From: Octopus sinensis
Taxonomy: Eukaryota
Direction of reading: 5' to 3'
NCBI RefSeq assembly: GCF_006345805.1
Contig: NC_043026.1
Coordinates: 4,774,001-4,838,000 of the forward strand
Length of the DNA stretch: 64,000 bases
Shown here: in pieces, positions 1-64,000 of the stretch
How the letters are laid out: each line of letters starts with the position of its first letter
Numbering within the stretch: the first letter of the stretch is position 1
Translations under genes and position numbers: made by a program
Notes under the pieces: model-generated
What the model was told of the DNA's origin: nothing
Seen by the model: only the letters and a program-made list of their open reading frames with translations
Database searches by the model: none

Positions 1-1380
1 GACATATCATTCCATGATCGACTTTATCAAAGGCCTTTGCAAAGTCGAGATATATCACTTCCACATTTGTGTGGTTGAGCAGTCGTTTCAGCACCCAGTC
101 ATAGTGTTGTAGGAGCTGAGTTAAGCAGCTTCTTCCTGGTCGGAAACCATGTTGGGTGTCTGGCAGCAAGTCATTTTCTTCTAGGAAGGTGATCAGTTTC
201 CTTCTGACTATTCGTTCCATGACCTTGCTGATGTGTGAGGTCAGAGAGATAGGTCTGTAGTTCTTGGCCTCTGCTCTGCTACCTCCTTTATGAATAGGGC
301 ATATTTTACCTTCCTTCAGTTTTCTTGGAAGTTTGCCAGTTGCAAGGAAGCTCTGAAAGAGGAACTGCAGTGGTCTTGCTAGGACTCTCTTACATACTTT
401 TAGGAGGATTGCCGGGAATCCATCGGGGCCAGTAGCTGAGTTTGTTTTCATTTCATCTATAGCCTTTATTACATCGTCTTCTTTTATATTGATGTAATCA
501 ATCATTGCTGCCTCTGATTTTATAGCTGCAGTGGTAAAGAAGTCAGTTGGATTGCTGATTTGGAAATGCTCAAGGGGTGGAGTGAAAACACTCTTGAATT
601 GCTCATTCAGTATTTCACTTACCCTCATTGGTTTTCCTGTGAGTGTGCCATCCTTTTCAAGGAGTGGCCCTATCCTACACTGCACCGTAGCTGTTTTTTG
701 GCATACCTGTAGAAAGCTCTGGGGTTAGATTTTATGTTGTCTATAGCCCAGGCTTCTTTGTCTGCTCTTTCCTTTTCATGGGAGAGTTGCAGACATTTTT
801 CAATTTCCAACAGTTTTATTTTTAGGCGGGACTTTTCACTGCTTTCAATTTGTTTGTTTAGGCGATTTGAAATTTTTGTACACCGTCTCATTAAAATTTT
901 CCTCTCTCTGGGGATTTTGTTCTTGTGTACAGTGACCTTTCTCTCTGGGACACATTTGTAGCATATGGCTTGCATTACAGACAGGAATTGTTGAAGTTTC
1001 ACATCGATGTCTGGCAAGGAGAGACATTCAGGCCAGTTTTGTTTGAGGATCTCTTTCTCAATTTGTTTCCAGTTTGCCTTATGGAAGTTCAAGCTGGAAA
1101 GATTCTGAGAGTTTCTTGTAGGCTGCATGTCCATGCTTTCCTTTGGCCCATACATGGTCAGCTCTAACATGTTGTGATCCGAGAGTAGTGTCGGTGTCAC
1201 TTTCACATTATGGATGAAATCCATATTATTTGTGAAGCAGAGATCCAGTGTGTTACCTTCCCTGCTGGGTGGAGTATTACTTGTTCCATGTACAGGGTGT
1301 TGATGAGATTCAGGAGGGACATCGCCTGTCCTCGTTCACATCATGTCATTCCTGGGAGAGAAAGGCCCTCGGGCCATCTG
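1..1380 (-). mobile_element. CR1-clade LINE fragment (end of endonuclease, linker, start of RT), frameshifted
   Basis: Minus-strand translation gives TLDLCFTNN..LSDHN (APE end) and EAWAIDNIKSNPRAFYRYAKK, which resembles KWAIEKIKLNPKVFFSFARK in the intact ORF2 at 12.1-15.4 kb. RT-type NYRPISL and DFAKAFD motifs occur near positions 250 and 40. Confidence 0.85.
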
Positions 1381-1516
1381 ACATTGGGTATATATATATA
1401 TATAAATATACCGGAGTAAACACATAAATGTGAAACAAGGTGGAAAAAAAAGAGTACTCAAATACCAGTGGTAGAGTAATATGCTTTATTTTAAGCAGCA
1501 AAAAATTCAACAAAAT

Positions 1517-1554
1517 CTGTTGCTCTGAGTTTCTCGTTGCCGTTCATCAGACAG
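1517..1554 (-). ncRNA. Degenerate minimal type I hammerhead ribozyme in a short Penelope-like repeat (about 1395-1560)
   Basis: Minus strand reads CTGT-CTGATGA-A-CG-GCAA-CG-A-GAAA-CTC-A-GAG-CA-ACAG. Helix I is CTGT/ACAG and the core is intact, but the cleavage triplet is GCA instead of NUH. Confidence 0.6.
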
Positions 1555-1559
1555 TTTTT

Positions 1560-1604
1560 GCTGTATATATGTATATATATATGTATATATACATATATAT
1601 ATGT

Positions 1605-1674
<70 letters not shown>

Positions 1675-1749
1675 TTATATATATATTTGTATATACATAT
1701 GTACATATATATGTATACATATATGTATATATATATGTATATATATATA

Positions 1750-1797
<48 letters not shown>

Positions 1798-1806
1798 ATA
1801 TGTGTG

Positions 1807-1838
<32 letters not shown>

Positions 1839-1986
1839 TACATATATTTATATATGTGTATATATATATATATATATTATATGTTTATATATATATATGT
1901 TTATGTACATATATGTATATACGTATATATATGTATATATATATATGTTTATGTACATATATATGTATATATGTATGTTTCTGTAC

Positions 1987-2017
<31 letters not shown>

Positions 2018-2080
2018 TATATATATATATATGTGTGTGTGTGTTTATGTACATATATATATATATGTTTATATATATAT
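1560..2080. repeat. (TA)n-rich microsatellite
   Basis: Interrupted TA/TG dinucleotide tract; it is the source of the YIYI ORFs in the track. Confidence 0.97.
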
Positions 2081-2099
2081 CATCATCATCATCATCATC

Positions 2100-2320
2100 A
2101 TTTAATGTCCGTTTTCCGCGCTAGCACGGGTTGGACGGTTTCGACCGGGGTCTGGGGAGCTCGGGACTGCCCCAGGCTCCAGTCTAGTCTGGCAGTGTTT
2201 CTACAGCTGGATGCCCTTCCTAACGCCAACCACTCCGCGAGTGTAGTGGGTGCTTTTTACGTGCCACCTGCACAGGTGCCAGAGGGGTCTGGCATCGGCC
2301 ACGTTCGGATGGTGCTTTTT
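2100..2320 (+). mobile_element. SINE-like repeat, family C (GGATGCCCTTCCTAACGCCAACC core, RTE-associated type)
   Basis: Same sequence recurs at about 5230-5505(-), 7395-7665(-), 7780-8000(+), 10255-10490(-) and 44895-45155, usually next to (CAT)n. Confidence 0.8.
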
Positions 2321-2321
2321 G

Positions 2322-3772
2322 TGGGGGGGGGGTGCAGAAATATAGGGGAGCACCAGTGGGAGGGATGGTTCAGAGGACAGGTACTAGGCAAGTAGAACGT
2401 AGGATACCGAGAGAGGGGTAATGCATGGTGAAATAGCGTATTGAAGAGGGGGCTTCAAATAGTAGACACCTATAATGGTGGTGGGGGGGGTGCAGAAATA
2501 TAGGGGCGCACCAGTGGGAGGGGTGGTTCAGAGGACAGGTTCTAGGCAAGTAGAACGTAGGATATCGAGAGAGGGGTAATGCATGGTGAAATAGCGTATT
2601 GAAGAGGGGGGTTCAAAGAGTAGACACCTATAATGGTGGTGGGGGGGTGCAGAAATATAGGGGAGCACCAGTGGGAGGGGTGGTTCAGAGGACAGGTTCT
2701 AGGCAAGTAGAACGTAGGATATCGAGAGAGGGGTAATGCATGGTGAAATAGCGTATTGAAGAGGGGGGTTCAAAGAGTAGACACCTATAATGGTGGTGGG
2801 GGCAAAATAGAGATATTCGGTATTGGTGGTGGGGGTGGGTAGGGCGGGCGCGCCGCGAAGAATCGGCAGCCAATTTCTATCAGCCCTGTAAGGGAGAATA
2901 GATCTTAAATATCTATAACGATAACTAGTGAATTATACAGAATATGCAAAAACGAGGCGAGGCTGAAATAGTAAACAGAGTGGCGTCTAGGGGGATCAGA
3001 ATAATAATAATAATTAATAAATAGTAATACGGGATGAATTAAAGTTCAAGGATTTCTTATCTTGGGATCACTTCGTTTACGGACAGTCTTGGCAAAAGGA
3101 ATTCGGAATCAAGAATGAGGCAGGATACTAGCTTAAGTATGCATAGGAGTCCAGACAGACAATGTAAAAAGAGGGGGAGAGAAGGGCGCGAAGATCGGCA
3201 GCCAATTTCTATCAGCCCTGTAAGGGAGAATAGATCTTAAATATCTATAACGATAACTAGTGAATTATACAGAATATGCAAAAACAAGGCGAGGCTGAAA
3301 TAGTAAACAGAGTGGCGTCTTGGGGGATCAGAATAATAATAATAATTAATAAATAAATAGAAATACGGGATGAATTAAAGTTCAAGGATTTCTTATCTTG
3401 GGATCACTTCGTTAACGGACAGTCTTGGCAAAAGGAATTCGGAATCAAGAATGAGGCAGGATACTAGCTTAAGTATGCATAGGAGTCCAGACAGACAATG
3501 TAAAAAGAGGGGGAGAGAAGGGCGCGAAGATCGGCAGCCAATTTCTATCAGCCCTGTAAGGGAGAATAGATCTTAAATATCTATAACGATAACTAGTGAA
3601 TTATACAGAATATGCAAAAACGAGGCGAGGCTGAAATAGTAAACAGAGTGGCGTCTAGGGGGATCAGAATAATAATAATAATTAATAAATAAATAGAAAT
3701 ACGGGATGAATTAAAGTTCAAGGATTTCTTATCTTGGGATCACTTCGTTTACGGACAGTCTTGGCAAAAGGA
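2322..3772. repeat. Composite tandem array: 3 x about 157 bp (2322-2802) then about 2.7 x 332-336 bp (about 2850-3772)
   Basis: TGCAGAAATATAGGGG recurs at 2333, 2491 and 2648. CGGCAGCCAATTTCTATCAG recurs at 2864, 3196 and 3532. Confidence 0.95.
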
Positions 3773-4563
3773 TATTTTTATATATATATGTATGTTTATA
3801 TATATTTATATTTATATATAGATATATCTATGTTTATATATATACAAATATACATATATACACACATACATATATACATATATATATATGTATATATGTA
3901 TATACATACATATTTGTATATATATATTCAAACTATACTACTCAAAACACCATATCTTCCCATTGCTTCCCCCAAGAAGGTGTCTATATGTGTTTAAAAT
4001 GATGAAGTATGTATGCATCTATAATATGTGCATGTATGTATGTGTATATGTGTGCCTCTGTGTGTGTGTGTGTGAATGACACTTAATTTTATGGGGGATG
4101 TTTTGCTTGCACATGCGATCATACTGCCCCCACATTCAGACTGCGACCCACATTGACACTTGATACCTTGTCTTGGCTTGTCTCTGGATCATGTCAATAG
4201 GGGGCAAAGGATCTGTAAGGGTCAGCCAAGCCTTATTGGACTTAAAATTGTTGGTTGTACAATCATTAGGTGAGGGTCATTTACGATGCCTGATCAATTA
4301 GGAGGGCCCTGCGGCGTGCATGAAGGCCACAGCTGCGAATCCGAATAAAGCTGACCATGAACACAATGCTACTTAGAACGGTCCTTGCAGACATTTCGCA
4401 TGGTAGATGGTCAGTGATGGTCTTCTTTGCTCATGAGTGGATAGCCATCATCATCATCATCACCATATATACATGAATACATATATACATACATGAAGAA
4501 TTCATGTTTACATATATACATAACTACAGACAATCATACATACACAAATAAACCGAAACGTAG

Positions 4564-4619
<56 letters not shown>

Positions 4620-5024
4620 GTGCAAACATGAACAACTACATACATAAATAGAAATGCAACTGTACACATACACCCACATACATTCATACACACGTATTTA
4701 TATGCATATATGTACATATACATAGCTACTTGCGTGCCTACTATTTCTTACGCAATGAAAGACACATTCAAATTGTGACTCACTATTTCTTTTCTTTAAC
4801 AATTCTAAAGAAATTCTAAAATATCTCAATTTATTGTCATTAATTTTCTTATCCCCATTCAAATCTGAGGTCAACCTTTTGCGTCAATTTAGAAATACGT
4901 GTGTATGAATGTATGTGGGTGAACGTATTTAGAAAATGTAGGTAAAACCGAAATATGTATGCGCTCACAACTATCCATCAATTCATCTATCTGTCTATAC
5001 ATACATGCATACATTCATAAAACA

Positions 5025-5074
<50 letters not shown>

Positions 5075-5149
5075 ATATGTATATATATGTATGTACATAT
5101 ATATATATATATTATATATATATATATATGTGTATATATATCAGTCCAC

Positions 5150-5505
5150 CTATGCATACCTTTCCTTCTTGGGACACAAAACTCTGCTTTTGAAGACCTG
5201 TTGAGGTGACAATAAATCAAAATCAAAATCGATCAACATCAATGGAATTTGTAGTTGTGATACCAGTGCCGGTGGCACGTAAGAGAACCGTCCAAACGTG
5301 GCCGTAGCCAGCGCTGCCCTGACTGGCCTCCTGTGCTGGTGGCACATAAAAAGCACCCACTACACTCACGGAGTGGTTGGCATTAGGAAGGGCATCCAGC
5401 TGTAGAAACACTGCCAGATCAGACTGGGCCTGGTGTAGCCTTCTGGCTTCCCAGACCCCAGTTGAACCGTCCAACCCATGCTAGCATGGAAAGCGGACGT
5501 TAAAC
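5150..5505 (-). mobile_element. SINE family C copy (minus) abutting an RTE 3-prime end remnant (plus)
   Basis: Reverse complement of the 2100-2320 family. 5150-5250 matches the RTE tail at 6745-6845. Confidence 0.75.
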
Positions 5506-5547
5506 GATGATGATGATGATGATATATTTATATACATATATATATTT

Positions 5548-5631
<84 letters not shown>

Positions 5632-5757
5632 ATTAATTGTTATCGCCATATTAATATGGCAGTCTTATATCTATAAGACTGCCATATTAATTGGCGATAA
5701 CAATTAATTTCCAGTAACACTGCTGTAATCTCTTTTAGAGAGACTTAGTAATTTTAA

Positions 5758-5795
<38 letters not shown>

Positions 5796-6079
5796 CTAGC
5801 ATTAAAGAATCGTCGTTGCCAGGTCATAGTGCTAGTGCATGTATATATGTGTATATATATGTGTACATATTACATGTACAACAATATATATACATCTACA
5901 CATAAAATACAATATACAAAGTTATATCTTGATATCGCTAGTGATAACAATACTCAAAATATATAACAGACTGGAATCTTTAGCCCATCTCTTGTAATTT
6001 CGATCAATTGTATCTTGTCCTCCCTCTTGTATAGAAGTGTGGCATAGAATAGTTTTGTATGTGGCAGATGCTCAGGAGC

Positions 6080-6850
6080 AATAAACACTGAAAGTGCGCA
6101 GAGACCAACTTCCACTACATTCCAGGGAGAAAAGCTAGAAATAGTTGATAGCTTCCATTACCAAGGTGACCAAGTCAGTAGTGGGGGTGGGTGTGCTGAA
6201 AGTGTAACTGCTAGAGTAGGAATAGCCTGGGCAAAGTTTAGGGAGCTCTTACCTCTGCTGGTGACAAAAGACGTATCGCTCAGAGTAAAAGGTAGACTGT
6301 ATGATGCATGTGTACAAACAGCCATGCTACATGGCAGTGAAACATGGGCCGTGCTGAGGATATGCGTAAGCTCACAAGAAATGAAGCCAGATGGATGTGT
6401 AATGTCAGTGTTCATAATCGACAGAGCGTTAGTACCTTGATAGAAATGTTGTACCTAAGAAGCATCAGTTGTGGTGTGCAAGAAAGATGATTGCGCTGGT
6501 ATGGTCATGTGACAAGAATGGATGAAGATAGTTGTGTGAAAAAGTGCCACACCCAAGCGGTTGAGGGAACCTGTGGAAGAGGTAAACCTGGGACGAGGTG
6601 GTGAAGCACAACCTTCGAACTTTAGGTCTCACGAGGAAATAACTAGAGACTGAGACATGTGGAGGTATGCTGTGTATGAGAAGAACTGGCAGGACAAGTG
6701 AGACCATAACCCATGGCCTCTACCTGGGATGTAGCCGGTCCACTTATGCATACCCTTCCTTCTTGGGACACGGGGCTCTGCTTGTGAGGACCTGTTGAGG
6801 CAAGTGAGAATCAAAATTGAAATCGATCAACATCAATGGAATTGCAGATT
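6080..6850 (+). mobile_element. RTE-clade LINE 3-prime fragment
   Basis: Degenerate post-RT coding (ARVGIAWAKFRELLPLL, KGRLYDACVQTAMLHGSETWA) followed by the 3-prime tail; 6110-6320 is the inverse complement of 8000-8190. Confidence 0.85.
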
Positions 6851-6939
6851 TGGTGCCGGTGGCACGTAAGAGAACCATCCAAACATGGCCGTTGCTGGCA
6901 CCGAACTGACGGGCCTCCATGCCAGTGGCACGCGGATGA

Positions 6940-7385
6940 ACATTGAAACTCCGACGTCTGGCAGCTGACTTGGCAGACACCCATAAAATTATCAACCATC
7001 TTACAAACAATAACTCTGAGCACCTTTTCAAACTCCACCCATCTAACACCTGTGGACATATTTACAAAGTAAGAAAACAGCACAGCTCCCATGACTTCAG
7101 GAAACATTTTTTCACGCTGAGAGTTGCTGAAGCATGGAACAAACTGCCGGCATCAGTTGTTAGTTGTCGGAGCACTGCATCCTTCAAAACTTCCATGCTT
7201 CCTGAGATTCGCCAACACTACACTTGATTTTCTCCCCTCTATACACACACAAGCATGTATCTGACTCATACATTGTTCACTTTCCAGACATTTCTACATT
7301 ACTGCATGTACTTTATATGCACTTTCTGACCAGTTGTGGTGCACCTGAGCACTGTATACAATAATTTCATTATTATTATTATTAT
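6940..7385 (+). mobile_element. CR1-clade LINE 3-prime end
   Basis: RRLAADL..THKII..GHIYKVRKQHSSHDFRKHFFTLRVAEAWNKLP, ending in an (ATT)n tail. Confidence 0.85.
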
Positions 7386-7394
7386 AAAATGCAC

Positions 7395-7682
7395 CATCAT
7401 ATCGTGGCCGTTGCCAACCTCGCCTGGCCCCGTGCAAGTGGCATGTAAGAAGCACCATCTGACCTTGGCCGTTTGCCAGCTTCGTTTGGCACTTGTGTCG
7501 GTGACACGTGGGAGGCACCCACTACGCACACGGACTGCTTGGCGTTGAGTGAGGCATCCACCGTAGAAGCATTGCCAGATCGGACTCGGCCTGGTGCAGC
7601 CTTCTGGCTTCCCAGACCCCAGTTGAGCCGTCCAACCCATGCTAGCATGGAAAGCGGACGCTAAAGGATGATGATGATGATG

Positions 7683-7728
<46 letters not shown>

Positions 7729-8000
7729 TTATATATATATTTGTATATATATATCATCATCATCATCATCATCATCATCATCGTTTAACGTCCGTTCTCC
7801 ATGCTAGCATGGGTTGGACAGTTCGACCGGGGACCTGGGAAGCCAGAAGGCTGCACCAGGCTCCAGTCTTATCTGGCAATGTTTCTGCAGCTGGATGCCC
7901 TTCCTAACGCCAACCACTCCGTGAGTGTAGTGAGTGCTTTTAACGTGCCACCCGCACAGGTGCCAGGCGAGGCTGGCAACGGCCACGGTCGGATTGGTGC
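7395..8000. mobile_element. Two SINE family C copies in inverted orientation (7395-7665 minus, 7780-8000 plus)
   Basis: Mutually reverse-complementary copies separated by about 120 bp of microsatellite. Confidence 0.8.
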
Positions 8001-9425
8001 ATCATACAGTCTGCCTTTTACTCTGAGCGAGAGGCCTTTAGTCACCAGCAGAGATAAGAGCTCCCTAAACTTTGCCCAGGCTATTCTTACTCTAGCAGTT
8101 ACACTTTCAACGCACCCACCCCCACTACTGACTTGGTCACCTAGATAACAGAAGCCATCAACTACTTCTAGTTTTTCCCCCTGGAAAGTGACGGAAGTTG
8201 TTTTCTGCAGATTTTCAGAGGTTAATGCTCCCGAGCATCTGCCACATACAAAAAACTATCTTCCCAGTTAGCCTACCTTTGACATTGCTGCACCTCTTAT
8301 GTGTCCATAGCTTACACTGGGTACATCTTATAGTGTTTCTACCTACACCTTTTCTACAGATCGAGCAGGGCCATCTTCCTGAAGACATTTGTGGATTGTC
8401 TACCTTCCTACTTATTAGTACTTTGGTTTTAGCTAGGTTGACTCTAAGGCCCCTCGATTCTAAACCCTCCTTCCACACCTGGAACTTCTCCTCCAGTTCT
8501 GATAGTGACTCAGCAATTAGAGCAAGGTCGTCAGCATAGAGGAGCTCCCAGGGGCAACCTGTCTTGAATTACTCCGTAATTGCCTGTAGGACTATGATAA
8601 ATAGGAGGGGGCTGAGTACTGAACCCTGGTGGACCCCAACCTCCACTTTGAATTCTTCTGTGTACATGTTGCTAACCCTAACCTTACTTACGGCATCTCT
8701 GTACATGGCTTGCACAGTCCTCACCAGCCATTCATCTATCCCTAGTTTCCTCATTGACCACCAGATAAGGGATCGGGGGACCCTATCAAAAGCTTTCTCC
8801 ATGTCAACAAAAGCCAGGTACAGGGGCTTATCTTTGGCTAGGTATTTCTCCTGCAGCTGCCTTACCAGGAATATAGCATCCATGGTACTTTTCCCTTGCA
8901 CGAACCCAAACTGCATCTCATCTAAACTAACTCTCTCTCTAATTAGTTGGGCTATGACCCTCTCCGTAACCTTCATTACTTGATCCAACAGCTTGATACC
9001 TCTGTAATTATTTGTATCTAGGGCATCACCTTTACCTTTGTAGCAGTTGACTAGTATGCTGCTACACCAGTCATTGGGTATGACTCCTTCGTGTATCACC
9101 TGGTTGACTATACGGGTGACTAGGCTATAGGCGACACTGCCAGATATTTTGAGCATCTCTGCAGTAATTCCTGATGGGCCTGGGGCTTTCCCTGTCTTCA
9201 TGCTTCTAATTGCCTTAGCTACCACGGAACTATCAACTCGGATAGCTGGTCCCTCTGTTGGGTCAACATTCGCAGACTCTCTTTATCCCATTCATTTTCT
9301 TTATTCAGCAACCTTTCATAGTGGCATCTCCAAACCTCTCTCTTTGCATCCTCATTTAGCGCAAGTGAACCATCATCCATGCGAACACACTTCTCTCCTA
9401 CCACATCACGATTCTCTCTCACACA
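8000..9425 (-). mobile_element. RTE-clade LINE fragment containing the RT domain (frameshifted)
   Basis: ORF 8569-9225 has GKAPGPSGI, NYRGIKLL, FVDMEKAFDRVPR, GVHQGSVLSPLLF. The next frame supplies the ADDL region, then GLRVNLAKTKV and the RTE-type WPCSICRKGVG zinc motif. Confidence 0.92.
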
Positions 9426-9432
9426 CTGTCTT

Positions 9433-9465
<33 letters not shown>

Positions 9466-9509
9466 TACACACACACACATATATATATACATATATAAAA
9501 ATTTTGTCA

Positions 9510-9880
9510 TTGAAAGCTACACCAATGCCAGAACGGGACGACACTGCATATTGCCAAAGATACCAGCAATGCCATCGCACTTCGGGACCAGTTACTGCAA
9601 CAGCCTGGGTTTCAGGGGCCCACAGCTTTTTAATATTCTCCTAAAGAACCTGAAGAACTTGCACAAAGTAAATGTAGGAGATTTTAAATCAAAGCTGGAC
9701 CTCTTCCTGTCGAGAGTCTCAGATGAACCTCCCTCACGCCAAGAGGTGTAAATAAGGGTGGCTACATCAAACTCCATTCTTTACCAAGTGCCACATATTG
9801 AAGGAGGCACTCAGTAATAACAGTGTAGCAAAACGGCAGTCGCTCCAGCATGGCCGCAGCTCTGAGCTGCAACTACAGAA
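9510..9880 (+). mobile_element. CR1-clade LINE 3-prime end (same lineage as the full-length element)
   Basis: NSLGFRGPQLFNIL..FKSKLDLFLSRVSDEP resembles SIGPALFNI..FKKSLDRFLQEIPDKP at the end of the intact ORF2. Confidence 0.75.
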
Positions 9881-9928
9881 ATAAAATATATATAATACAT
9901 ATGTGTGTGTTTTTGTATTTACATATAC

Positions 9929-9962
<34 letters not shown>

Positions 9963-10131
9963 ACATCATCATCGTTTAGCGTCCGTTTTCCGTGCTAGCA
10001 CGGGTTATATTTATATAGTACATACATACATATATATATTGAATATGTACCAAATAATTGTCACATACTACATTTACAGATATATATATATACACATATA
10101 TATATATATATATACACATATATATATATAT

Positions 10132-10185
<54 letters not shown>

Positions 10186-11496
10186 TATATATATTTATAT
10201 ATATATATACATACAAAAAACATACATAAATGTATACTACATATGTATGTGACGGTGGCACGTAAAATGCATCATTCAAGCATGCTTGATGCCAGCACTG
10301 CCTCAGTGGCCCTGATGCCTGTGGCACATAAAAAGCACCGACTTCATTCTCGGAGTGGTTGGCATTAGGAATGGTATCCAACTGCAGAAACTTTGCCAGA
10401 TGAGATTGGGGCCTGGTGCAGCCTACTTGTTTCCAGCCCTCAGTCAAACCGTCCAATTCATGCCAGCATGGAAGCAGACGTTAAAGACGACGACGATGAT
10501 GATGATACATATATGTCTCTATGTATGTATGTATTTGTAGCCCTCTTAGACATGCCAGTGGCCCTTCAGACAGCTATAGTTACCAGCTATGCTAACGATG
10601 CAAAATTATCAGAGGCAATAAAAAAATCAAAGATGACATCGCAAGATTACAGCTGGGGCAAACGACTGAGAAAAGCTGCAAGACCATGATGGTGCTCCAG
10701 CATGACCACAGCTACATGTGTAAAGAAACGTGTAAAAGAATAATATATCTGTGCGTGTGTGTATTATGAAACCGTATCAAAACTTTCCTGAGTCATTGAC
10801 TCACACAGCACAAATTATCGACTCATAAGGCCAGTTTCCCTTATTCTGTCATGTATATATTTCCCCCAATGAAGAGGAAGGTGGGCCATCGTTGGATTCC
10901 TTGATTTTACTAGCCGAATAAATTGGGGGAAGTGGAATGAAGAGTGTTGCTCAAGAAAACAATCTATCACCCAATCCAGGAATTGAAACCTTAATCTTAG
11001 TATCATGAGTGCAACACACTAAAAATGTGCATCCACACACTCGCACAGACACACATACACAAACATACATGTACAGGGGTATAAATATACACAAGTATAC
11101 ACCCTTATATATACATATATAATTAAACATATATATATATACACATAAATACATACACACACACAGTTACAGTAAATATATATATGCATATACATACATA
11201 TATATATACACACACACACAAACACACACATATATATATATATATAATATATATATATATTCATGTATGTGTGTGTCACTGTTTGCCCTCCCATCCCCCC
11301 ACAAACGGTTGACAACCGATGTTGGTGTATTTACATCCCCACACTTAGCAGTTCACCAAGAGAAACCGATAGAACAAGTCCTTGGCTTACAAAGAATATG
11401 TCCTGGGGTCGATTTCTCTGAACCTTTAAGGCAGTGCTCCAGCGTGGCCACATTCAGAAGATTGAAACAAGTAATAGAATAAAATTATACATAGGT

Positions 11497-11880
11497 GTAG
11501 GAGTGGCCGTGTGGTAAGTAACTTGTTTACCAGCCACATGGTTCCGGGTTCAGTCCCACTGCGTGGCACCTTGGGCAAGTGTCTTCTACTATAGCCTCAG
11601 GCCGACCAAAGCATTGTGAGTGGATTTGGTAGACAGAAACTGAAAGAAGCTCGTCGTATATATGTATATATATATGTGTGTGTGTATATGTTTGTGCGTG
11701 TGTGTGTGTCCCCAACATCGCTTGACAACTGATGCTGGTGTGTTTACGTAACATAGCGGTTCAGCAAAAGAGACCGATAGAATAAGTACTGGGCTTACAA
11801 AGAAAAAGTCCTGGTGTCGATTTGCTCGACTATAGGCGGTGCTCCAGCATGGCCACAGTCAAATGATTGTAACAAGTAAA
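11497..11880 (+). mobile_element. tRNA-derived SINE, family B (CCTTGGGCAAGTGTCTTC core)
   Basis: tRNA-like head GTAGGAGTGGCCGTGTGGTAAG..GGTTCAGTCCC. Further copies at about 17780-18150(-) and 47720-48330(-). Confidence 0.8.
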
Positions 11881-12117
11881 AGAGTAAAGAATATACAAAC
11901 AGGTGTGTGTGTGTGTATGTATCCATGTATAAACATATATATGGATAAATACATATATATGTGTGTGTATATATAGATATACATGTGTGCATATATGGGT
12001 GTATATATGTAAGGAAGTTAGTGTATACTTTGATACTTTGATACTTTGATAGGTTTCGGCCATTATTGGCCCAGGCCATGTCCAACTTAATAGCACCACC
12101 TGGTGAAGTCTTTCAAG

Positions 12118-15100
12118 TCAGAATTTGGGCACTATGGCCCACTCAAGTAGAGAGTTATTGTTTACAGAGACATATCCGGGTGTAGGGGGTTTATCCGGGA
12201 TTTCTTGAAGGAATCTGTCCAAAGACTTCTTGAACCCTATAGGGTCAGTTTCTGTTTTAATGTGTTTTGTTGTAATGTTAAAGAGTGCGGGGCCAATTGA
12301 GGTGAAATAATTGTGCCGTATTGTTGTTATGAGATGAGAGTGCGATTTTTGTTTTGGGCGGATGGCACGGGGCCCAAGCCTTGGATGTACCTTAAAGGTG
12401 ATGCCAACATCATTTGGGCAATGCTGATGGAATATTTTCCACATCATGCAGATGATGTAGCGCTCACGACGACGTTGGAGAGAATAAAGTTTTAGCTTTT
12501 CTAGTCGACCCCAATAGTCGAGGCCTGTCATGCCATCTATCTTTTTTGTGATTGCCCTTTGAGGTGCTTCAACTTTTATGATACCTTGTATTGTGTGGGG
12601 AGACCACAGTGGACAACAGTATTCAAGGTGGGGTCGGGCAAAAGTGGAGAAGAGAAGGATAATGGTGTGGATATCTCTCGACTGGAAAGTTCTGAGAATC
12701 CAGGAACACATTCTGCGGGCCATGTCAACTTTGGTGTTTATATGAGTGGCCCAGCTTATGTTGTTGTCCACAATTACTCCCAAGTCTCTGATGTTGTTGG
12801 ACGCCACGAGAGTTTCACCTGAAGGAAGGGAGTATGGGAGTTTCAGGGCATCCTCATTTCCAAAGTGGATTAACTCAAATTTATCCTCGTTCAGCAGCAT
12901 ATTGTTTTTTTCTGCCCATTGGATAACATCCAGTAGATCTGACTGAAGGCATGTCCGGTCACTCGCCTCATTTATGACCTTCTGTAGCTTGGAATCATCT
13001 GCAAAAATTTTTATGTTGCTGTGCTTGATGATGTCATTAATGTCATTAATGTAAATGATGAAAAGAAGTGGGCCCAGCACAGTGCCTTGCGGAACGCCAC
13101 TACTGACTTTGGCTGGGCTTGATTTTACCCCTTCAACTACAACATGTTGAGATCTGTCTGTCAGGAAACACTTGATCCATTTCAGTAACTTTTCAGAGAC
13201 ACCAATGTTGGATAGTTTTTTCAATAGGATCTTGTGATCGACCCTGTCGAAGGCCTTACTGAAATCAAGGTAGATGACATCGGTGTTGGAGCCCTCTCCC
13301 AAAGCTCTCAAAATGTCATCAAAGTGATGCAGGAGCTGCGTTAGGCAGTCCCTTCCATTACGGAACCCATGTTGGTTGGAGATCAGCCATCTGTTGCTTT
13401 CCAGAAATTGGGTTATTCGAGATCTCACCACCCTCTCAAATACCTTGATGATATGAGAGGTGAGTGAGATCGGACGGTAGTTCACTGCAAGGGACTTGTT
13501 TCCCTTTTTGAAAACTGGGACAACAGACTGGGACAGAAGGTTTTTTGGAATATAGCCAGCATCCAGTGAGTTTCTCCACAGATTAGCAAGGGGAGATGCA
13601 AGTTGGTGTCGACATACCTTCAGGACACAAGCAGGGAACCTATCGGGGCCTACTGCTGAATTGTGTTTTATTTCGTTTATCGCCGCTAAGACATCAGGGG
13701 CACTAAACGTTATGTCCGATATAGTGTGTTGGGGGTTGACATCACTGATACAGCCCAGATCGGCCATATCAGGATTGCTGAAAACAGAGCAGTATTGTTT
13801 CTGCAGTATCTCGGCCATGGATTTGGCATTATCTTGGAGAGTGCCAGTTTCGTCAATTAGAGGGCCAACAGTGGAGACAGTGACCCTGCGTTTCCTCGCA
13901 AATGAAAAGAACACTTTGGGGTTGAGTTTGATTTTTTCAATGGCCCACTTCTCCTCAGCTGATCTTTGGTTATTGATGAGGGTCTTCATGCATTGTTGGA
14001 GGTTATATTTTTTGGATTCAAGCAGTGCGATAGCCGTCGAATGTGTGTGTTGCTGTTGGCAGTACTTTAGTTTGTTAATTATTTTGTTTGTTCTTTTTAT
14101 TTTTCTGATAATGGTTTTTCTGTTTTGGGGGATTCTGCACTTTTTTTTCACAGGTCTTGGTGGGGAGTGTTTTGCACATATGTCTGTGACGGTGTCTACA
14201 AAGATCTGCCAAGATGTTTTATGGTTGGTGGAGATGTGTGTATGTGTAAAGGACCAGTCAACATGTGATAGCTCGTTCCTGATTGCATCCCAGTTGGCAT
14301 TATGGAGATCCATGTTGTCAAATGGGTGGGCTGGAGGGAGGTCACTAGGATTAGCTTTCGGCTGGTAGAATTTCATGTTACAGAGAACCATGTCATGGTC
14401 TGAAAGAAGGGTTTTTTCCACTGTAACGTTATGTATAGTGTTAGTGTGGTTACTAAACACTAGGTCCAAAATGTTCTGATGTCTTGTTGGTGCAAGGACA
14501 AGTTGGGACAAGAAAAACTCATTCGTAAAGTCGAAAAGTGACTCTGCTGCTTCTTTGTCAGCGGTTGAGGCGGGAGTGCTTGGTTTCAAACAGTTTGTAG
14601 TCCAGTCAACACAGGGTAGATTGAAGTCTCCCATCATGAGTATGTTGCTAGAATGGCACTGTTGAATAAAGCACTTAATGCTGTTGAGGCATTCTTTAAA
14701 GCACAGTATGGGTGTTTGGGGCGGCCTATAGAGCCCAATTACTGTCAGGTCATTGGCTTTGTTGTGCACGGTGACTGATTCACAGTAGCCGTTGGAGAAT
14801 ATACTATTTCCATCTGCCGTAAATGAATCATGCAGGAAAATGGCAGTTCCACCCTTCCTCCTGCCGATACGATCCGTGCGGATGGTTGTGAAATTCTTCA
14901 CTCTCACTTCGGCTTCCAAGTGGGAGTTGTCAAGGTGGGTCTCAGTGAGAATGAAGAAAGGGATGTGGTGTGAATGGTTACCAACCCAGTCTTCAATGAA
15001 TTGGACCTTCCATTTTTGTGCATTGATGGAAGGGCTGACACCTTGTGCATTGAGTAGGAATGTGGAGGTTAGTGTAGTGGCTGGTTTTGACTGTTGCAGG

Positions 15101-15453
15101 GGGCTTGGATTTTTTGTGTGTGTTAGTGGCAGCAATGTGGGGAATTGGTGCACTGGGGTAATAGCATAGGATGGTGTTGAGTGATGGCTTGAATGTTTTG
15201 TGTATCTTTTGCCATGTTCAACATGGCTAAAAAGAATTTTCCTGCTTAGGGAGCAGTTTTTGGCTGGAGGTGTGGATAGGGTTGTAGTTTCCACTTTTGT
15301 TGTTGTTGTTTTTGTGTCTTCCTGAAAAGACTGGACCAGCATTACTGCAGCATGGTGTGTTTCTATTTTTATTTTATTCAGGTTTGTGTGTTGGCTTGAG
15401 CCCCGTTTCTGTTTGTGCGTCGGGTCCCTGGAAGATGAGTGAAGGACAGTCAC
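12118..15453 (-). CDS. LINE ORF2: APE endonuclease + reverse transcriptase, uninterrupted (first ATG at 15342, 1074 aa)
   Basis: EN motifs LNAQG, TETHL, GLYRPP, MGDFNLP, LDLVFSN, SDHD. RT motifs NYRPISLTS, YLDFSKAFD, GVPQGTVLGP, IFADD. CR1-type RPHLEYCCPLWSP and LYSLQRRRER. Confidence 0.97.
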   Translation of the reverse strand: MTVLHSSSRDPTHKQKRGSSQHTNLNKIKIETHHAAVMLVQSFQEDTKTTTTKVETTTLSTPPAKNCSLSRKILFSHVEHGKRYTKHSSHHSTPSYAITPVHQFPTLLPLTHTKNPSPLQQSKPATTLTSTFLLNAQGVSPSINAQKWKVQFIEDWVGNHSHHIPFFILTETHLDNSHLEAEVRVKNFTTIRTDRIGRRKGGTAIFLHDSFTADGNSIFSNGYCESVTVHNKANDLTVIGLYRPPQTPILCFKECLNSIKCFIQQCHSSNILMMGDFNLPCVDWTTNCLKPSTPASTADKEAAESLFDFTNEFFLSQLVLAPTRHQNILDLVFSNHTNTIHNVTVEKTLLSDHDMVLCNMKFYQPKANPSDLPPAHPFDNMDLHNANWDAIRNELSHVDWSFTHTHISTNHKTSWQIFVDTVTDICAKHSPPRPVKKKCRIPQNRKTIIRKIKRTNKIINKLKYCQQQHTHSTAIALLESKKYNLQQCMKTLINNQRSAEEKWAIEKIKLNPKVFFSFARKRRVTVSTVGPLIDETGTLQDNAKSMAEILQKQYCSVFSNPDMADLGCISDVNPQHTISDITFSAPDVLAAINEIKHNSAVGPDRFPACVLKVCRHQLASPLANLWRNSLDAGYIPKNLLSQSVVPVFKKGNKSLAVNYRPISLTSHIIKVFERVVRSRITQFLESNRWLISNQHGFRNGRDCLTQLLHHFDDILRALGEGSNTDVIYLDFSKAFDRVDHKILLKKLSNIGVSEKLLKWIKCFLTDRSQHVVVEGVKSSPAKVSSGVPQGTVLGPLLFIIYINDINDIIKHSNIKIFADDSKLQKVINEASDRTCLQSDLLDVIQWAEKNNMLLNEDKFELIHFGNEDALKLPYSLPSGETLVASNNIRDLGVIVDNNISWATHINTKVDMARRMCSWILRTFQSRDIHTIILLFSTFARPHLEYCCPLWSPHTIQGIIKVEAPQRAITKKIDGMTGLDYWGRLEKLKLYSLQRRRERYIICMMWKIFHQHCPNDVGITFKVHPRLGPRAIRPKQKSHSHLITTIRHNYFTSIGPALFNITTKHIKTETDPIGFKKSLDRFLQEIPDKPPTPGYVSVNNNSLLEWAIVPKF

Positions 15454-15664
15454 TCAGCAGACATGTTCTCTCACGTTGGGAATACCGGCAGATTTTGGGA
15501 CTCCGAGTTGTGTGTGTTTTGAATTTAGATTTACTATTTGGTGGTGTTGATGTTATTGTGGGATGCGTGCTTTGGCCTTGGCCGGTAGTGCGTCTAGTGC
15601 CGGGTAGATGCGTGAAGATGCAGTCACTATTTGTGCAGAGTCTCTGGTGCAGTGAATAGCGGCA
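15435..15664 (-). CDS. LINE ORF1, C-terminal part: two CCCH-type zinc fingers (frame not listed in the ORF track)
   Basis: 15664-15608 reads C-RYSLHQRL-C-TNSD-C-IFT-H. 15490-15435 reads C-RYSQRERT-C-LLSD-C, with one base missing before the His. Both are followed by LPGTRR once that base is restored. Confidence 0.75.
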
Positions 15665-15784
15665 TATTTGGGGATTTCTTGTTTGTGCCGTGGGGGGGGC
15701 GCATTCTGCTTCCTATGTTTCTTTAAGTTTTTGTTACTGCAGTAGTATTGAGGTGGTGATGTGGGGGAAGAGGGCAGTGGTTTC

Positions 15785-16333
15785 TTATTTGGTTTTCTGT
15801 TGGTATTTTTGGTGATAGAAGACGATGGTGGCAGCGGTGGTGATGATGATGATGATATTGTGGTGGTTGCCGTGAGAGCGGTGAAAAGAACTGGCATTTA
15901 GTGAATCATCTAGTAAGCTAGAGTTGAGGAGTGGCTGTTGTTGTTCTTGTTGCTGTGGCTGTTGTTGTTGTTGTTGTGCTTGACCGATGTTAGGGTCAGC
16001 CATTGTGCTGGGAACCAGGAGTGGCTCATTCTGTTGTTGTTGTTGTTGTGGCTGCTGATTTTCTAGCTGTTGCTGTTCTTGAACTGTGAAAATTTGAAGA
16101 AGCTTTTCATAATGGCCTTTTGTCAGTTTGAAAGATACTTCGATATGTTTCAGTTTGCTATGAATCTGTTTGACGGATCGTGTGTTGACCACTTGTGATG
16201 TTTTTTCGGCAATCTCATTCAAACACAAAACATTTAGATTTTCTGTTTGGGAAAGAGAGAACCAAGTGTTTAGTAAAACATCAATTTCGTTATCAGACCA
16301 ATTTCGTCTGTTGCAGGCCTGCAAGTTAGTCAT
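15785..16333 (-). CDS. LINE ORF1, N-terminal part: Myb/SANT-like (trihelix-type) domain + polyQ
   Basis: RRNWSDNEIDVLLNTW...IAEKTSQVVNTRSVKQIHSKLKHIEVSFK fits the W-x3-E-x3-LL-x2-W...IA...R(S/T)xxQxxxK pattern. Located directly upstream of ORF2 on the same strand. Confidence 0.75.
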   Translation of the reverse strand: MTNLQACNRRNWSDNEIDVLLNTWFSLSQTENLNVLCLNEIAEKTSQVVNTRSVKQIHSKLKHIEVSFKLTKGHYEKLLQIFTVQEQQQLENQQPQQQQQQNEPLLVPSTMADPNIGQAQQQQQQPQQQEQQQPLLNSSLLDDSLNASSFHRSHGNHHNIIIIITTAATIVFYHQKYQQKTK

Positions 16334-16675
16334 GTTGTTTTCTTTTGTTTGTTTTCTTTTGATTTTTGAAAATATATATATTCTTTCTTGGGAGTTAAAG
16401 AAGTGTATATATATATAAATGTTCTCTCTTAAGGGTGTGAGTTTTTGATTATTTGGTTGTTTGAGGATATTAAAAGAAAAACAGGTGTATATAACAATTT
16501 GTAGTTAAATGAAAACGTACTTACGGGTTTGTAGGCAAACATGTGGTTACAAATATATATATATTTAAGGTCAGTTAAGTTTTGAAGCTGTGTAGCTTGC
16601 TACTGACTTGGGAGAGAAACAAATAGACGTCCGTCCAATTCAACAGTTCAGCATCGTATATCGTATATATTTATA

Positions 16676-16722
<47 letters not shown>

Positions 16723-16742
16723 TATATATATATATATATATA

Positions 16743-16774
<32 letters not shown>

Positions 16775-17114
16775 TTTCAGCGTTCTGTGTATCTTAACAT
16801 GGATGTACTGTGGAAACCAGAAAACTGCAGTATTTCTATATTTCTACACACACACATACGCATACATATACACACATACACATATGCATACATGCACAGA
16901 CACACACACACACACTCACATACATTCATTGATATTATGCTTTTGGCTGATCAGAAAATTGTGATCCTTTTGTTAGCAGAAAATTGAAGAAAACCCCTCA
17001 TATATATATATATATATATATATATGAATTAGGGATTTTGCAGACTTCGAAACATATGTCGAAAATAAAATAAAGGAATTTGTTAAATCTTCATTCAGCT
17101 CCATTCTTCCTATA

Positions 17115-17152
<38 letters not shown>

Positions 17153-17178
17153 CATACATACATACTATATATATATAA

Positions 17179-17252
<74 letters not shown>

Positions 17253-17291
17253 TTATATATAAGAAAGTTGGTTTGTGAAAGAAGTGGGTGA

Positions 17292-17747
17292 ATATATAGG
17301 AAAAAGTAAAGAGGAAAAAACTACAGAAGGCTTAAATGTTAAAAAATATATATATTTGCATCAATATGTCTGAAGAATATTAGAAGATTAAAAAAAATTT
17401 TTTGTCTTATAATGACATAATTTAAAAGAAAGACCGGTTTCGCGTGTAGCTTTTCAAATTTCTTGCGACGTTATGTTTATGTTGAATAGAGTTTTCGTTA
17501 TTTAGAACTTCCCTTATTTAGAACTCTCCTGAACATAAACGAAAACTCTATTCAACATAAACATAACGTCGCAAGAAATTTGAAAAGCTACACGCGAAAC
17601 CGGTCTTTCTTTTAAATTATGTCATTATAGACAAAAAATTTTTTTTTTTAATTTTCTAATATTCTTCAGACATATTGACGCAAATATATATATTTTTTAA
17701 CATTTAAGCCTTCTGTAGTTTTTTCACTCTTTACTTTTTCCTATATA
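17292..17747. repeat. Inverted repeat, arms about 208 bp, 38-bp spacer; Penelope-like, each arm with a degenerate hammerhead
   Basis: 17292-17499 is the reverse complement of 17538-17747. The spacer holds TTATTTAGAACT twice. 17573-17611 reads AAGAAA-TTTGAAAA-GC-TACAC-GC-GAAAC-CG-GTC-TTTCTT. Confidence 0.85.
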
Positions 17748-18243
17748 TATATTTATATATATATCTTTTATTTATTAATTTGTTTTTGTCATTTGTCTGC
17801 TGCCATGCTGGAGCACCGCCTTTAGTAAGACTAGTGCTTATTCTATAGGTCTCTTTTGCCGAACCGCTAGGTTACGGCGACGTAAACACACCAGCTTCGG
17901 TTGTCAAACGATGTTGGTGGGGACACAGACACACAAACATACACATACATATACATGTATATATATATATATATACACACATATATATGATGGGTTTCTT
18001 TCAGTTTCCGTCTACAAAATTGACTCACAAGCCTTTTATCAGCCCGAGGCTATAGTAGAAGACACTTGCCCAAGTTGCCACGCAGGGGGACTGAACCCGG
18101 AACCATGTGGTTGGTAAGGAAGCTACTTACCACACAGCCACTCTTGTGCCTATAAAATGAAAAGACACACGAAATACCATTAAACATTTTGGCCGGCAGG
18201 CAAACGATTCTGCCAGCTCCTATATATATATACATACATATAC

Positions 18244-18338
<95 letters not shown>

Positions 18339-18562
18339 AGTGTGTGTCTATGTATGTATATCAGTAGTTCCCAATGCTTCTGCACTTGCGACCCCTTAGC
18401 CAAAAGCTTGAAGCCCATGCGACCCCCGACTATCAACAGCTTGATTTACATTTTAATTATTTAACACTATCCCAAGCCACTTCCAGCAAGGCTACGTGAC
18501 CCTGCTACCAAGGTTTGACGACCCCTCAGCGGTCGGCAAGGACGGGTTGGGAACCCCTGATA

Positions 18563-18602
<40 letters not shown>

Positions 18603-18632
18603 TCAAAATAAAAACATGATGCCAAGGATTCA

Positions 18633-18710
18633 GCGGTACATATGTTTCGGGCCTTTATTAGACTGACTTATAACAATGCATAATGTGTGTCTATGGCCTT
18701 CTTCAGCCGC
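18633..18710 (-). ncRNA. Type I hammerhead ribozyme (left arm)
   Basis: GCGG-CTGAAGA-AGGCC..(TAGAC/GTCTA)..GGCCC-GAAAC-ATAT-GTA-CCGC. Helix I is GCGG/CCGC, helix III is the palindrome ACATATGT, triplet GUA; predicted cut between 18637 and 18636. Confidence 0.8.
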
Positions 18711-19488
18711 GCACAATTACTACTTGAAGGACATGTATTACATCATAGATTCTACGTTGGGGATGCAAATCCTCTCAGTCGCGTACGACATAGTGGGGCA
18801 CCAGCACAAAAATGAAGTGTCCATCTCGTCTTTCACTCAATGTAGAATGAGGAAGCTTGGATGTTGAGGTAATATAAATAAATAAGCGAGTAAATAAATA
18901 TATAAATACACACAGACGTGAAAGAATAGGGATAAATGTAGAGGGGTGAGAATTAAGGAGGAAGGCTAGAGGAATATAAAAAAATATACAAAGATAAAAA
19001 AGTAAAAAAGTATAAACGTAGTAATATAAAATATAAATATATAAAAGAATATATTCTTTTATATATTTATATTTTTACATCCCTTTATATCTTTTTATAT
19101 CTTTTATATATTTTGTTATATATTTTTTAATTTCTATGTTCTTTTATAATTTTTATATTTCTTTATATATTTATATTTTATATTACTACGTTTATACTTT
19201 TTTATCTTTGTATATTTTTTTATATTCCTCTAGCCTTCCTCCTTAATTCTCACCCCTCTACATTTATCCCTATTCTTTCACGTCTGTGTGTATTTATATA
19301 TTTATTTACTCGCTTATTTATTTATATTACCTCAACATCCAAGCTTCCTCATTCTACATTGAGTGAAAGACGAGATGGACGCTTCATTTTTGTGCTGGTG
19401 CCCCACTATGTCGTATGCGACTGAGAGGATTTGCATCCCCAACGTAGAATCTATGATGTAATACATGTCCTTCAAGTAGTAATTGTGC

Positions 19489-19566
19489 GCAGCTGAAGAA
19501 GGCCATAGACACACATTATGCATTGTTATAAGTCAGTCTAATAAAGGCCCGAAACATATGTACCGC
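19489..19566 (+). ncRNA. Type I hammerhead ribozyme (right arm)
   Basis: Same motif as the left arm but helix I is GCAG/CCGC (one mismatch); predicted cut after 19562. Confidence 0.75.
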
Positions 19567-19694
19567 TGAATCCTTGGCATCATGTTTTTATTTTGATTAA
19601 TTTACTCCACCACCTACACCACCTAATGGTATACACAGGTGCTTACATTTATCAAGTACTCACCCTGAATTTTTATATATATATATATATATAT

Positions 19695-19742
<48 letters not shown>

Positions 19743-20552
19743 ATACATATATATATATATATATATATATTACCTTCGAAACACGCATTGAGTCAAACCG
19801 GGCAGTTGATGAAGTGGAATTTTCCATGTATTGTTTGTCCTGTACTCATATATATATATATATATATATATGCTTGTATATATACAGTAGAGTAGTATGA
19901 TATATATTATGTATATGCATATATTTTATTTATTTATTATATTGTTATTATATGAACGAACGCACGCGTCGTTTCTCTTCTCCAAGTAAGTTTTTATTTA
20001 TATATATATATATTTATATATACTCATACACACACACACACACGCATGCACACATACATATACATGCATGCAGATACGTATACAAAAAAACCCCAAAATA
20101 CTGATAAAGTGTTTGTGAAACCGTTGTGCAATTATGCAAGAGAAACCAGTTGCTCCCTCCATCCTCTTCGTTAATTGGAATATAAACTCTTCCGATATTT
20201 ACGTTTGTTCAAAGATATCATCATCGAAGCAATCCCTTTTCGCTGTGTAACAACCCTTTCCACTGTTTGCCCAAAGCTTGAAATTTTGGTGGAGGGGATT
20301 AATTGATTACACTGATCCCCAGTGTTTCTCTGGTACTTTATTTATCGATCCCCAAAGGATGAAAGGCAAAATTGACCTTTTTTTTCACTTTTTAAACTTT
20401 TTATGGGTTTCTACTTGGATAGAATTACTGTAGCGTTAATAAGTTCACATAAAGAAATCTATGATTTAAACGGATTATTAAGATATATCCGAGCGAATCT
20501 CTGTCAACTTCTCACTTGGAATCTTTCAGTGTCCGAGTTGCAATTAGCCCCA

Positions 20553-20601
<49 letters not shown>

Positions 20602-20714
20602 CTCTCTCTCTCTCACTCTCTCTCTCACTCACTCTCTCTCTCTCATTTTCGCTCAGTTTAGAGATGTTCCCCTTTACCTCATATATTTACTCAGTTATCC
20701 GATTGAGCAAAACA

Positions 20715-20935
20715 GAACAATAATAATGATTTCTAGGATAGGTACATGGCCTGAAATTTTGGTCTAGGGGTCTAGTTGGTATCATCGATCCCAGTACTTG
20801 ACTGGTTACTATTTCGTCGATCCAGAAAGGACGAAAGGCAAAGTTGACCTCGGCGGGATTTGAACTCAGAACGTAGAGATTCACTACATGTTGCTATGCA
20901 GTTTACATGGCGTGCTAATGATTCTGCTAACTCCC
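20715..20935 (-). mobile_element. tRNA-derived SINE, family A (GTCAACTTTGCCTTTC..TCGAT core)
   Basis: Reverse complement of the intact copy at 52287-52515. Confidence 0.75.
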
Positions 20936-21385
20936 TGACGATGTCCTCCTTTTCCCGGAGAATCAAATCCCATTTGCTCACCACAAATCCTCTGTAAAAA
21001 TCCAATGTGGAACTTCCAACAGCTACATTATCCCACTGGTAGAGGATCGCCAGGGCTCGACCATATTCCAGCTGTTTCGGCCTCCGATTGAGAGAAACTG
21101 GGGGGAAACAGCGACCACACATGTTGACCGTCAAGGAATCGATGGAGAGAGGTCGCAGCCTCAGTGCATACCTGCGTGTAATCAGCTACAGCTTGTCCAG
21201 TCGTTCGTTGAGCAGGTGTTGACAGCAAATGCAGCGCTTGGCCAGTGGAATGCATCCGTCGCACAGAGAGCGGAATGGCAAGCGCTCCAGGTCGGTTAGA
21301 CTTGAAATGAGGCGAGGCACAACGGTCAGGCAGTAATATATGATGGAGCTAATGTAAGTGTTCGCCAAATCCGCCCGACCAGTTA
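20935..21385 (-). mobile_element. L1/Tx1-clade LINE ORF2 post-RT fragment
   Basis: ANTYISSIIYYCLTVVP..LERL.FRSL..G.IPL.KR.ICCQH.L..RYALRL resembles Tx1/L1 post-RT sequence. GC-rich, with stops and frameshifts. Confidence 0.6.
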
Positions 21386-21599
21386 AGGATTATTTTTTTT
21401 TCTCAGCCGTTTTACTAGAATTCAAGGCATTTGGCTACTGTTTCTAGCACAGGTAGGTAGGAACCGATGGAGGGTACACGCGTCCTTGTTTCCCGGCCCT
21501 CAACATTTAGGATAGGAATAAACAAAAGAAGCCCCGGAATAACATGTTTGTTAAGAGACGGAAAGACAGTTTGTTTCATATGAGAAACAATGCAATTCT

Positions 21600-22080
21600 G
21601 TGGGTATTTAGTTGTTGTTTCTAGCATGATGTGAGTCTACTTATAGGATAATATTTTATAATTAATTCTAAAAGTGTCCTTCATATTTATACACATAAAC
21701 ACTACACGGAAATTGAAAGGTTCTTGTTTGTTATGTCTACCATGATGTGAGACCCCACCTGTAGTACAATATTCTTACAGATGCTTCGTCCTCAAGTGTC
21801 CTTCAATTTTTATACACATCACATCACAGATTTAAGGCCATGTGGTTTCTATTTCTCGCAATATGTGGGACCATATATTGTTCATTATATTTTAGAAATG
21901 GTTAAGTGTCCTATTTTCATACGAGAAATCGAAACCAATTTGAAGGCTCTTGCTTAATGTAGTCTAGCATGAAGAATGACCATATATGGCACAAATTCTT
22001 AAGGTGTCCTTCCAATTTGTATAAAAATCAGCGCAAATTTTAGGGTAGTTGACTGTTATTCCTAGCGTGACGCAAAATCA
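21600..22080. repeat. Degenerate about 115-bp tandem repeat (CTAGCATGA...AAGTGTCCTTCA)
   Basis: Motif pair recurs 4-5 times here, again at about 36290-36660, and at 53240-53690. Confidence 0.7.
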
Positions 22081-22869
22081 CATGTCGCGAATTTCTTTCC
22101 GTAAATCTTTCTTAAATTCTTGTTCAATACCCACAGTATTTAATTATATGAATTATGAACTACAAAATTAATTAATTTTCTTTCGAATCCAAATTTATAA
22201 CTGTTTGAAGGGAGGTAATTCGATACCTTTCGAAGACAGTTGTAGCCTCCCTTGGAACTACAAGATTTTTGACTGGGCGGTAGTGTGTGTGTGTGTGTGT
22301 GTAACATTCGTGGTGGGAGGGAAGAAGAGAGGGAAAAGAAAAATATGTCAGAGAGGGATAGCGAGAGGGGGAGGGACATAAAATGAAAGAAAAATGTTCA
22401 GTAAAAGAGAGAGAAAAGCTGAGAGAGAGAGAGAGAGGGAGAGCTAATGATAAAGAGAGAGAAAAAGCAAGAAGAAAGCAAGAGAGGTGGAGTAAAGTAA
22501 AGTGGGAGGAAGAGAGAGAGAGAGAGATTATGTGTGTTCGCCATCTAAATATTGCATAAGGGGAAGAACAACACAAATTTGTGACGACTTAGCTGTTATT
22601 TCCAGCATTATATGAAACCATATATGAAAAAAGTATTTTTATGGAATGCCTTTTACGGGGGTCGGCTGAAAGGTCCATAGGCTGACCAAGATTCTCTCAC
22701 GGAAGGTGACCAAATGGGGTTTATTTTCCGATATAGTCCCCCCTTGAAGTCCCCACATTTCTTCTAAACAAAACAAGAACAAAGATCACTTTTCTCTCTG
22801 CCTCCCTTCTTCCTTTCTTTATCCCTTTTTCTTCTCTTTTCTTTCTCTCTCTTACCTTCTCTCATCCCT

Positions 22870-23265
22870 TTGGTGTTGCAGTGCTTGGCTCCGTTTGCTG
22901 AAGAAGCGCTCATCCTGTTGAGCAACAACAACAAAAAAAGGCATCGACAGAAGATATGACATCATCATCACTGCGATACTGGTTCCCAGCCAAATGTTAC
23001 TTCATGTTGGGGATCAGATGGGGCCAAATCAGGAGAATAGGGAGGGCGATTAACCTGTTCAAAGCCACAGTCACGCACGGCAACCATTGAAACGAAGGAC
23101 TTGTGTGCTGGAGCATTGTCTTGATGAAACAATTCCCCATTCTTCAGTTTTCCTTGGCGTTTGGTCTTGAGAGCATTCCACAACTGCCTCAGGAAGTTGG
23201 CAAAGCACTCTCCATTGGTGGTTTTGGCCCTTTATTCCTCCGCCACCTTCTTTTAAAATCATAAA
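22870..23265 (-). mobile_element. Mariner transposase catalytic-domain relic (copy B about 54465-54845)
   Basis: LFHQDNAPAHKS..PPYSPDLAPSD, the diagnostic mariner motifs. Confidence 0.9.
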
Positions 23266-23479
23266 ACTGGCATCTGGAAATTGGCCCCTTGGGAAAAACT
23301 ACAAACAGCAAACCATCCCGAAATATTAAAATGAAATCCATCTTACAGAAAAAAACTAAACAAAACAAGAAAAAAGATCGCTTGTCTCTCTATCTCCCTT
23401 CTTCCTTTCTTTATCCCTTTTTTTCTCTTTTCTCTTCTTTCTCTCTTACCTTCTCTCATCGCATCTTTTCTCTTTTTCT

Positions 23480-23540
<61 letters not shown>

Positions 23541-24193
23541 TAACAAAGCAAAACAGATTTCAACAAAAGACAAAGTTTCCTGTAAAACTCAAATCTGACA
23601 AGTTCCAATGAATGAGATGAAAACACTAATAACGAATTATCCAAAATTCTCACAAACTCCCATTTTTAAAGCATAAAATCTGTACATCACTACAAATAGT
23701 ATATTTATCTATCTGTCTATCTGTCTATCTACCTATCGATATATCTATATCTCTCTCTCTCTATCCATCCATCTGTCTGTCTGTGTGTGTGTATATATGC
23801 TGTCTTGACCGAGCTAATTTTCTGTTAATGGTATATGAATGGTTATCTCCCTTTAGTTGAATGTCTGCGTTAATCCATCCGTGTGCGTAGTTAGGTGGGT
23901 AGGTATGTGTATACAGGGGTTGATGAAAAGTACCCGGCATGACCACTGCTGCAGAGGACTGGCTAGAGACCGAACCAGCTGTGTTCTTTTTCCCAGGGCT
24001 TAGAAAAACTGAAGGGCCACTGCAACAAGTGTGTGAATGTGAGAGGGGAGAATATGTTGAATAGAATGCTAATGAAGTGATTCGTCTCTATTTTGTTTTA
24101 CCTGAAGCCAGAAACATTTCAATACTCCCTCGTCTGTAGACACACATACACACACACACACGCATGCACACATACACAAACGCATACATATAA

Positions 24194-25680
24194 GTGGACC
24201 CTTTCAGGCTGACCCGAACAGTGTTGGGACATGGGAGGACCAAATCAGGGAAATGGACCAGCTCCAGAGAAGAGGCAGAAGCTTTTCTGGGTGGAGGGGG
24301 AGAGATCTACAACCATAACCTCAGAAATCAAGCTCCTAATGTTAACCCAAAAGTCTGTAGAGCTGAAATACCAGGAAATGAGTTCAACGTCAGTTGTCCA
24401 TTCTGGAAAGAAGTGGGACGAGTGGTTGTGAAAGGGGCCAGATCAGGATCAGCTCCTGTCCAAGTGGTGTACCTTATAAAGTATACAAGAAATGCCCATG
24501 GCTCCTTCAGAGGCTGTGGACACTATTCTGAAAGATCTGGACAAATGGTATCATTCCACCGAAAGGAAGTTTTGTGCTGCCAAAGGAAGAAAACTCATCA
24601 GCCATTAACAAATTCAGGACCATTCTCCTTCCTGAGTGTTGAGGGAAAAACCTTCTGTACTGACCAAAAAAGGGTGACCTCATACAATGAGTATATAAAC
24701 ACCTCTATCCAGAAAGGTAGGGGTCTCAGGTTTCTCGGGCTGTCTGGAACACAACCAGCTGATTCGGGAGGCCAAAAGAAGTAAAGGTGACATGACAGTG
24801 GTTTGGCTGGATCTGGAAAATGCATGTGGATCAATTCCTCACAGCCTCATATATGCAGCCCTTGACTGTTACCATATTCCTCACCTGTTGAGGGAATAAT
24901 CAGCAATCACTTTGGAGGCATCGAGTTATGTTTCAGAACAGCCCACTTCACAAGTCAGTGGCAAGACCTTGAGAAAGGAATCATAACTGGTTGCACAATC
25001 TCCCTCATTCTTTTCATCATGGCTGTGAATCTCCTGGTGTCAGCTGCTGAAAATGAAGGCCAAGGACCAACAATGGAATCAGGCAGCTGTCAGCAGCCAA
25101 TAAGGGGTTTCATGGATGATATCACGGTAACAACTACAACCCATGTGGAGGCAGAAATGGTGCTGACCTCATTTGAACACATGGTAATATTCGTTAGAAA
25201 GAAGTTTAAGCCTCCCAAATATAGGGGTATGGTAACCAGAGGAGGTAAAGTAACAAACAAAATTAAGCTACAAGTGCAAGGAGAAGCCATACCATCAACA
25301 GAGGAAAATCTGATTAAATGTCTTGGAAAGATGTTTTAGAAGTCGCTCTGTCAGAAGCAATGTCACCAATTCTGTGAAGCAAGCAGAAGAGTGGCTGAGG
25401 AGGACTGAAAGATCAGGGTTTCCAGAAAAATACAGGGCATGGCTCTACCGACATGGACTAGGGTGGAAAGGAAGGTAAATAAATACCTCCAAAGATGGCA
25501 AGACGTTCCCTCAAGCTTCGCTTCAATAGGTCTGTACATAAGATCTGAACAATCACAACTTCCCCTGTCATCTGTTGCGGAGGAATTCAAAGTAGTAAAA
25601 TGTCATGTTGTAATGATGTTCAGGGAGTTGAAGAATGAGCTTGTCAGACATGCAAATATAACGACAAGATCTGGGTGAAA
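24194..25680 (+). mobile_element. Decayed RLE-type non-LTR retrotransposon RT region (R2/NeSL/Hero-like); copy B 55793-57280
   Basis: DPFRLTRTVLG..KSG, WLDLENACGSIPH, GIITGCTISLILFIMAVNLL, IRGFMDDITV; several stops and frameshifts. Confidence 0.7.
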
Positions 25681-25986
25681 GTGGGTAGCTAGCACTATGA
25701 AATCTGGCAGTATGTATAATACTACTGCTGGGTGGCACTGGGTAAAATCTGAAAGTGGATGAGCTTCATACTGTTCTCTACTACGTCCCGAACAGAATAT
25801 ACCATAACTAAAGATGTATATATATATATACACACACATTATTTACAATGCCCGATAGAGCTCCTACAGAAAATTTGTCTCTTAGGGAGAGCAAGGATTA
25901 TCAGGAGGGTCCTAAACTCTTGAAAGACTGCTGAAAACTTGAGGATACCTAAGGTCACAGGTAGTAACCATAGTAACCATAGCATA

Positions 25987-27031
25987 TCATAAAAACCCAT
26001 GTAATTTATGCACTTTTTTTTCACAAAAATGAAAATAAATTTTAGGGGCTGCATGAATTACATGAGTAGATTGTTTCCAGGATTTATTTTGAAATTTCTT
26101 TTATTGGAAAAAGATGTACGAAACGTAAACATTTGTTCCGGAAGTTGACTCATTTAATGTCAGAATAGTTTTTTACAGAGAAAATAATGGCTTAAATACG
26201 CATAATGAAGTTGACTTCTGTTTATGCTGGACGGTATAATGCTTACTTTTTCTGTATAAATTTACTAAAACCATTAAATGGTTAACTAGTTTTTGAAGTC
26301 TGACGTTCATGCTGGTAAACACGGTCCGGGCCATATTTTACATTGCTTGGAGCTTCTATCTATCGCAATGGAGCACATATTTAATTTCTCCTTCACAGCA
26401 AACGATTCATAAGTTCTGCCCATACTGACAATAAAAGTAATGACAAATGTTTAAGTTTGCTTGACATTTTATAAGTGTGAAAGGGATTAAAATTTCGATC
26501 CTCCATATCAAAGGTTCTGACTAGACTCTGCAGAAAAGAATTCTGTTTCCATCATCAGTTTGATTGGTCACCTTCCTTTGTCGGTTGAGTAAAGTGTCAT
26601 CCAAGCTGATGTTTATTGCTAATTAAACTTAATTTGCAACACTTTATCCGCTTTGTTTTTGTTGATAATTCTTATCAAAAACTTTTCCTGTGATCCTGAT
26701 TTGAGAAGACATACAAAAGTATGCTAAAGATCGGACATAATCTCTCGTGGCCAAGAAATGTAAAATAAAGTTATTATAAAACAACAAAATACTTTGTAAT
26801 TTAACAGATTTCAATGTGATACCTGTTAATTAGAAATTATTTTTATTTAAAGAAAATTTAATAAAATCTAATCATAAGTGAAATTATGCTAAATACAACT
26901 AAATTGAAAACCTTTTACCCCTGGCCATATTGGTAATTCTGAAAACTTTTGGGTGCTTTTTTTAACAATTTTTATCCTGGAAATCACCTGCATAAATTAC
27001 ACAGGTGCGCAAATTACATGGGTTTTTACAG
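25987..27031. mobile_element. Non-autonomous TIR element, pogo/Tc1-like (copy B 57589-58640)
   Basis: Left TAAAAACCCATGTAATTTATGCAC and right GTGCGCAAATTACATGGGTTTTTACAG are inverted repeats, with TA on both flanks. Confidence 0.75.
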
Positions 27032-27049
27032 TAATAATTTTACCTTGTC

Positions 27050-27600
27050 CTTACCCTTAGTGCAAGTTTTGAAGAGTGCAGTTCATTTTTAACAGCTATT
27101 TTTTCAAAGTTATAATGGAAGTGACAAAGGAGCATATTCGGCATATTTTGTTTTATGAGTTCAATCAAGGCAACAACACAACGGAAAATGCGAGGAATAT
27201 TAATGCAGTGTATGGGGATTGGACAATAAGTGTAAGCCAGTGTCAACGGTGGTTCCAGAAATTCCGAGTCAGAAACTATAGCCTAGAAGACGAGTTTTGT
27301 CCTGGAAGATCTGTAGAGCTTGATGAGGACATCCTGCAAACCCTAGTGGAACAAAATCCCATTGTAACTGTTGAGGAGCTAGCAGAAACTTGGATTTGGT
27401 TACTCAACCATTCATCAACACCTGCGTGCCATTGAAAAAGTCAACAAATAGAGTCAATGGGTTCCTCACAAATTTTCCAAGTCTAATTGCACGCAGTGAG
27501 TGAATGTGTGCTCTTCTTTGCTGTCACATCTCACGAATGAACCATTTTTGGACTGAATAGTGACTGGAGATGAGAAATGGGTTCTCTATAAAAATGTCTA
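27050..27600 (+). mobile_element. Mos1-type mariner transposase N-terminal relic (copy B about 58660-59200)
   Basis: KEHIRHILFYEFNQG...CQRWFQKFR..NYSLEDE..PGR (HTH region), followed by a degraded RIVTGDEKWVLY. Confidence 0.9.
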
Positions 27601-27699
27601 TAAATAATGCCAAATCTGCGAAATCCATAGTTTACTGATTGGATCAACATATGATTTGATTCGATGTTCTACATGTAAAAATGACACAAAAATAATTTA

Positions 27700-28560
27700 A
27701 GAATAAACCAGCTTTATTTAGATTTCATAACGTCTTCAGAGAGAAAATGATGTAAAAGTAAAGATTATAGGCCACACAGTGAAGAAGATAAGTGATTGAG
27801 AAGACAGAGGGACAGATTCGGAGATAGAAAGACAGACAGGCTCTGACATACAGACAGATGGCTACAGTAGGCAGGAGAGGGACAACACAAGTGACATGAT
27901 GTTGGATAATTTGCAGGAACAAGTGGGGAAGAGTGGCGCAGGAATGATGGAATACACACAAGCGTAGTGAATAAATGATTTTTATTAGAAACTAGAATGA
28001 CCTGACATTTATTGATGTAAATTATAGGCCACGCAGTCAAGACGATATATAATTGAGAAGGCAGAAAGACAGACAGACAGACACTGACAAATAGATTCTC
28101 AGATCGGACTGAGACAAACAGACTGAGGGAGAGATAGAGAAACTGAGAGAGAGTAGTAAAGCTGTGACAGCTGAATTGAGAAGAGGAGGGAAGGATCATG
28201 AGGAATCTCATGGAAAGAGATAAACATAGGGGTGATGAGGTGTTAGAGTTTGACCTTCAAAGTACAAGAATGAGTGGGCAGGAGGGAAGAAAAGTGTGGG
28301 ACAGTTGGTGGAGGGGTGGGCGATTGTGGAAGGGTGAAGAGATGGCAAGTAGGCAACCTGCAATGATGCAAGACACATAGGGGAGTAGGAAGTGACTGAG
28401 AATTCAAAGCATCAGAAGAGTAATGATGACACAGTAGACAGGAGAGGGACAACAGAAGCGACATGATGTTGGATAATTTACAGGAACAGGTGGGGAAGAG
28501 TGGGGCAGGCATGATGGAATACATACAAGCGTAGTGAATAAAGGATTTTTATTAGAAATA
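27700..28560 (-). mobile_element. Possible decayed Penelope-like 3-prime region with about 135-bp direct repeats (copy B about 59320-60175)
   Basis: Direct repeat at about 27855-27990 and about 28430-28560. Weak similarity of FLYFEGQTLTPH to a GIY-YIG tail. Remnant CTGAAGA..GAAA on minus at about 27725-27740. Confidence 0.35.
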
Positions 28561-28986
28561 CTACAGCAGTAAGTTACCACAATTATGTCGACACAGTAGT
28601 AGTTATATGTAAAATAATAGCATTATATTTTCTTTCCTTTGAGAATGCATTGATGATTATATAAGTTATCATAGAATGAACTGTGACAAACACTGCATCT
28701 TGGTTTTACAGCACATGTATGGCATGCCCTGCCTATGGAATGTAAAAGGTGATTAAACAGCTGGCATCAGGAAAAGCATTTAGCTTTTAAAGATTATTTC
28801 AAAATGGGGAAACAAAATGAGATGAGTGATTAGGAAAAGTCGAGGGTAGATATTGCTTCAGCGAATAAAAAAATTGTCTTGAGAGGTTTATCATTGTGTG
28901 AGGTAACGAATTTGGACCAATAATACAGTTGTACTTCCTAAGTGAATAGCTAAATGGGGAGATAAATATCCAATACACTGATATAG

Positions 28987-29645
<659 letters not shown>

Positions 29646-29649
29646 TCAG

Positions 29650-30045
29650 GTATCTACCATACCCTGAACGTCTTGCTTCCCTGAGCATGGACATATTAAA
29701 GTTTAGACGTCTGGCAACTGGGTGGGCAGATATCCACAAGATTATCCACCATCTCTCCAACAACCTTGGGCACTTTTTTGAAATTCAAGTCTAGCTCTCA
29801 TGAGTAAGCTTACAAAATCACTCAGCAACACAATACCCATGACTTTTGGAAACATATTTTCACACTCAGAATTGCTGAAGCATGGAATAAACTATCCAAA
29901 TCAGTTGTCAGCTGTCGACACTCCAATCCTTCCAATGTCCATGCTTCCTAAATTCACCAACTGCAGACCTAATGCCACCACTTCTTTTTTTTTTTGTAGT
30001 GCACACGAGCACTGTATATAACAATTTCATTATTATTATTATTAT
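29650..30045 (+). mobile_element. CR1 3-prime end abutting the 5-prime side of the ZNF array (copy B about 61265-61655)
   Basis: Homologous to 6940-7385, with (ATT)n tail. Confidence 0.8.
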
Positions 30046-30167
30046 TTTTCAAATTCTGGCTGTCAAACTTGTCAGACTGAAACCCAATGGACAACTATAT
30101 TTGGAGCATTGAAAGCAAAACTAATAAGTAACCTCACAATACTATAGTTTCACTGAAGGTTGCGCTA

Positions 30168-30353
30168 CTACTAGCGAACAGTGGTCCCGGTGCGCGCCAG
30201 TTAGTCATGACTAGTCGATCCTTACTTTGTGTAAAAAAATTATTTATTTTGTGTTTTATTTACTTTGCTAGGTAGTCGTTGTAGGATCGACTACTCACGA
30301 CTAGCTGGCACGGATACGCAACTGCGCGCACCGGGACCACTGTTTGCTAGTAG
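30168..30353. mobile_element. MITE with about 30-bp TIRs and TA flanks (copy B 61777-61962)
   Basis: CTACTAGCGAACAGTGGTCCCGGTGCGCGC versus GCGCGCACCGGGACCACTGTTTGCTAGTAG; an inner inverted pair ACTAGTCGATCCTTAC / GTAGGATCGACTA. Confidence 0.85.
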
Positions 30354-30966
30354 TACCCAGAACAACATATACAATAAAGCTTTCCAATGAAAAATTTAAA
30401 ACTGTAATTTGAGAGAAAATTGCCTACTACCTCTAGCAGGTTGAGAAACCAGGTAAAGGCTACGGCTATATCTCTTTGTTGTTCTTTAAAGCCCAGAGCA
30501 GACCTATGATAAAAGTTGTTTGCAAGAATATTAGGAATCCTATGACCGGTTAATGGAAAAGAAATACTATATATTATATGTTGATAAACGAAGGAAAGAT
30601 TTTGTGTTTCGCGTGTGATGTTTTAGTTTATCAAATTTTAGTATCAATTTGTTTGGTGGTTGTGCAAGCTTTCTTTATTTGATGTTGTGCTACTGCCGTC
30701 TTCTTTGTCATACGAGTTATTTTCGGTGTGGTTATGAATTGCTCCTAGTTTTGTTTGTTTTAATTATTCTCGTATTTGAAGTCATGAAATGTAATTTCTT
30801 TTATTTTACCAACAAATGAAATACCTTTATGGAATCGTTTGACCTGTTTGAAATAACATTCTCTGCTCCTGCAGAACAACAACAACAATACAAAAACGAT
30901 AAACAACAACAATAACGACATTTAAAATAAAACAACTTTTGAAAATATATGATGAATATAGTGGGA

Positions 30967-32042
30967 CTAGCAGCATAGCCCGGCGTTGCCCGGGTATGTA
31001 AGAGCCCCTAGTAGGCAACGACTAATCCCAATCTAGTCCTTTCCCTCTAGGGAACTAAGGCGCATGTGTAGGTTGTAATGTCTTCTCTTCACTCCCAAAT
31101 AACTATCAAACAGCTATCGATAATTCAACCCAACCAATTCCTACCAGGAAGAAATTACATTCGAGACTTTACCCCCAACACCGCCACTTCTGCTAATAGC
31201 TGCTGCAGCTGCAAGTTATTCGAATACTTTTTTTGTTTAAACTTTCTTTATAGCTACCACCCCAAACGTAAACTCTTGGTTTATTATAAACCGCTTTTGT
31301 TGTGTGCACCAAAAAACCTTTTCCATTCGTTTGTTCAGTTTGGTCACTTTTGACTTTTTCGTTGTTGTCACTCACATTGCTGCTAGGTTTTTTGCCGTTT
31401 TTGTACATTTTTATACATTTTGAGATACTTACCCCACGTGTTCAGAGAGTTAAAAAGGTCGAGTTGCGTCCCCTAGACAGTCTGTGGTTTTGTGTTTAAT
31501 ACACAAATCGGTTTGCTATGTGTGCCACATATGATTTAATTAACCGATTTTTTCCAGTAATAATGTATCCTATTGGAATAAAAAGGGCCATATAGCTCCT
31601 TGGAGCAGGCATGATGCTCGCTGTGAATTTTAAAAGAAATTCCTGCCAATTTGTGAAAGGTATTTTCGAAAATATGTCATCTTGAATTTGAACGCGATTT
31701 CCCAAAATAGCATGATTTTATCGATTTTTTCTGATGGTAAGGTATTGCATGGAAAACTAACGTCAGAATTGAGTTTCTTAGGGTAACATTAAGCTTCACC
31801 ACGAGTTTGGTGAAAATCGATTGCAAGTTGCGAAAACTACAACAGAAAATGTGTTGCATATAAAAAGCTTAGATTCTCGACCCCATGTCGAATTTATCGA
31901 TTCTTTTCAGAACTGGGGGAATTTTCAATTATGACAATGGACTATGTGTGTGTCAAGTTTCATCAGAATCGGTTGAAAGCCGTGGTCAGGGTGAGGGTAC
32001 AACCTGACAGACACACAGACCGTTTATATATAGAGAGAGAGA
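30967..32042 (-). mobile_element. Non-autonomous Helitron, 1076 bp, present only in copy A
   Basis: Minus strand starts with TC and ends with a CCCGG-GCAACG-CCGGG hairpin (30979-30994) 8 nt before CTAG. Inserted between A and T with no TSD; copy B has the empty site GTGGGA|TACC at about 62575. Confidence 0.92.
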
Positions 32043-32118
32043 TACCTTGAAAACGTAAAATAAAGTGAAGAGAAAATTGGCGGGAGAAAGTGACACATCC
32101 GATTGTCACAAACACACA

Positions 32119-32171
<53 letters not shown>

Positions 32172-33646
32172 ACTCTTTCTGTCTCGAAAACCCATTTCAT
32201 TAAGAAGTAATAATGCAAAAGAAAAAAAATAACTTAAAATTATATAAATATATATATGTTCATATATGTGAATGTAGGGGTATTTCTTTTACGAATCTAT
32301 GTCTAAAGATAAGAATCGAGTCAAACGTTGGCATCAAAAGCTCCAATTTAAGAACCGATTATTTCTGAAAACACACTGATTCATTTTTGTATGGGAATTC
32401 GGTGAGGAAACAAAGATTTGCTTTAAGGTGGTAATAATATGTGTAAATAAGAGAATTAAGTGAAATATTTCGAGGTTACCGTAATTGGCAATCTTTCGTT
32501 TCTAGTAGACCTTTCCGTCGATTTCCGTAAAAAAACTTTTCTTTTGTTACATATGGGCTTGCGGTAACTTTTGAAGTAATGAGAGCGAAAGAGACTAAGA
32601 GAAAGCGATTGTATGACGAGGGAAGTTCTTTTGAAGTTACCGTTCAGGGGAAGCATTGATGTACATGTGTGTGTGTGTGTTTGATGGGGTGCGGGAGACA
32701 GAAAGTATGTTGTGTAAGTGAAGTGCTTCTGTTAGTGTGTGTGAAGAGACAGAGAGAGTAATGTGTGAAAGAGAGAGATAACGGAAATTTTTTACTCGGT
32801 GTATGTGTATATGTATGTATGCATGTATGTATGTGTGTGTGTATGTATCTATGTATGTGTGTGTGTGTATGTATGGCCGATTCAGTGTTTACATTATTTC
32901 GAGTTAAAACGAAAGATTACCTTTGCCTGTTTATGTAACGGTCTGCTATGTAGAAAACAATGAGGTTGACTCAATGGAATAATGACAGTGATCGAAGATA
33001 TAGGCAAAAAGTTTTTTATTTAATCGTTATACATGCCTTGTCGACTGCTACTGTGCAGCCTTAATGTCTCTGTTGATGTGACGATGGTGAAATGGTAAGA
33101 AAAAGACGGGAGAGTTATAAAATGAGGAGGAGATATTCTTCTCATGAGAAAAGAGTTGCATTCAAAGGAAAAAAAAAGTTAATAGTCTATAGAGGTGCAC
33201 AGAAACTGGGTGCAAGCATGCATATATATGCATATGTAAACATTGTGTTGTGCAGCAAAAGGAACGAACAGTACAAAATGTGTAACGAAAAGTGACAAAA
33301 TCCGATTGGTAATGTTCTGTGTGAAAAGTCTATGCTGAAAAGTGAGAAAAGGTTAGTTCTCTTGGTTGGGTAGCTGTCCTAAGTGTTGCATTTATGTATG
33401 GCAACTGTTTCCCTCGTGGATCTGGGCATCGGGATGCAGTACATGTGGAATGTAATTGGTGTGTGTCCATTGAGTCGGTGACTTCATTCCTTTCGTGTTG
33501 TGTTGGGCGTGTGACGATGGAACTGAAAACTATGCGTCGTGAAAGTTCGTGTCCTATAATTCTTGTTGATGCGACTGGCACGGACTGTAATTGTTTTCAA
33601 GAGTTCATGCGATGCTGAAGCAGTAAGTCTTTGAAGTCGAGCTCAC

Positions 33647-33851
33647 CAAATGTAATGGATAAGGTAACGAAGACTGCAGTTCTGTGGCTCGGGGGTCAGC
33701 AATTGTGGCAGGGTTGTTGTGTTCGAATCACGTTGTGGGTAACCAGTTGTATCGTTGTGGTTGATGTATTCTAATAACGTCTCTCTGCCGATGCTCGATG
33801 CTGACAATACAGAATGTGAAGGTGGCATTGTCACTTCTTCATTTCGGCCGA
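33647..33851 (-). CDS. Candidate isolated coding exon of an unknown gene
   Basis: Acceptor TACCTCTTTTTCTACAG| and donor TG|GTGAGC. Only the phase-1 frame is open (GRNEEVTMPPSHSVLSASS...LRYLIHYI). No recognisable domain. Confidence 0.3.
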
Positions 33852-34064
33852 CTGTAGAAAAAGAGGTATATCACTGTGACACCTATTGTTTTCGTGTGGT
33901 GTCTGTGTAGACGCGGAAAAGTTTTACGTCAAACGGAAAACACATCAATTGACTTAGCAAAGCCATGTGATGAAATTAACTCAAAGCACTACATATGTAT
34001 AAGTAGCTACAGCTCGTTCTAACCATTTCTCTTATTTCTGTAAAATGAATTGTGGAAGCAAATT

Positions 34065-34380
34065 TCAGAGAAGAAACTGGATTTGTAACCGACAAACAGC
34101 GAATCTCTCCCGATTAAGCTGAAACAAACCTTCAACATACAATTTATTTCTGTGACTTTCAATAAATCTCGGCCCTTTACTGTTTATACAGCTAAAGCCC
34201 ACTTTACATACACAAATTCTTTCATTTAAATATATTTTGCTGTGGTCACCAGTCTGTGTGAAACACACCATGTTGTTAAATATACCATAGAGATGATATC
34301 TTTTCTTATCAACTGTTATGTTGCTATGAATACTGATATACTTTGTATATTTTGTATATTTTGTCCCTCTGTCTTATCTC
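34065..34380 (-). pseudogene. Paralogous fragment of the multi-beta-propeller gene (end of module 4)
   Basis: MVCFTQTGDHSKIYLNERI..KGPRF..YVEGLFQLNRERFAVCRLQ aligns with ILCLTQNGEYQRIFLNERI..KGPRF..YVEVLFMVNRDSFPVARLQ of the 1800-aa ORF; about 34 of 64 residues identical by manual count. Confidence 0.85.
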
Positions 34381-34567
34381 ATGGTGCGACACGAACACTT
34401 AACGTGGTTTTTATAGTCAGAGTTTCGACTGCTATTTCGGCATGTTGGTGTCTCTTAGACACCCTCATTTTTAATTGTTAAAAATTATTACCTTTGTACG
34501 GTATTTTTCCCATGCTGGCCACTTGATAATATAGATACTTAAATATCGATATTATCCTCATATATAA

Positions 34568-34696
<129 letters not shown>

Positions 34697-35151
34697 GAGA
34701 CAGTCAGAAATAGAGAGAGAGGCAGAAAGTGACGTTCCCGGAAACACACACACACACACAACATCACACATAAATACACACACGCACAAACATAAACAGG
34801 CGTGTATACACACACACAGACACACCGATACACACCCAGACATCATTCGTCTTATGTGTATACATGTGTAATACTCCACCCTCTCTCCCCCTTTCTCTCT
34901 CTATAGACGTATGTAAATATTCATACACACTTACATATATAAATATTTACCTGCTTATGTACATACATAAATACATACATATACACACATCCGTTAGTTT
35001 TCCTTTCTTTTTCACGTCCAAATTAATTATAATTCCTAATTAATGACTTAATTGTGAGACCTTAATGTCATTTAACATTATTTAATTCATAAAAATGCTG
35101 ACAATGTCTCTTTGATTTTAAATAAATAATTTAGACAAAGTCTTGTCTAAA

Positions 35152-35206
35152 TTTCCCGCCTTTTTCTCCACGTTTTTTGTCATTCAAATTAGCGTTGCTA
35201 GGCAAC
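35152..35206. promoter_or_regulatory. Candidate promoter motifs: E2F-like TTTCCCGC (35152-35159) and RFX X-box GTTGCTAGGCAAC (35194-35206)
   Basis: Motif matches only, in non-repetitive sequence; no TSS evidence. Confidence 0.35.
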
Positions 35207-35649
35207 AGATAGAAACAATTGAACGGGAAGAGGCAGAAGTTATAGAAAGACTCCAGACTGGGCGGTTTGTGTGATACCAGACCATAAATATCACCAGACA
35301 CCCTTAAGCATGGGTTGTCACAGATGGATTTACCCGTTGTCTTTTCTATGTGTGTGCAAGAAGTCTACGTATAATAATGTATAATTATATGTATATATAT
35401 CTGAGTTTATATGTGAATATGCATGTATATATAATATTCTGCTTTCCTGCGGGTATAATTATGATGTATATTTATATTCCTATATAAATGTATCGGCAAT
35501 CCTATACAATAGAGTCGGAAATTATCCAATACCTCAAATATTCCAACATCTTTTGATATTTCTTTTATAAACTTGTACATATACATGAATAAATGTATAC
35601 ACAAACACACATACATATAATATATATATACACACCTACATTTCTACAG

Positions 35650-35692
<43 letters not shown>

Positions 35693-36819
35693 CTGTGGCA
35701 TAACTACAGATGAACACCCCATCGACTTTGTTTCCTCATAACTTCCAGGAAAATGGATATTTTTAATGAAACTTCCACTATCATTTTCTAACAGAAAAGG
35801 ATGCTCTCAAAAGAAATCTTCTTTTACAAAGCTCTTATTTTAATCCCTGTGGATAAATCCCAGCAAGAATCTTCTCAGACTCTCCAATATTTTACAATTA
35901 TATAAAGAGAAAGAATCGGGGGCCAGGAAGTGGGGCTAAAAATAATCAGAGATTTTTTAAATATTCTTTTTATTTTTTTATAACATAAATGTGTTTCTGA
36001 GGGAAAAAATGAGAAAAAAAAGAAGACAAGGAGGGTGGTGTGCTAGAAACAACAGCCAAATCTCCCTTAAATCACACACTTTTTCCCTCGAACCCTTACA
36101 AAACATTTTGCCAACAAATTTCTTTGTAATCGTAATCTACATCGTTTGAAAGTTATTTCTACCAAATTTCATTCAAATGAATACCTTTATACACATGTAT
36201 ATACCTACATATACACACATGTCTTTGCTATGTTTTTTAAACACATAAAACTCATAGATGCATACTTTTATAATATTTTACACTTAAACCGCCGCAGGAC
36301 AATATTTTTAGAGTTGCTTCTTAAAGTGTCCTTCACTTTTTTTATGAAAAACGATACAAATTTCAGAGTATTTGGCTGTTATTTCTAGCATGATGTTAAG
36401 CCATCTATAGGACAATATTTGACATGGATGGTTTGTAAATTGTCCTTCGATTTTTATTTGTGATGAAGTAAAAATGTGAAGGTTTAGGTGGCTCTTTCTA
36501 GCATGAAATGAGACCATATACAGGTTAATTTTATTTATGAATGCTTCTTAAAGTGTCCTTCAAATTTTATATGAAAAATGAAGTGGTTTCTATTTCTAGC
36601 ATGAAAAATGACCAGCTATGGGAAAGCTTTTACTGAATGCTTCTTAAAGTGTCCTTCTCTTTTTTTATGAACCCTCAACAACAACAACAACAACAACCCT
36701 ACGAGGACGAAAGGCAATGTTTGTACGTGTGTGCAGTTGGAATGCCACTGCAACAACAACAACAACAACAATCTATTCTTATTAAACGTTAAAAACTGTC
36801 AGATGCAGACTGCACACAC

Positions 36820-37350
36820 ACAACGCTGATGACGACGACGATGATGATGGTGATGTTGACGGTGACGACGATGATGATGATGATGACGATGGTGATGGTG
36901 ATGAGGATGATGATGATGATGATGGTGATGATGACGACGATGATGATGATGATGACAACGATATGATGATGATGATGATGATGACGACGACGATGCTGAT
37001 GATGATGATGACGATGATGACGATGATGATGACGACGACGATGATGATGATGACGATGATGGTGATGATGATGACGACGACGACGATGATGACGATGATG
37101 ATGATGATGACGACGATGATGATGATGATGACGATGATGGTGATGATGATGATGATGACGACGATGATGATGATGATGGTGATGATGATGATGATGATAA
37201 TGATGACGACGACGACCACGACGACCACGACCACGACGGCGGAGACGACGACGACGGCCACGACGACGACGGCGGAGACGGCCACGACGACGACGGCGGA
37301 GACGGCCACGACGACGACGGCGGAGACGACCACGACCACGACGACGGCGG
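36820..37350. repeat. (GAT/GAC)n trinucleotide tract grading into a GC-richer GAC/GGC unit
   Basis: Direct inspection; it generates the poly-S, poly-M and poly-I ORFs in the track. Confidence 0.95.
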
Positions 37351-37728
37351 TAGTCGTCTGCCTTTTAATGGAGAATCAATGATTATGAAAGTCTCTGCTT
37401 TCGGACCAGACATTCCTATACATACATGCATGCGTATATATATATACATATATATACATGCGTATATACACACACACAAACATACATATTTATAGCCTTA
37501 TTTCTATACATACATGCCTAAATATGTGTGTATATATATATAAACACATGTACATATACTGTATATAAATATACACACACACACAAAGAGAGAATGTTGA
37601 GGAATGTTACAACAATAAGTGTGTAGAATGCGATGTATGCGAAGCAGGTTCGATTCCCGGGTGGAGCCATTTACAACAACAACAACAATAAGAAGAAGAA
37701 GATTGAAGTTTAATATTTCTGGAAATAT

Positions 37729-40700
37729 TTATTTGTCAAAATAAAAGAAAGCAAAAGATTGACGTCCAGGAATAATTCCAAAAACCATCAAAGAATTGTC
37801 TGAAACATCCAAACCAAGAACTTCAGATACTTCATTATCATACCCTCTGAGGAGTAAATATTTTGGATTATCTTCTAATTCCAGGATTTCATCATCTTCA
37901 GATGTTTCCTCTTCAATATGTCCAGGTATTTCGTAAATATTGTTTCTTAAATCTGTTATATAAACACATTCACCAATTATGGTCAGACGAAGTCTTGGAA
38001 TATAATATCTCAGATCAAAAACTATTCTTTCTCTTATTCTTATCCTCCTCACCAAAGACTTTTCCCTGAACCATTCCACAAAACAAAAAACATCCCCCTG
38101 TCCAAACTCCTTCTTCTCCTTCACCTCCCACCTCACAACAACAACATCACCAAAAGATGTGACTCCCATACCATCCAACACCCCTCCATCTCCCTCCAAC
38201 CTTTCCCATCTCCCCGTCTTCCCACGACACACTTCATCTTTACATTTCCCATCTTTGATATCAACCACATCCACATAATAAGGGTCAAAGATGTCGGGGT
38301 CTTCGCAAATATAGTAATCCTTGTTGTTCTTCCATATTCTTTGGTATTTCTTGTGTCTCTCTTCTTGAGTTATGTCTCTAATATCGTGACCACCACACAC
38401 GAGTTGATTGTCGTTGTATTTATAAATCCTGTTGTAATATTTCTCAGTTCTGATGGTTTTTAAACGACAGAGATCCCTGTTGAAGACCCTCATTTCTCTC
38501 CCAAAGGCGACAATGAAACATTCCTCTGTCCACCGACATATGTCCAGTGCTGGTTGTTGTTGTTGTTCATGTTGAAGTATGTCCACTGTTGTTGTTGTTG
38601 TTCTGATTATTGTGACACTTTCTCGAAACATCAACACACTCACATTCTCATCTAACTTTATTAGTTTACTGTTCAGGTCCCTAATGTCCCAACAATCATA
38701 ATCAACAGGTTCCTCGAATGCAGGAATGGAAAAAGGGACCATTGCTGTCCTATATGGAAGTCTCCTCACTGATATTTCATCAATTCCTGAATTATTAATC
38801 TCCGCTATGTAATTACCACATCTCACCTTTAATCTATCTTTACCAATTATTTCACCTGATTTACCTCTTCTTCTTACTCCTCCATCTCCATCTCCTCCTC
38901 TGTATTCCAATTTATTAATTAATTCATTACTGAATATTTCCTTGTTCGTTTCAGATGTAATGGAAGGGAAACGAAGACCAGAATCAAGATTTAATGACGA
39001 CACAGATTCCAGAATGTTCACTTGGTCCCCATCAATCTTTATGCAATGATATTCAATCAATTCATTATGTACACACCAGTAAATACCCGCCACTTTTCTC
39101 CATATTACACCATAAGGGATGAGACTCGACCAAACTTGAGATGTCTGCAAATCTTCTCCATTCAGTTGAAATATTTCTTTCCTTTTAGGAACCGTGGCCA
39201 TTATGTGTGATTCTTGTGTAAAACACACACCACCAACTAAACTTGCAACATTTCTGTGACATAGCAACTGGCCGTCTTCATCAAATATTTTAACATTTCC
39301 ATTATTGGCTTTTTCACACACAACTGTCTTTCCTTCCTCAGAGACATCAAAATCTTTTACTTGAACAGGACATTCATCTGTTTGTAAACGAGCAACCGGG
39401 AAGCTGTCTCGATTCACCATAAACAACACTTCAACATAAAATTCCTTCCTCCTGGGGCTTCCAACAAACCTTGGTCCTTTACAGTCTATACTGGAGAAAT
39501 ATACTCTATGTTTATAAATTCTTTCATTTAAAAATATTCTCTGGTATTCCCCATTCTGGGTCAAACACAAAATGTTTTCATATCTAGATGAACCTGAACA
39601 TTTCTCCCACTCACCATAAATGTACAAAAAACTGTCATCAATTGTCATCCTGTCATCACCAGAATAGTACCCCATGTAGTGTCTGACAGAATGTAAATAT
39701 TGACCACCACTGTTGAAGAAAATGATGAATCTTTCGTTGTAGACAATGATGACATCTTCATCAGTAACTTTAATATCCCGGATTTTATCAGAACACTTTC
39801 CATATCTGACTCTACTTAATAATGGTTCAGGTATGTCTATTTTTGTTATTTCGTTCACACTCGAATGTATTTCATCAATATCAACAAAATGCAAATATCT
39901 TCTATCTCTCCATTCACTAAAAACCAGTTGATTGTTTGATAAAGAAGCCACACAATTATAATATTTATTTCTCGTTTTGTAAATTACCAACGACAATGGA
40001 AATTCCACTTTTAATGTCAACAGTTGGTGTTTATCATCATGAAATTCATCATCCCAATTCATAATGACCAGTGTGTTTGACTGCCATCGACACATTTTAA
40101 CAAAATTATAAACATTCACTTTGATTGAATCCATAAGGTGACCATCCAATGTGAATATCTTAATGTTTCTATTCTCCTCGTCCCATCCTGCAATCAGATT
40201 ATTTTCAGTAAGAACCAAACAATAAATATTCACTGGTCTTTTGTCTCCCAAATGTTTAGGGAGAGGAATATGTCTGGCTTTATCAGAAACTGTCAGGTCC
40301 TGTAGATATAAAGTGGAAGACAACATTTCACTGAGAGAAATGTGTCTGGAAAATACATCCACCAGGTCGATATAATAATTAAGTTGATTATTAGTAACGA
40401 GATCATTAACCAACAGATTCTGATCGTTTATGGCAAACATACGGCTTCTGTCTATCAGATAAACAGACGTTTGGTCAATAGATCCACCTTGGAGACTGAG
40501 GGGACGTTTCGCTTGGGACATTAAAACACTGGGGAGCATCTGACGACTGCCATGACCACCACCACCTATTCTAGTGTTGTACTGAAAAGCTTTTCCCCTA
40601 GTAACAATTAATAGCTTTTCTGTTTTCTTGTCTATTGATAATGATTTCACAAACACAGGGATATTAATTGTCTTAATTACTTCAACTTGATTATAATAAT

Positions 40701-43131
40701 TGATGGCTAAAATGTCTAAATGTGATGGTTTATCACAATAACAAACAATTTCCCCTTCACCCATCTTACACATCCGTACATAAGGCTGCCTTAATGATAC
40801 ACTTCTCACTGTCTTTGATAGGTTTCCGATGACCCTTAATTGTTTCTGTAGGGGTAATGTGACCCCTATATGATTAGAATCCCATCGACATATATCCGTG
40901 GCTGTAGACGGCAGAGATAATCTGGACACAATGTCTCCTTCCTCAGAAATGTACAACAAGCAATCATGGTTGATGTCAGACACCACCAACTGTCCATTGG
41001 ACAGATTACATATTTCGCCAATGACAAGTTTTTGGTCATTCTCCTTTTCTCTGAGTCGTAGATTTAGATTTCTGATGTAAGGATTTTTAATGGGTAAAAG
41101 ACAGCCAGACGACCGGTCTTGATACTTGTAAAGAAAAACCCTGTTGAGTTGAGTGTCCGGGACATAAAGAGTTCCTTGGAAAACAGCAATGTGAGGGTGA
41201 ACAGGGAAAGGCAGTTCCCACTGCCATTTCATTTGTCCATATAGATCGTAACATCTGAGAATAGAGTGTCTCCTGAAGAGGACATAGAAATAAACATTAT
41301 CAGAGTAGATGTGATGAGGGTGGCCATAGAATGGAAGGTATTTTTGAAAAAGTTCTTCACCACATGTGGAATAAAATACCATTTTATTTTCGTTTCCATC
41401 TACGACTACAAAATTAATTGGAGTTGCAGCAATGCTGACATTATGATGTCCCAGAGAAATTCTTTCTGCAATGTCAACTTTATTTTCGTTGATCAAGAGG
41501 ATATGGACCTCGCTTTTGTTTTCAGTGGTGGTCACAGCTAGACACTTATTTGATACAACATGACATAGTTCAATGTAATCAGTATGGACTTTCATTAAAG
41601 GGCCTTTCATTAGCCCAGGGCATGTGATACACTGAAATTCTTTGTTTTCATGGTAAAACACCAGAAATCCTTTAGAATTTATTCTACAAAAGCAAGAAGG
41701 AATCTCAGGGAAAGTTGAATTATTTTGGTTAATTATTTCTCCAGTCTCAGTGAATAATATAGCTTTATTATTCCTGTAGAATATTAATATAGAAGATGTA
41801 GACATAGGTAGAATATTTGTAATGTTGTAGCAATCCTCAATATAAATATAGCTGTTCAATGTTGGGGTCCATAGCTGGGTGTTATGTGACTGCCTGGGCC
41901 AAAAGTCTTCATTTGTTCCAATGATATGAAGGACATCAAAATAATCGGTTACAAAAATGTTTTCTCTGCCAACAGAAATATGGCGGCATTTCATGCCAAT
42001 TTCTCTTGTTGTCACAGCACCTGTACCTGAAATCCGATAAATGATACGTCCCTGGAGGACATAAAAATGGTTTTGGTAGACAGAAATGTGGCTTGGAGTG
42101 TCCAGGGAGTTGGTATCCACCTCAAATAACTGCTGGCCATCCACATTGTAACAGGTAACCCTGTTAATATTGGAAAAGGATACTAAGAGTTTGTTTTGTG
42201 CTCCTACAGCAATATCTGAAGGGGTTTCTTTCGTTATGAATTTGTATTTTATTCTATTCTCTTCCCAGTCAATGACGTATATGGTCTGACCAAACATTTC
42301 TACACCTATAAGCGCAGAATGTTCCAAATAAGAAACCAAGATTAATCCTAGCTGAATTCTTTTGATTCTCAAACTTAAAGGGTTGATAATAAGAAACATT
42401 TTTCGGAAGGGCAGGGTGGCGAGGACTGTGTCTTCACTGATTCTGGTAAAATCAGTGACAGAAGATGAGCAACGAACATCGTTTCTGTTGCCGTCTCTTG
42501 TTATACAACATATTGTCATAAAGTGGCGGGAATATGTTACAATACCCCCTTGTATGACAACAATATTGGATATTGGGTTGCTTAAGTCTTCACCAGATTC
42601 CTCAATCTCTACTTCTCTGGTCACAACTGGCTGAAGAGGCCGAAATTTTGTGGTTACTTTTGGTGGTTCAATGGTCTTGTGGTTGTATGGGTTACAGGTG
42701 ACATAAATGTCAAAGAGTCTTTGTTGAAACCAATCAAGATTTTGGTGAACAAAATCATTATTTTGTTTTGCAAATTCCAGAAATCTTGGCATTTTACGTT
42801 TGATATTATGTAAAATTCGAGATCCATTTAAACCCAGAGAGTCCATGTGATTACATTTATCCTTTACATAATCTATAAACATATTGATGTGGTCTGTTTT
42901 GATTAGTGTTCGGTAACATGTAACAATATGAAGAAAACTTGGTAACATGGACTTTTCCTGTTCTTTAGATTTCTTTGTGTCTTTTCTTTCCTGATCTTCT
43001 GTTTTCTTTGTGTTTTGTGTGTGTAATATTTGGGTAAGAATTGGTGCAGTTTCCTTATAAATTGCTGTTGTATCACAGACTGTGGCAGGAATGAGAGCCA
43101 ACATTTTGTTTTCTTCATTAATCTTCTCCAT
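37729..43131 (-). CDS. Large about 1800-aa protein: helical N-terminal region + about six tandem NHL-like/6-bladed beta-propeller modules, in one giant exon
   Basis: 5.4 kb without a stop in AT-rich DNA. A recurring (D/C)xCR(W/I)..(V/A)TxP blade motif lies at about aa 228, 481, 748, 1014, 1303 and 1531. NHL-like blades such as LSNGQLVVSDINHD, GNVKIFDEDGQ and RVTCYNVDGQQLF. The true exon may start at the acceptor CTCTCATTCCTGCCACAG|43079 (phase 1). Confidence 0.9.
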   Translation of the reverse strand: MEKINEENKMLALIPATVCDTTAIYKETAPILTQILHTQNTKKTEDQERKDTKKSKEQEKSMLPSFLHIVTCYRTLIKTDHINMFIDYVKDKCNHMDSLGLNGSRILHNIKRKMPRFLEFAKQNNDFVHQNLDWFQQRLFDIYVTCNPYNHKTIEPPKVTTKFRPLQPVVTREVEIEESGEDLSNPISNIVVIQGGIVTYSRHFMTICCITRDGNRNDVRCSSSVTDFTRISEDTVLATLPFRKMFLIINPLSLRIKRIQLGLILVSYLEHSALIGVEMFGQTIYVIDWEENRIKYKFITKETPSDIAVGAQNKLLVSFSNINRVTCYNVDGQQLFEVDTNSLDTPSHISVYQNHFYVLQGRIIYRISGTGAVTTREIGMKCRHISVGRENIFVTDYFDVLHIIGTNEDFWPRQSHNTQLWTPTLNSYIYIEDCYNITNILPMSTSSILIFYRNNKAILFTETGEIINQNNSTFPEIPSCFCRINSKGFLVFYHENKEFQCITCPGLMKGPLMKVHTDYIELCHVVSNKCLAVTTTENKSEVHILLINENKVDIAERISLGHHNVSIAATPINFVVVDGNENKMVFYSTCGEELFQKYLPFYGHPHHIYSDNVYFYVLFRRHSILRCYDLYGQMKWQWELPFPVHPHIAVFQGTLYVPDTQLNRVFLYKYQDRSSGCLLPIKNPYIRNLNLRLREKENDQKLVIGEICNLSNGQLVVSDINHDCLLYISEEGDIVSRLSLPSTATDICRWDSNHIGVTLPLQKQLRVIGNLSKTVRSVSLRQPYVRMCKMGEGEIVCYCDKPSHLDILAINYYNQVEVIKTINIPVFVKSLSIDKKTEKLLIVTRGKAFQYNTRIGGGGHGSRQMLPSVLMSQAKRPLSLQGGSIDQTSVYLIDRSRMFAINDQNLLVNDLVTNNQLNYYIDLVDVFSRHISLSEMLSSTLYLQDLTVSDKARHIPLPKHLGDKRPVNIYCLVLTENNLIAGWDEENRNIKIFTLDGHLMDSIKVNVYNFVKMCRWQSNTLVIMNWDDEFHDDKHQLLTLKVEFPLSLVIYKTRNKYYNCVASLSNNQLVFSEWRDRRYLHFVDIDEIHSSVNEITKIDIPEPLLSRVRYGKCSDKIRDIKVTDEDVIIVYNERFIIFFNSGGQYLHSVRHYMGYYSGDDRMTIDDSFLYIYGEWEKCSGSSRYENILCLTQNGEYQRIFLNERIYKHRVYFSSIDCKGPRFVGSPRRKEFYVEVLFMVNRDSFPVARLQTDECPVQVKDFDVSEEGKTVVCEKANNGNVKIFDEDGQLLCHRNVASLVGGVCFTQESHIMATVPKRKEIFQLNGEDLQTSQVWSSLIPYGVIWRKVAGIYWCVHNELIEYHCIKIDGDQVNILESVSSLNLDSGLRFPSITSETNKEIFSNELINKLEYRGGDGDGGVRRRGKSGEIIGKDRLKVRCGNYIAEINNSGIDEISVRRLPYRTAMVPFSIPAFEEPVDYDCWDIRDLNSKLIKLDENVSVLMFRESVTIIRTTTTTVDILQHEQQQQPALDICRWTEECFIVAFGREMRVFNRDLCRLKTIRTEKYYNRIYKYNDNQLVCGGHDIRDITQEERHKKYQRIWKNNKDYYICEDPDIFDPYYVDVVDIKDGKCKDEVCRGKTGRWERLEGDGGVLDGMGVTSFGDVVVVRWEVKEKKEFGQGDVFCFVEWFREKSLVRRIRIRERIVFDLRYYIPRLRLTIIGECVYITDLRNNIYEIPGHIEEETSEDDEILELEDNPKYLLLRGYDNEVSEVLGLDVSDNSLMVFGIIPGRQSFAFFYFDK

Positions 43132-44894
43132 TTATGAATATAGAATTATTATCTTTTTCTGTTAAATATATTCTTTTTTGTGGATTTTGTTTTCTTCCTT
43201 TGGAATACAATTTATCTCTTCAAAATTCACTAATTTTTACATGAAAGCTGAAATAAAATGAAAACTCTATTAGTTTTGTGAAAAGCTTTTGATAAAATAA
43301 TATTTACTTGATTCATTCAAAGAATTTCAAGGAAAACACACATTTCATAAAATATATTAAACAAATTGTTTATTTGACAGTGAAGTTAAACATTTAAACT
43401 GTTTTCAATGGAACAATCATTAGAAATAAAACTTGAAGATATAAATACACCATTATCTTTATTGACTGAATATAAGTGATGGTGAAAAGTTTTGTAGTAA
43501 GAAGGAATATAAATATTTTGTTGAGGTTATTTCTACAGATATTATCGGTAGAAATTATAGCCAGGACTGATTTCCTGCTACAACATTTCATATCGAAATG
43601 TCAGACGGAAACAAACAATGAGATCAAAGAGAAAAACATCTGTTGTTTGTTCTCATTGTTTATTTCATTGTTTGTTTACATCTGACATCTCGATAGGAAA
43701 GGTTTTAGCAAAAAATCAGAGCCAACCATAATTTCTATGGAATATCAATAGAATAATGTGAAAAACACTGCTAACAAAGTAGAATGTGGTGTTGACTTCT
43801 AAAACGATTTAATATATTTTACAGGAATTTATGGTTGCATAATGAAATACCACGTCCCTACAAATCAGGAATATAAGTATTATTAATAATTATATGCACT
43901 GGAAATGATGTGACAGTCATGGTTGGCTTGGTTTCCATCATATTTACCTGAATTCACAGATACCAATAAAGCCGGAGATGAAACTGTTCTTAACCTGACA
44001 AATGCTGTAAATCTCTTGACATTTCAATATAATCCACACAATTATCATACACAACATTGATTAACTCAGAAAGCTTATCCAAAGATGGGCTTTCATATAA
44101 TCACACTGATAGACAGCATGTTGAGAGGATCGTTATTATTTGTTGCTGATTGAGATCATAAAGATTGGTTAATGAATAAGCCCAATTAATGAAAGGTAGG
44201 TTCATCTTAATTATCTTTAATATAAGGGACAATGTTTGGGTAGCAATGAGAAAGATGTGTCTGTATGAAAAAGGGGTTTGGCAGGTGAAGTGTGTTTTGT
44301 TTTGTGTCAGGTGAGGAGTTATAACTTGGTGTAGTTTATTATGAAGTATTGGGGGTTTAATGAGGTGGATTAGGAAATATTGGTGGGGTGTTTAATGACA
44401 TTCTGGTGACCCATCATTATCAGAATGATCCTCCACCGCCTCCTTTGTCTATGAAATAATGACTGTTACTCTATTGACCCCAGGAGGAATGAAAAATAAA
44501 AGAGACCTTGTTCAGGATGTCAGCTCTTTGAATATACATGGACTAAACAACAACATATTTTTGGGGAAAAGCTGGATAAGGCTATGTTGTTGTTATTGCT
44601 GTTGTTGTTGGCAGCAAAGTTTATAAAGAGAAAAGCAGATAATTGCAAATATTTCTATTGTAAAATTAAATTGGAATGAATGTTTATGTTTCATTTGTGC
44701 CATTCTACTTGGTTTATTTTGGGGAAGAAAAACCTACAAAACCCCTCATAATAATTAGACTTTAATCTAATTGTAGATGTATTTATATACACATGCATAC
44801 ATATATATGAATGAATGTGTATTATATATACACAAGGATGCACATATGTATATTTATACATCCATATGTCTGTATGTATGTATGATGATCATCA

Positions 44895-45153
44895 TTTTAC
44901 CCCCACTTTCCATGCTGGAATTGGTTGGATGGTTCAAAGAATATCTTGCCTGAAGTTACATTTTCTGGTTTTCTTTCTACAGCTGGATGCACGTAAAAAG
45001 AACCCACTACACTCATGTAGTGGTTGGCGTTAGGAAGGGCATCCAGCCGTAGAAACTTTGCCAGATCAGACTGGGCATGGTGCAGCCTTCTGGCTTCCCA
45101 GACCCCAGTTGAACCGTCCAACCCATGCTAGCATGGAAAGCGGATGGTAAATG

Positions 45154-45155
<2 letters not shown>
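44895..45155. mobile_element. Two SINE family C pieces fused in inverted orientation (within the predicted intron)
   Basis: 44895-44990 is plus-oriented and 44990-45155 is minus-oriented. Confidence 0.7.
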
Positions 45156-45208
<53 letters not shown>

Positions 45209-46439
45209 GTATATATATACATATATATATGTATATGTATATATATACATATATATACCTTCACACACCCATGTACAAATATCTGTGTCTATGTATGTTT
45301 ATAGCTATGAATCAATGAATGACAAAAGAACAAGAGTTACGTAGACACCTTCATTAGCTTCCAGCTGTTTCTGCTACAGGAAGCAGTGAACTCGAGCTGA
45401 GTGTGTGTGTGCGTAGGTGTCTGTGCATTTGTTTATGTTTGCAATCTCTTTTAAATTGCTCCAAGCAGAAACATCTGTCAACCAATCACCCCCACCTTGG
45501 AAGACATGGGATATAAGAACTTTTGTTCTTGCAAAATGGTTTTGGGTGAGCAATAAGAAGGCTGTCTGTCTGTAAAACAAGGCTACAATAATATATTCAC
45601 CCAACCCATGCTAGCACACAAAGTCAGAAGTGCAATCAAACATAAGTAAACCCATGTTTATTCATTCATATACTCTTATGCACGCATAAACACACACACA
45701 CACGTGTATGTGTGCATCTGGTGTTAAGAAGATCATCCAGCTGTAGAAATCTTGCCAAATCTTTCATTGCAGCTCAGCAATGTCCTCTGGTTCACTGCTT
45801 CCTCATCAACTGTCCTACCCATGCCAGTTAGGGAAAATGGATGTCAAAACCTTTATAATACATCAGATGATGTATTTTCTTTTCTGTATTTTCTTTCTAA
45901 TAATTTTGTTTTGTTTTTTGCCAGGTTCTTGTGAGTCCCACTCAGTCAAGTCTATGACTACACTCGATGAGGGTCACTAATCTTCAGCTGGTTTCAAGCA
46001 AGAGAATATTTCCCCAAATTCTTCCAACATGAACAGCACAATGGTTGGATATGTTTTCTGGTGGAACACTGCAAACAAACGACTCTGTTTGTTTGATGTG
46101 ACATTTGTTTATAATTAGCAGCAGATGTCAAGACAAGGAGACGTGAGCAGACGTATGCGCACACACACACACACATACACACATGCATACACATACATGT
46201 ACAAATGTAGATATGCATACATGAATATACACCCACATGTATATACCATAGGATTTATCAGTTCCATGTACGAAACCTATTCATAAGGCTTTAGTCAACC
46301 TGGAACATTAGAAGAAGTTAATTCTTTAAGGTGCTGCAAAGTGGGACTGAACCTGAGACCACAAGGTTCTGAAGTGAGTTTCTTAACCATACAGCCATGC
46401 CCCCAACTTTTTTTGGTAATACTTTGAAGATAATAATAA

Positions 46440-47031
46440 TCTTTTCTACTATAGGCATAAGGCCTGAAATTTTGGGTGTGGGCACTAATTGATTACATCA
46501 CCCCCCAGCCCCTAATTGGTTCTTATTTTATCCATCCCAAAAGGACAAGGGGCAAAATCAACCTTGGTGGAATTTGAACTCAAAATGTAAACTTGGAAGA
46601 AATGATGCAAAGTATTTTGTCTGGCATTTTGTAGCAATTCTGCTTGTTCATCACAATAATAATAATAATAAGAAGAAGAAGAAGAAGAATATCAATAACT
46701 ATAACAATAACAACATCAATAATAATAATATTAGCAGCAGCAGCAAAAACAACAACAACGACAGCAATGATTTTTTTTTTTTAATATAATAAAAATGATT
46801 TCAAGTTTTGGCACAAGGCCAGCAAGTTCAAGGAAGGGTGCAGTCTATTATACTGATCCCAGTACTCAACTAGTACTTAATTTATTGATCTGAAAAGGAT
46901 GAAAGGCTAAGTCAACCTTGGTGGAATTTGAACTCAGAATGTAAAGATGGACAAAATGCCGCTCAACATTTTGCTTTGCATCCTCACAATTCTGCCACCA
47001 CGTCACAATAATTATAATGATGATGATGATG

Positions 47032-47067
<36 letters not shown>

Positions 47068-47460
47068 TCTTACTATAGGCACAAGGCCTGAAATTCGGAG
47101 TGAGGGGACTAGTAAATTACATTGCCTCCAGTGCATGGCTGGAAGTTATTGAATCGACCCCAAAAAGATGAAAGGCAAAGTTGACCTTGGTGGAATTTGA
47201 ACTCAGAATGTAGTGGCAGATGAGTCATAATAATAATAATAATAATAATGGCTTTAAATTTTAACAGAAGCCCAGAAAGTTCTGGAGAGCAGGTAAATTG
47301 ATTACATCGACCCCTGAACTCAAAAGGTACTTATTTTATTGACCCTGAAACGATAAAGGTTGATGTCTGCAAAATTTGCACAGAGAACGTAAAGGCAAAC
47401 AAATAGCTGCCTAGCATTTTGCCCAGCATGCTAACGATTCTGCCAGCTCACCACCCAAAT
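46440..47460 (-). mobile_element. Four co-oriented SINE family A copies separated by (AAT)n
   Basis: Repeated AAGGCAAAGTTGACCTTGGTGGAATTTGAACTCAGAA-like motif at about 46550, 46905, 47170 and 47355. Confidence 0.75.
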
Positions 47461-47572
47461 AATAGTAATAGTAATTAATATTAATAATAGTAATAGTAAT
47501 TAATAATAATGATAACAACCCTTCCTTTCCTATTTTATATCCTTCATATATCCTTCTCTTCTTATACTTTCT

Positions 47573-47606
<34 letters not shown>

Positions 47607-50256
47607 ATTCCCTCTCTTCTTTTCAATATCAACTTCAACATTTTATTTCCCTTTTACATAAACATGTATATATTATGTGTGTGTGTGTTTATATAGTGTA
47701 CATGTATATACTCTCTCTTTTACACTTTTACCTGTTTCAGTCATTTGACTGCGGCCATGCTGGAGCACCGCCTTTAGTCAAGCAAATCGACCCTGCGACT
47801 TATTCTTTGTTAGCCTAGTACTTATTCTATCGATCTCTTTTGCTGAACCGCTAAGTGATGGGGACGTAAACACACCAGCATCGGTTGTCAAGCAATGCTA
47901 GGAGGACAAACACAGACACACAAACATACACATACACACATACATATATATACATATATACGACAGGCTTCTTTGAGTTTCCTTCTACCAAATCCACACA
48001 TAAGGCTTTGGTCGGCCCGAGGCTATAGTAGAAGACACTTGCCCAAGATGCCACGCAGTGGAACTGAACCCGGAACCATGTGGGTGGTAAGCAAGCTACT
48101 TACCACACAGCCACTCTAGCGCCTGTATGTATATATATATATATTCTTTTATTCTTGTACTTGTTTCAATCATTTCACTGTGGCCATACTGGAGCACCAC
48201 CTTTAGTCGAGCAAATCGACCCCAGGACTTATTCTTTGTAAGCCTAGTATTTATTCTATTGGTGTCTTTTGCTGAACTTTTAAGTTACAGGGATGTAAAC
48301 ACACCAACATCGGTTGTCAAGCAATGTTAGTGGGACAAAAATAAAGACACAATTACGTACCTATTTGATTTCTTAGCTTATATTTCTGTAAAATTGATTT
48401 AGAAATTTTGAATTTTCCATGAAACATTAAATCTAAACCCTTTTGTCATTAAATATAATTTATATTTTCTTTCTTTAGAATTCATCAAATATTTTTGAAA
48501 TTGTTTCAAAAAAATATAAACTTTCTCTTCTTGTAAAAGAATTTGAAATCCTGGACACATTTTTTATAGTTTATAAAATGGTTGGAGGAAATTAGCACAA
48601 ACGTGAAGAGTGTGCGTATATATGTATGTATACAAGTGTGTATCTCTCTCTCTCTCTCTCACTTTATATATATATATATATATATTCTTTCCATCATTTA
48701 ATCATTAGTACTTACTGTTTAATTAAAATATCAACTCCATTTCCTAATTTAGCTGATCCACAAATAGATTCAGTTAAAATATTTACCGGACTTAAAAAGA
48801 AATGCTGGTGCTAATACAATCAGTTAAATATATAAAAGCAATGCTCCATCATGGCCATGGTTCAATAACTAAAGGAGTAAAACACATCAGCCACACATTA
48901 CATACATAACTTGAAATCTTTCTACTTCACCACGACCACCACCATTTAGTCTGTTAACCTATCTCTATAAATGACACAGCCTCTCTTCAATTATTATTCA
49001 TGTCTTTCTCATCCACAAATCTACACTTAAAAAAAACACCCATCACTATTCTATTTCTCAACCAAGCTGATAATTCCACAGAAATCTCCAAGAATATTTC
49101 TAAATTTACCAAATTATAACATAGATTATTCCTTCAAATACAATATTTAAATGTAATTTATAAAAATATATCAAAACTATAATCTTTTTAAATTTAATAG
49201 GATGTTAACTTTTATAATGTCAGAATACAATTTATAAAGTTGAAATATTAGAATTATTTTTATAAAAATTATATTTGAAATGTAACAAATATATTTGTTT
49301 AAAATAAATTAAAATTATGGCTTCTGTTGATGAAAGTTAATTCTTATCTAGTCACCCTATAGTCAGACATTCTAGCCATGACCTCACCAATGTGTTATTA
49401 TCTAATATGTTTTTAAGGGCATTTTTGGGGGACTTTGTTGTTAGTTTGTAATAGAGTTTATATTAAATGCAGACAGTGTGAAATATTTCCCAGAAGCCAT
49501 CCATCTGATAAATAATATTGAAGATGGTGAGAAAACATATTTAATGCATTGCACATTAAAATGTTGATGTAGGATAAAGATGTGCTGAGAGAGAAAATAT
49601 ATGTTGTCACCAAATTGTTTAATATTTAAACAATTCTTCTTGTTTGCTTCAAGATATAAAAATAGAAATGAAATCACCAGAACAATTCCATTTATATACA
49701 AAGTTTAATATTGAAATAAAAAATCAGTTTTAAAAAATTTCATTGATTGAAAAAAGAAAAAGATCAATTAGTAGAGTCGTTAGAACATATGGACTTAATA
49801 CCTTGTGGTATTTATTCTCTTTGTCTGCTGAATTCAAATCCTGCCGAGATTAATTTTAATTTTTATTATGCTAGTGTCAATAATTAAAATGTCAATCTGA
49901 GGTGGTGGTCTGATGGAATTATATATTTGACAATATTCCTTGTAGTATTTAACCCTTTCGCTACTTTATTTATTTTGAGATGATCTGTGTTTCTTTTAAT
50001 TACTTTTGATATAACAAAGAAGTTAGTAAAATAAATTCGTTATTATGAAGTTAGAGTTAGGAACATAAATTGTGACTAAGTTTTGGTGGAAGATTTTAAT
50101 TTAAAACTTATGAAAATAAGACATTTGTACTCAGAGCCAGTTTCAGCTGGGTTTCTATTGAAAGGGTTTATGTAGTTCTTTGTGATCTGAGTTCAAATCC
50201 TTTTGTTGCTGCCCTGGGTTTCAGACTTAATCTATAACCTTTTTCAACACCATCAC

Positions 50257-50345
50257 CTGGCCCTTTTAGCAGAGGATTTCTCTGATGTATATTAGGTCTC
50301 TTGTTTTGAGAATGTCTTTCTTCCATTCCCGGACTCTTGAAGACC
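50257..50345 (-). CDS. Predicted exon 2 (start-codon exon) of the propeller gene: MEERHSQNKRPNIHQRNPLLKGP
   Basis: Acceptor CCCTTTATATTTCCAG|, ATG at 50326, donor CAG|GTGATG in phase 1, matching the phase-1 acceptor at 43079. Confidence 0.45.
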
Positions 50346-50788
50346 CTGGAAATATAAAGGGCCATCGGCAAGGCCCTTCTCCCTTGACTAAACTTTGAAA
50401 AACATTAAATTTACTAAAAACAATTTAACATCCATATAATTGATTTACAAAATTTAAATTTCACTTGAGAATTAGAAATCTACTGGAAACAACTTAAAAT
50501 GCTGTATCCTTAGATGAACATTTCCATTTCCTTAATTTCCATCAAATAGTTTTGACCTTGTCATAACCAAACTATCCTTTATATTATATTCTGGAAATGA
50601 AATGTTTTGCTTATAATGTAACTCTGTGAAATGTTTGAACAGTTTCTAGTATGAAAAATACTGCCTGAAAATAAAACAATTTTCAACATAACAGCATAAT
50701 TATGTTTGAAATAGTTGTAAGGAATATTTCACACTGTAAATGTGTTAATGAAGTTGTTAATGAAGATAATTATCATAAAAGTACTTAC

Positions 50789-50920
50789 TTGAGTCAATAA
50801 TTGCGTTTGAATTTCAGCCTGAAGTCTTTCTGTCTGTGAGTTCAGTTGAAAGAACGGGCAAAATGTGATGATCCCTACTGATGAGGCTTATTTATAAATA
50901 GCGGGAAGAAGTGGGCGTTA
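50789..50920 (-). promoter_or_regulatory. TATA + Inr core promoter and 78-nt non-coding exon 1 (50866-50789)
   Basis: TATAAATAAG starts at 50896. Inr TCACATT has its A at 50866, exactly 30 nt downstream. Perfect donor CAA|GTAAGT at 50788. Upstream are TTCCCGC and the palindrome GGCGTTAACGCC. Confidence 0.65.
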
Positions 50921-52286
50921 ACGCCTCGTGTGTGTGTGTGTGTGTGTGTAGTGTGAAATTTGCACACAAGCTGTTATGTATTTGATCACGTAGACAAATG
51001 ATAAAGCCTAGACATGTCCTACATGTGTGTCTCTATATTATGTCTATATATATATATACTCGTATATATGGATGTGTGTGTGTGTGCTAGGTTCCCACTA
51101 CAGGGAAAAAGGGATAAATACTTGCAAACACACACACACACACATATAAATGTATATACAATTATTTCTGTGTGCATAGATAGATGCGTATTTACATATA
51201 TATATAAATATAATACATACACATATATATATAATATATTTAGTGTGTGTGTGTGTATTGTATCTGCCTCCAGTCTAGTGATTAAGCAACTGCTATAATT
51301 AACAGTATTACTAATTACGACATACAAAGCAAATACACTGAGAAACTATTTATATATATATATATACACATACACACAAAACTATATATGCAGACGTGTG
51401 TGTGTTTGTGTGTGTGCATACTTACATATACATAGATAGTCACACACACACACACACACACATGTACTGAAGAGCCTTGTGGTTTGCTAGAAGCCTTGTC
51501 ATTGGAGACTGACAGCTTCTTACGATGTAGAAAGGCAAAAGTCATCTTTTTATATTTCGGGAAATATGTAAATGTTACTTAACTGACCCTTTCCACATTG
51601 GAAGGGGCTCTCCATCTTCATCATTTTATTAGTTTCATATGTGTGCGTGTGTGTTCAGCTTCATTTATATATCATCATCATCATCATCTTCATCACTGTA
51701 CATATTTGTTTTGTCCATTTGTATGGATTGGAGGGTCAGCGGTTCTCTCCCAGATGGGTCTCAGGATGTCATTTAGCGTTTAATATTTATTTTGGGTTTC
51801 GTTTCTATGGTGTGTTGTCCTTCCTAACATCAACTGTCTTACAGTGTCCTTGGTGCCTTCTTGTTCTGGATCCAGCCCAGGAGGGGATTAGAAGTGAGAA
51901 AGAGCGAGATATAAGGCATCTCAATAAATGATGAGAGTGAATGGTTGATGTCAATATCAAATGGACATTGGTGGGAGCGAGTGTATGGGGTACATGTACA
52001 TCTGATGAGCTCCCTTATATGTGGACCCCAAACAGTACCAGAAGACTGATGTGCATGAGAGGGGTGTTGGGTGGGGGTGATATATGTCTTTTGGCTCTCT
52101 TGTTACAATGGAATTAATGTAGAGGGAGCCATCGGAAAGATCCAGTGCTATCGTTAGTCACATCAATATGAGAGAAGAGGAAAGGGGCAGAAATGGAGAT
52201 GAATAGGGGTATGTGATTGGAGAGGGGAGTGGTAGAATGGGTAGTAGACCACTGATGGGGTGGGGGTATCTATATATGTGTATAAG

Positions 52287-52515
52287 GCGGTGAGCTGGCA
52301 GAAACGTTAGCGTGCCGGGCGACCTGCGTAGCCGTATTTCGTCTGTCGTTACGTTCCGAGTTCAAATTCCGCCGAGGTTGACTTTGCCTTTCATCCTTTC
52401 GGGGTCGATAAATTAAGTACCAGTTACGCACTGGGGTCGATGTAATCGACTTAATCCCTTTGTCTGTCCTTGTTTGTCCCCTCTGTGTTTAGCCCCTTGT
52501 GGGTAGTAAAGAAAT
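52287..52515 (+). mobile_element. Near-intact tRNA-derived SINE, family A
   Basis: A-box-like GGCGGTGAGCTGGCAGAA, B-box GAGTTCAAATTCC, core GACTTTGCCTTTCATCCTTTCGGGGTCGATAAATTAAGTACC, and a 3-prime tail. Confidence 0.85.
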
Positions 52516-52931
52516 ATATATATGTGTATAAATTACATATACATGCATACATTGTTCAATTTATTGTTTTGTTTTTTCATTTCAGATTTATATTTATATG
52601 TATGTATCTATATATATAAATATATATATTGTGCCCTTGCTGGGGCACTGCCCTGAAACGTTTTAAACACATGAATTGACCTCATTTAAAAAAAAATATT
52701 GATATTTATTTTATTGATTTTTTTTTGATGAACCACTGGGTTACAGGAATGTAAACACACACCAGTTGTCAAGCGATTGTGGGGAAGAAATACTCACAAA
52801 GATCTATGCATTTAGATGTATGTATACATATGATGGGCTTCTTTCAGTTTCCATCTACAAAATCCTCTCACAAAATTTTGGTGGGCGTGAGACTGTAGTA
52901 GAAGACACTTGCCCATGGTGGCACACTGTGG

Positions 52932-53031
52932 NNNNNNNNNNNNNNNNNNNNNNNNNNNNNNNNNNNNNNNNNNNNNNNNNNNNNNNNNNNNNNNNNNNNN
53001 NNNNNNNNNNNNNNNNNNNNNNNNNNNNNNN
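52932..53031. other. Assembly gap (100 N)
   Basis: Run of N; duplicate copy B starts immediately after it. Confidence 1.
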
Positions 53032-55047
53032 TTCTCAGCCTTTTTACTAGACTTCAAGGCACTTGGCTACTGTTTCTAGCGCGGGCAGGTAGGAACCGAT
53101 GGAGGGTACACGCGTCCTTGTTTCCCGGCCCTCAACATTTAGGATAGGAATAAACAAAAGAAGCTCCGGAATAACATATTTGTTAAGAAATGGAAAGACA
53201 GTTTGTTTCATATGAGAAACAATGCAATTCTGTGGGTATTTAGTTGTTGTTTCTAGCATGATGTGAGTCTACTTATAGGATAATATTTTATAATTATTCT
53301 AAAAGTGTCCTTCATATTTATACACATAAACACTACACGGAAATTGAAAGGTTCTTGTTTGTTATGTCTACCATGATGTGAGACCCCACCTGTAGTACAA
53401 TATTCTTACAGATGCTTCGTCCTCAAGTGTCCTTCAATTTTATACATCACATCACAGATTTAAGGCCATGTGGTTGCTATTTCTCGCAATATGTGGGACC
53501 ATATATTTAGAGATGGTTAAGTGTCCTATTTTCATACGAGAAATCGAAACCAATTTGAAGGCTCTTGCTTAATGTAGTCTAGCATGAAGAATGACCATAT
53601 ATGGCACAAATTCTTAAGGTGTCCTTCCAATTTGTATAAAAATAAACGCAAATTTTAGGGTAGTTGACTGTTATTCCTACGTGACGCAAAATCACATGTC
53701 GGAATTTCTTTCCGTAAAATTTCTTAAATTCTTGTTCAATACCCACAGTATTTAATTATATGAATTATGAACTACAAAATTAATTAATTTTCTTTCGAAT
53801 CCAAATTTATAACTGTTTGAAGGGAGGTAATTCTATACCTTTCGAAGACAGTTGTAGCCTCCCTTGGAACTACAAGATTTTTGACTGGGCGGTACTCTGT
53901 GTGTGTGTGTGTGTAACATTCGTGGTGGGAGGGAAGAAGAGAGGGAAAAGAAAAATATGTTAGAGAGGGATAGCGAGAGGGGGAGGGACATAAGATGAAA
54001 GAAAAATGTTTAGTAAAAGAGAGAGAAAAGCTGAGAGAGAGAGAGAGAGAGAGCTAATGATAAAGAGAGTGAGAAAAAGCAAGAGAGGTGGAGTAAAGTC
54101 GGGAGAGAGAGAGAGAGAGAGAGAGATTATGTGTGTTCGCCATCTAAATATTGCATAAGGGGAAGAACAACACAAATTTGTGACGACTTAGCTGTTATTT
54201 CCAGCATTATATGAAACCATATATGAAAAAAGTATCTTTATGGAATGCCTTTTACGGGGGTCGGCTGAAAGGTCCATAGGCTGACCAAGATTCTCTCACG
54301 GAAGGTGACCAAATGGGGTTTATTTTCCGATATAGTCCCCCCTTGAGGTCCCCACATTTCTTCTAAACAAAACTAGAACAAAGATCACTTTTCTCTCTGA
54401 CTCCCTTCTTCCTTTCTTTATCCTTTTTTTTTCTCTTTTCTTTCTCTCTCTTACCTTCTCTCATCCCTTTGGTGTTGCAGTGCTTGGCTCCGTTTGCTGA
54501 AGAAGCGCTCATCCTGTTGAGCAACAACAACAAAAAAAGGCATCGACAGAAGATATGACATCATCATCACTGCGATACTGGTTCCCAGCCAAATGTTACT
54601 ATGGGGCCAAATCCGGAGAATAGGGAGGGCGATTAACCTGTTCAAAGCCACAGTCACGCTCGGCAACCACTGAAACGAAGGACTTGTGTGCTGGAGCATT
54701 GTCTTGATGAAACAATTCCCCATTCTTCAGTTTTCCTTGGCGTTTGGTCTTGAGAGCATTCCACAACTGCCTCAGGAAGTTGGCAAAGCACTCTCCATTG
54801 GTGGTTTTTGGCCCTTATTCCTCCGCCACCTTCTTTTAAAATCATAAAATGGCATCTGGAAATTGGTCCCTTGGAAAAACTACAAACAGCAAACCATCCC
54901 GAAATATTAAAATGAAATCCATCTTACAGAAAAAAACTAAACAAAACAAGAAAAAAGATCGCTTGTCTCTCTATCTCCCTTCTTCCTTTCTTTATCCCTT
55001 TTTTCTCTTTTCTCTTCTTTCTCTCATCGCATCTTTTCTCTTTTTCT

Positions 55048-55131
<84 letters not shown>

Positions 55132-58100
55132 CAAAGCAAAACAGATTTCAACAAAAGACAAAGTTTCCTGTAAAACTCAAATCTGACAACTTCCAATGAA
55201 TGAGATGAAAACACTTATAACGAATTATCCAAAATTCTCACAACTCCTTTCTTTAAAGCATAAAATCTGTACATCACTACAAATAGTCTATCTATTATCT
55301 ATCGATCTATCTATCTGTCTATCTACCTATCGATATATCTATCTGTCTCTCTCTCTATCTCATCTATCTGTGTCTGTCTGTGTGTGATATATGCTGTCTT
55401 GACCGAGCTAATTTTCTGTTAATGGTATATGAATGGTTATCTCCCTTTAGTTGAATGTCTGCGTTAATCCATCCGTGTGCGTAGTTAGGTGGGTAGGTAT
55501 GTGTATACAGGGGTTGATGAAAAGTACCCGGCATGACCACTGCTGCAGAGGACTGGCTAGAGACCGAACCAGCTGTGTTCTTTTTCCCAGGGCTTAGAAA
55601 AACTGAAGGGCCACTGCAACAAGTGTGTGAATGTGAGAGGGGAGAATATGTTGAATAGAATGCTAATGAAGTGATTCGTCTCTATTTTGTTTTACCTGAA
55701 GCCAGAAACATTTCAATACTCCCTCGTCTGTAGACACACATACACACGCATGCACACATACACAAACGCATACATATACACGCACATGACAGGTGGACCC
55801 TTTCAGGCTGACCCGAACAGTGTTGGGACATGGGAGGACCAAATCAGGGAAATGGACCAGCTCCAGAGAAGAGGCAGAACCTTTTCTGGGTGGAGGGGGA
55901 GAGATCTACAACCATAACCTCAGAAATCAAGCTCCTAATGTTAACCCAAAAGTCTGTAGAGCTGAAATACCAGGAAATGAGTTCAACGTCAGTTGTCCAT
56001 TCTGGAAAGAAGTGGGACGAGTGGTTGTGAAAGGGGCCAGATCAGGATCAGCTCCTGTCCAAGTGGTGTACCTTATAAAGTATACAAGAAATGCCCATGG
56101 CTCCTTCAGAGGCTGTGGACACTATTCTGAAAGATCTGGACAAATGGTATCATTCCACCGAAAGGAAGTTTTGTGCTGCCAAAGGAAGAAAACTCATCAG
56201 CCATTAACAAATTCAGGACCATTCTCCTTCCTGAGTGTTGAGGGAAAAACCTTCTGTACTGACCAAAAAAGGGTGACCTCATACAATGAGTATATAAACA
56301 CCTCTATCCAGAAAGGTAGGGGTCTCAGGTTTCTCGGGCTGTCTGGAACACAACCAGCTGATTCGGGAGGCCAAAAGAAGTAAAGGTGACATGACAGTGG
56401 TTTGGCTGGATCTGGAAAATGCATGTGGATCAATTCCTCACAGCCTCATATATGCAGCCCTTGACTGTTACCATATTCCTCACCTGTTGAGGGAATAATC
56501 AGCAATCACTTTGGAGACATCAAGTTATGTTTCAGAACAGCCCACTTCACAAGTCAGTGGCAAGACCTTGAGAAAGGAATCATAACTGGTTGCACAATCT
56601 CCCTCATTCTTTTCATCATGGCTGTGAATCTCCTCATGTCAGCTGCTGAAAATGAAGGCCAAGGACCAACAATGGAATCAGGCAGCTGTCAGCAGCCAAT
56701 AAGGGGTTTCATGGATGGTATCACAGTAACAACTACAACCCATGTGGAGGCAGAAATGGTGCTGACCTCATTTGAACACATGGTAATATTCGTTAGAAAG
56801 AAAGTTTAAGTCTCCCAAATATAGGGGTATGGTAACCAGAGGAGGTAAAGTAACAAACAAAATTAAGCTACAAGTGCAAGGAGAAGCCATACCATCAACA
56901 GAGGAAAATCTGATTAAATGTCTTGGAAAGATGTTTTAGAAGTCGCTCTGTCAGAAGCAATGTCACCATTTATGTGAAGCAAGCAGAAGAGTGGCTGAGG
57001 AGGACTGAAAGATCAGGGTTTCCAGAAAAATACAGGGCATGGCTCTACCGACACGGACTAGGGTGGAAAGGAAGGTAAATAAATACCTCCAAAGATGGCA
57101 AGACGTTCCCTCAAGCTTCACTTCAATAGGTCTGTACATAAGATCTGAACAATCACAACTTCCCCTGTCATCTGTTGCGGAGGAATTCAAAGTAGTAAAA
57201 TGTCATGTTGTAATGATGTTCAGGGAGTTGAAGAATGAGCTTGTCAGACATGCAAATATTACGACAAGATCTGGGTGAAAGTGGGTAGCTAGCACTATGA
57301 AATCTGGCAGTATGTATAATACTACTGCTGGGTGGCACTGGGTAAAATCTGAAAGTGGATGAGCTTCATACTGTTCTCTACTACGTCCCTAACAGAATAT
57401 ACCATAACTAAAGATATATATATATATATATATACACACATTATTTACAATGCCCGATAGAGCTCCTACAGAAAATTTGTCTCTTAGGGAGAGCAAGGAT
57501 TATCAGGAGGGTCCCAAACTCTTGAAAGACTGCTGAAAACTTGAGGATACCTAAGGTCACAGGTAGTAACCATAGTAACCATAGCATATCATAAAAACCC
57601 ATGTAATTTATGCACTTTTTTTCTCGCAAAAATGAAAATAAATTTTAGGGGCTGCATGAATTACATGAGTAGATTGTTTCCAGGATTTATTTTGAAATTT
57701 CTTTTATTGGAAAAAGATGTACGAAACGTAAACATTTGTTCCGGAAGTTGACTCATTTAATGTCAGAATAGTTTTTTACAGAGAAAATAATGGCTTAAAT
57801 ACGCATAATGAAGTTGACTTCTGTTTATGCTGGACGGTGGTAGTATAATGCTACTTTTTCTGTATAAATTTACTAAAACCATTAAATGGTTAACTAGTTT
57901 TTGAAGTCTGACGTTCATGCTGGTAAACACGGTCCAGGCCATATTTTACATTGCTTGGAGCTTCTATCTATCGCAATGGAGCACATATTTATTTTCTCCT
58001 TCACAGCAAACGATTCATAAGTTCTGCCCATACTGACAATAAAAGTAATGACAAATGTTTAAGTTTGCTTGACATTTTATAAGTGTGAAAGGGATTAAAA

Positions 58101-61100
58101 TTTCGATCCTCCATATCAAAGGTTCTGACTAGACTCTGCAGAAAAGAATTCTGTTTCCATCATCAGTTTGATTGGTCACCTTCCTTTGTCGGTTGAGTAA
58201 AGTGTCATCCAAGCTGATGTTTATTGCTAATTAAACTTAATTTGCAACACTTTATCCGCTTTGTTTTTGTTGATAATTCTTATCAAAAACTTTTCCTGTG
58301 ATCCTGATTTGAGAAGACATACAAAAGTATGCTAAAGATCGGACATAATCTCTCGTGGCCAAGAAATGTAAAATAAAGTTTATTATAAACAACACAAATA
58401 CTTTGTAATTTAACAGATTTCAATGTGATACCTGTTAATTAGAAATTATTTTTATTTAAAGAAAATTTAATAAAATCTAATCATGAGTGAAATTATGCTA
58501 AATACAACTAAATTGAAAACCTTTTACCCCTGGCCATATTGGTAATTCTGAAAACTTTTGGGTGCTTTTTTTAACAATTTTTATCCTGGAAATCACCTGC
58601 ATAAATTACACAGGTGCACAAATTACATGGGTTTTTACGGTAATAATTTTACCTTGTCCTTACCCTTAGTGCTGAAGAGTGCAGTTCATTTTTAACAGCT
58701 ATTTTTTCAAAGTTATAATGGAAGTGACAAAGGAGCATATTCGGCATATTTTGTTTTATGAGTTCAATCAAGGCAACAACACAACGGAAAATGCGAGGGA
58801 TATTAATGCAGTGTATGGGGATTGGACAATAAGTGTAAGCCAGTGTCAACGGTGGTTCCAGAAATTCCGAGTCAGAAACTATAGCCTAGAAGACGAGTTT
58901 TGTCCTGGAAGATCTGTAGAGCTTGATGAGGACATCCTGCAAACCCTAGTGGAACAAAATCCCATTGTAACTGTTGAGGAGCTAGCAGAAACTTGGATTT
59001 GGTTACTCAACCATTCATCAACACCTGCGTGCCATTGAAAAAGTCAACAAATAGAGTCAATGGGTTCCTCACAAATTTTCCAAGTCTAATTGCACGCAGT
59101 GAGTGAATGTGTGCTCTTCTTTGCTGTCACATCTCACGAATAAACCATTTTTGGACTGAATAGTGACTGGAGATGAGAAATGGGTTCTCTATAAAAATGT
59201 CTATAAAATAATGCCAAATCTGCGAAATCCATAGTTTACTGATTGGATCAACATATGATTTGATTCGATGTTCTACATGTAAAAATGACACAAAAATAAT
59301 TTAAGAATAAACCAGCTTTATTTAGATTTCATAACGTCTTCAGAGAGAAATGATGTAAAAAGTAAAGATTATAGGCCACACAGTGAAGAAGATAAGTGAT
59401 TGAGAAGACAGAGGGACAGATTCGGAGATAGAAAGACAGACAGGCTCTGACATACAGACAGATGGCTACAGTAGACAGGAGAGGGACAACACAAGCGACA
59501 TGATGTTGGAAAATTTGCAGGAACAGGTGGGGAAGAGTGGGGCAGGCATGATGGAATACATACAAGCGTAGTGAATAAAGGATTTTTATTAGAAACTAGA
59601 ATGACCTGACATTTATTGATGTAAATTATAGGCCACGCAGTCAAGACGATATATAATTGAGAAGGCAGAAAGACAGACAGACAGACACTGACAAATAGAT
59701 TCTCAGATCGGACTGAGACAAACAGACTGAGGGAGAGATAGAGAAACTGAGAGGAGAGTAGTAAAGCTGTGACAGCTGAATTGAGAAGAGGAGGGAAGGA
59801 TCATGAGGAATCTCATGGAAAGAGATAAACATAGGGGTGATGAGGTGTTAGAGTTTGACCTTCAAAGTACAAGAATGAGTGGGGCAGAGGGAAGAAAAGT
59901 GTGGGACAGTTGGTGGAGGGGTGGGCGATTGTGGAAGGGTGAAGAGATGGCAAGTAGGCAACCTGCAATGATGCAAGACACATAGGGGAGTAGGAAGTGA
60001 CTGAGAATTCAAAGCAGCAGAGAAGAGTAATGATGACACAGTAGACAGGAGAGGGACAACAGAAGCGACATGATGTTGGATAATTTACAGGAACAGGTGG
60101 GGAAGAAGAGGGGGAGGCATGATGGAATACATACAAGCGTAGTGAATAAAGGATTTTTATTAGAAATACTACAGCAGTAAGTTACCACAATTATGTCGAC
60201 ACAGTAGTAGTTATATGTAAAATAATAGCATTATATTTTCTTTCCTTTGAGAATGCATTGATGATTATATAAGTTATCATAGAATGAACTGTGACAAACA
60301 CTGCATCTTGGTTTTACAGCACATGTATGGCATGCCCTGCCTATGGAATGTAAAAGGTGATTAAACAGCTGGCATCAGGAAAAGCATTTAGCTTTTAAAG
60401 ATTATTTCAAAATGGGGAAACAAAATGAGATGAGTGATTAGGAAAGGTCGAGGGTAGATATTGCTTCAGCGAATAAAAAAATTGTCTTGAGAGGTTTATC
60501 ATTGTGTGAGTTAACGAATTTGGACCAATAATACAGTTGTACTTCCTAAGTGAATAGCTAAATGGGGAGATACATATCCAACACACTGATATAGTTAATC
60601 CCCTGTATGGGTCCGTTTGTGTTTAGTTAAGTTACCAGCCTGTGAGAATGATTTACCACAGACATCACAGTGATATGGCTTCAGACCCATATGAATACGT
60701 TTATGATTAGTGAGACCATCATTCCTAGAGAATGATTTACTGCAGATGTCACAGTGATATGGTTTCTCTCCTGTATGAGTACGTTTATGTTTAGTCAATT
60801 GACCAGATTCAGAAAAATATTTACCACAGATATCACAGTGATATGGTCTTTCTCCTGTATGAGTACGTTTGTGGTAAGTCAAGTGAACAGATTCAGAGAA
60901 TGATTTACCACAGATATCACAATGATGTGGTTTCTCTCCTGTGTGAACACGTTTATGACTAGTGACACCATCATTCCTAGAGAATGATTCACCACAGATG
61001 TCACACTGATTTGGTTTCTCACCTGTATGAATACGGATGTGCCTTGTTAAGTTGTGAGAGTCAGTGAATGATTTACCACAGATATCACAGTGATAAGGAT

Positions 61101-63089
61101 TCTCACGTGCATGAATACATTTATGCATAGTCAAGAGACTACTTCTAGAGAATGATTTACCACAAATATCACAGTGATATGGTTTCTCTCCTGTATGAGT
61201 ACGTTTATGGTTACTTAAGTGACCAAATTCTGAGAATGCTTTACAGATGTCTGATGTCAGGTATCTACCATATCCTGAACGTCTTGCTTCCCTGAGCATG
61301 GACATATTAAAGTTTAGACGTCTGGCAACTGGGTTGGCAGATATCCACAAGATTATCCACCATCTCTCCAACAACCTTGGGCACTTTTTTGAAATTCAAG
61401 TCTAGCTCTCATGAGTAAGCTTACAAAATCACTCAGCAACACAATACCCATGACTTTTGGAAACGTATTTTCACACTCAGAATTGCTGAAGCATGGAATA
61501 AACTATCCAAATCAGTTGTCAGCTGTCGACACACTACAATCCTTCCAAATGTCCATGCTTCCTAAAATTCACCAACTGCAGACCTAATGCCACCTATTTT
61601 TTTTTTTGTAGTGCACACGAGCACTGTATATAACAATTTCATTATTATTATTATTTTTTAAATTCTGGCTGTCAAACTTGTCAGACTGAAACCCAATGGA
61701 CAACTATATTTGGAGCATTGAAAGCAAAACTAATAAGTAACCTCACAATACTATAGTTTCACTGAAGGTTGCGCTACTACTAGCGAACAGTGGTCCCGGT
61801 GCACACCAGTTAGTCATGACTAGTCGATCCTTACTTTGTGTAAAAAAATTATTTATTTTGTGTTTTATTTACTTTGCTAGGTAGTCGTTGTAGGATCAAC
61901 TACTCACGACTAGCTGGCACGGATGCGCAACTGCGCGCACCGGGACCACTATTCGCTAGTAGTACCCAGAACAACATATACAATAAAGCTTTCCAATGAA
62001 AAATTTAAAACTGTAATTTGAGAGAAAATTGCCTACTACCTCTAGCAGGTTGAGAAACCAGGTAAAGGCTACGGCTATATCTCTTTGTTGTTCTTTAAAG
62101 CCCAGAGCAGACCTATGATAAAAGTTGTTTGCAAGAATATTAGGAATCCTATGACCGGTTAATGGAAAAGAAATACTATATATTATATGTTGATAAACGA
62201 AGGAAAGATTTTGTGTTTCGCGTGTGATGTTTTAGTTTATCAAATTTTAGTATCAATTTGTTTGGTGGTTGTGCAAGCTTTCTTTATTTGATGTTGTGCT
62301 ACTGTCGTCTTCTTTGTCATACGAGTTATTTTCGGTGTGGTTATGAATTGCTCCTAGTTTTGTTTGTTTTAATTATTCTCGTATTTGAAGTCATGAAATG
62401 TAATTTCTTTTATTTTACCAACAAATGAAATACCTTCATGGAATCGTTTGACCTGTTTGAAATAACATTCTCTGCTCCTGCAGAACAACAACAACAATAC
62501 AAAAACGATAAACAACAACAATTACGACATTTAAAATAAAACAACTTTTGAAAATATATGATGAATATAGTGGGATACCTATTTCTTCACTACCCACAAG
62601 GGGCTAAACACAGAGGGGCAAACAAGGACACCTTGAAAAGGTAAAATAAAGGGAAGAGAAAATCGGCGGGAGAAAGCGACACGTCCGATTGTCACACACA
62701 CACACACACTCTCTCTCTCTCTCTCTTTCTTTCTCTTTTCTCTCTCTCTCTCTCTTTCTTTCTTTCTCTCTCTCTCTCTCTCTTATACTCTTTCTGTCTC
62801 GAAAACCCATTTCATTAAGAAGTAATAATGCAAAAGAAAAAAAATAACTTAAAATTATATAAATATATATATGTTCATATATGTGAATGTAGGAGTATTT
62901 CTTTTACGAATTTATGTCTAAAGATAAGAATCGAGTCAAACGTTGGCATCAAAAGCTCCAATTTAAGAACCGATTATTTCTGAAAACACACTGATTCATT
63001 TTTTTGTATGGGAATACGGTGAGGAAACAAAGATTTGCTTTAAGGCGGTAATAATATGTTTAAATAAGTGAAATATTTCAAGGTTACCC

Positions 63090-63120
<31 letters not shown>

Positions 63121-63604
63121 CTGTGGCATAACTACAGATGAACACCCCATCGACTTTGTTTCCTAATAACTTCCAGGAAAATGGATATTTTTAATGAAAC
63201 TTCCACTTTCATTTTCTAAGAGAAAAGGATGCTCTCAAAAGAATCCTCTTTTACAAAGCTCTTATTTAAATCCCTGTGGATAAATCCCAGCAAGAATCTT
63301 CTCAGGCTCTCCAATATTTTACGATTATATAAAGAGAAAGAATCGGGGGCCAGGAAGTGGGGCTAAAAATAATCAGAGATTTTTAAAATATTCTTTTTAT
63401 TTTTTTGTAACGTAAATGTGTTTCTGAGGGAAAAAATGAGAAAAAAAAAGAAGACAAGGAGGGTGGTGTGCTAGAAACAACAGCCAAATCTCCCTTAAAT
63501 CACACACTTTTTCCCTTGACCCCTTACAAAACATTTTGCCAACAAATTTCTTTTAATCGTAATCTACATCATTTGAAAGTTATTTCTATAAAATTTCATT
63601 CAAA
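53032..63604 (+). repeat. Duplicated segment, copy B
   Basis: Matches 21400-32480 (without the Helitron), then jumps to match 35689-36165. Confidence 0.95.
60595..61260 (-). CDS. C2H2 zinc-finger array, copy B: 7 complete fingers + 1 degenerate, open frame, 5-prime end replaced by CR1 sequence
   Basis: Repeated [10 protein letters not shown]...H...H with TGEKP linkers. The first about 38 aa of ORF 60595-61374 are antisense CR1, not ZNF. Confidence 0.85.
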
Positions 63605-63833
63605 AATACCCATTTTCCTGAAATTTATGAGGAGGGAAAATGTCTCGTTGTGTGAATTTCGCGAAACTCCTTTCCGCAACCCTTCAGAAAATGTTTTTCC
63701 AACAAATCCTTACAAAAACTCAATCTACAGGATCTAAACGATTATTTGTTGAAAGTTTCCTTCAAAAAATATCCATTTTTCTGCAAGTTATGAGGAAACA
63801 AAGTCGGTGGGGGTATATATCTGTAGTTATGCC
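63125..63833. mobile_element. Non-autonomous TIR element
   Basis: GGCATAACTACAGAT (63125-63139) and ATCTGTAGTTATGCC (63819-63833) are inverted repeats; only the left part is present in copy A (about 35696-36165). Confidence 0.5.
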
Positions 63834-64000
63834 GAATTTGCTTCCTCACAACTTTCGCAAAATTAAATGTTTTTTAATGAAATTTTCTACAAATATTCTT
63901 CAGATGGTTTAGATTCCGATTAAATCGGAATTCATTGTGAAAACCGTTTGTCCCTGGGTGGGAAAAGCAGTTTTAGAAAATTCACAAGATTTGCCTTTGT

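What the first reader, a model, noticed from the sequence alone, without database searches (positions are those of the whole stretch)
15370..16333. LINE ORF1 with an unusual architecture: Myb/SANT-like domain + polyQ + tandem CCCH zinc fingers
Seen: ORF1 begins with a trihelix/Myb-SANT-like motif, then polyQ and Ser/Pro-rich linkers. In a frame the ORF track misses there are two duplicated C-x8-C-x4-C-x3-H fingers, each followed by LPGTRR. Three small frameshifts (about 15890, the G8 run at 15692-15699, about 15440) join them into one ORF of about 320 aa. Known: the usual CR1/L2/Jockey ORF1 modules are PHD, RRM + CCHC knuckles, esterase or L1-type. This Myb/SANT class is typical of Harbinger accessory proteins and host trihelix factors. 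Inference: a captured DNA-binding domain paired with CCCH RNA-binding fingers would be an ORF1 type I do not recognise. It could tether the RNP to specific DNA or autoregulate the element.
Basis: partly seen in the sequence, partly recalled or inferred. Interest (0 to 1): 0.78.

Follow-up and report, generated by a model that had tools for sequence, protein, structure and literature searches.

The report
LINE ORF1 with Myb-like domain and CCCH fingers
A decayed first gene of a CR1-like jumping element really does join a Myb/SANT-like domain to CCCH zinc fingers, and the same module recurs in other copies, one of them attached to an unrelated reverse-transcriptase gene, so it is a real but modest new variant of a known kind of retrotransposon protein.

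Summary
On the minus strand a CR1-like LINE (intact ORF2 15453-12118, octamer-repeat 3' tail) is preceded by a broken ORF1. ORF1 has a Myb_DNA-bind_4-like domain, a polyQ and Ser/Pro linker, and two duplicated C-x8-C-x4-C-x3-H fingers, each followed by LPGTRR.

It is not a chance adjacency. Three contigs from three other sequencing runs carry the same Myb + polyQ ORF. One has two fingers. One has a finger followed by an EN+RT ORF2.

- **Fingers are not new.** They match the third CCCH finger of the PHD-like + 3xCCCH ORF1 found in this ORF2's nearest relatives. The novelty is a Myb-like domain where those relatives have the N-terminal helical region, the PHD-like motif and fingers 1-2.
- **ORF1 is longer than reported.** It probably ran to a stop at 15125-15123 (about 400 aa), overlapping ORF2. 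That needs about five frameshifts and one stop, not three frameshifts.
- **The module has moved.** The linked ORF2 in the other copy is only 25% identical to this one, while the ORF1s are about 40% identical (fingers 74-77%). This implies exchange between LINE lineages.

DNA or chromatin binding by the Myb part is inferred; the structure search was inconclusive. Why ORF1 is broken while ORF2 is intact is unexplained.

The parts
12025..16333 (-). CR1-like LINE copy, from the ORF1 start codon to the 3' repeat tail. The 5' UTR and exact 5' end, upstream of 16333, were not defined.
   Evidence: ORF layout; 3' tail. No convincing target-site duplication was found; only a TA-rich 12-mer matched.
15785..16333 (-). 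Open 182-aa first segment of ORF1 (frame 0): Myb-like domain, Q-rich stretch, and the start of the linker.
16109..16309 (-). Myb/SANT-like (Myb_DNA-bind_4-like) domain, ORF1 aa 9-75.
   Evidence: Pfam E=2.6e-5, 25 bits against a 27-bit cut-off. Relative P0077 scores 31.7 bits. A protein scan hit multi-Myb_DNA-bind_4 proteins at E down to 1.2e-9. The AF2 model has three helices, pLDDT 78.
15929..16081 (-). Q-rich / polyQ stretch, ORF1 aa 85-135.
   Evidence: Read. Also present in P0077, P0078 and L007.
15850..15897 (-). Interval holding frameshift 1 (frame 0 to frame 1).
   Evidence: Bounded by the stops in frames 0 and 1. The frame-1 peptide SSSSSPPLPPS is shared with L007.
15700..15849 (-). 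Ser/Pro/Thr-rich linker, read in frame 1.
15692..15699 (-). C8 homopolymer (G8 on the + strand): frameshift 2 (frame 1 to frame 0).
   Evidence: In L005 the homologous stretch INKKLHRHHHTTQ-KRNPIICRYS lies in a single frame.
15590..15664 (-). CCCH finger 1, CRYSLHQRLCTNSDCIFTH, plus LPGTRR.
   Evidence: Read. zf-CCCH_2 E=0.035, below the cut-off. 74% identical to the L005 finger. Profile match to the third finger of relatives, E=2.5e-5.
15417..15490 (-). CCCH finger 2, CRYSQRERTCLLSDC-x-FTH, plus LPGTRR. It is split by frameshift 3, a 1-nt deletion that leaves an incomplete codon at 15445-15444.
   Evidence: DNA is 78% identical to L005 929-1016, with one gap. Protein is 77% identical to the L005 finger.
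15374..15420 (-). A-rich linker holding frameshift 4 (frame 2 to frame 0) and an in-frame TAA at 15376-15374.
   Evidence: L005 reads KPNHYSNTTPCC where the window reads KPE*NKNRNTPCC.
15347..15361 (-). Conserved NTPCC peptide motif in the ORF1 linker (frame 0).
15229..15233 (-). T5 run: frameshift 5 (frame 0 to frame 2). L005 has T6 here.
15123..15236 (-). Conserved ORF1 C-terminal tail FFLAMLNMAKDTQNIQAITQHHPMLLPQCTNSPHCCH, then a stop at 15125-15123. It overlaps the head of ORF2.
   Evidence: Shared with L005 and L007. The ORF1 frame is the best conserved of the three: 18/36 identical, BLOSUM score 76, against 33 and -1 for the other frames.
12118..15453 (-). ORF2, open for 1111 codons. The first ATG is at 15342. 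The endonuclease is about 15000-14395 and the reverse transcriptase about 13503-12772.
   Evidence: The nearest relatives are 41-46% identical.
12025..12117 (-). 3' UTR ending in (ATCAAAGT)x3 at 12050-12025.
   Evidence: The relatives L001, L002 and L004 end in similar short tandem repeats.

Best explanation
The region is the pseudogenised ORF1 of a CR1-like non-LTR retrotransposon.

**Ancestral architecture, N to C terminus (about 400 aa).**
- a Myb/SANT-like (Myb_DNA-bind_4) three-helix domain;
- a polyQ stretch and a Ser/Pro/Thr linker;
- one or two C-x8-C-x4-C-x3-H fingers, each followed by a basic LPGTRR motif;
- a low-complexity linker;
- a short conserved helix-like tail that overlaps the start of ORF2.

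**Origin.** The fingers and the tail descend from the ORF1 of this ORF2's own relatives. Those relatives have an N-terminal helical region, a PHD-like Cys4-His-Cys3 motif, three CCCH fingers and a 'DFLxxLxxMK' C-terminal helix. In the window's lineage the N-terminal helical region, the PHD-like motif and fingers 1-2 were replaced by a Myb-like domain plus polyQ, and the last finger was duplicated. The whole ORF1 module, up to its stop codon, was also exchanged with a deeply divergent LINE lineage (L005).

**Likely working (inferred, not shown).**
- The CCCH fingers and basic motifs bind the element's RNA to build the RNP.
- The polyQ and the tail helix promote self-association.
- The Myb-like domain takes over the chromatin or DNA-contact role that the PHD finger is assumed to play in the sister elements.
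- The ORF1/ORF2 overlap couples translation of the two genes.

**This copy.** It cannot make ORF1p: it has at least 3 and probably 5 frameshifts plus one stop. Its ORF2 is intact.
For: **Shown**
- LINE identity: endonuclease + RT ORF2, octamer-repeat 3' tail, relatives at 41-46% identity.
- Myb identity.
- Recurrence in other copies:
  - L005 carries the Myb ORF (354-827), one finger, the tail up to '...PQCCH*', and ORF2 (1282-4563).
  - L007 carries Myb, polyQ, Ser/Pro linker, two fingers in the same order as the window, and the start of the tail.
  - L006 carries Myb and polyQ.
- Finger homology to relatives: L004 CKYSVKSNQCTNLECTYTHLKGTKR, L010 CTSSLTNKTCFLSECTYVHLAGTKR, and L001, L002, L011. 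Profile comparison gives E=2.5e-5, probability 75%.
- No Myb in those relatives' ORF1: the finger is the only profile match.
- Module exchange:
  - Window and L005 ORF1s are 41% identical overall. By part: Myb 38%, fingers 74-77%, tail 53%.
  - Their ORF2s are 25% identical.
  - L005's ORF2 is nearest to P0044 and P0046 (35%).
  - P0045, another ORF2 of that cluster (31%), is preceded on its contig L009 by a coiled-coil + Baculo_FP_2nd ORF1.
  - The higher similarity stops at the ORF1 stop codon.

**Inferred**
- All functional roles.
Against: - Every copy seen has a broken ORF1, so an intact ORF1 of this type has not been observed.
- Only one copy with this ORF2 was available.
- The window's Myb hit is below Pfam's cut-off.
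- Foldseek found no significant match. The top hits were homeodomains at E>1. A profile search against PDB sequences found nothing.
- The fingers do not reach any Pfam CCCH cut-off.
- The tail's similarity to the 'DFL' helix of relatives is by eye only; the profile comparison did not report it.
Confidence: 0.72

Rival explanations
1. The window element is a one-off chimera. A Myb + CCCH ORF1 module from another family (L005/L007-like), already decayed, was joined to a young ORF2 of the PHD-type lineage by recombination or template switching. On this reading, 'this ORF1 with this ORF2' is not a propagating family.
For: - ORF1 carries about 6 disruptions in 1.2 kb, while ORF2 has none in 3.0-3.3 kb.
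- Homopolymer density is equal in the two (7.4 vs 7.3 per kb), so indel-proneness does not explain the difference. By chance alone p is 0.024 down to 6e-4.
- No second copy with this ORF2 was found.
- ORF1 exchange between lineages clearly happens.
Against: - The fingers match the third finger of this ORF2's own relatives, and the tail resembles their 'DFL' helix by eye. This makes the module look native to this lineage.
- The boundary of similarity sits exactly at the ORF1 stop / ORF2 head, not at an arbitrary point.
- L005 shows the same pattern of broken ORF1 with intact ORF2. That fits a shared property of the module better than an accident at one locus.
Confidence: 0.18
2. The Myb-like ORF is a separate entity that merely lies upstream of a 5'-truncated LINE. 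It could be a relic of a Harbinger Myb-like accessory gene or a host exon.
For: Myb_DNA-bind_4 domains are typical of host trihelix-type factors and of Harbinger accessory proteins (established knowledge). The best non-LINE hits are host-like multi-Myb proteins.
Against: - The same Myb + polyQ ORF recurs in three other contigs from three sequencing runs at only 33-38% amino-acid identity. It is followed by the fingers in L005 and L007, and by a LINE ORF2 in L005.
- No transposase ORF stands out among the ORFs listed for 10-22 kb; those ORFs were not scanned against Pfam.
- In all copies the start codon lies 10-13 residues before the NWS[DE] motif.
Confidence: 0.03
3. The N-terminal domain is not a nucleic-acid or chromatin binder. 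It is a generic helical oligomerisation module that only resembles Myb/SANT, and the protein acts purely as an RNA chaperone through its fingers.
For: - The window's Pfam score is below the cut-off.
- There is no significant structural match.
- A profile search against PDB sequences gave only weak GCN4-type coiled-coil matches for residues 54-96.
- AF2 predicts long helices after the three-helix core.
Against: - P0077 passes the Pfam cut-off.
- Protein-scan hits at E=1.2e-9 are to bona fide Myb_DNA-bind_4 repeats.
- The conserved positions fall on the NWSxxE...W helix 1 and the RxxxQIxxKxK helix 3, which correspond to the hallmark positions of the family (family knowledge).
Confidence: 0.15

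Closest known systems
Type III (PHD-finger) ORF1 of CR1-like LINEs (Khazina & Weichenrieder classes, as used by Metcalfe & Casane 2014, PMC4120745)
   Same: - The same ORF2 lineage: relatives at 38-46% identity carry a PHD-like Cys4-His-Cys3 motif in ORF1.
- The window's fingers match their third CCCH finger plus the G-T-[KR]-R motif.
- Both have a short tandem-repeat 3' tail.
- In both, ORF1 sits immediately upstream of ORF2 or overlaps it.
   Different: - The window's ORF1 has no PHD-like motif and no N-terminal helical region.
- A Myb_DNA-bind_4-like domain plus polyQ stands in their place.
- It has two copies of the last finger instead of three different fingers.
- The CCCH fingers themselves are not mentioned in that survey (0 occurrences of 'CCCH').
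Myb-like DNA-binding domains in other LINE proteins: the R2 N-terminal zinc finger + Myb, and the Myb-like region of R1/TRAS-type ORF2 (from my own knowledge of the field)
   Same: A Myb-type helix-turn-helix domain carried by a non-LTR retrotransposon protein. In those elements it binds target DNA.
   Different: - In those elements it sits in the RT-bearing protein of site-specific elements and is of the c-Myb type.
- Here it sits in ORF1, is of the trihelix / Myb_DNA-bind_4 type, and belongs to a CR1-like element with no evidence of site specificity.
Myb/SANT-like accessory proteins of PIF/Harbinger transposons, and host Myb_DNA-bind_4 proteins
   Same: The same Pfam family of domain. In Harbinger elements it binds transposon DNA and recruits the catalytic partner.
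   Different: - A different class of element.
- No DDE transposase nearby.
- The domain is fused to CCCH fingers.
- No close donor was found; the best host-like hits are 28-30% identical.
Reticulate (modular) evolution of ORF1 in the Jockey superfamily (Metcalfe & Casane 2014)
   Same: The same ORF1 type is attached to distantly related ORF2s. This implies transfer of the ORF1 module between lineages within a host.
   Different: A new module type is involved. Here the breakpoint can be placed at the ORF1 stop codon, inside the ORF1/ORF2 overlap.

Membership tests
CR1-like LINE (Jockey superfamily) | ORF2 with an N-terminal AP-type endonuclease and a reverse transcriptase | tested here: met
   Exo_endo_phos_2 E=4.8e-14 and RVT_1 E=3.1e-30.
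CR1-like LINE (Jockey superfamily) | 3' end made of short tandem repeats rather than poly(A) | tested here: met
   (ATCAAAGT)x3 at 12050-12025. Relatives have similar tails.
CR1-like LINE (Jockey superfamily) | RT groups with reference CR1 elements in a phylogeny | not testable with these tools
   No Repbase or Dfam references are available here. The PDB comparison shows only that it is not L1- or R2-like.
Type III ORF1 (PHD finger) | Cys4-His-Cys3 PHD motif in ORF1 | tested here: not met
   Absent from the window's ORF1. Present by signature in relatives: weak Pfam PHD hit E=0.011 in L002, and alignment A6.
Types I/II/IV ORF1 (RRM + CCHC, L1-type Transposase_22, esterase) | RRM, CCHC knuckle, Transposase_22 or esterase domain | tested here: not met
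   No such Pfam hit for the 182-aa ORF or for the 404-aa reconstruction.
Myb_DNA-bind_4 (PF13837) | Score at or above Pfam's gathering cut-off (27 bits) | tested here: inconclusive
   The window scores 25.0 bits. The homologue P0077 scores 31.7 bits. P0078 scores 15.5 bits.
Myb_DNA-bind_4 (PF13837) | Three-helix bundle fold related to solved Myb/SANT/trihelix structures | tested here: inconclusive
   AF2 gives three helices at pLDDT 78. The best Foldseek hits are homeodomains and one Myb domain, all at E>1.
Myb_DNA-bind_4 (PF13837) | Binds DNA | not testable with these tools
   Needs a biochemical assay.
CCCH zinc finger | Cys-Cys-Cys-His ligand pattern with standard spacing | tested here: met
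   C-x8-C-x4-C-x3-H occurs twice. It is conserved in L005, L007, L004 and L010.
CCCH zinc finger | Pfam model above its cut-off | tested here: not met
   zf-CCCH_2 scores 15.1 bits against a 25.8-bit cut-off. In the relative P0006, zf-CCCH scores 22.5 against 20.5, but on other fingers.
Harbinger Myb-like accessory gene | Lies in a transposon with a DDE (PIF/Harbinger) transposase and terminal inverted repeats | tested here: not met
   In the window, L005 and L007 the Myb ORF is followed by CCCH fingers, and in the window and L005 by a LINE ORF2. No transposase ORF stood out among the ORFs listed for 10-22 kb, but these were not scanned against Pfam.

The most novel reading that the evidence does not exclude
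A previously uncatalogued ORF1 class for non-LTR retrotransposons: a Myb/SANT-like DNA or chromatin reader fused to CCCH RNA-binding fingers. It arose by swapping out the PHD finger of a CR1-type ORF1. It then spread as a cassette, cut at the ORF1 stop codon, to an unrelated LINE lineage in the same host group. The lineages that carry it now propagate with an intact ORF2 and a dead ORF1, that is, with ORF1 supplied in trans or dispensable.
Probability: 0.3. Interest if true: 0.65.

Novelty: new variant of a known kind. Interest (0 to 1): 0.5.

Why it matters
**What ORF1 proteins are.** They are the least understood part of most LINEs, and only a handful of domain types are catalogued. A Myb/SANT-like domain standing exactly where sister elements carry a PHD finger is a natural experiment. 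It suggests that the N-terminal module of these ORF1 proteins is an interchangeable chromatin or DNA-contact device, while the CCCH fingers are the conserved RNA-binding core.

**Evidence for module exchange.** The same cassette sits in front of two ORF2s that are only 25% identical. This gives a clean, breakpoint-resolved example of ORF1 exchange between LINE lineages.

**An open question raised.** The pattern of broken ORF1 with intact ORF2 in both lineages raises the question whether these elements need their own ORF1 at all.

**Scope.** None of this changes how LINEs are thought to work in general. It is of interest mainly to transposon specialists and to annotators of mollusc-type genomes.

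Tried and rejected
- **Word-indexed protein search with the 320-aa reconstruction:** no hit.
- **Exact look-up of the window's ORF1 fragment and ORF2:** not on record.
- **Other copies in the window:** none of ORF1. There are only two unrelated, truncated RT fragments.
- **JGI metagenome scan with the ORF1 alignment:** 160 pattern matches, none confirmed.
- **Exact-pattern scans for the finger DNA in metagenome and viral contigs:** 0 matches.
- **Structure route:** two AF2 models (aa 1-101 and aa 8-80) and two Foldseek searches of the PDB gave no match at E<1. A profile search against PDB sequences found nothing relevant.
- **Naming the host species of the related contigs:** no paper cites the run or assembly accessions. 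The 'mollusc/cephalopod' origin therefore remains unverified. It rests only on the TA-rich repeat landscape and on the marine origin of the ORF2 relatives.
- **Target-site duplication:** only a TA-rich 12-mer was found, which is not meaningful.
- **L008**, a relative of L005's ORF2, has no readable ORF1 upstream.
- **Sequencing error or homopolymer slippage as the cause of the frameshifts:** rejected, because ORF2 has the same density of runs and none is broken.
- **Programmed frameshifting:** rejected, because the shifts fall at different places in the window, L005 and L007.
Full report
**1. What is in the sequence.**

The feature lies on the minus strand. ORF2 is open for 1111 codons (15453-12118), and its first ATG is at 15342. 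It carries an AP-type endonuclease (Exo_endo_phos_2, E=4.8e-14) and a reverse transcriptase (RVT_1, E=3.1e-30). The 3' UTR ends in (ATCAAAGT)x3 at 12050-12025. That kind of short tandem-repeat tail is typical of CR1-type LINEs, and it also appears in the ORF2 relatives L001, L002 and L004.

Upstream, frame 0 opens at ATG 16333 and runs for 182 aa.
- Residues 9-75 match Pfam Myb_DNA-bind_4 at E=2.6e-5 and 25.0 bits, against a cut-off of 27.
- A Q-rich stretch follows (aa 85-135).
- After a shift to frame 1 comes a Ser/Pro/Thr linker.
- After the C8 run (15692-15699), back in frame 0, comes finger 1: CRYSLHQRLCTNSDCIFTH-LPGTRR.
- Finger 2 follows: CRYSQRERTCLLSDC-x-FTH-LPGTRR. It is interrupted by a 1-nt deletion at 15445-15444.
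- The two fingers are 71% identical.

**2. Is the Myb-like domain real?**

A full HMMER scan of 1.84 billion representative proteins with aa 1-101 returned seven hits.
- Four are long fish proteins. The best of them, P0076, has six Myb_DNA-bind_4 repeats (Pfam E=1.4e-93).
- Three are short ORFs (P0077, P0078, P0079) that share the Myb-like domain; P0077 and P0078 also have the polyQ.
- P0077 passes Pfam's cut-off at 31.7 bits.

Conserved columns fall on the NWSxxE...W first helix and the RxxxQIxxKxK third helix.

AlphaFold2 with this four-sequence alignment gives a helical bundle at pLDDT 78. Foldseek against the PDB gave no significant match. The top hits are homeodomains and one Myb domain, all at E>1, and a profile search against PDB sequences found nothing useful.

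Sequence evidence therefore supports the assignment. Structural evidence is inconclusive.

**3. Is it linked to a LINE elsewhere?**

The three short ORFs come from Logan contigs of three different sequencing runs.
- **L005** (4569 nt) has the Myb ORF at 354-827. It then has one finger, CRYSLRERICLQQDCTFTHLPGTRR, followed by a long tail ending '...PQCCH*' near 1480. An EN+RT ORF2 of 1093 aa sits at 1282-4563.
- **L007** has Myb, polyQ, Ser/Pro linker and two fingers in the same order as the window (LCTNLECIFTH..., then RERVCLLQDCNFTHLAGT), followed by the start of the tail.
- **L006** has Myb and polyQ, followed by a piggyBac-like reading frame.

The Myb parts are only 33-38% identical to the window's. 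These are therefore old, independent relatives, not copies of one locus. Chance adjacency of a Harbinger relic is excluded.

**4. ORF1 is longer than reported.**

In L005 the finger frame continues through '...NTTPCCGDAG...NSFLDMLNLVKEIQRSILSIRRHHPPPSSLHTNYPQCCH*'.

The window has the same pieces split over frames:
- NTPCCSNAG in frame 0 (15361-15347);
- FFLAMLNMAKDTQNIQAITQHHPMLLPQCTNSPHCCH* in frame 2 (15236-15123).

L007 has NSSFLSLRNLVKDIQKCVLAI at the matching position.

Of the three frames in this stretch, the ORF1 frame is the best conserved. It has 18/36 identities and a BLOSUM score of 76. The ORF2 frame scores 33 and the third frame scores -1.

The ancestral ORF1 therefore most likely had about 400 aa and overlapped the head of ORF2 by about 200 nt. 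In the window this reading needs five frameshifts:
- in 15897-15850;
- at the C8 run, 15692-15699;
- at 15445-15444;
- in 15420-15380;
- at the T5 run, 15233-15229.

It also needs one in-frame TAA at 15376-15374.

**5. Where the fingers come from.**

The window's ORF2 has no close relative in the protein collection. The best matches are 41-46% identical and come mostly from marine metagenome contigs.

Their ORF1s were read from L001, L002, L004, L010 and L011, and from the N-terminus of the fusion protein P0006. All of them share a PHD-like Cys-rich motif and CCCH fingers. The five contig ORF1s have three fingers and a 'DFLxxLxxMK' helix; where the N-terminus is complete (L001, L002, L004) a helical region precedes the PHD-like motif.
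- Pfam gives a weak PHD hit in L002 (E=0.011).
- Pfam gives a zf-CCCH hit above the cut-off in P0006.
- The third finger has the window's spacing and is followed by G-T-K-R. Examples are L004 CKYSVKSNQCTNLECTYTHLKGTKR and L010 CTSSLTNKTCFLSECTYVHLAGTKR.

A profile-profile comparison of the Myb-type ORF1s against these ORF1s aligns exactly this finger, at E=2.5e-5 and 75% probability, and aligns nothing else.

So the CCCH part is inherited, and by eye so is the tail. The Myb-like domain plus polyQ replaces the N-terminal helical region, the PHD-like motif and fingers 1-2, and the last finger was duplicated in the window and in L007.

**6. Module exchange.**

The ORF2 of L005 is only 25% identical to the window's ORF2 over 916 aa. 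Its nearest ORF2s are P0044 and P0046 at 35%, a different cluster. P0045, another ORF2 of that cluster (31%), is preceded on its contig L009 by a coiled-coil + Baculo_FP_2nd ORF1.

The two ORF1s, by contrast, are much more alike:
- 41% identical overall;
- Myb 38%;
- fingers 74-77%, and 78% at the DNA level;
- tail 53%.

The higher similarity ends at the ORF1 stop codon. ORF1 normally diverges faster than RT, so this incongruence points to transfer of the ORF1 cassette between LINE lineages. It is the reticulate pattern described for Jockey-superfamily ORF1s (PMC4120745).

Because the finger is homologous to the ORF1 of the window's own ORF2 cluster, the cassette probably arose there and moved to the L005 lineage.

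**7. An unexplained asymmetry.**

ORF1 (1.2 kb) carries about six disruptions. ORF2 (3.0-3.3 kb) carries none. Homopolymer runs of 5 or more are equally dense in the two, at 7.4 and 7.3 per kb. Neither slippage nor long-read error explains the difference. By chance alone p is 0.024 for three disruptions and about 6e-4 for six.

L005 shows the same trend. Its ORF1 has one frameshift and a TAA before the finger, while its ORF2 is open.

Two readings fit. These families may propagate with a dead ORF1, with ORF1 supplied in trans or not needed. Or the 5' part of the window copy may be older than the 3' part, meaning the copy is a recombinant. A multi-copy consensus from the host genome would decide between them. 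No tool here reaches that genome.

**8. Mechanism (inferred).**

By analogy with other ORF1 proteins and with CCCH proteins, the fingers and basic motifs would bind the element's RNA. The polyQ and tail helix would drive self-association. The Myb/SANT-like domain stands where sister elements have a PHD-like motif, which is a chromatin reader by family knowledge. It would therefore provide contact with DNA or chromatin at the target, or with the element's own DNA. None of this was tested.

**9. Novelty.**

The survey of Jockey-superfamily ORF1 domains does not mention Myb, SANT or CCCH at all. Two mollusc and octopus repeat papers do not describe ORF1 types. Repbase and Dfam could not be searched.

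Myb-type domains are known in the RT proteins of R2 and R1/TRAS elements (my own knowledge), and ORF1 modularity is known. I therefore rate this as a new variant of a known kind. It is of moderate interest to transposon specialists.

The host organism was not identified.

Noticed in passing
window 21400-30966 and 53032-62575 (plus 32124-32455 / 62739-63072 and 35662-36185 / 63090-63610): A 9.6-kb direct segmental duplication at 97.3% identity, about 31.6 kb apart. It continues in pieces, which suggests insertions into the first copy.
   Followed up: partly
window 18597-19053 and 19154-19602; also 17292-17748: A large palindrome with 457-nt arms at 97% identity and a spacer of about 100 nt. Each arm holds the same 63-aa ORF (MHNVCLWPSSAAHNYYLKDMYY...). 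A second self-complementary stretch lies at 17292-17748.
   Followed up: no
window 5-1269 (minus strand) and 8518-9222 (minus strand): Two further LINE RT fragments. The first is 34-42% identical to ORF2 aa 322-743 and is cut by the window start. The second is about 29% identical. Neither has an ORF1.
   Followed up: partly
window 11309-11888, 17820-18151, 47719-48320: Copies of a SINE-like repeat at 82-84% identity. One abuts the 3' end of the LINE.
   Followed up: no
window 15123-16333 compared with 12118-15122: ORF1 has about six disruptions and ORF2 has none, although homopolymer density is equal. L005 shows the same trend. This is unexplained.
   Followed up: partly
L006 about 560-990: In this relative the Myb + polyQ ORF is followed by a reading frame that looks by eye like a piggyBac-type transposase, instead of fingers. 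It is probably an insertion into that copy.
   Followed up: no
L001 385-1818, L002 488-1897, L004 3622-5037, L010 1-1029, L011 59-1147: The ORF2 relatives share a widespread ORF1 with a PHD-like motif, three CCCH fingers and a DFLxxLxxMK helix. The ORF1 survey I read does not mention the CCCH fingers.
   Followed up: partly
window 2321-2802 and 2854-3776: Tandem repeats with units of about 157 nt and about 335 nt at 97-100% identity.
   Followed up: no

What the first reader, a model, noticed from the sequence alone, without database searches (positions are those of the whole stretch)
37729..43131. Giant single-exon protein built from about six tandem NHL-like beta-propellers: candidate lineage-specific recognition or immune scaffold
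Seen: an 1800-codon open frame whose equivalent blade motif (TDFTRI..ATLP, SCFCRI, TDICRW..VTLP, KMCRW, GVCFT..ATVP, LDICRW) recurs every about 230-290 aa. I see no signal peptide, TM segment, RING or B-box. Known: molluscs have expanded TRIM-like proteins ending in one such NHL propeller, and NHL domains bind RNA or protein. Inference: serial multiplication of that domain to six copies in one exon, without the TRIM part, is an architecture I cannot assign to a named gene. With the paralog fragment and the possible tandem duplication, it looks like an undescribed fast-evolving cephalopod family.
Basis: partly seen in the sequence, partly recalled or inferred. Interest (0 to 1): 0.78.

Follow-up and report, generated by a model that had tools for sequence, protein, structure and literature searches.

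The report
Octopus protein of six NHL propellers
This is an intact, intron-free octopus gene for a 1800-residue protein made of six NHL-type beta-propellers in a row, from an uncharacterised, fast-evolving gene family found only in octopods, apparently built by repeated copying of the propeller of a mollusc TRIM-like protein.

Summary
Window 37729-43131 (-) is one uninterrupted 1800-codon ORF. Each of six ~230-300-aa modules matches, in register, the C-terminal propeller of molluscan RING-B-box-NHL proteins (HHalign 94-99%; reversed control <1%). That propeller matches canonical NHL at 97.7%. AlphaFold2 gives six four-stranded blades for modules 1 and 2 and all-beta folds for 4 and 6; modules 3 and 5 are poorly modelled. 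Foldseek returns only multi-propeller proteins. There is no RING, B-box, signal peptide or TM segment.

A profile search of 1.84 billion representative proteins found full-length relatives only in Octopus (three species) and Argonauta. All are unnamed, all eight CDSs examined are single-exon, and many cluster on one O. vulgaris chromosome.

Long-term dN/dS is 0.4-0.6, so the genes are constrained but evolve fast. Against the nearest counterpart, module 4 has dN/dS 2.9, and its changes sit on one propeller face (26/66 residues vs 0/43 on the other).

Best reading: an intracellular multivalent binding scaffold with a diversifying recognition face. An immune role is untested. This is a new variant of a known kind, not a TRIM, and octopod-specific rather than cephalopod-wide.

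The parts
37729..43131 (-). Complete single-exon CDS, 1800 codons plus stop
   Evidence: the ORF listing. Collinear at about 94.5% nucleotide identity with O. vulgaris OX597841.1 around 9.57 Mb, which encodes P0001 (90% aa identity). The seven paralog CDSs looked up are also single-exon.
42577..43131 (-). N-terminal region, aa 1-185: disordered start, then predicted helices (aa 64-146) and a conserved linker 'NPYxHKTIxxPKxxxKFRPL'
   Evidence: AF2 model A is helical here but at low pLDDT. No Pfam hit. No detectable similarity to the TRIM coiled-coil/linker (HHalign 0.4%). Some paralogs carry a different, basic N-terminus.
41854..42576 (-). Propeller module 1 (aa 186-426), the most conserved module
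   Evidence: 23 predicted strands, i.e. six blades, at pLDDT 70-85. HHalign 96.4% to the TRIM-like propeller and 69% directly to canonical NHL. dN/dS 0.2-0.3. Contains the textbook NHL-like blade 'PSDIAVGAQNKLLVSFSNINRVTCYNVDGQQLFEV'.
41032..41853 (-). Propeller module 2 (aa 427-700)
   Evidence: 23-24 strands at pLDDT 70-86. HHalign 95.2%.
40276..41031 (-). Propeller module 3 (aa 701-952), with a G-rich insert and a helical tail
   Evidence: The first three blades are modelled (pLDDT 55-80); the rest is poor. HHalign 98.2% over 116 columns. Carries the clearest 'TDICRW..IGVTLP' signature.
39382..40275 (-). Propeller module 4 (aa 953-1250), the hypervariable module
   Evidence: pLDDT 62-89. 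HHalign 99.1%, E 1e-18. This is the region that pulled TRIM-NHL proteins out of 1.84e9 representatives (E 8e-8). dN/dS 2.9 against the nearest counterpart (p = 0.012).
39580..40119 (-). Span within module 4 (aa 1005-1184) holding the variable B-C and D-A loops (one propeller face)
   Evidence: 26 of 66 loop residues differ from the O. vulgaris counterpart, against 0 of 43 in the A-B/C-D loops (Fisher p = 3e-7). Family entropy is 1.83 vs 0.69 bits (p = 1e-12). omega is about 1.0-1.8 on this face in the closest comparisons (0.35-0.68 in more distant pairs with saturated dS), against 0.3-0.5 elsewhere in all but the closest pair.
38677..39381 (-). Propeller module 5 (aa 1251-1485)
   Evidence: The AF2 model is poor (pLDDT <50), but HHalign gives 94.1% over 147 columns to the TRIM-like propeller. 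This module was not part of the search query, so the match is independent.
37732..38676 (-). Propeller module 6 (aa 1486-1800), with inserts
   Evidence: pLDDT 50-93. HHalign 97.1% over 211 columns, independent of the search query. dN/dS 2.1 against the nearest counterpart.
34083..34349 (-). Relic fragment of another family member (end of module 4), about 3.4 kb downstream of the gene
   Evidence: tblastn: 42% identity to the gene's own aa 1152-1250 and up to 63% to paralog P0026. No ORF continues on either side.
43248..43262 (-). Possible 3' splice site (pyrimidine tract plus CAG) about 115 nt upstream of the ATG, suggesting a 5'-UTR intron; unverified
   Evidence: Read directly from the sequence. 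No transcript data available.

Best explanation
The gene encodes a roughly 205-kDa protein with no signal peptide or TM segment, so it is probably cytosolic. It consists of a short helical N-terminal region followed by six tandem six-bladed NHL-type beta-propellers. It belongs to an octopod-restricted, intron-less, tandemly expanded family. The family arose when the C-terminal propeller of a molluscan RING-B-box-NHL (TRIM-like) protein was duplicated serially and the ubiquitin-ligase part was lost. Those points are shown. The following is inferred. The protein acts as a multivalent binding scaffold. Propellers 1, 3 and 5 are conserved and probably hold common partners or the overall architecture. 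The face of propeller 4 formed by the B-C and D-A loops (and to a lesser degree those of propellers 2 and 6) is a recognition surface that diversifies between copies, so the family as a whole offers many specificities. This is the face conventionally called the 'top', which NHL proteins such as Brat and LIN-41 use to bind RNA (my own knowledge). The ligand may be RNA or protein. The biological setting, intracellular immunity or conflict with viruses or transposons, is a hypothesis only.
For: Intact 1800-codon ORF. All six modules match the TRIM-like propeller profile in register at 94-99%, against <1% for the reversed control. That profile matches canonical NHL at 97.7%, E 2e-12, and its members pass or approach the Pfam NHL cut-off and carry RING and B-box domains. 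AF2 gives 23-24 strands for M1 and M2 in an NHL-like A-D register, with all-beta M4 and M6. Foldseek hits are exclusively multi-propeller chains, E 1e-20 to 1e-12. Weak PDB sequence hits are all NHL proteins: Brat, Thin, TRIM71, TRIM3. Full-length relatives occur only in Octopus vulgaris, O. sinensis, O. bimaculoides and Argonauta hians among 1.84e9 representatives. The eight CDSs stay open at dS up to about 1 with omega 0.37-0.59, significantly below 1, so they are functional. Module 4 has omega 2.9 (p = 0.012), and modules 4+6 have p = 0.0017, against the closest counterpart. Substitutions and family-wide entropy concentrate on one face of propeller 4 (26/66 vs 0/43, p = 3e-7). That face is rich in basic and aromatic residues, while the opposite face is acidic.
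Against: There is no expression, localisation or ligand data. Pfam NHL does not hit the protein itself, and five of six modules do not reach canonical NHL directly. The AF2 models have moderate confidence only (mean pLDDT 56-61), and M3's second half and M5 are unresolved. Face assignment rests on predicted strands, not on coordinates. omega on the variable face is about 1 and not significantly above 1, so relaxed constraint on long loops explains it as well as positive selection does. The module-4 p-value does not survive strict correction for seven segments. Gene conversion among paralogs was not excluded. The window/L001 pair may be orthologs or recent paralogs.
Confidence: 0.6

Rival explanations
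1. The architecture is the same, but the role is post-transcriptional regulation rather than immune-type recognition. On this reading it is a multivalent RNA-binding protein, descended from TRIM-NHL translational repressors, that clusters mRNAs in development, germline or neurons. Paralog diversity would then reflect different RNA targets.
For: It descends from NHL propellers. The B-C/D-A faces are relatively basic and aromatic while the opposite faces are acidic. No secretion signal. NHL domains of Brat and LIN-41 bind RNA through the top face (my own knowledge).
Against: There are dozens of clustered, rapidly turning-over copies and many fragments. omega is >= 1 in the most recent divergence. 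Restriction to octopods is unusual for core developmental regulators. No RNA-binding evidence exists.
Confidence: 0.22
2. The family is evolutionary debris: retro-copied or segmentally duplicated ORFs under relaxed constraint, with no current function. The apparent hypervariable face would simply be unconstrained loops.
For: Overall dN/dS against the closest counterpart is 1.07. There are many truncated or fragmentary copies, plus a relic fragment in the window. The gene is intron-less and sits in repeat-rich surroundings with a LINE nearby.
Against: Eight independent 5.0-5.6-kb ORFs remain open at dS 0.4-1.1. omega is 0.3-0.5 outside the variable face, with Fisher p down to 1e-22. All A-B and C-D turns of module 4 are identical between copies while the other face changes. 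The Argonauta homolog keeps the full layout.
Confidence: 0.08
3. The ORF is cargo of, or derived from, a mobile element and multiplies by transposition rather than as a host gene family.
For: It is multi-copy and intron-less. Some gene models fuse it to a transposase-like domain (P0014, DUF4371) or to zinc-finger arrays (P0008).
Against: Similarity between distant paralog loci ends at the CDS (window 37589-42935), with no shared termini, TIRs or LTRs. The closest locus is collinear over more than 16 kb of flank, as in orthology or segmental duplication. Copies cluster on one chromosome. There are no transposase, RT or integrase domains in the protein. The fused models look like annotation run-ons into neighbouring zinc-finger or transposon ORFs.
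Confidence: 0.04
4. It is a divergent member of a conserved housekeeping multi-propeller scaffold (DDB1/CPSF160, IFT-A, EML or UTP type).
For: Foldseek's best hits are these proteins.
Against: TM-scores are 0.1-0.25 with rmsd 17-38 A, so they reflect only 'several propellers in a chain'. Those are 7-bladed WD40-type propellers. There is no sequence similarity by Pfam, PDB or the exhaustive HMM search. Sequence homology points to NHL instead.
Confidence: 0.02

Closest known systems
Molluscan RING-B-box-NHL-like proteins with one C-terminal propeller (e.g. Acanthosepion/Sepia pharaonis CAE1315789.1; Potamilus streckersoni KAK3588083.1; Gigantopelta aegis LOC121392701), themselves uncharacterised
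   Same: The propeller is homologous to each of the six modules (HHalign 94-99%). They share the blade-2 signature 'GIC.W....VT.P..k.i' and NHL-like 'dG' turns. They also lack a signal peptide.
   Different: [quoted passage not shown] They are 280-860 aa rather than 1800 aa.
Canonical TRIM-NHL proteins (Brat, LIN-41/TRIM71, TRIM2/3, Thin/TRIM32; TRIM class with NHL C-terminus)
   Same: Six-bladed NHL propeller fold. These are the only (weak) PDB sequence hits. The TRIM-like intermediate matches canonical NHL at 97.7%.
   Different: No E3-ligase module and no filamin domain. Pfam NHL does not reach threshold. Canonical TRIM-NHLs are conserved and low-copy across animals, whereas this family is octopod-only, multi-copy and fast-evolving.
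LDL-receptor family YWTD propeller arrays (LRP4, LRP2/megalin)
   Same: Several six-bladed propellers strung along one chain. Among the top Foldseek hits.
   Different: They are extracellular, separated by EGF modules, carry signal peptides and TM segments, and have the YWTD sequence signature. None of this applies here.
Intracellular multi-propeller scaffolds (DDB1, CPSF160, EML, IFT-A subunits, Utp21, Trm734)
   Same: Cytosolic or nuclear chains of two to several propellers used as multivalent platforms. Top Foldseek hits.
   Different: WD40-type seven-bladed propellers, ancient and conserved, single-copy, with no sequence relationship.
Rapidly evolving TRIM recognition families (e.g. TRIM5 and fish finTRIM with variable B30.2/SPRY loops); analogy from my own knowledge
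   Same: Lineage-specific clustered expansion of a TRIM-derived recognition domain, with variability concentrated in surface loops.
   Different: The recognition domain is SPRY, not NHL. Those proteins keep the RING/B-box effector part and have a single recognition domain. Their antiviral function is demonstrated, whereas nothing is demonstrated here.

Membership tests
NHL repeat / six-bladed NHL beta-propeller (Pfam PF01436, clan of 6-bladed propellers) | Match to the Pfam NHL repeat model above its gathering score | tested here: not met
   No NHL hit for the window protein or for any of 27 family members. Only sub-threshold hits to DUF5711, DUF4934 and WDR90 propeller models.
NHL repeat / six-bladed NHL beta-propeller (Pfam PF01436, clan of 6-bladed propellers) | Significant profile-level homology to bona fide NHL propellers | tested here: met
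   The link is transitive. Modules match the TRIM-like propeller at 94-99%, with a reversed control <1%. The TRIM-like propeller matches canonical NHL at 97.7%, E 2e-12. Its members pass or approach the Pfam NHL cut-off (P0064 29.1 bits, P0073 45.7 bits, cut-off 20). The direct module-to-canonical-NHL match reaches only 69% (M1) and <=10% for the others. The library-wide HMM E-value to P0064 is 8e-8.
NHL repeat / six-bladed NHL beta-propeller (Pfam PF01436, clan of 6-bladed propellers) | Six blades of four antiparallel strands, about 40 aa each | tested here: inconclusive
   Met for M1 and M2 (23-24 strands, clean A-D register) and five blades are clear in M4. M3 is half modelled, M5 unresolved and M6 irregular with inserts.
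TRIM / RBCC family (including the TRIM-NHL class) | N-terminal RING finger | tested here: not met
   No RING model hit at E <= 10. The N-terminus is Cys-poor and predicted helical or disordered.
TRIM / RBCC family (including the TRIM-NHL class) | One or two B-box zinc fingers | tested here: not met
   No B-box hit in the window protein or in family members.
TRIM / RBCC family (including the TRIM-NHL class) | Coiled-coil following the B-box | tested here: inconclusive
   Helices are predicted at aa 64-146 but at pLDDT <50. HHalign against the coiled-coil/linker of the TRIM-like relatives gives 0.4%.
WD40 repeat propellers | Match to WD40 repeat models; seven- or eight-bladed propeller | tested here: not met
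   No WD40 hit. Two members give sub-threshold WDR90 or ANAPC4 hits only. Strand counts fit six blades.
LDLR class B (YWTD) propellers | YWTD repeat signature, flanking EGF modules, secretory signal | tested here: not met
   No Ldl_recept_b or EGF hits. No signal peptide or TM segment. Resemblance is at fold level only.

The most novel reading that the evidence does not exclude
Octopods evolved a new kind of intracellular recognition protein: a RING-less chain of six NHL propellers, encoded by a clustered birth-and-death gene family. One propeller face is diversified by positive selection to recognise varied non-self or selfish nucleic acids or proteins (viruses, transposons). This would be a functional analogue of TRIM5/finTRIM or NLR repertoires, built from a domain never before seen in tandem arrays.
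Probability: 0.2. Interest if true: 0.8.

Novelty: new variant of a known kind. Interest (0 to 1): 0.55.

Why it matters
Invertebrate immune systems, including those of cephalopods, rely on large, lineage-specific receptor repertoires, and few of those in cephalopods have been identified. This family is a concrete, testable candidate. It has dozens of clustered copies, a domain known to bind RNA or protein, and a single hypervariable face set in an otherwise constrained protein. Independently of function, it is a clear example of how a new giant architecture arises: loss of the E3-ligase half of a TRIM-like gene and six-fold serial duplication of its propeller. It also shows that a family with no Pfam domain and only 'hypothetical protein' labels can be placed by transitive profile searches. 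It adds an unreported expansion to the known octopus ones (protocadherins, C2H2 zinc fingers, GPCRs), and in this window it lies next to zinc-finger arrays.

Tried and rejected
- BLASTP self-comparison found no repeats. The modules are too diverged, so profile methods were needed.
- Blade-level self-HHalign within modules gave only faint offsets of about 41, 80 and 127 aa, not significant.
- Pfam on the whole protein and on 27 members gave no usable domain.
- phmmer and hmmsearch against PDB sequences gave only non-significant hits, though all were NHL proteins.
- Foldseek on the multi-domain models returned generic multi-propeller chains with low TM-scores, so it cannot separate NHL from WD40 or YWTD. 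I had no way to cut the models into single modules.
- N-terminal domain against the TRIM coiled-coil showed no similarity, so the idea that the N-domain is a TRIM coiled-coil relic is unsupported.
- The transposon-cargo idea was rejected for lack of shared termini.
- An exact look-up of the window protein found nothing on record, so the source assembly or species could not be pinned down beyond 'Octopus close to O. vulgaris'.
- The two later word-index searches (P0064, and the propeller profile A5) returned very few hits. They did not show whether octopods keep a single-propeller TRIM-like ancestor.
- Six literature searches found no description of this family or its LOC identifiers.
Full report
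**Observation.** The window contains an uninterrupted ORF of 1800 codons at 37729-43131 on the minus strand. It is the only long ORF in its neighbourhood. The other large ORF in the window (12118-15453, minus strand) is a LINE-type endonuclease/reverse-transcriptase gene. The protein has no hydrophobic stretch of TM strength (maximum 19-residue Kyte-Doolittle mean 1.52) and no signal-peptide-like N-terminus. Pfam finds no RING, B-box, NHL or WD40. It returns only sub-threshold hits to two propeller-like DUFs.

**Is the repeat real?** BLASTP of the protein against itself shows nothing. I cut a 12-member family alignment into the proposed modules and compared them as profiles. This gave in-register matches for M3-M6 (92.7%), M4-M6 (87.5%) and M3-M4 (67%), with weaker signals for the rest.

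The decisive evidence came from outside the family. An exhaustive HMM search with aa 75-1250 (eight paralogs) against 1.84 billion representative proteins returned only 39 hits. Below the family itself, the tail consisted of proteins of 280-860 aa whose C-terminal ~230-270 residues aligned with module 4. The best was P0064 at E = 8e-8, from the cuttlefish Acanthosepion pharaonis. Pfam shows these proteins carry RING, B-box and NHL repeats. They come from a cuttlefish, a freshwater mussel and unnamed assemblies, plus a gastropod.

A profile of seven such propellers matches every one of the six octopus modules in register:

| Module | HHalign probability |
|---|---|
| M1 | 96.4% |
| M2 | 95.2% |
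| M3 | 98.2% |
| M4 | 99.1% |
| M5 | 94.1% |
| M6 | 97.1% |

E-values run from 1e-7 to 1e-18. M5 and M6 were not in the search query, so those two matches are independent. The N-terminal domain scores 0.1%, and the reversed profile scores 0.1-0.8%. The same TRIM-like propeller profile matches canonical NHL domains (three RING-B-box-filamin-NHL proteins and two bacterial NHL propellers) at 97.7%, E 2e-12. The octopus modules reach canonical NHL directly only for M1, at 69%. So 'NHL-like' is correct, but it is established through an intermediate.

**Structure.** AlphaFold2 was run on two overlapping halves with a 27-sequence alignment. Confidence was moderate (mean pLDDT 56 and 61).
- M1 (aa ~186-410) and M2 (~427-670) are all-beta with 23-24 strands each, at pLDDT 70-85.
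- M4 (~953-1230) reaches pLDDT 62-89 and M6 (~1460-1800) 50-93.
- The first half of M3 is modelled; M5 is not resolved.
- The N-terminal 185 residues are helical or disordered at low confidence.

Grouping the strands in fours gives a clean NHL-like register in every resolved blade: A 'xxIAV', B 'LLVSD', C 'RVxxY', D 'xLFEV'. Foldseek against the PDB returns only multi-propeller chains, such as IFT-A subunits, LRP4/LRP2, Utp21, EML, DDB1, Trm734 and CPSF160, at E 1e-20 to 1e-12. TM-scores are low, as expected for flexible multi-domain models. This confirms 'a chain of propellers' but cannot discriminate the propeller type. Weak PDB sequence hits are all NHL proteins: Brat, Thin, TRIM71 and TRIM3.

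**Family and distribution.** The first homology search found 41 clusters, all from Octopus vulgaris, O. sinensis or O. bimaculoides, and all labelled 'hypothetical' or 'uncharacterized'. More than twenty lie on one 29.2-Mb O. vulgaris chromosome. The exhaustive search added Argonauta hians (1913 aa, same layout) and a divergent paralog shared by the three Octopus species. All shorter hits are Octopus fragments. No squid, cuttlefish, Nautilus or other mollusc has a multi-propeller member in these libraries.

All eight CDSs examined are single-exon. Similarity between distant paralog loci stops at the CDS, so there are no shared transposon termini. The closest locus (O. vulgaris OX597841.1, around 9.57 Mb) is collinear with the window over more than 16 kb at about 94.5% nucleotide identity. 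The window's exact protein is not on record. A ~90-100-aa relic of another copy lies at 34083-34349.

**Evolutionary rate.** Across the eight CDSs, dN/dS is 0.37-0.59. It is lowest in M1 (0.15-0.40) and highest in M4 and M6. Outside the variable face, omega is 0.3-0.5 with Fisher p down to 1e-22. The genes are therefore under purifying selection, though weaker than is typical.

Against the nearest counterpart, overall omega is 1.07, made up of 0.5-0.8 in N, M1, M2, M3 and M5, but 2.9 in M4 (66 nonsynonymous vs 6 synonymous changes, p = 0.012) and 2.1 in M6. For M4 and M6 combined, p = 0.0017.

I mapped changes onto the predicted strands. By the topology of a four-stranded meander, the B-C and D-A loops lie on one face of a propeller and the A-B and C-D loops on the other. 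In M4, 26 of 66 residues on the B-C/D-A face differ, against 0 of 43 on the other face (p = 3e-7). Family-wide entropy is 1.83 vs 0.69 bits (p = 1e-12). M2 and M6 show the same trend weakly, M3 shows none, and M1 trends the opposite way. Every A-B and C-D turn of M4 is identical between the two copies. On the variable face omega is about 1.0-1.8 in the closest comparisons, not significantly above 1, and 0.35-0.68 in more distant pairs where dS is saturated. That face is rich in basic and aromatic residues, while the opposite face is acidic.

**Interpretation.**
- *Shown:* an intact gene for six tandem NHL-type propellers without the TRIM effector part. It belongs to an octopod-restricted, clustered, intron-less, fast-evolving family whose nearest relatives are molluscan single-propeller TRIM-like proteins.
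- *Inferred:* origin by serial duplication of that propeller with loss of RING and B-box. Function as an intracellular multivalent scaffold, in which conserved propellers (1, 3, 5) provide architecture or common partners and the variable face of propeller 4 (less so 2 and 6) provides copy-specific recognition. The conventional 'top' face is the one NHL proteins use for RNA binding (my own knowledge).
- *Not settled here:* whether the ligand is RNA or protein, and whether the setting is immunity, genome defence or gene regulation. No expression data could be consulted.

**Rivals.** These are an RNA-regulatory role, non-functional debris, transposon cargo, and a divergent housekeeping WD40 scaffold. 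They are weighed in the rival section; the last two are poorly supported.

**Comparison and novelty.** The protein is not a TRIM, since RING and B-box were tested and are absent. It does not meet the Pfam NHL threshold, but it is a remote NHL homolog. Tandem six-bladed propellers are known in LDL-receptor relatives, which are extracellular and of YWTD type. Multi-propeller scaffolds are known among WD40 proteins. I found no description of a chain of NHL propellers or of this family in six literature searches. The sequences themselves are already in public databases as hypothetical proteins. I therefore rate it a new variant of a known kind, of moderate-to-good interest. The structural and evolutionary case is solid. 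The functional case is an attractive but untested hypothesis.

Noticed in passing
window 12118-15453 (-): A 1111-aa ORF with apurinic-type endonuclease and reverse-transcriptase motifs: an apparently intact LINE-type retrotransposon copy.
   Followed up: partly
window ~28969-29640 (-) and ~60577-61251 (-): Two C2H2 zinc-finger arrays, 55-60% identical to the zinc-finger part of P0008. P0008 is an O. vulgaris gene model that fuses a zinc-finger gene to a family member. So the propeller gene sits among the expanded octopus C2H2 genes, and some database models are run-on fusions.
   Followed up: partly
window 36782-37479: Microsatellite-like low-complexity DNA just downstream of the gene. It produces spurious ORFs made of V/I/S/P/H runs on the minus strand.
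   Followed up: no
window ~11486-11890, ~17960-18150, ~47940-48144, ~52334-52516: Dispersed repeats of about 180-190 bp. They also occur as tandem arrays in the flanks of paralog loci (80-94% identity) and are probably SINE or satellite families.
   Followed up: no
P0060 / P0121 (O. vulgaris, 12.0-Mb contig): Gene models named 'E3 ubiquitin-protein ligase MIB2(-like)' contain a stretch matching the end of the N-domain and first blades of this family (profile positions 76-202, E 4e-30). This is either an annotation chimera or a real fusion of a family fragment with a RING-type ligase gene.
   Followed up: no
P0033, P0034, P0044; window aa ~1516-1527: The junction before propeller 6 and the C-terminal part of propeller 6 tolerate lineage-specific low-complexity inserts. 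Examples are acidic 'SEDQISEE' repeats in P0033 and P0034, a Q/P/Y-rich 'YTPPLQQ' run and N-terminal 'ADNTRMV' repeats in Argonauta, and a short TTTTT...QQQQ stretch in the window protein.
   Followed up: no
P0023, P0031, P0035, P0038, P0039, P0041: Several paralogs carry a different, basic, Ser/Lys-rich N-terminus (possibly NLS-like) in place of the 'MEKINEENK...' start. This suggests two N-terminal exon or variant types within the family.
   Followed up: no
L006 1-18460 (-) (O. sinensis CM016888.1): A gene model of 1956 aa is annotated on the opposite strand, overlapping the paralog P0026. It is possibly a mis-annotation or an antisense transcript.
   Followed up: no
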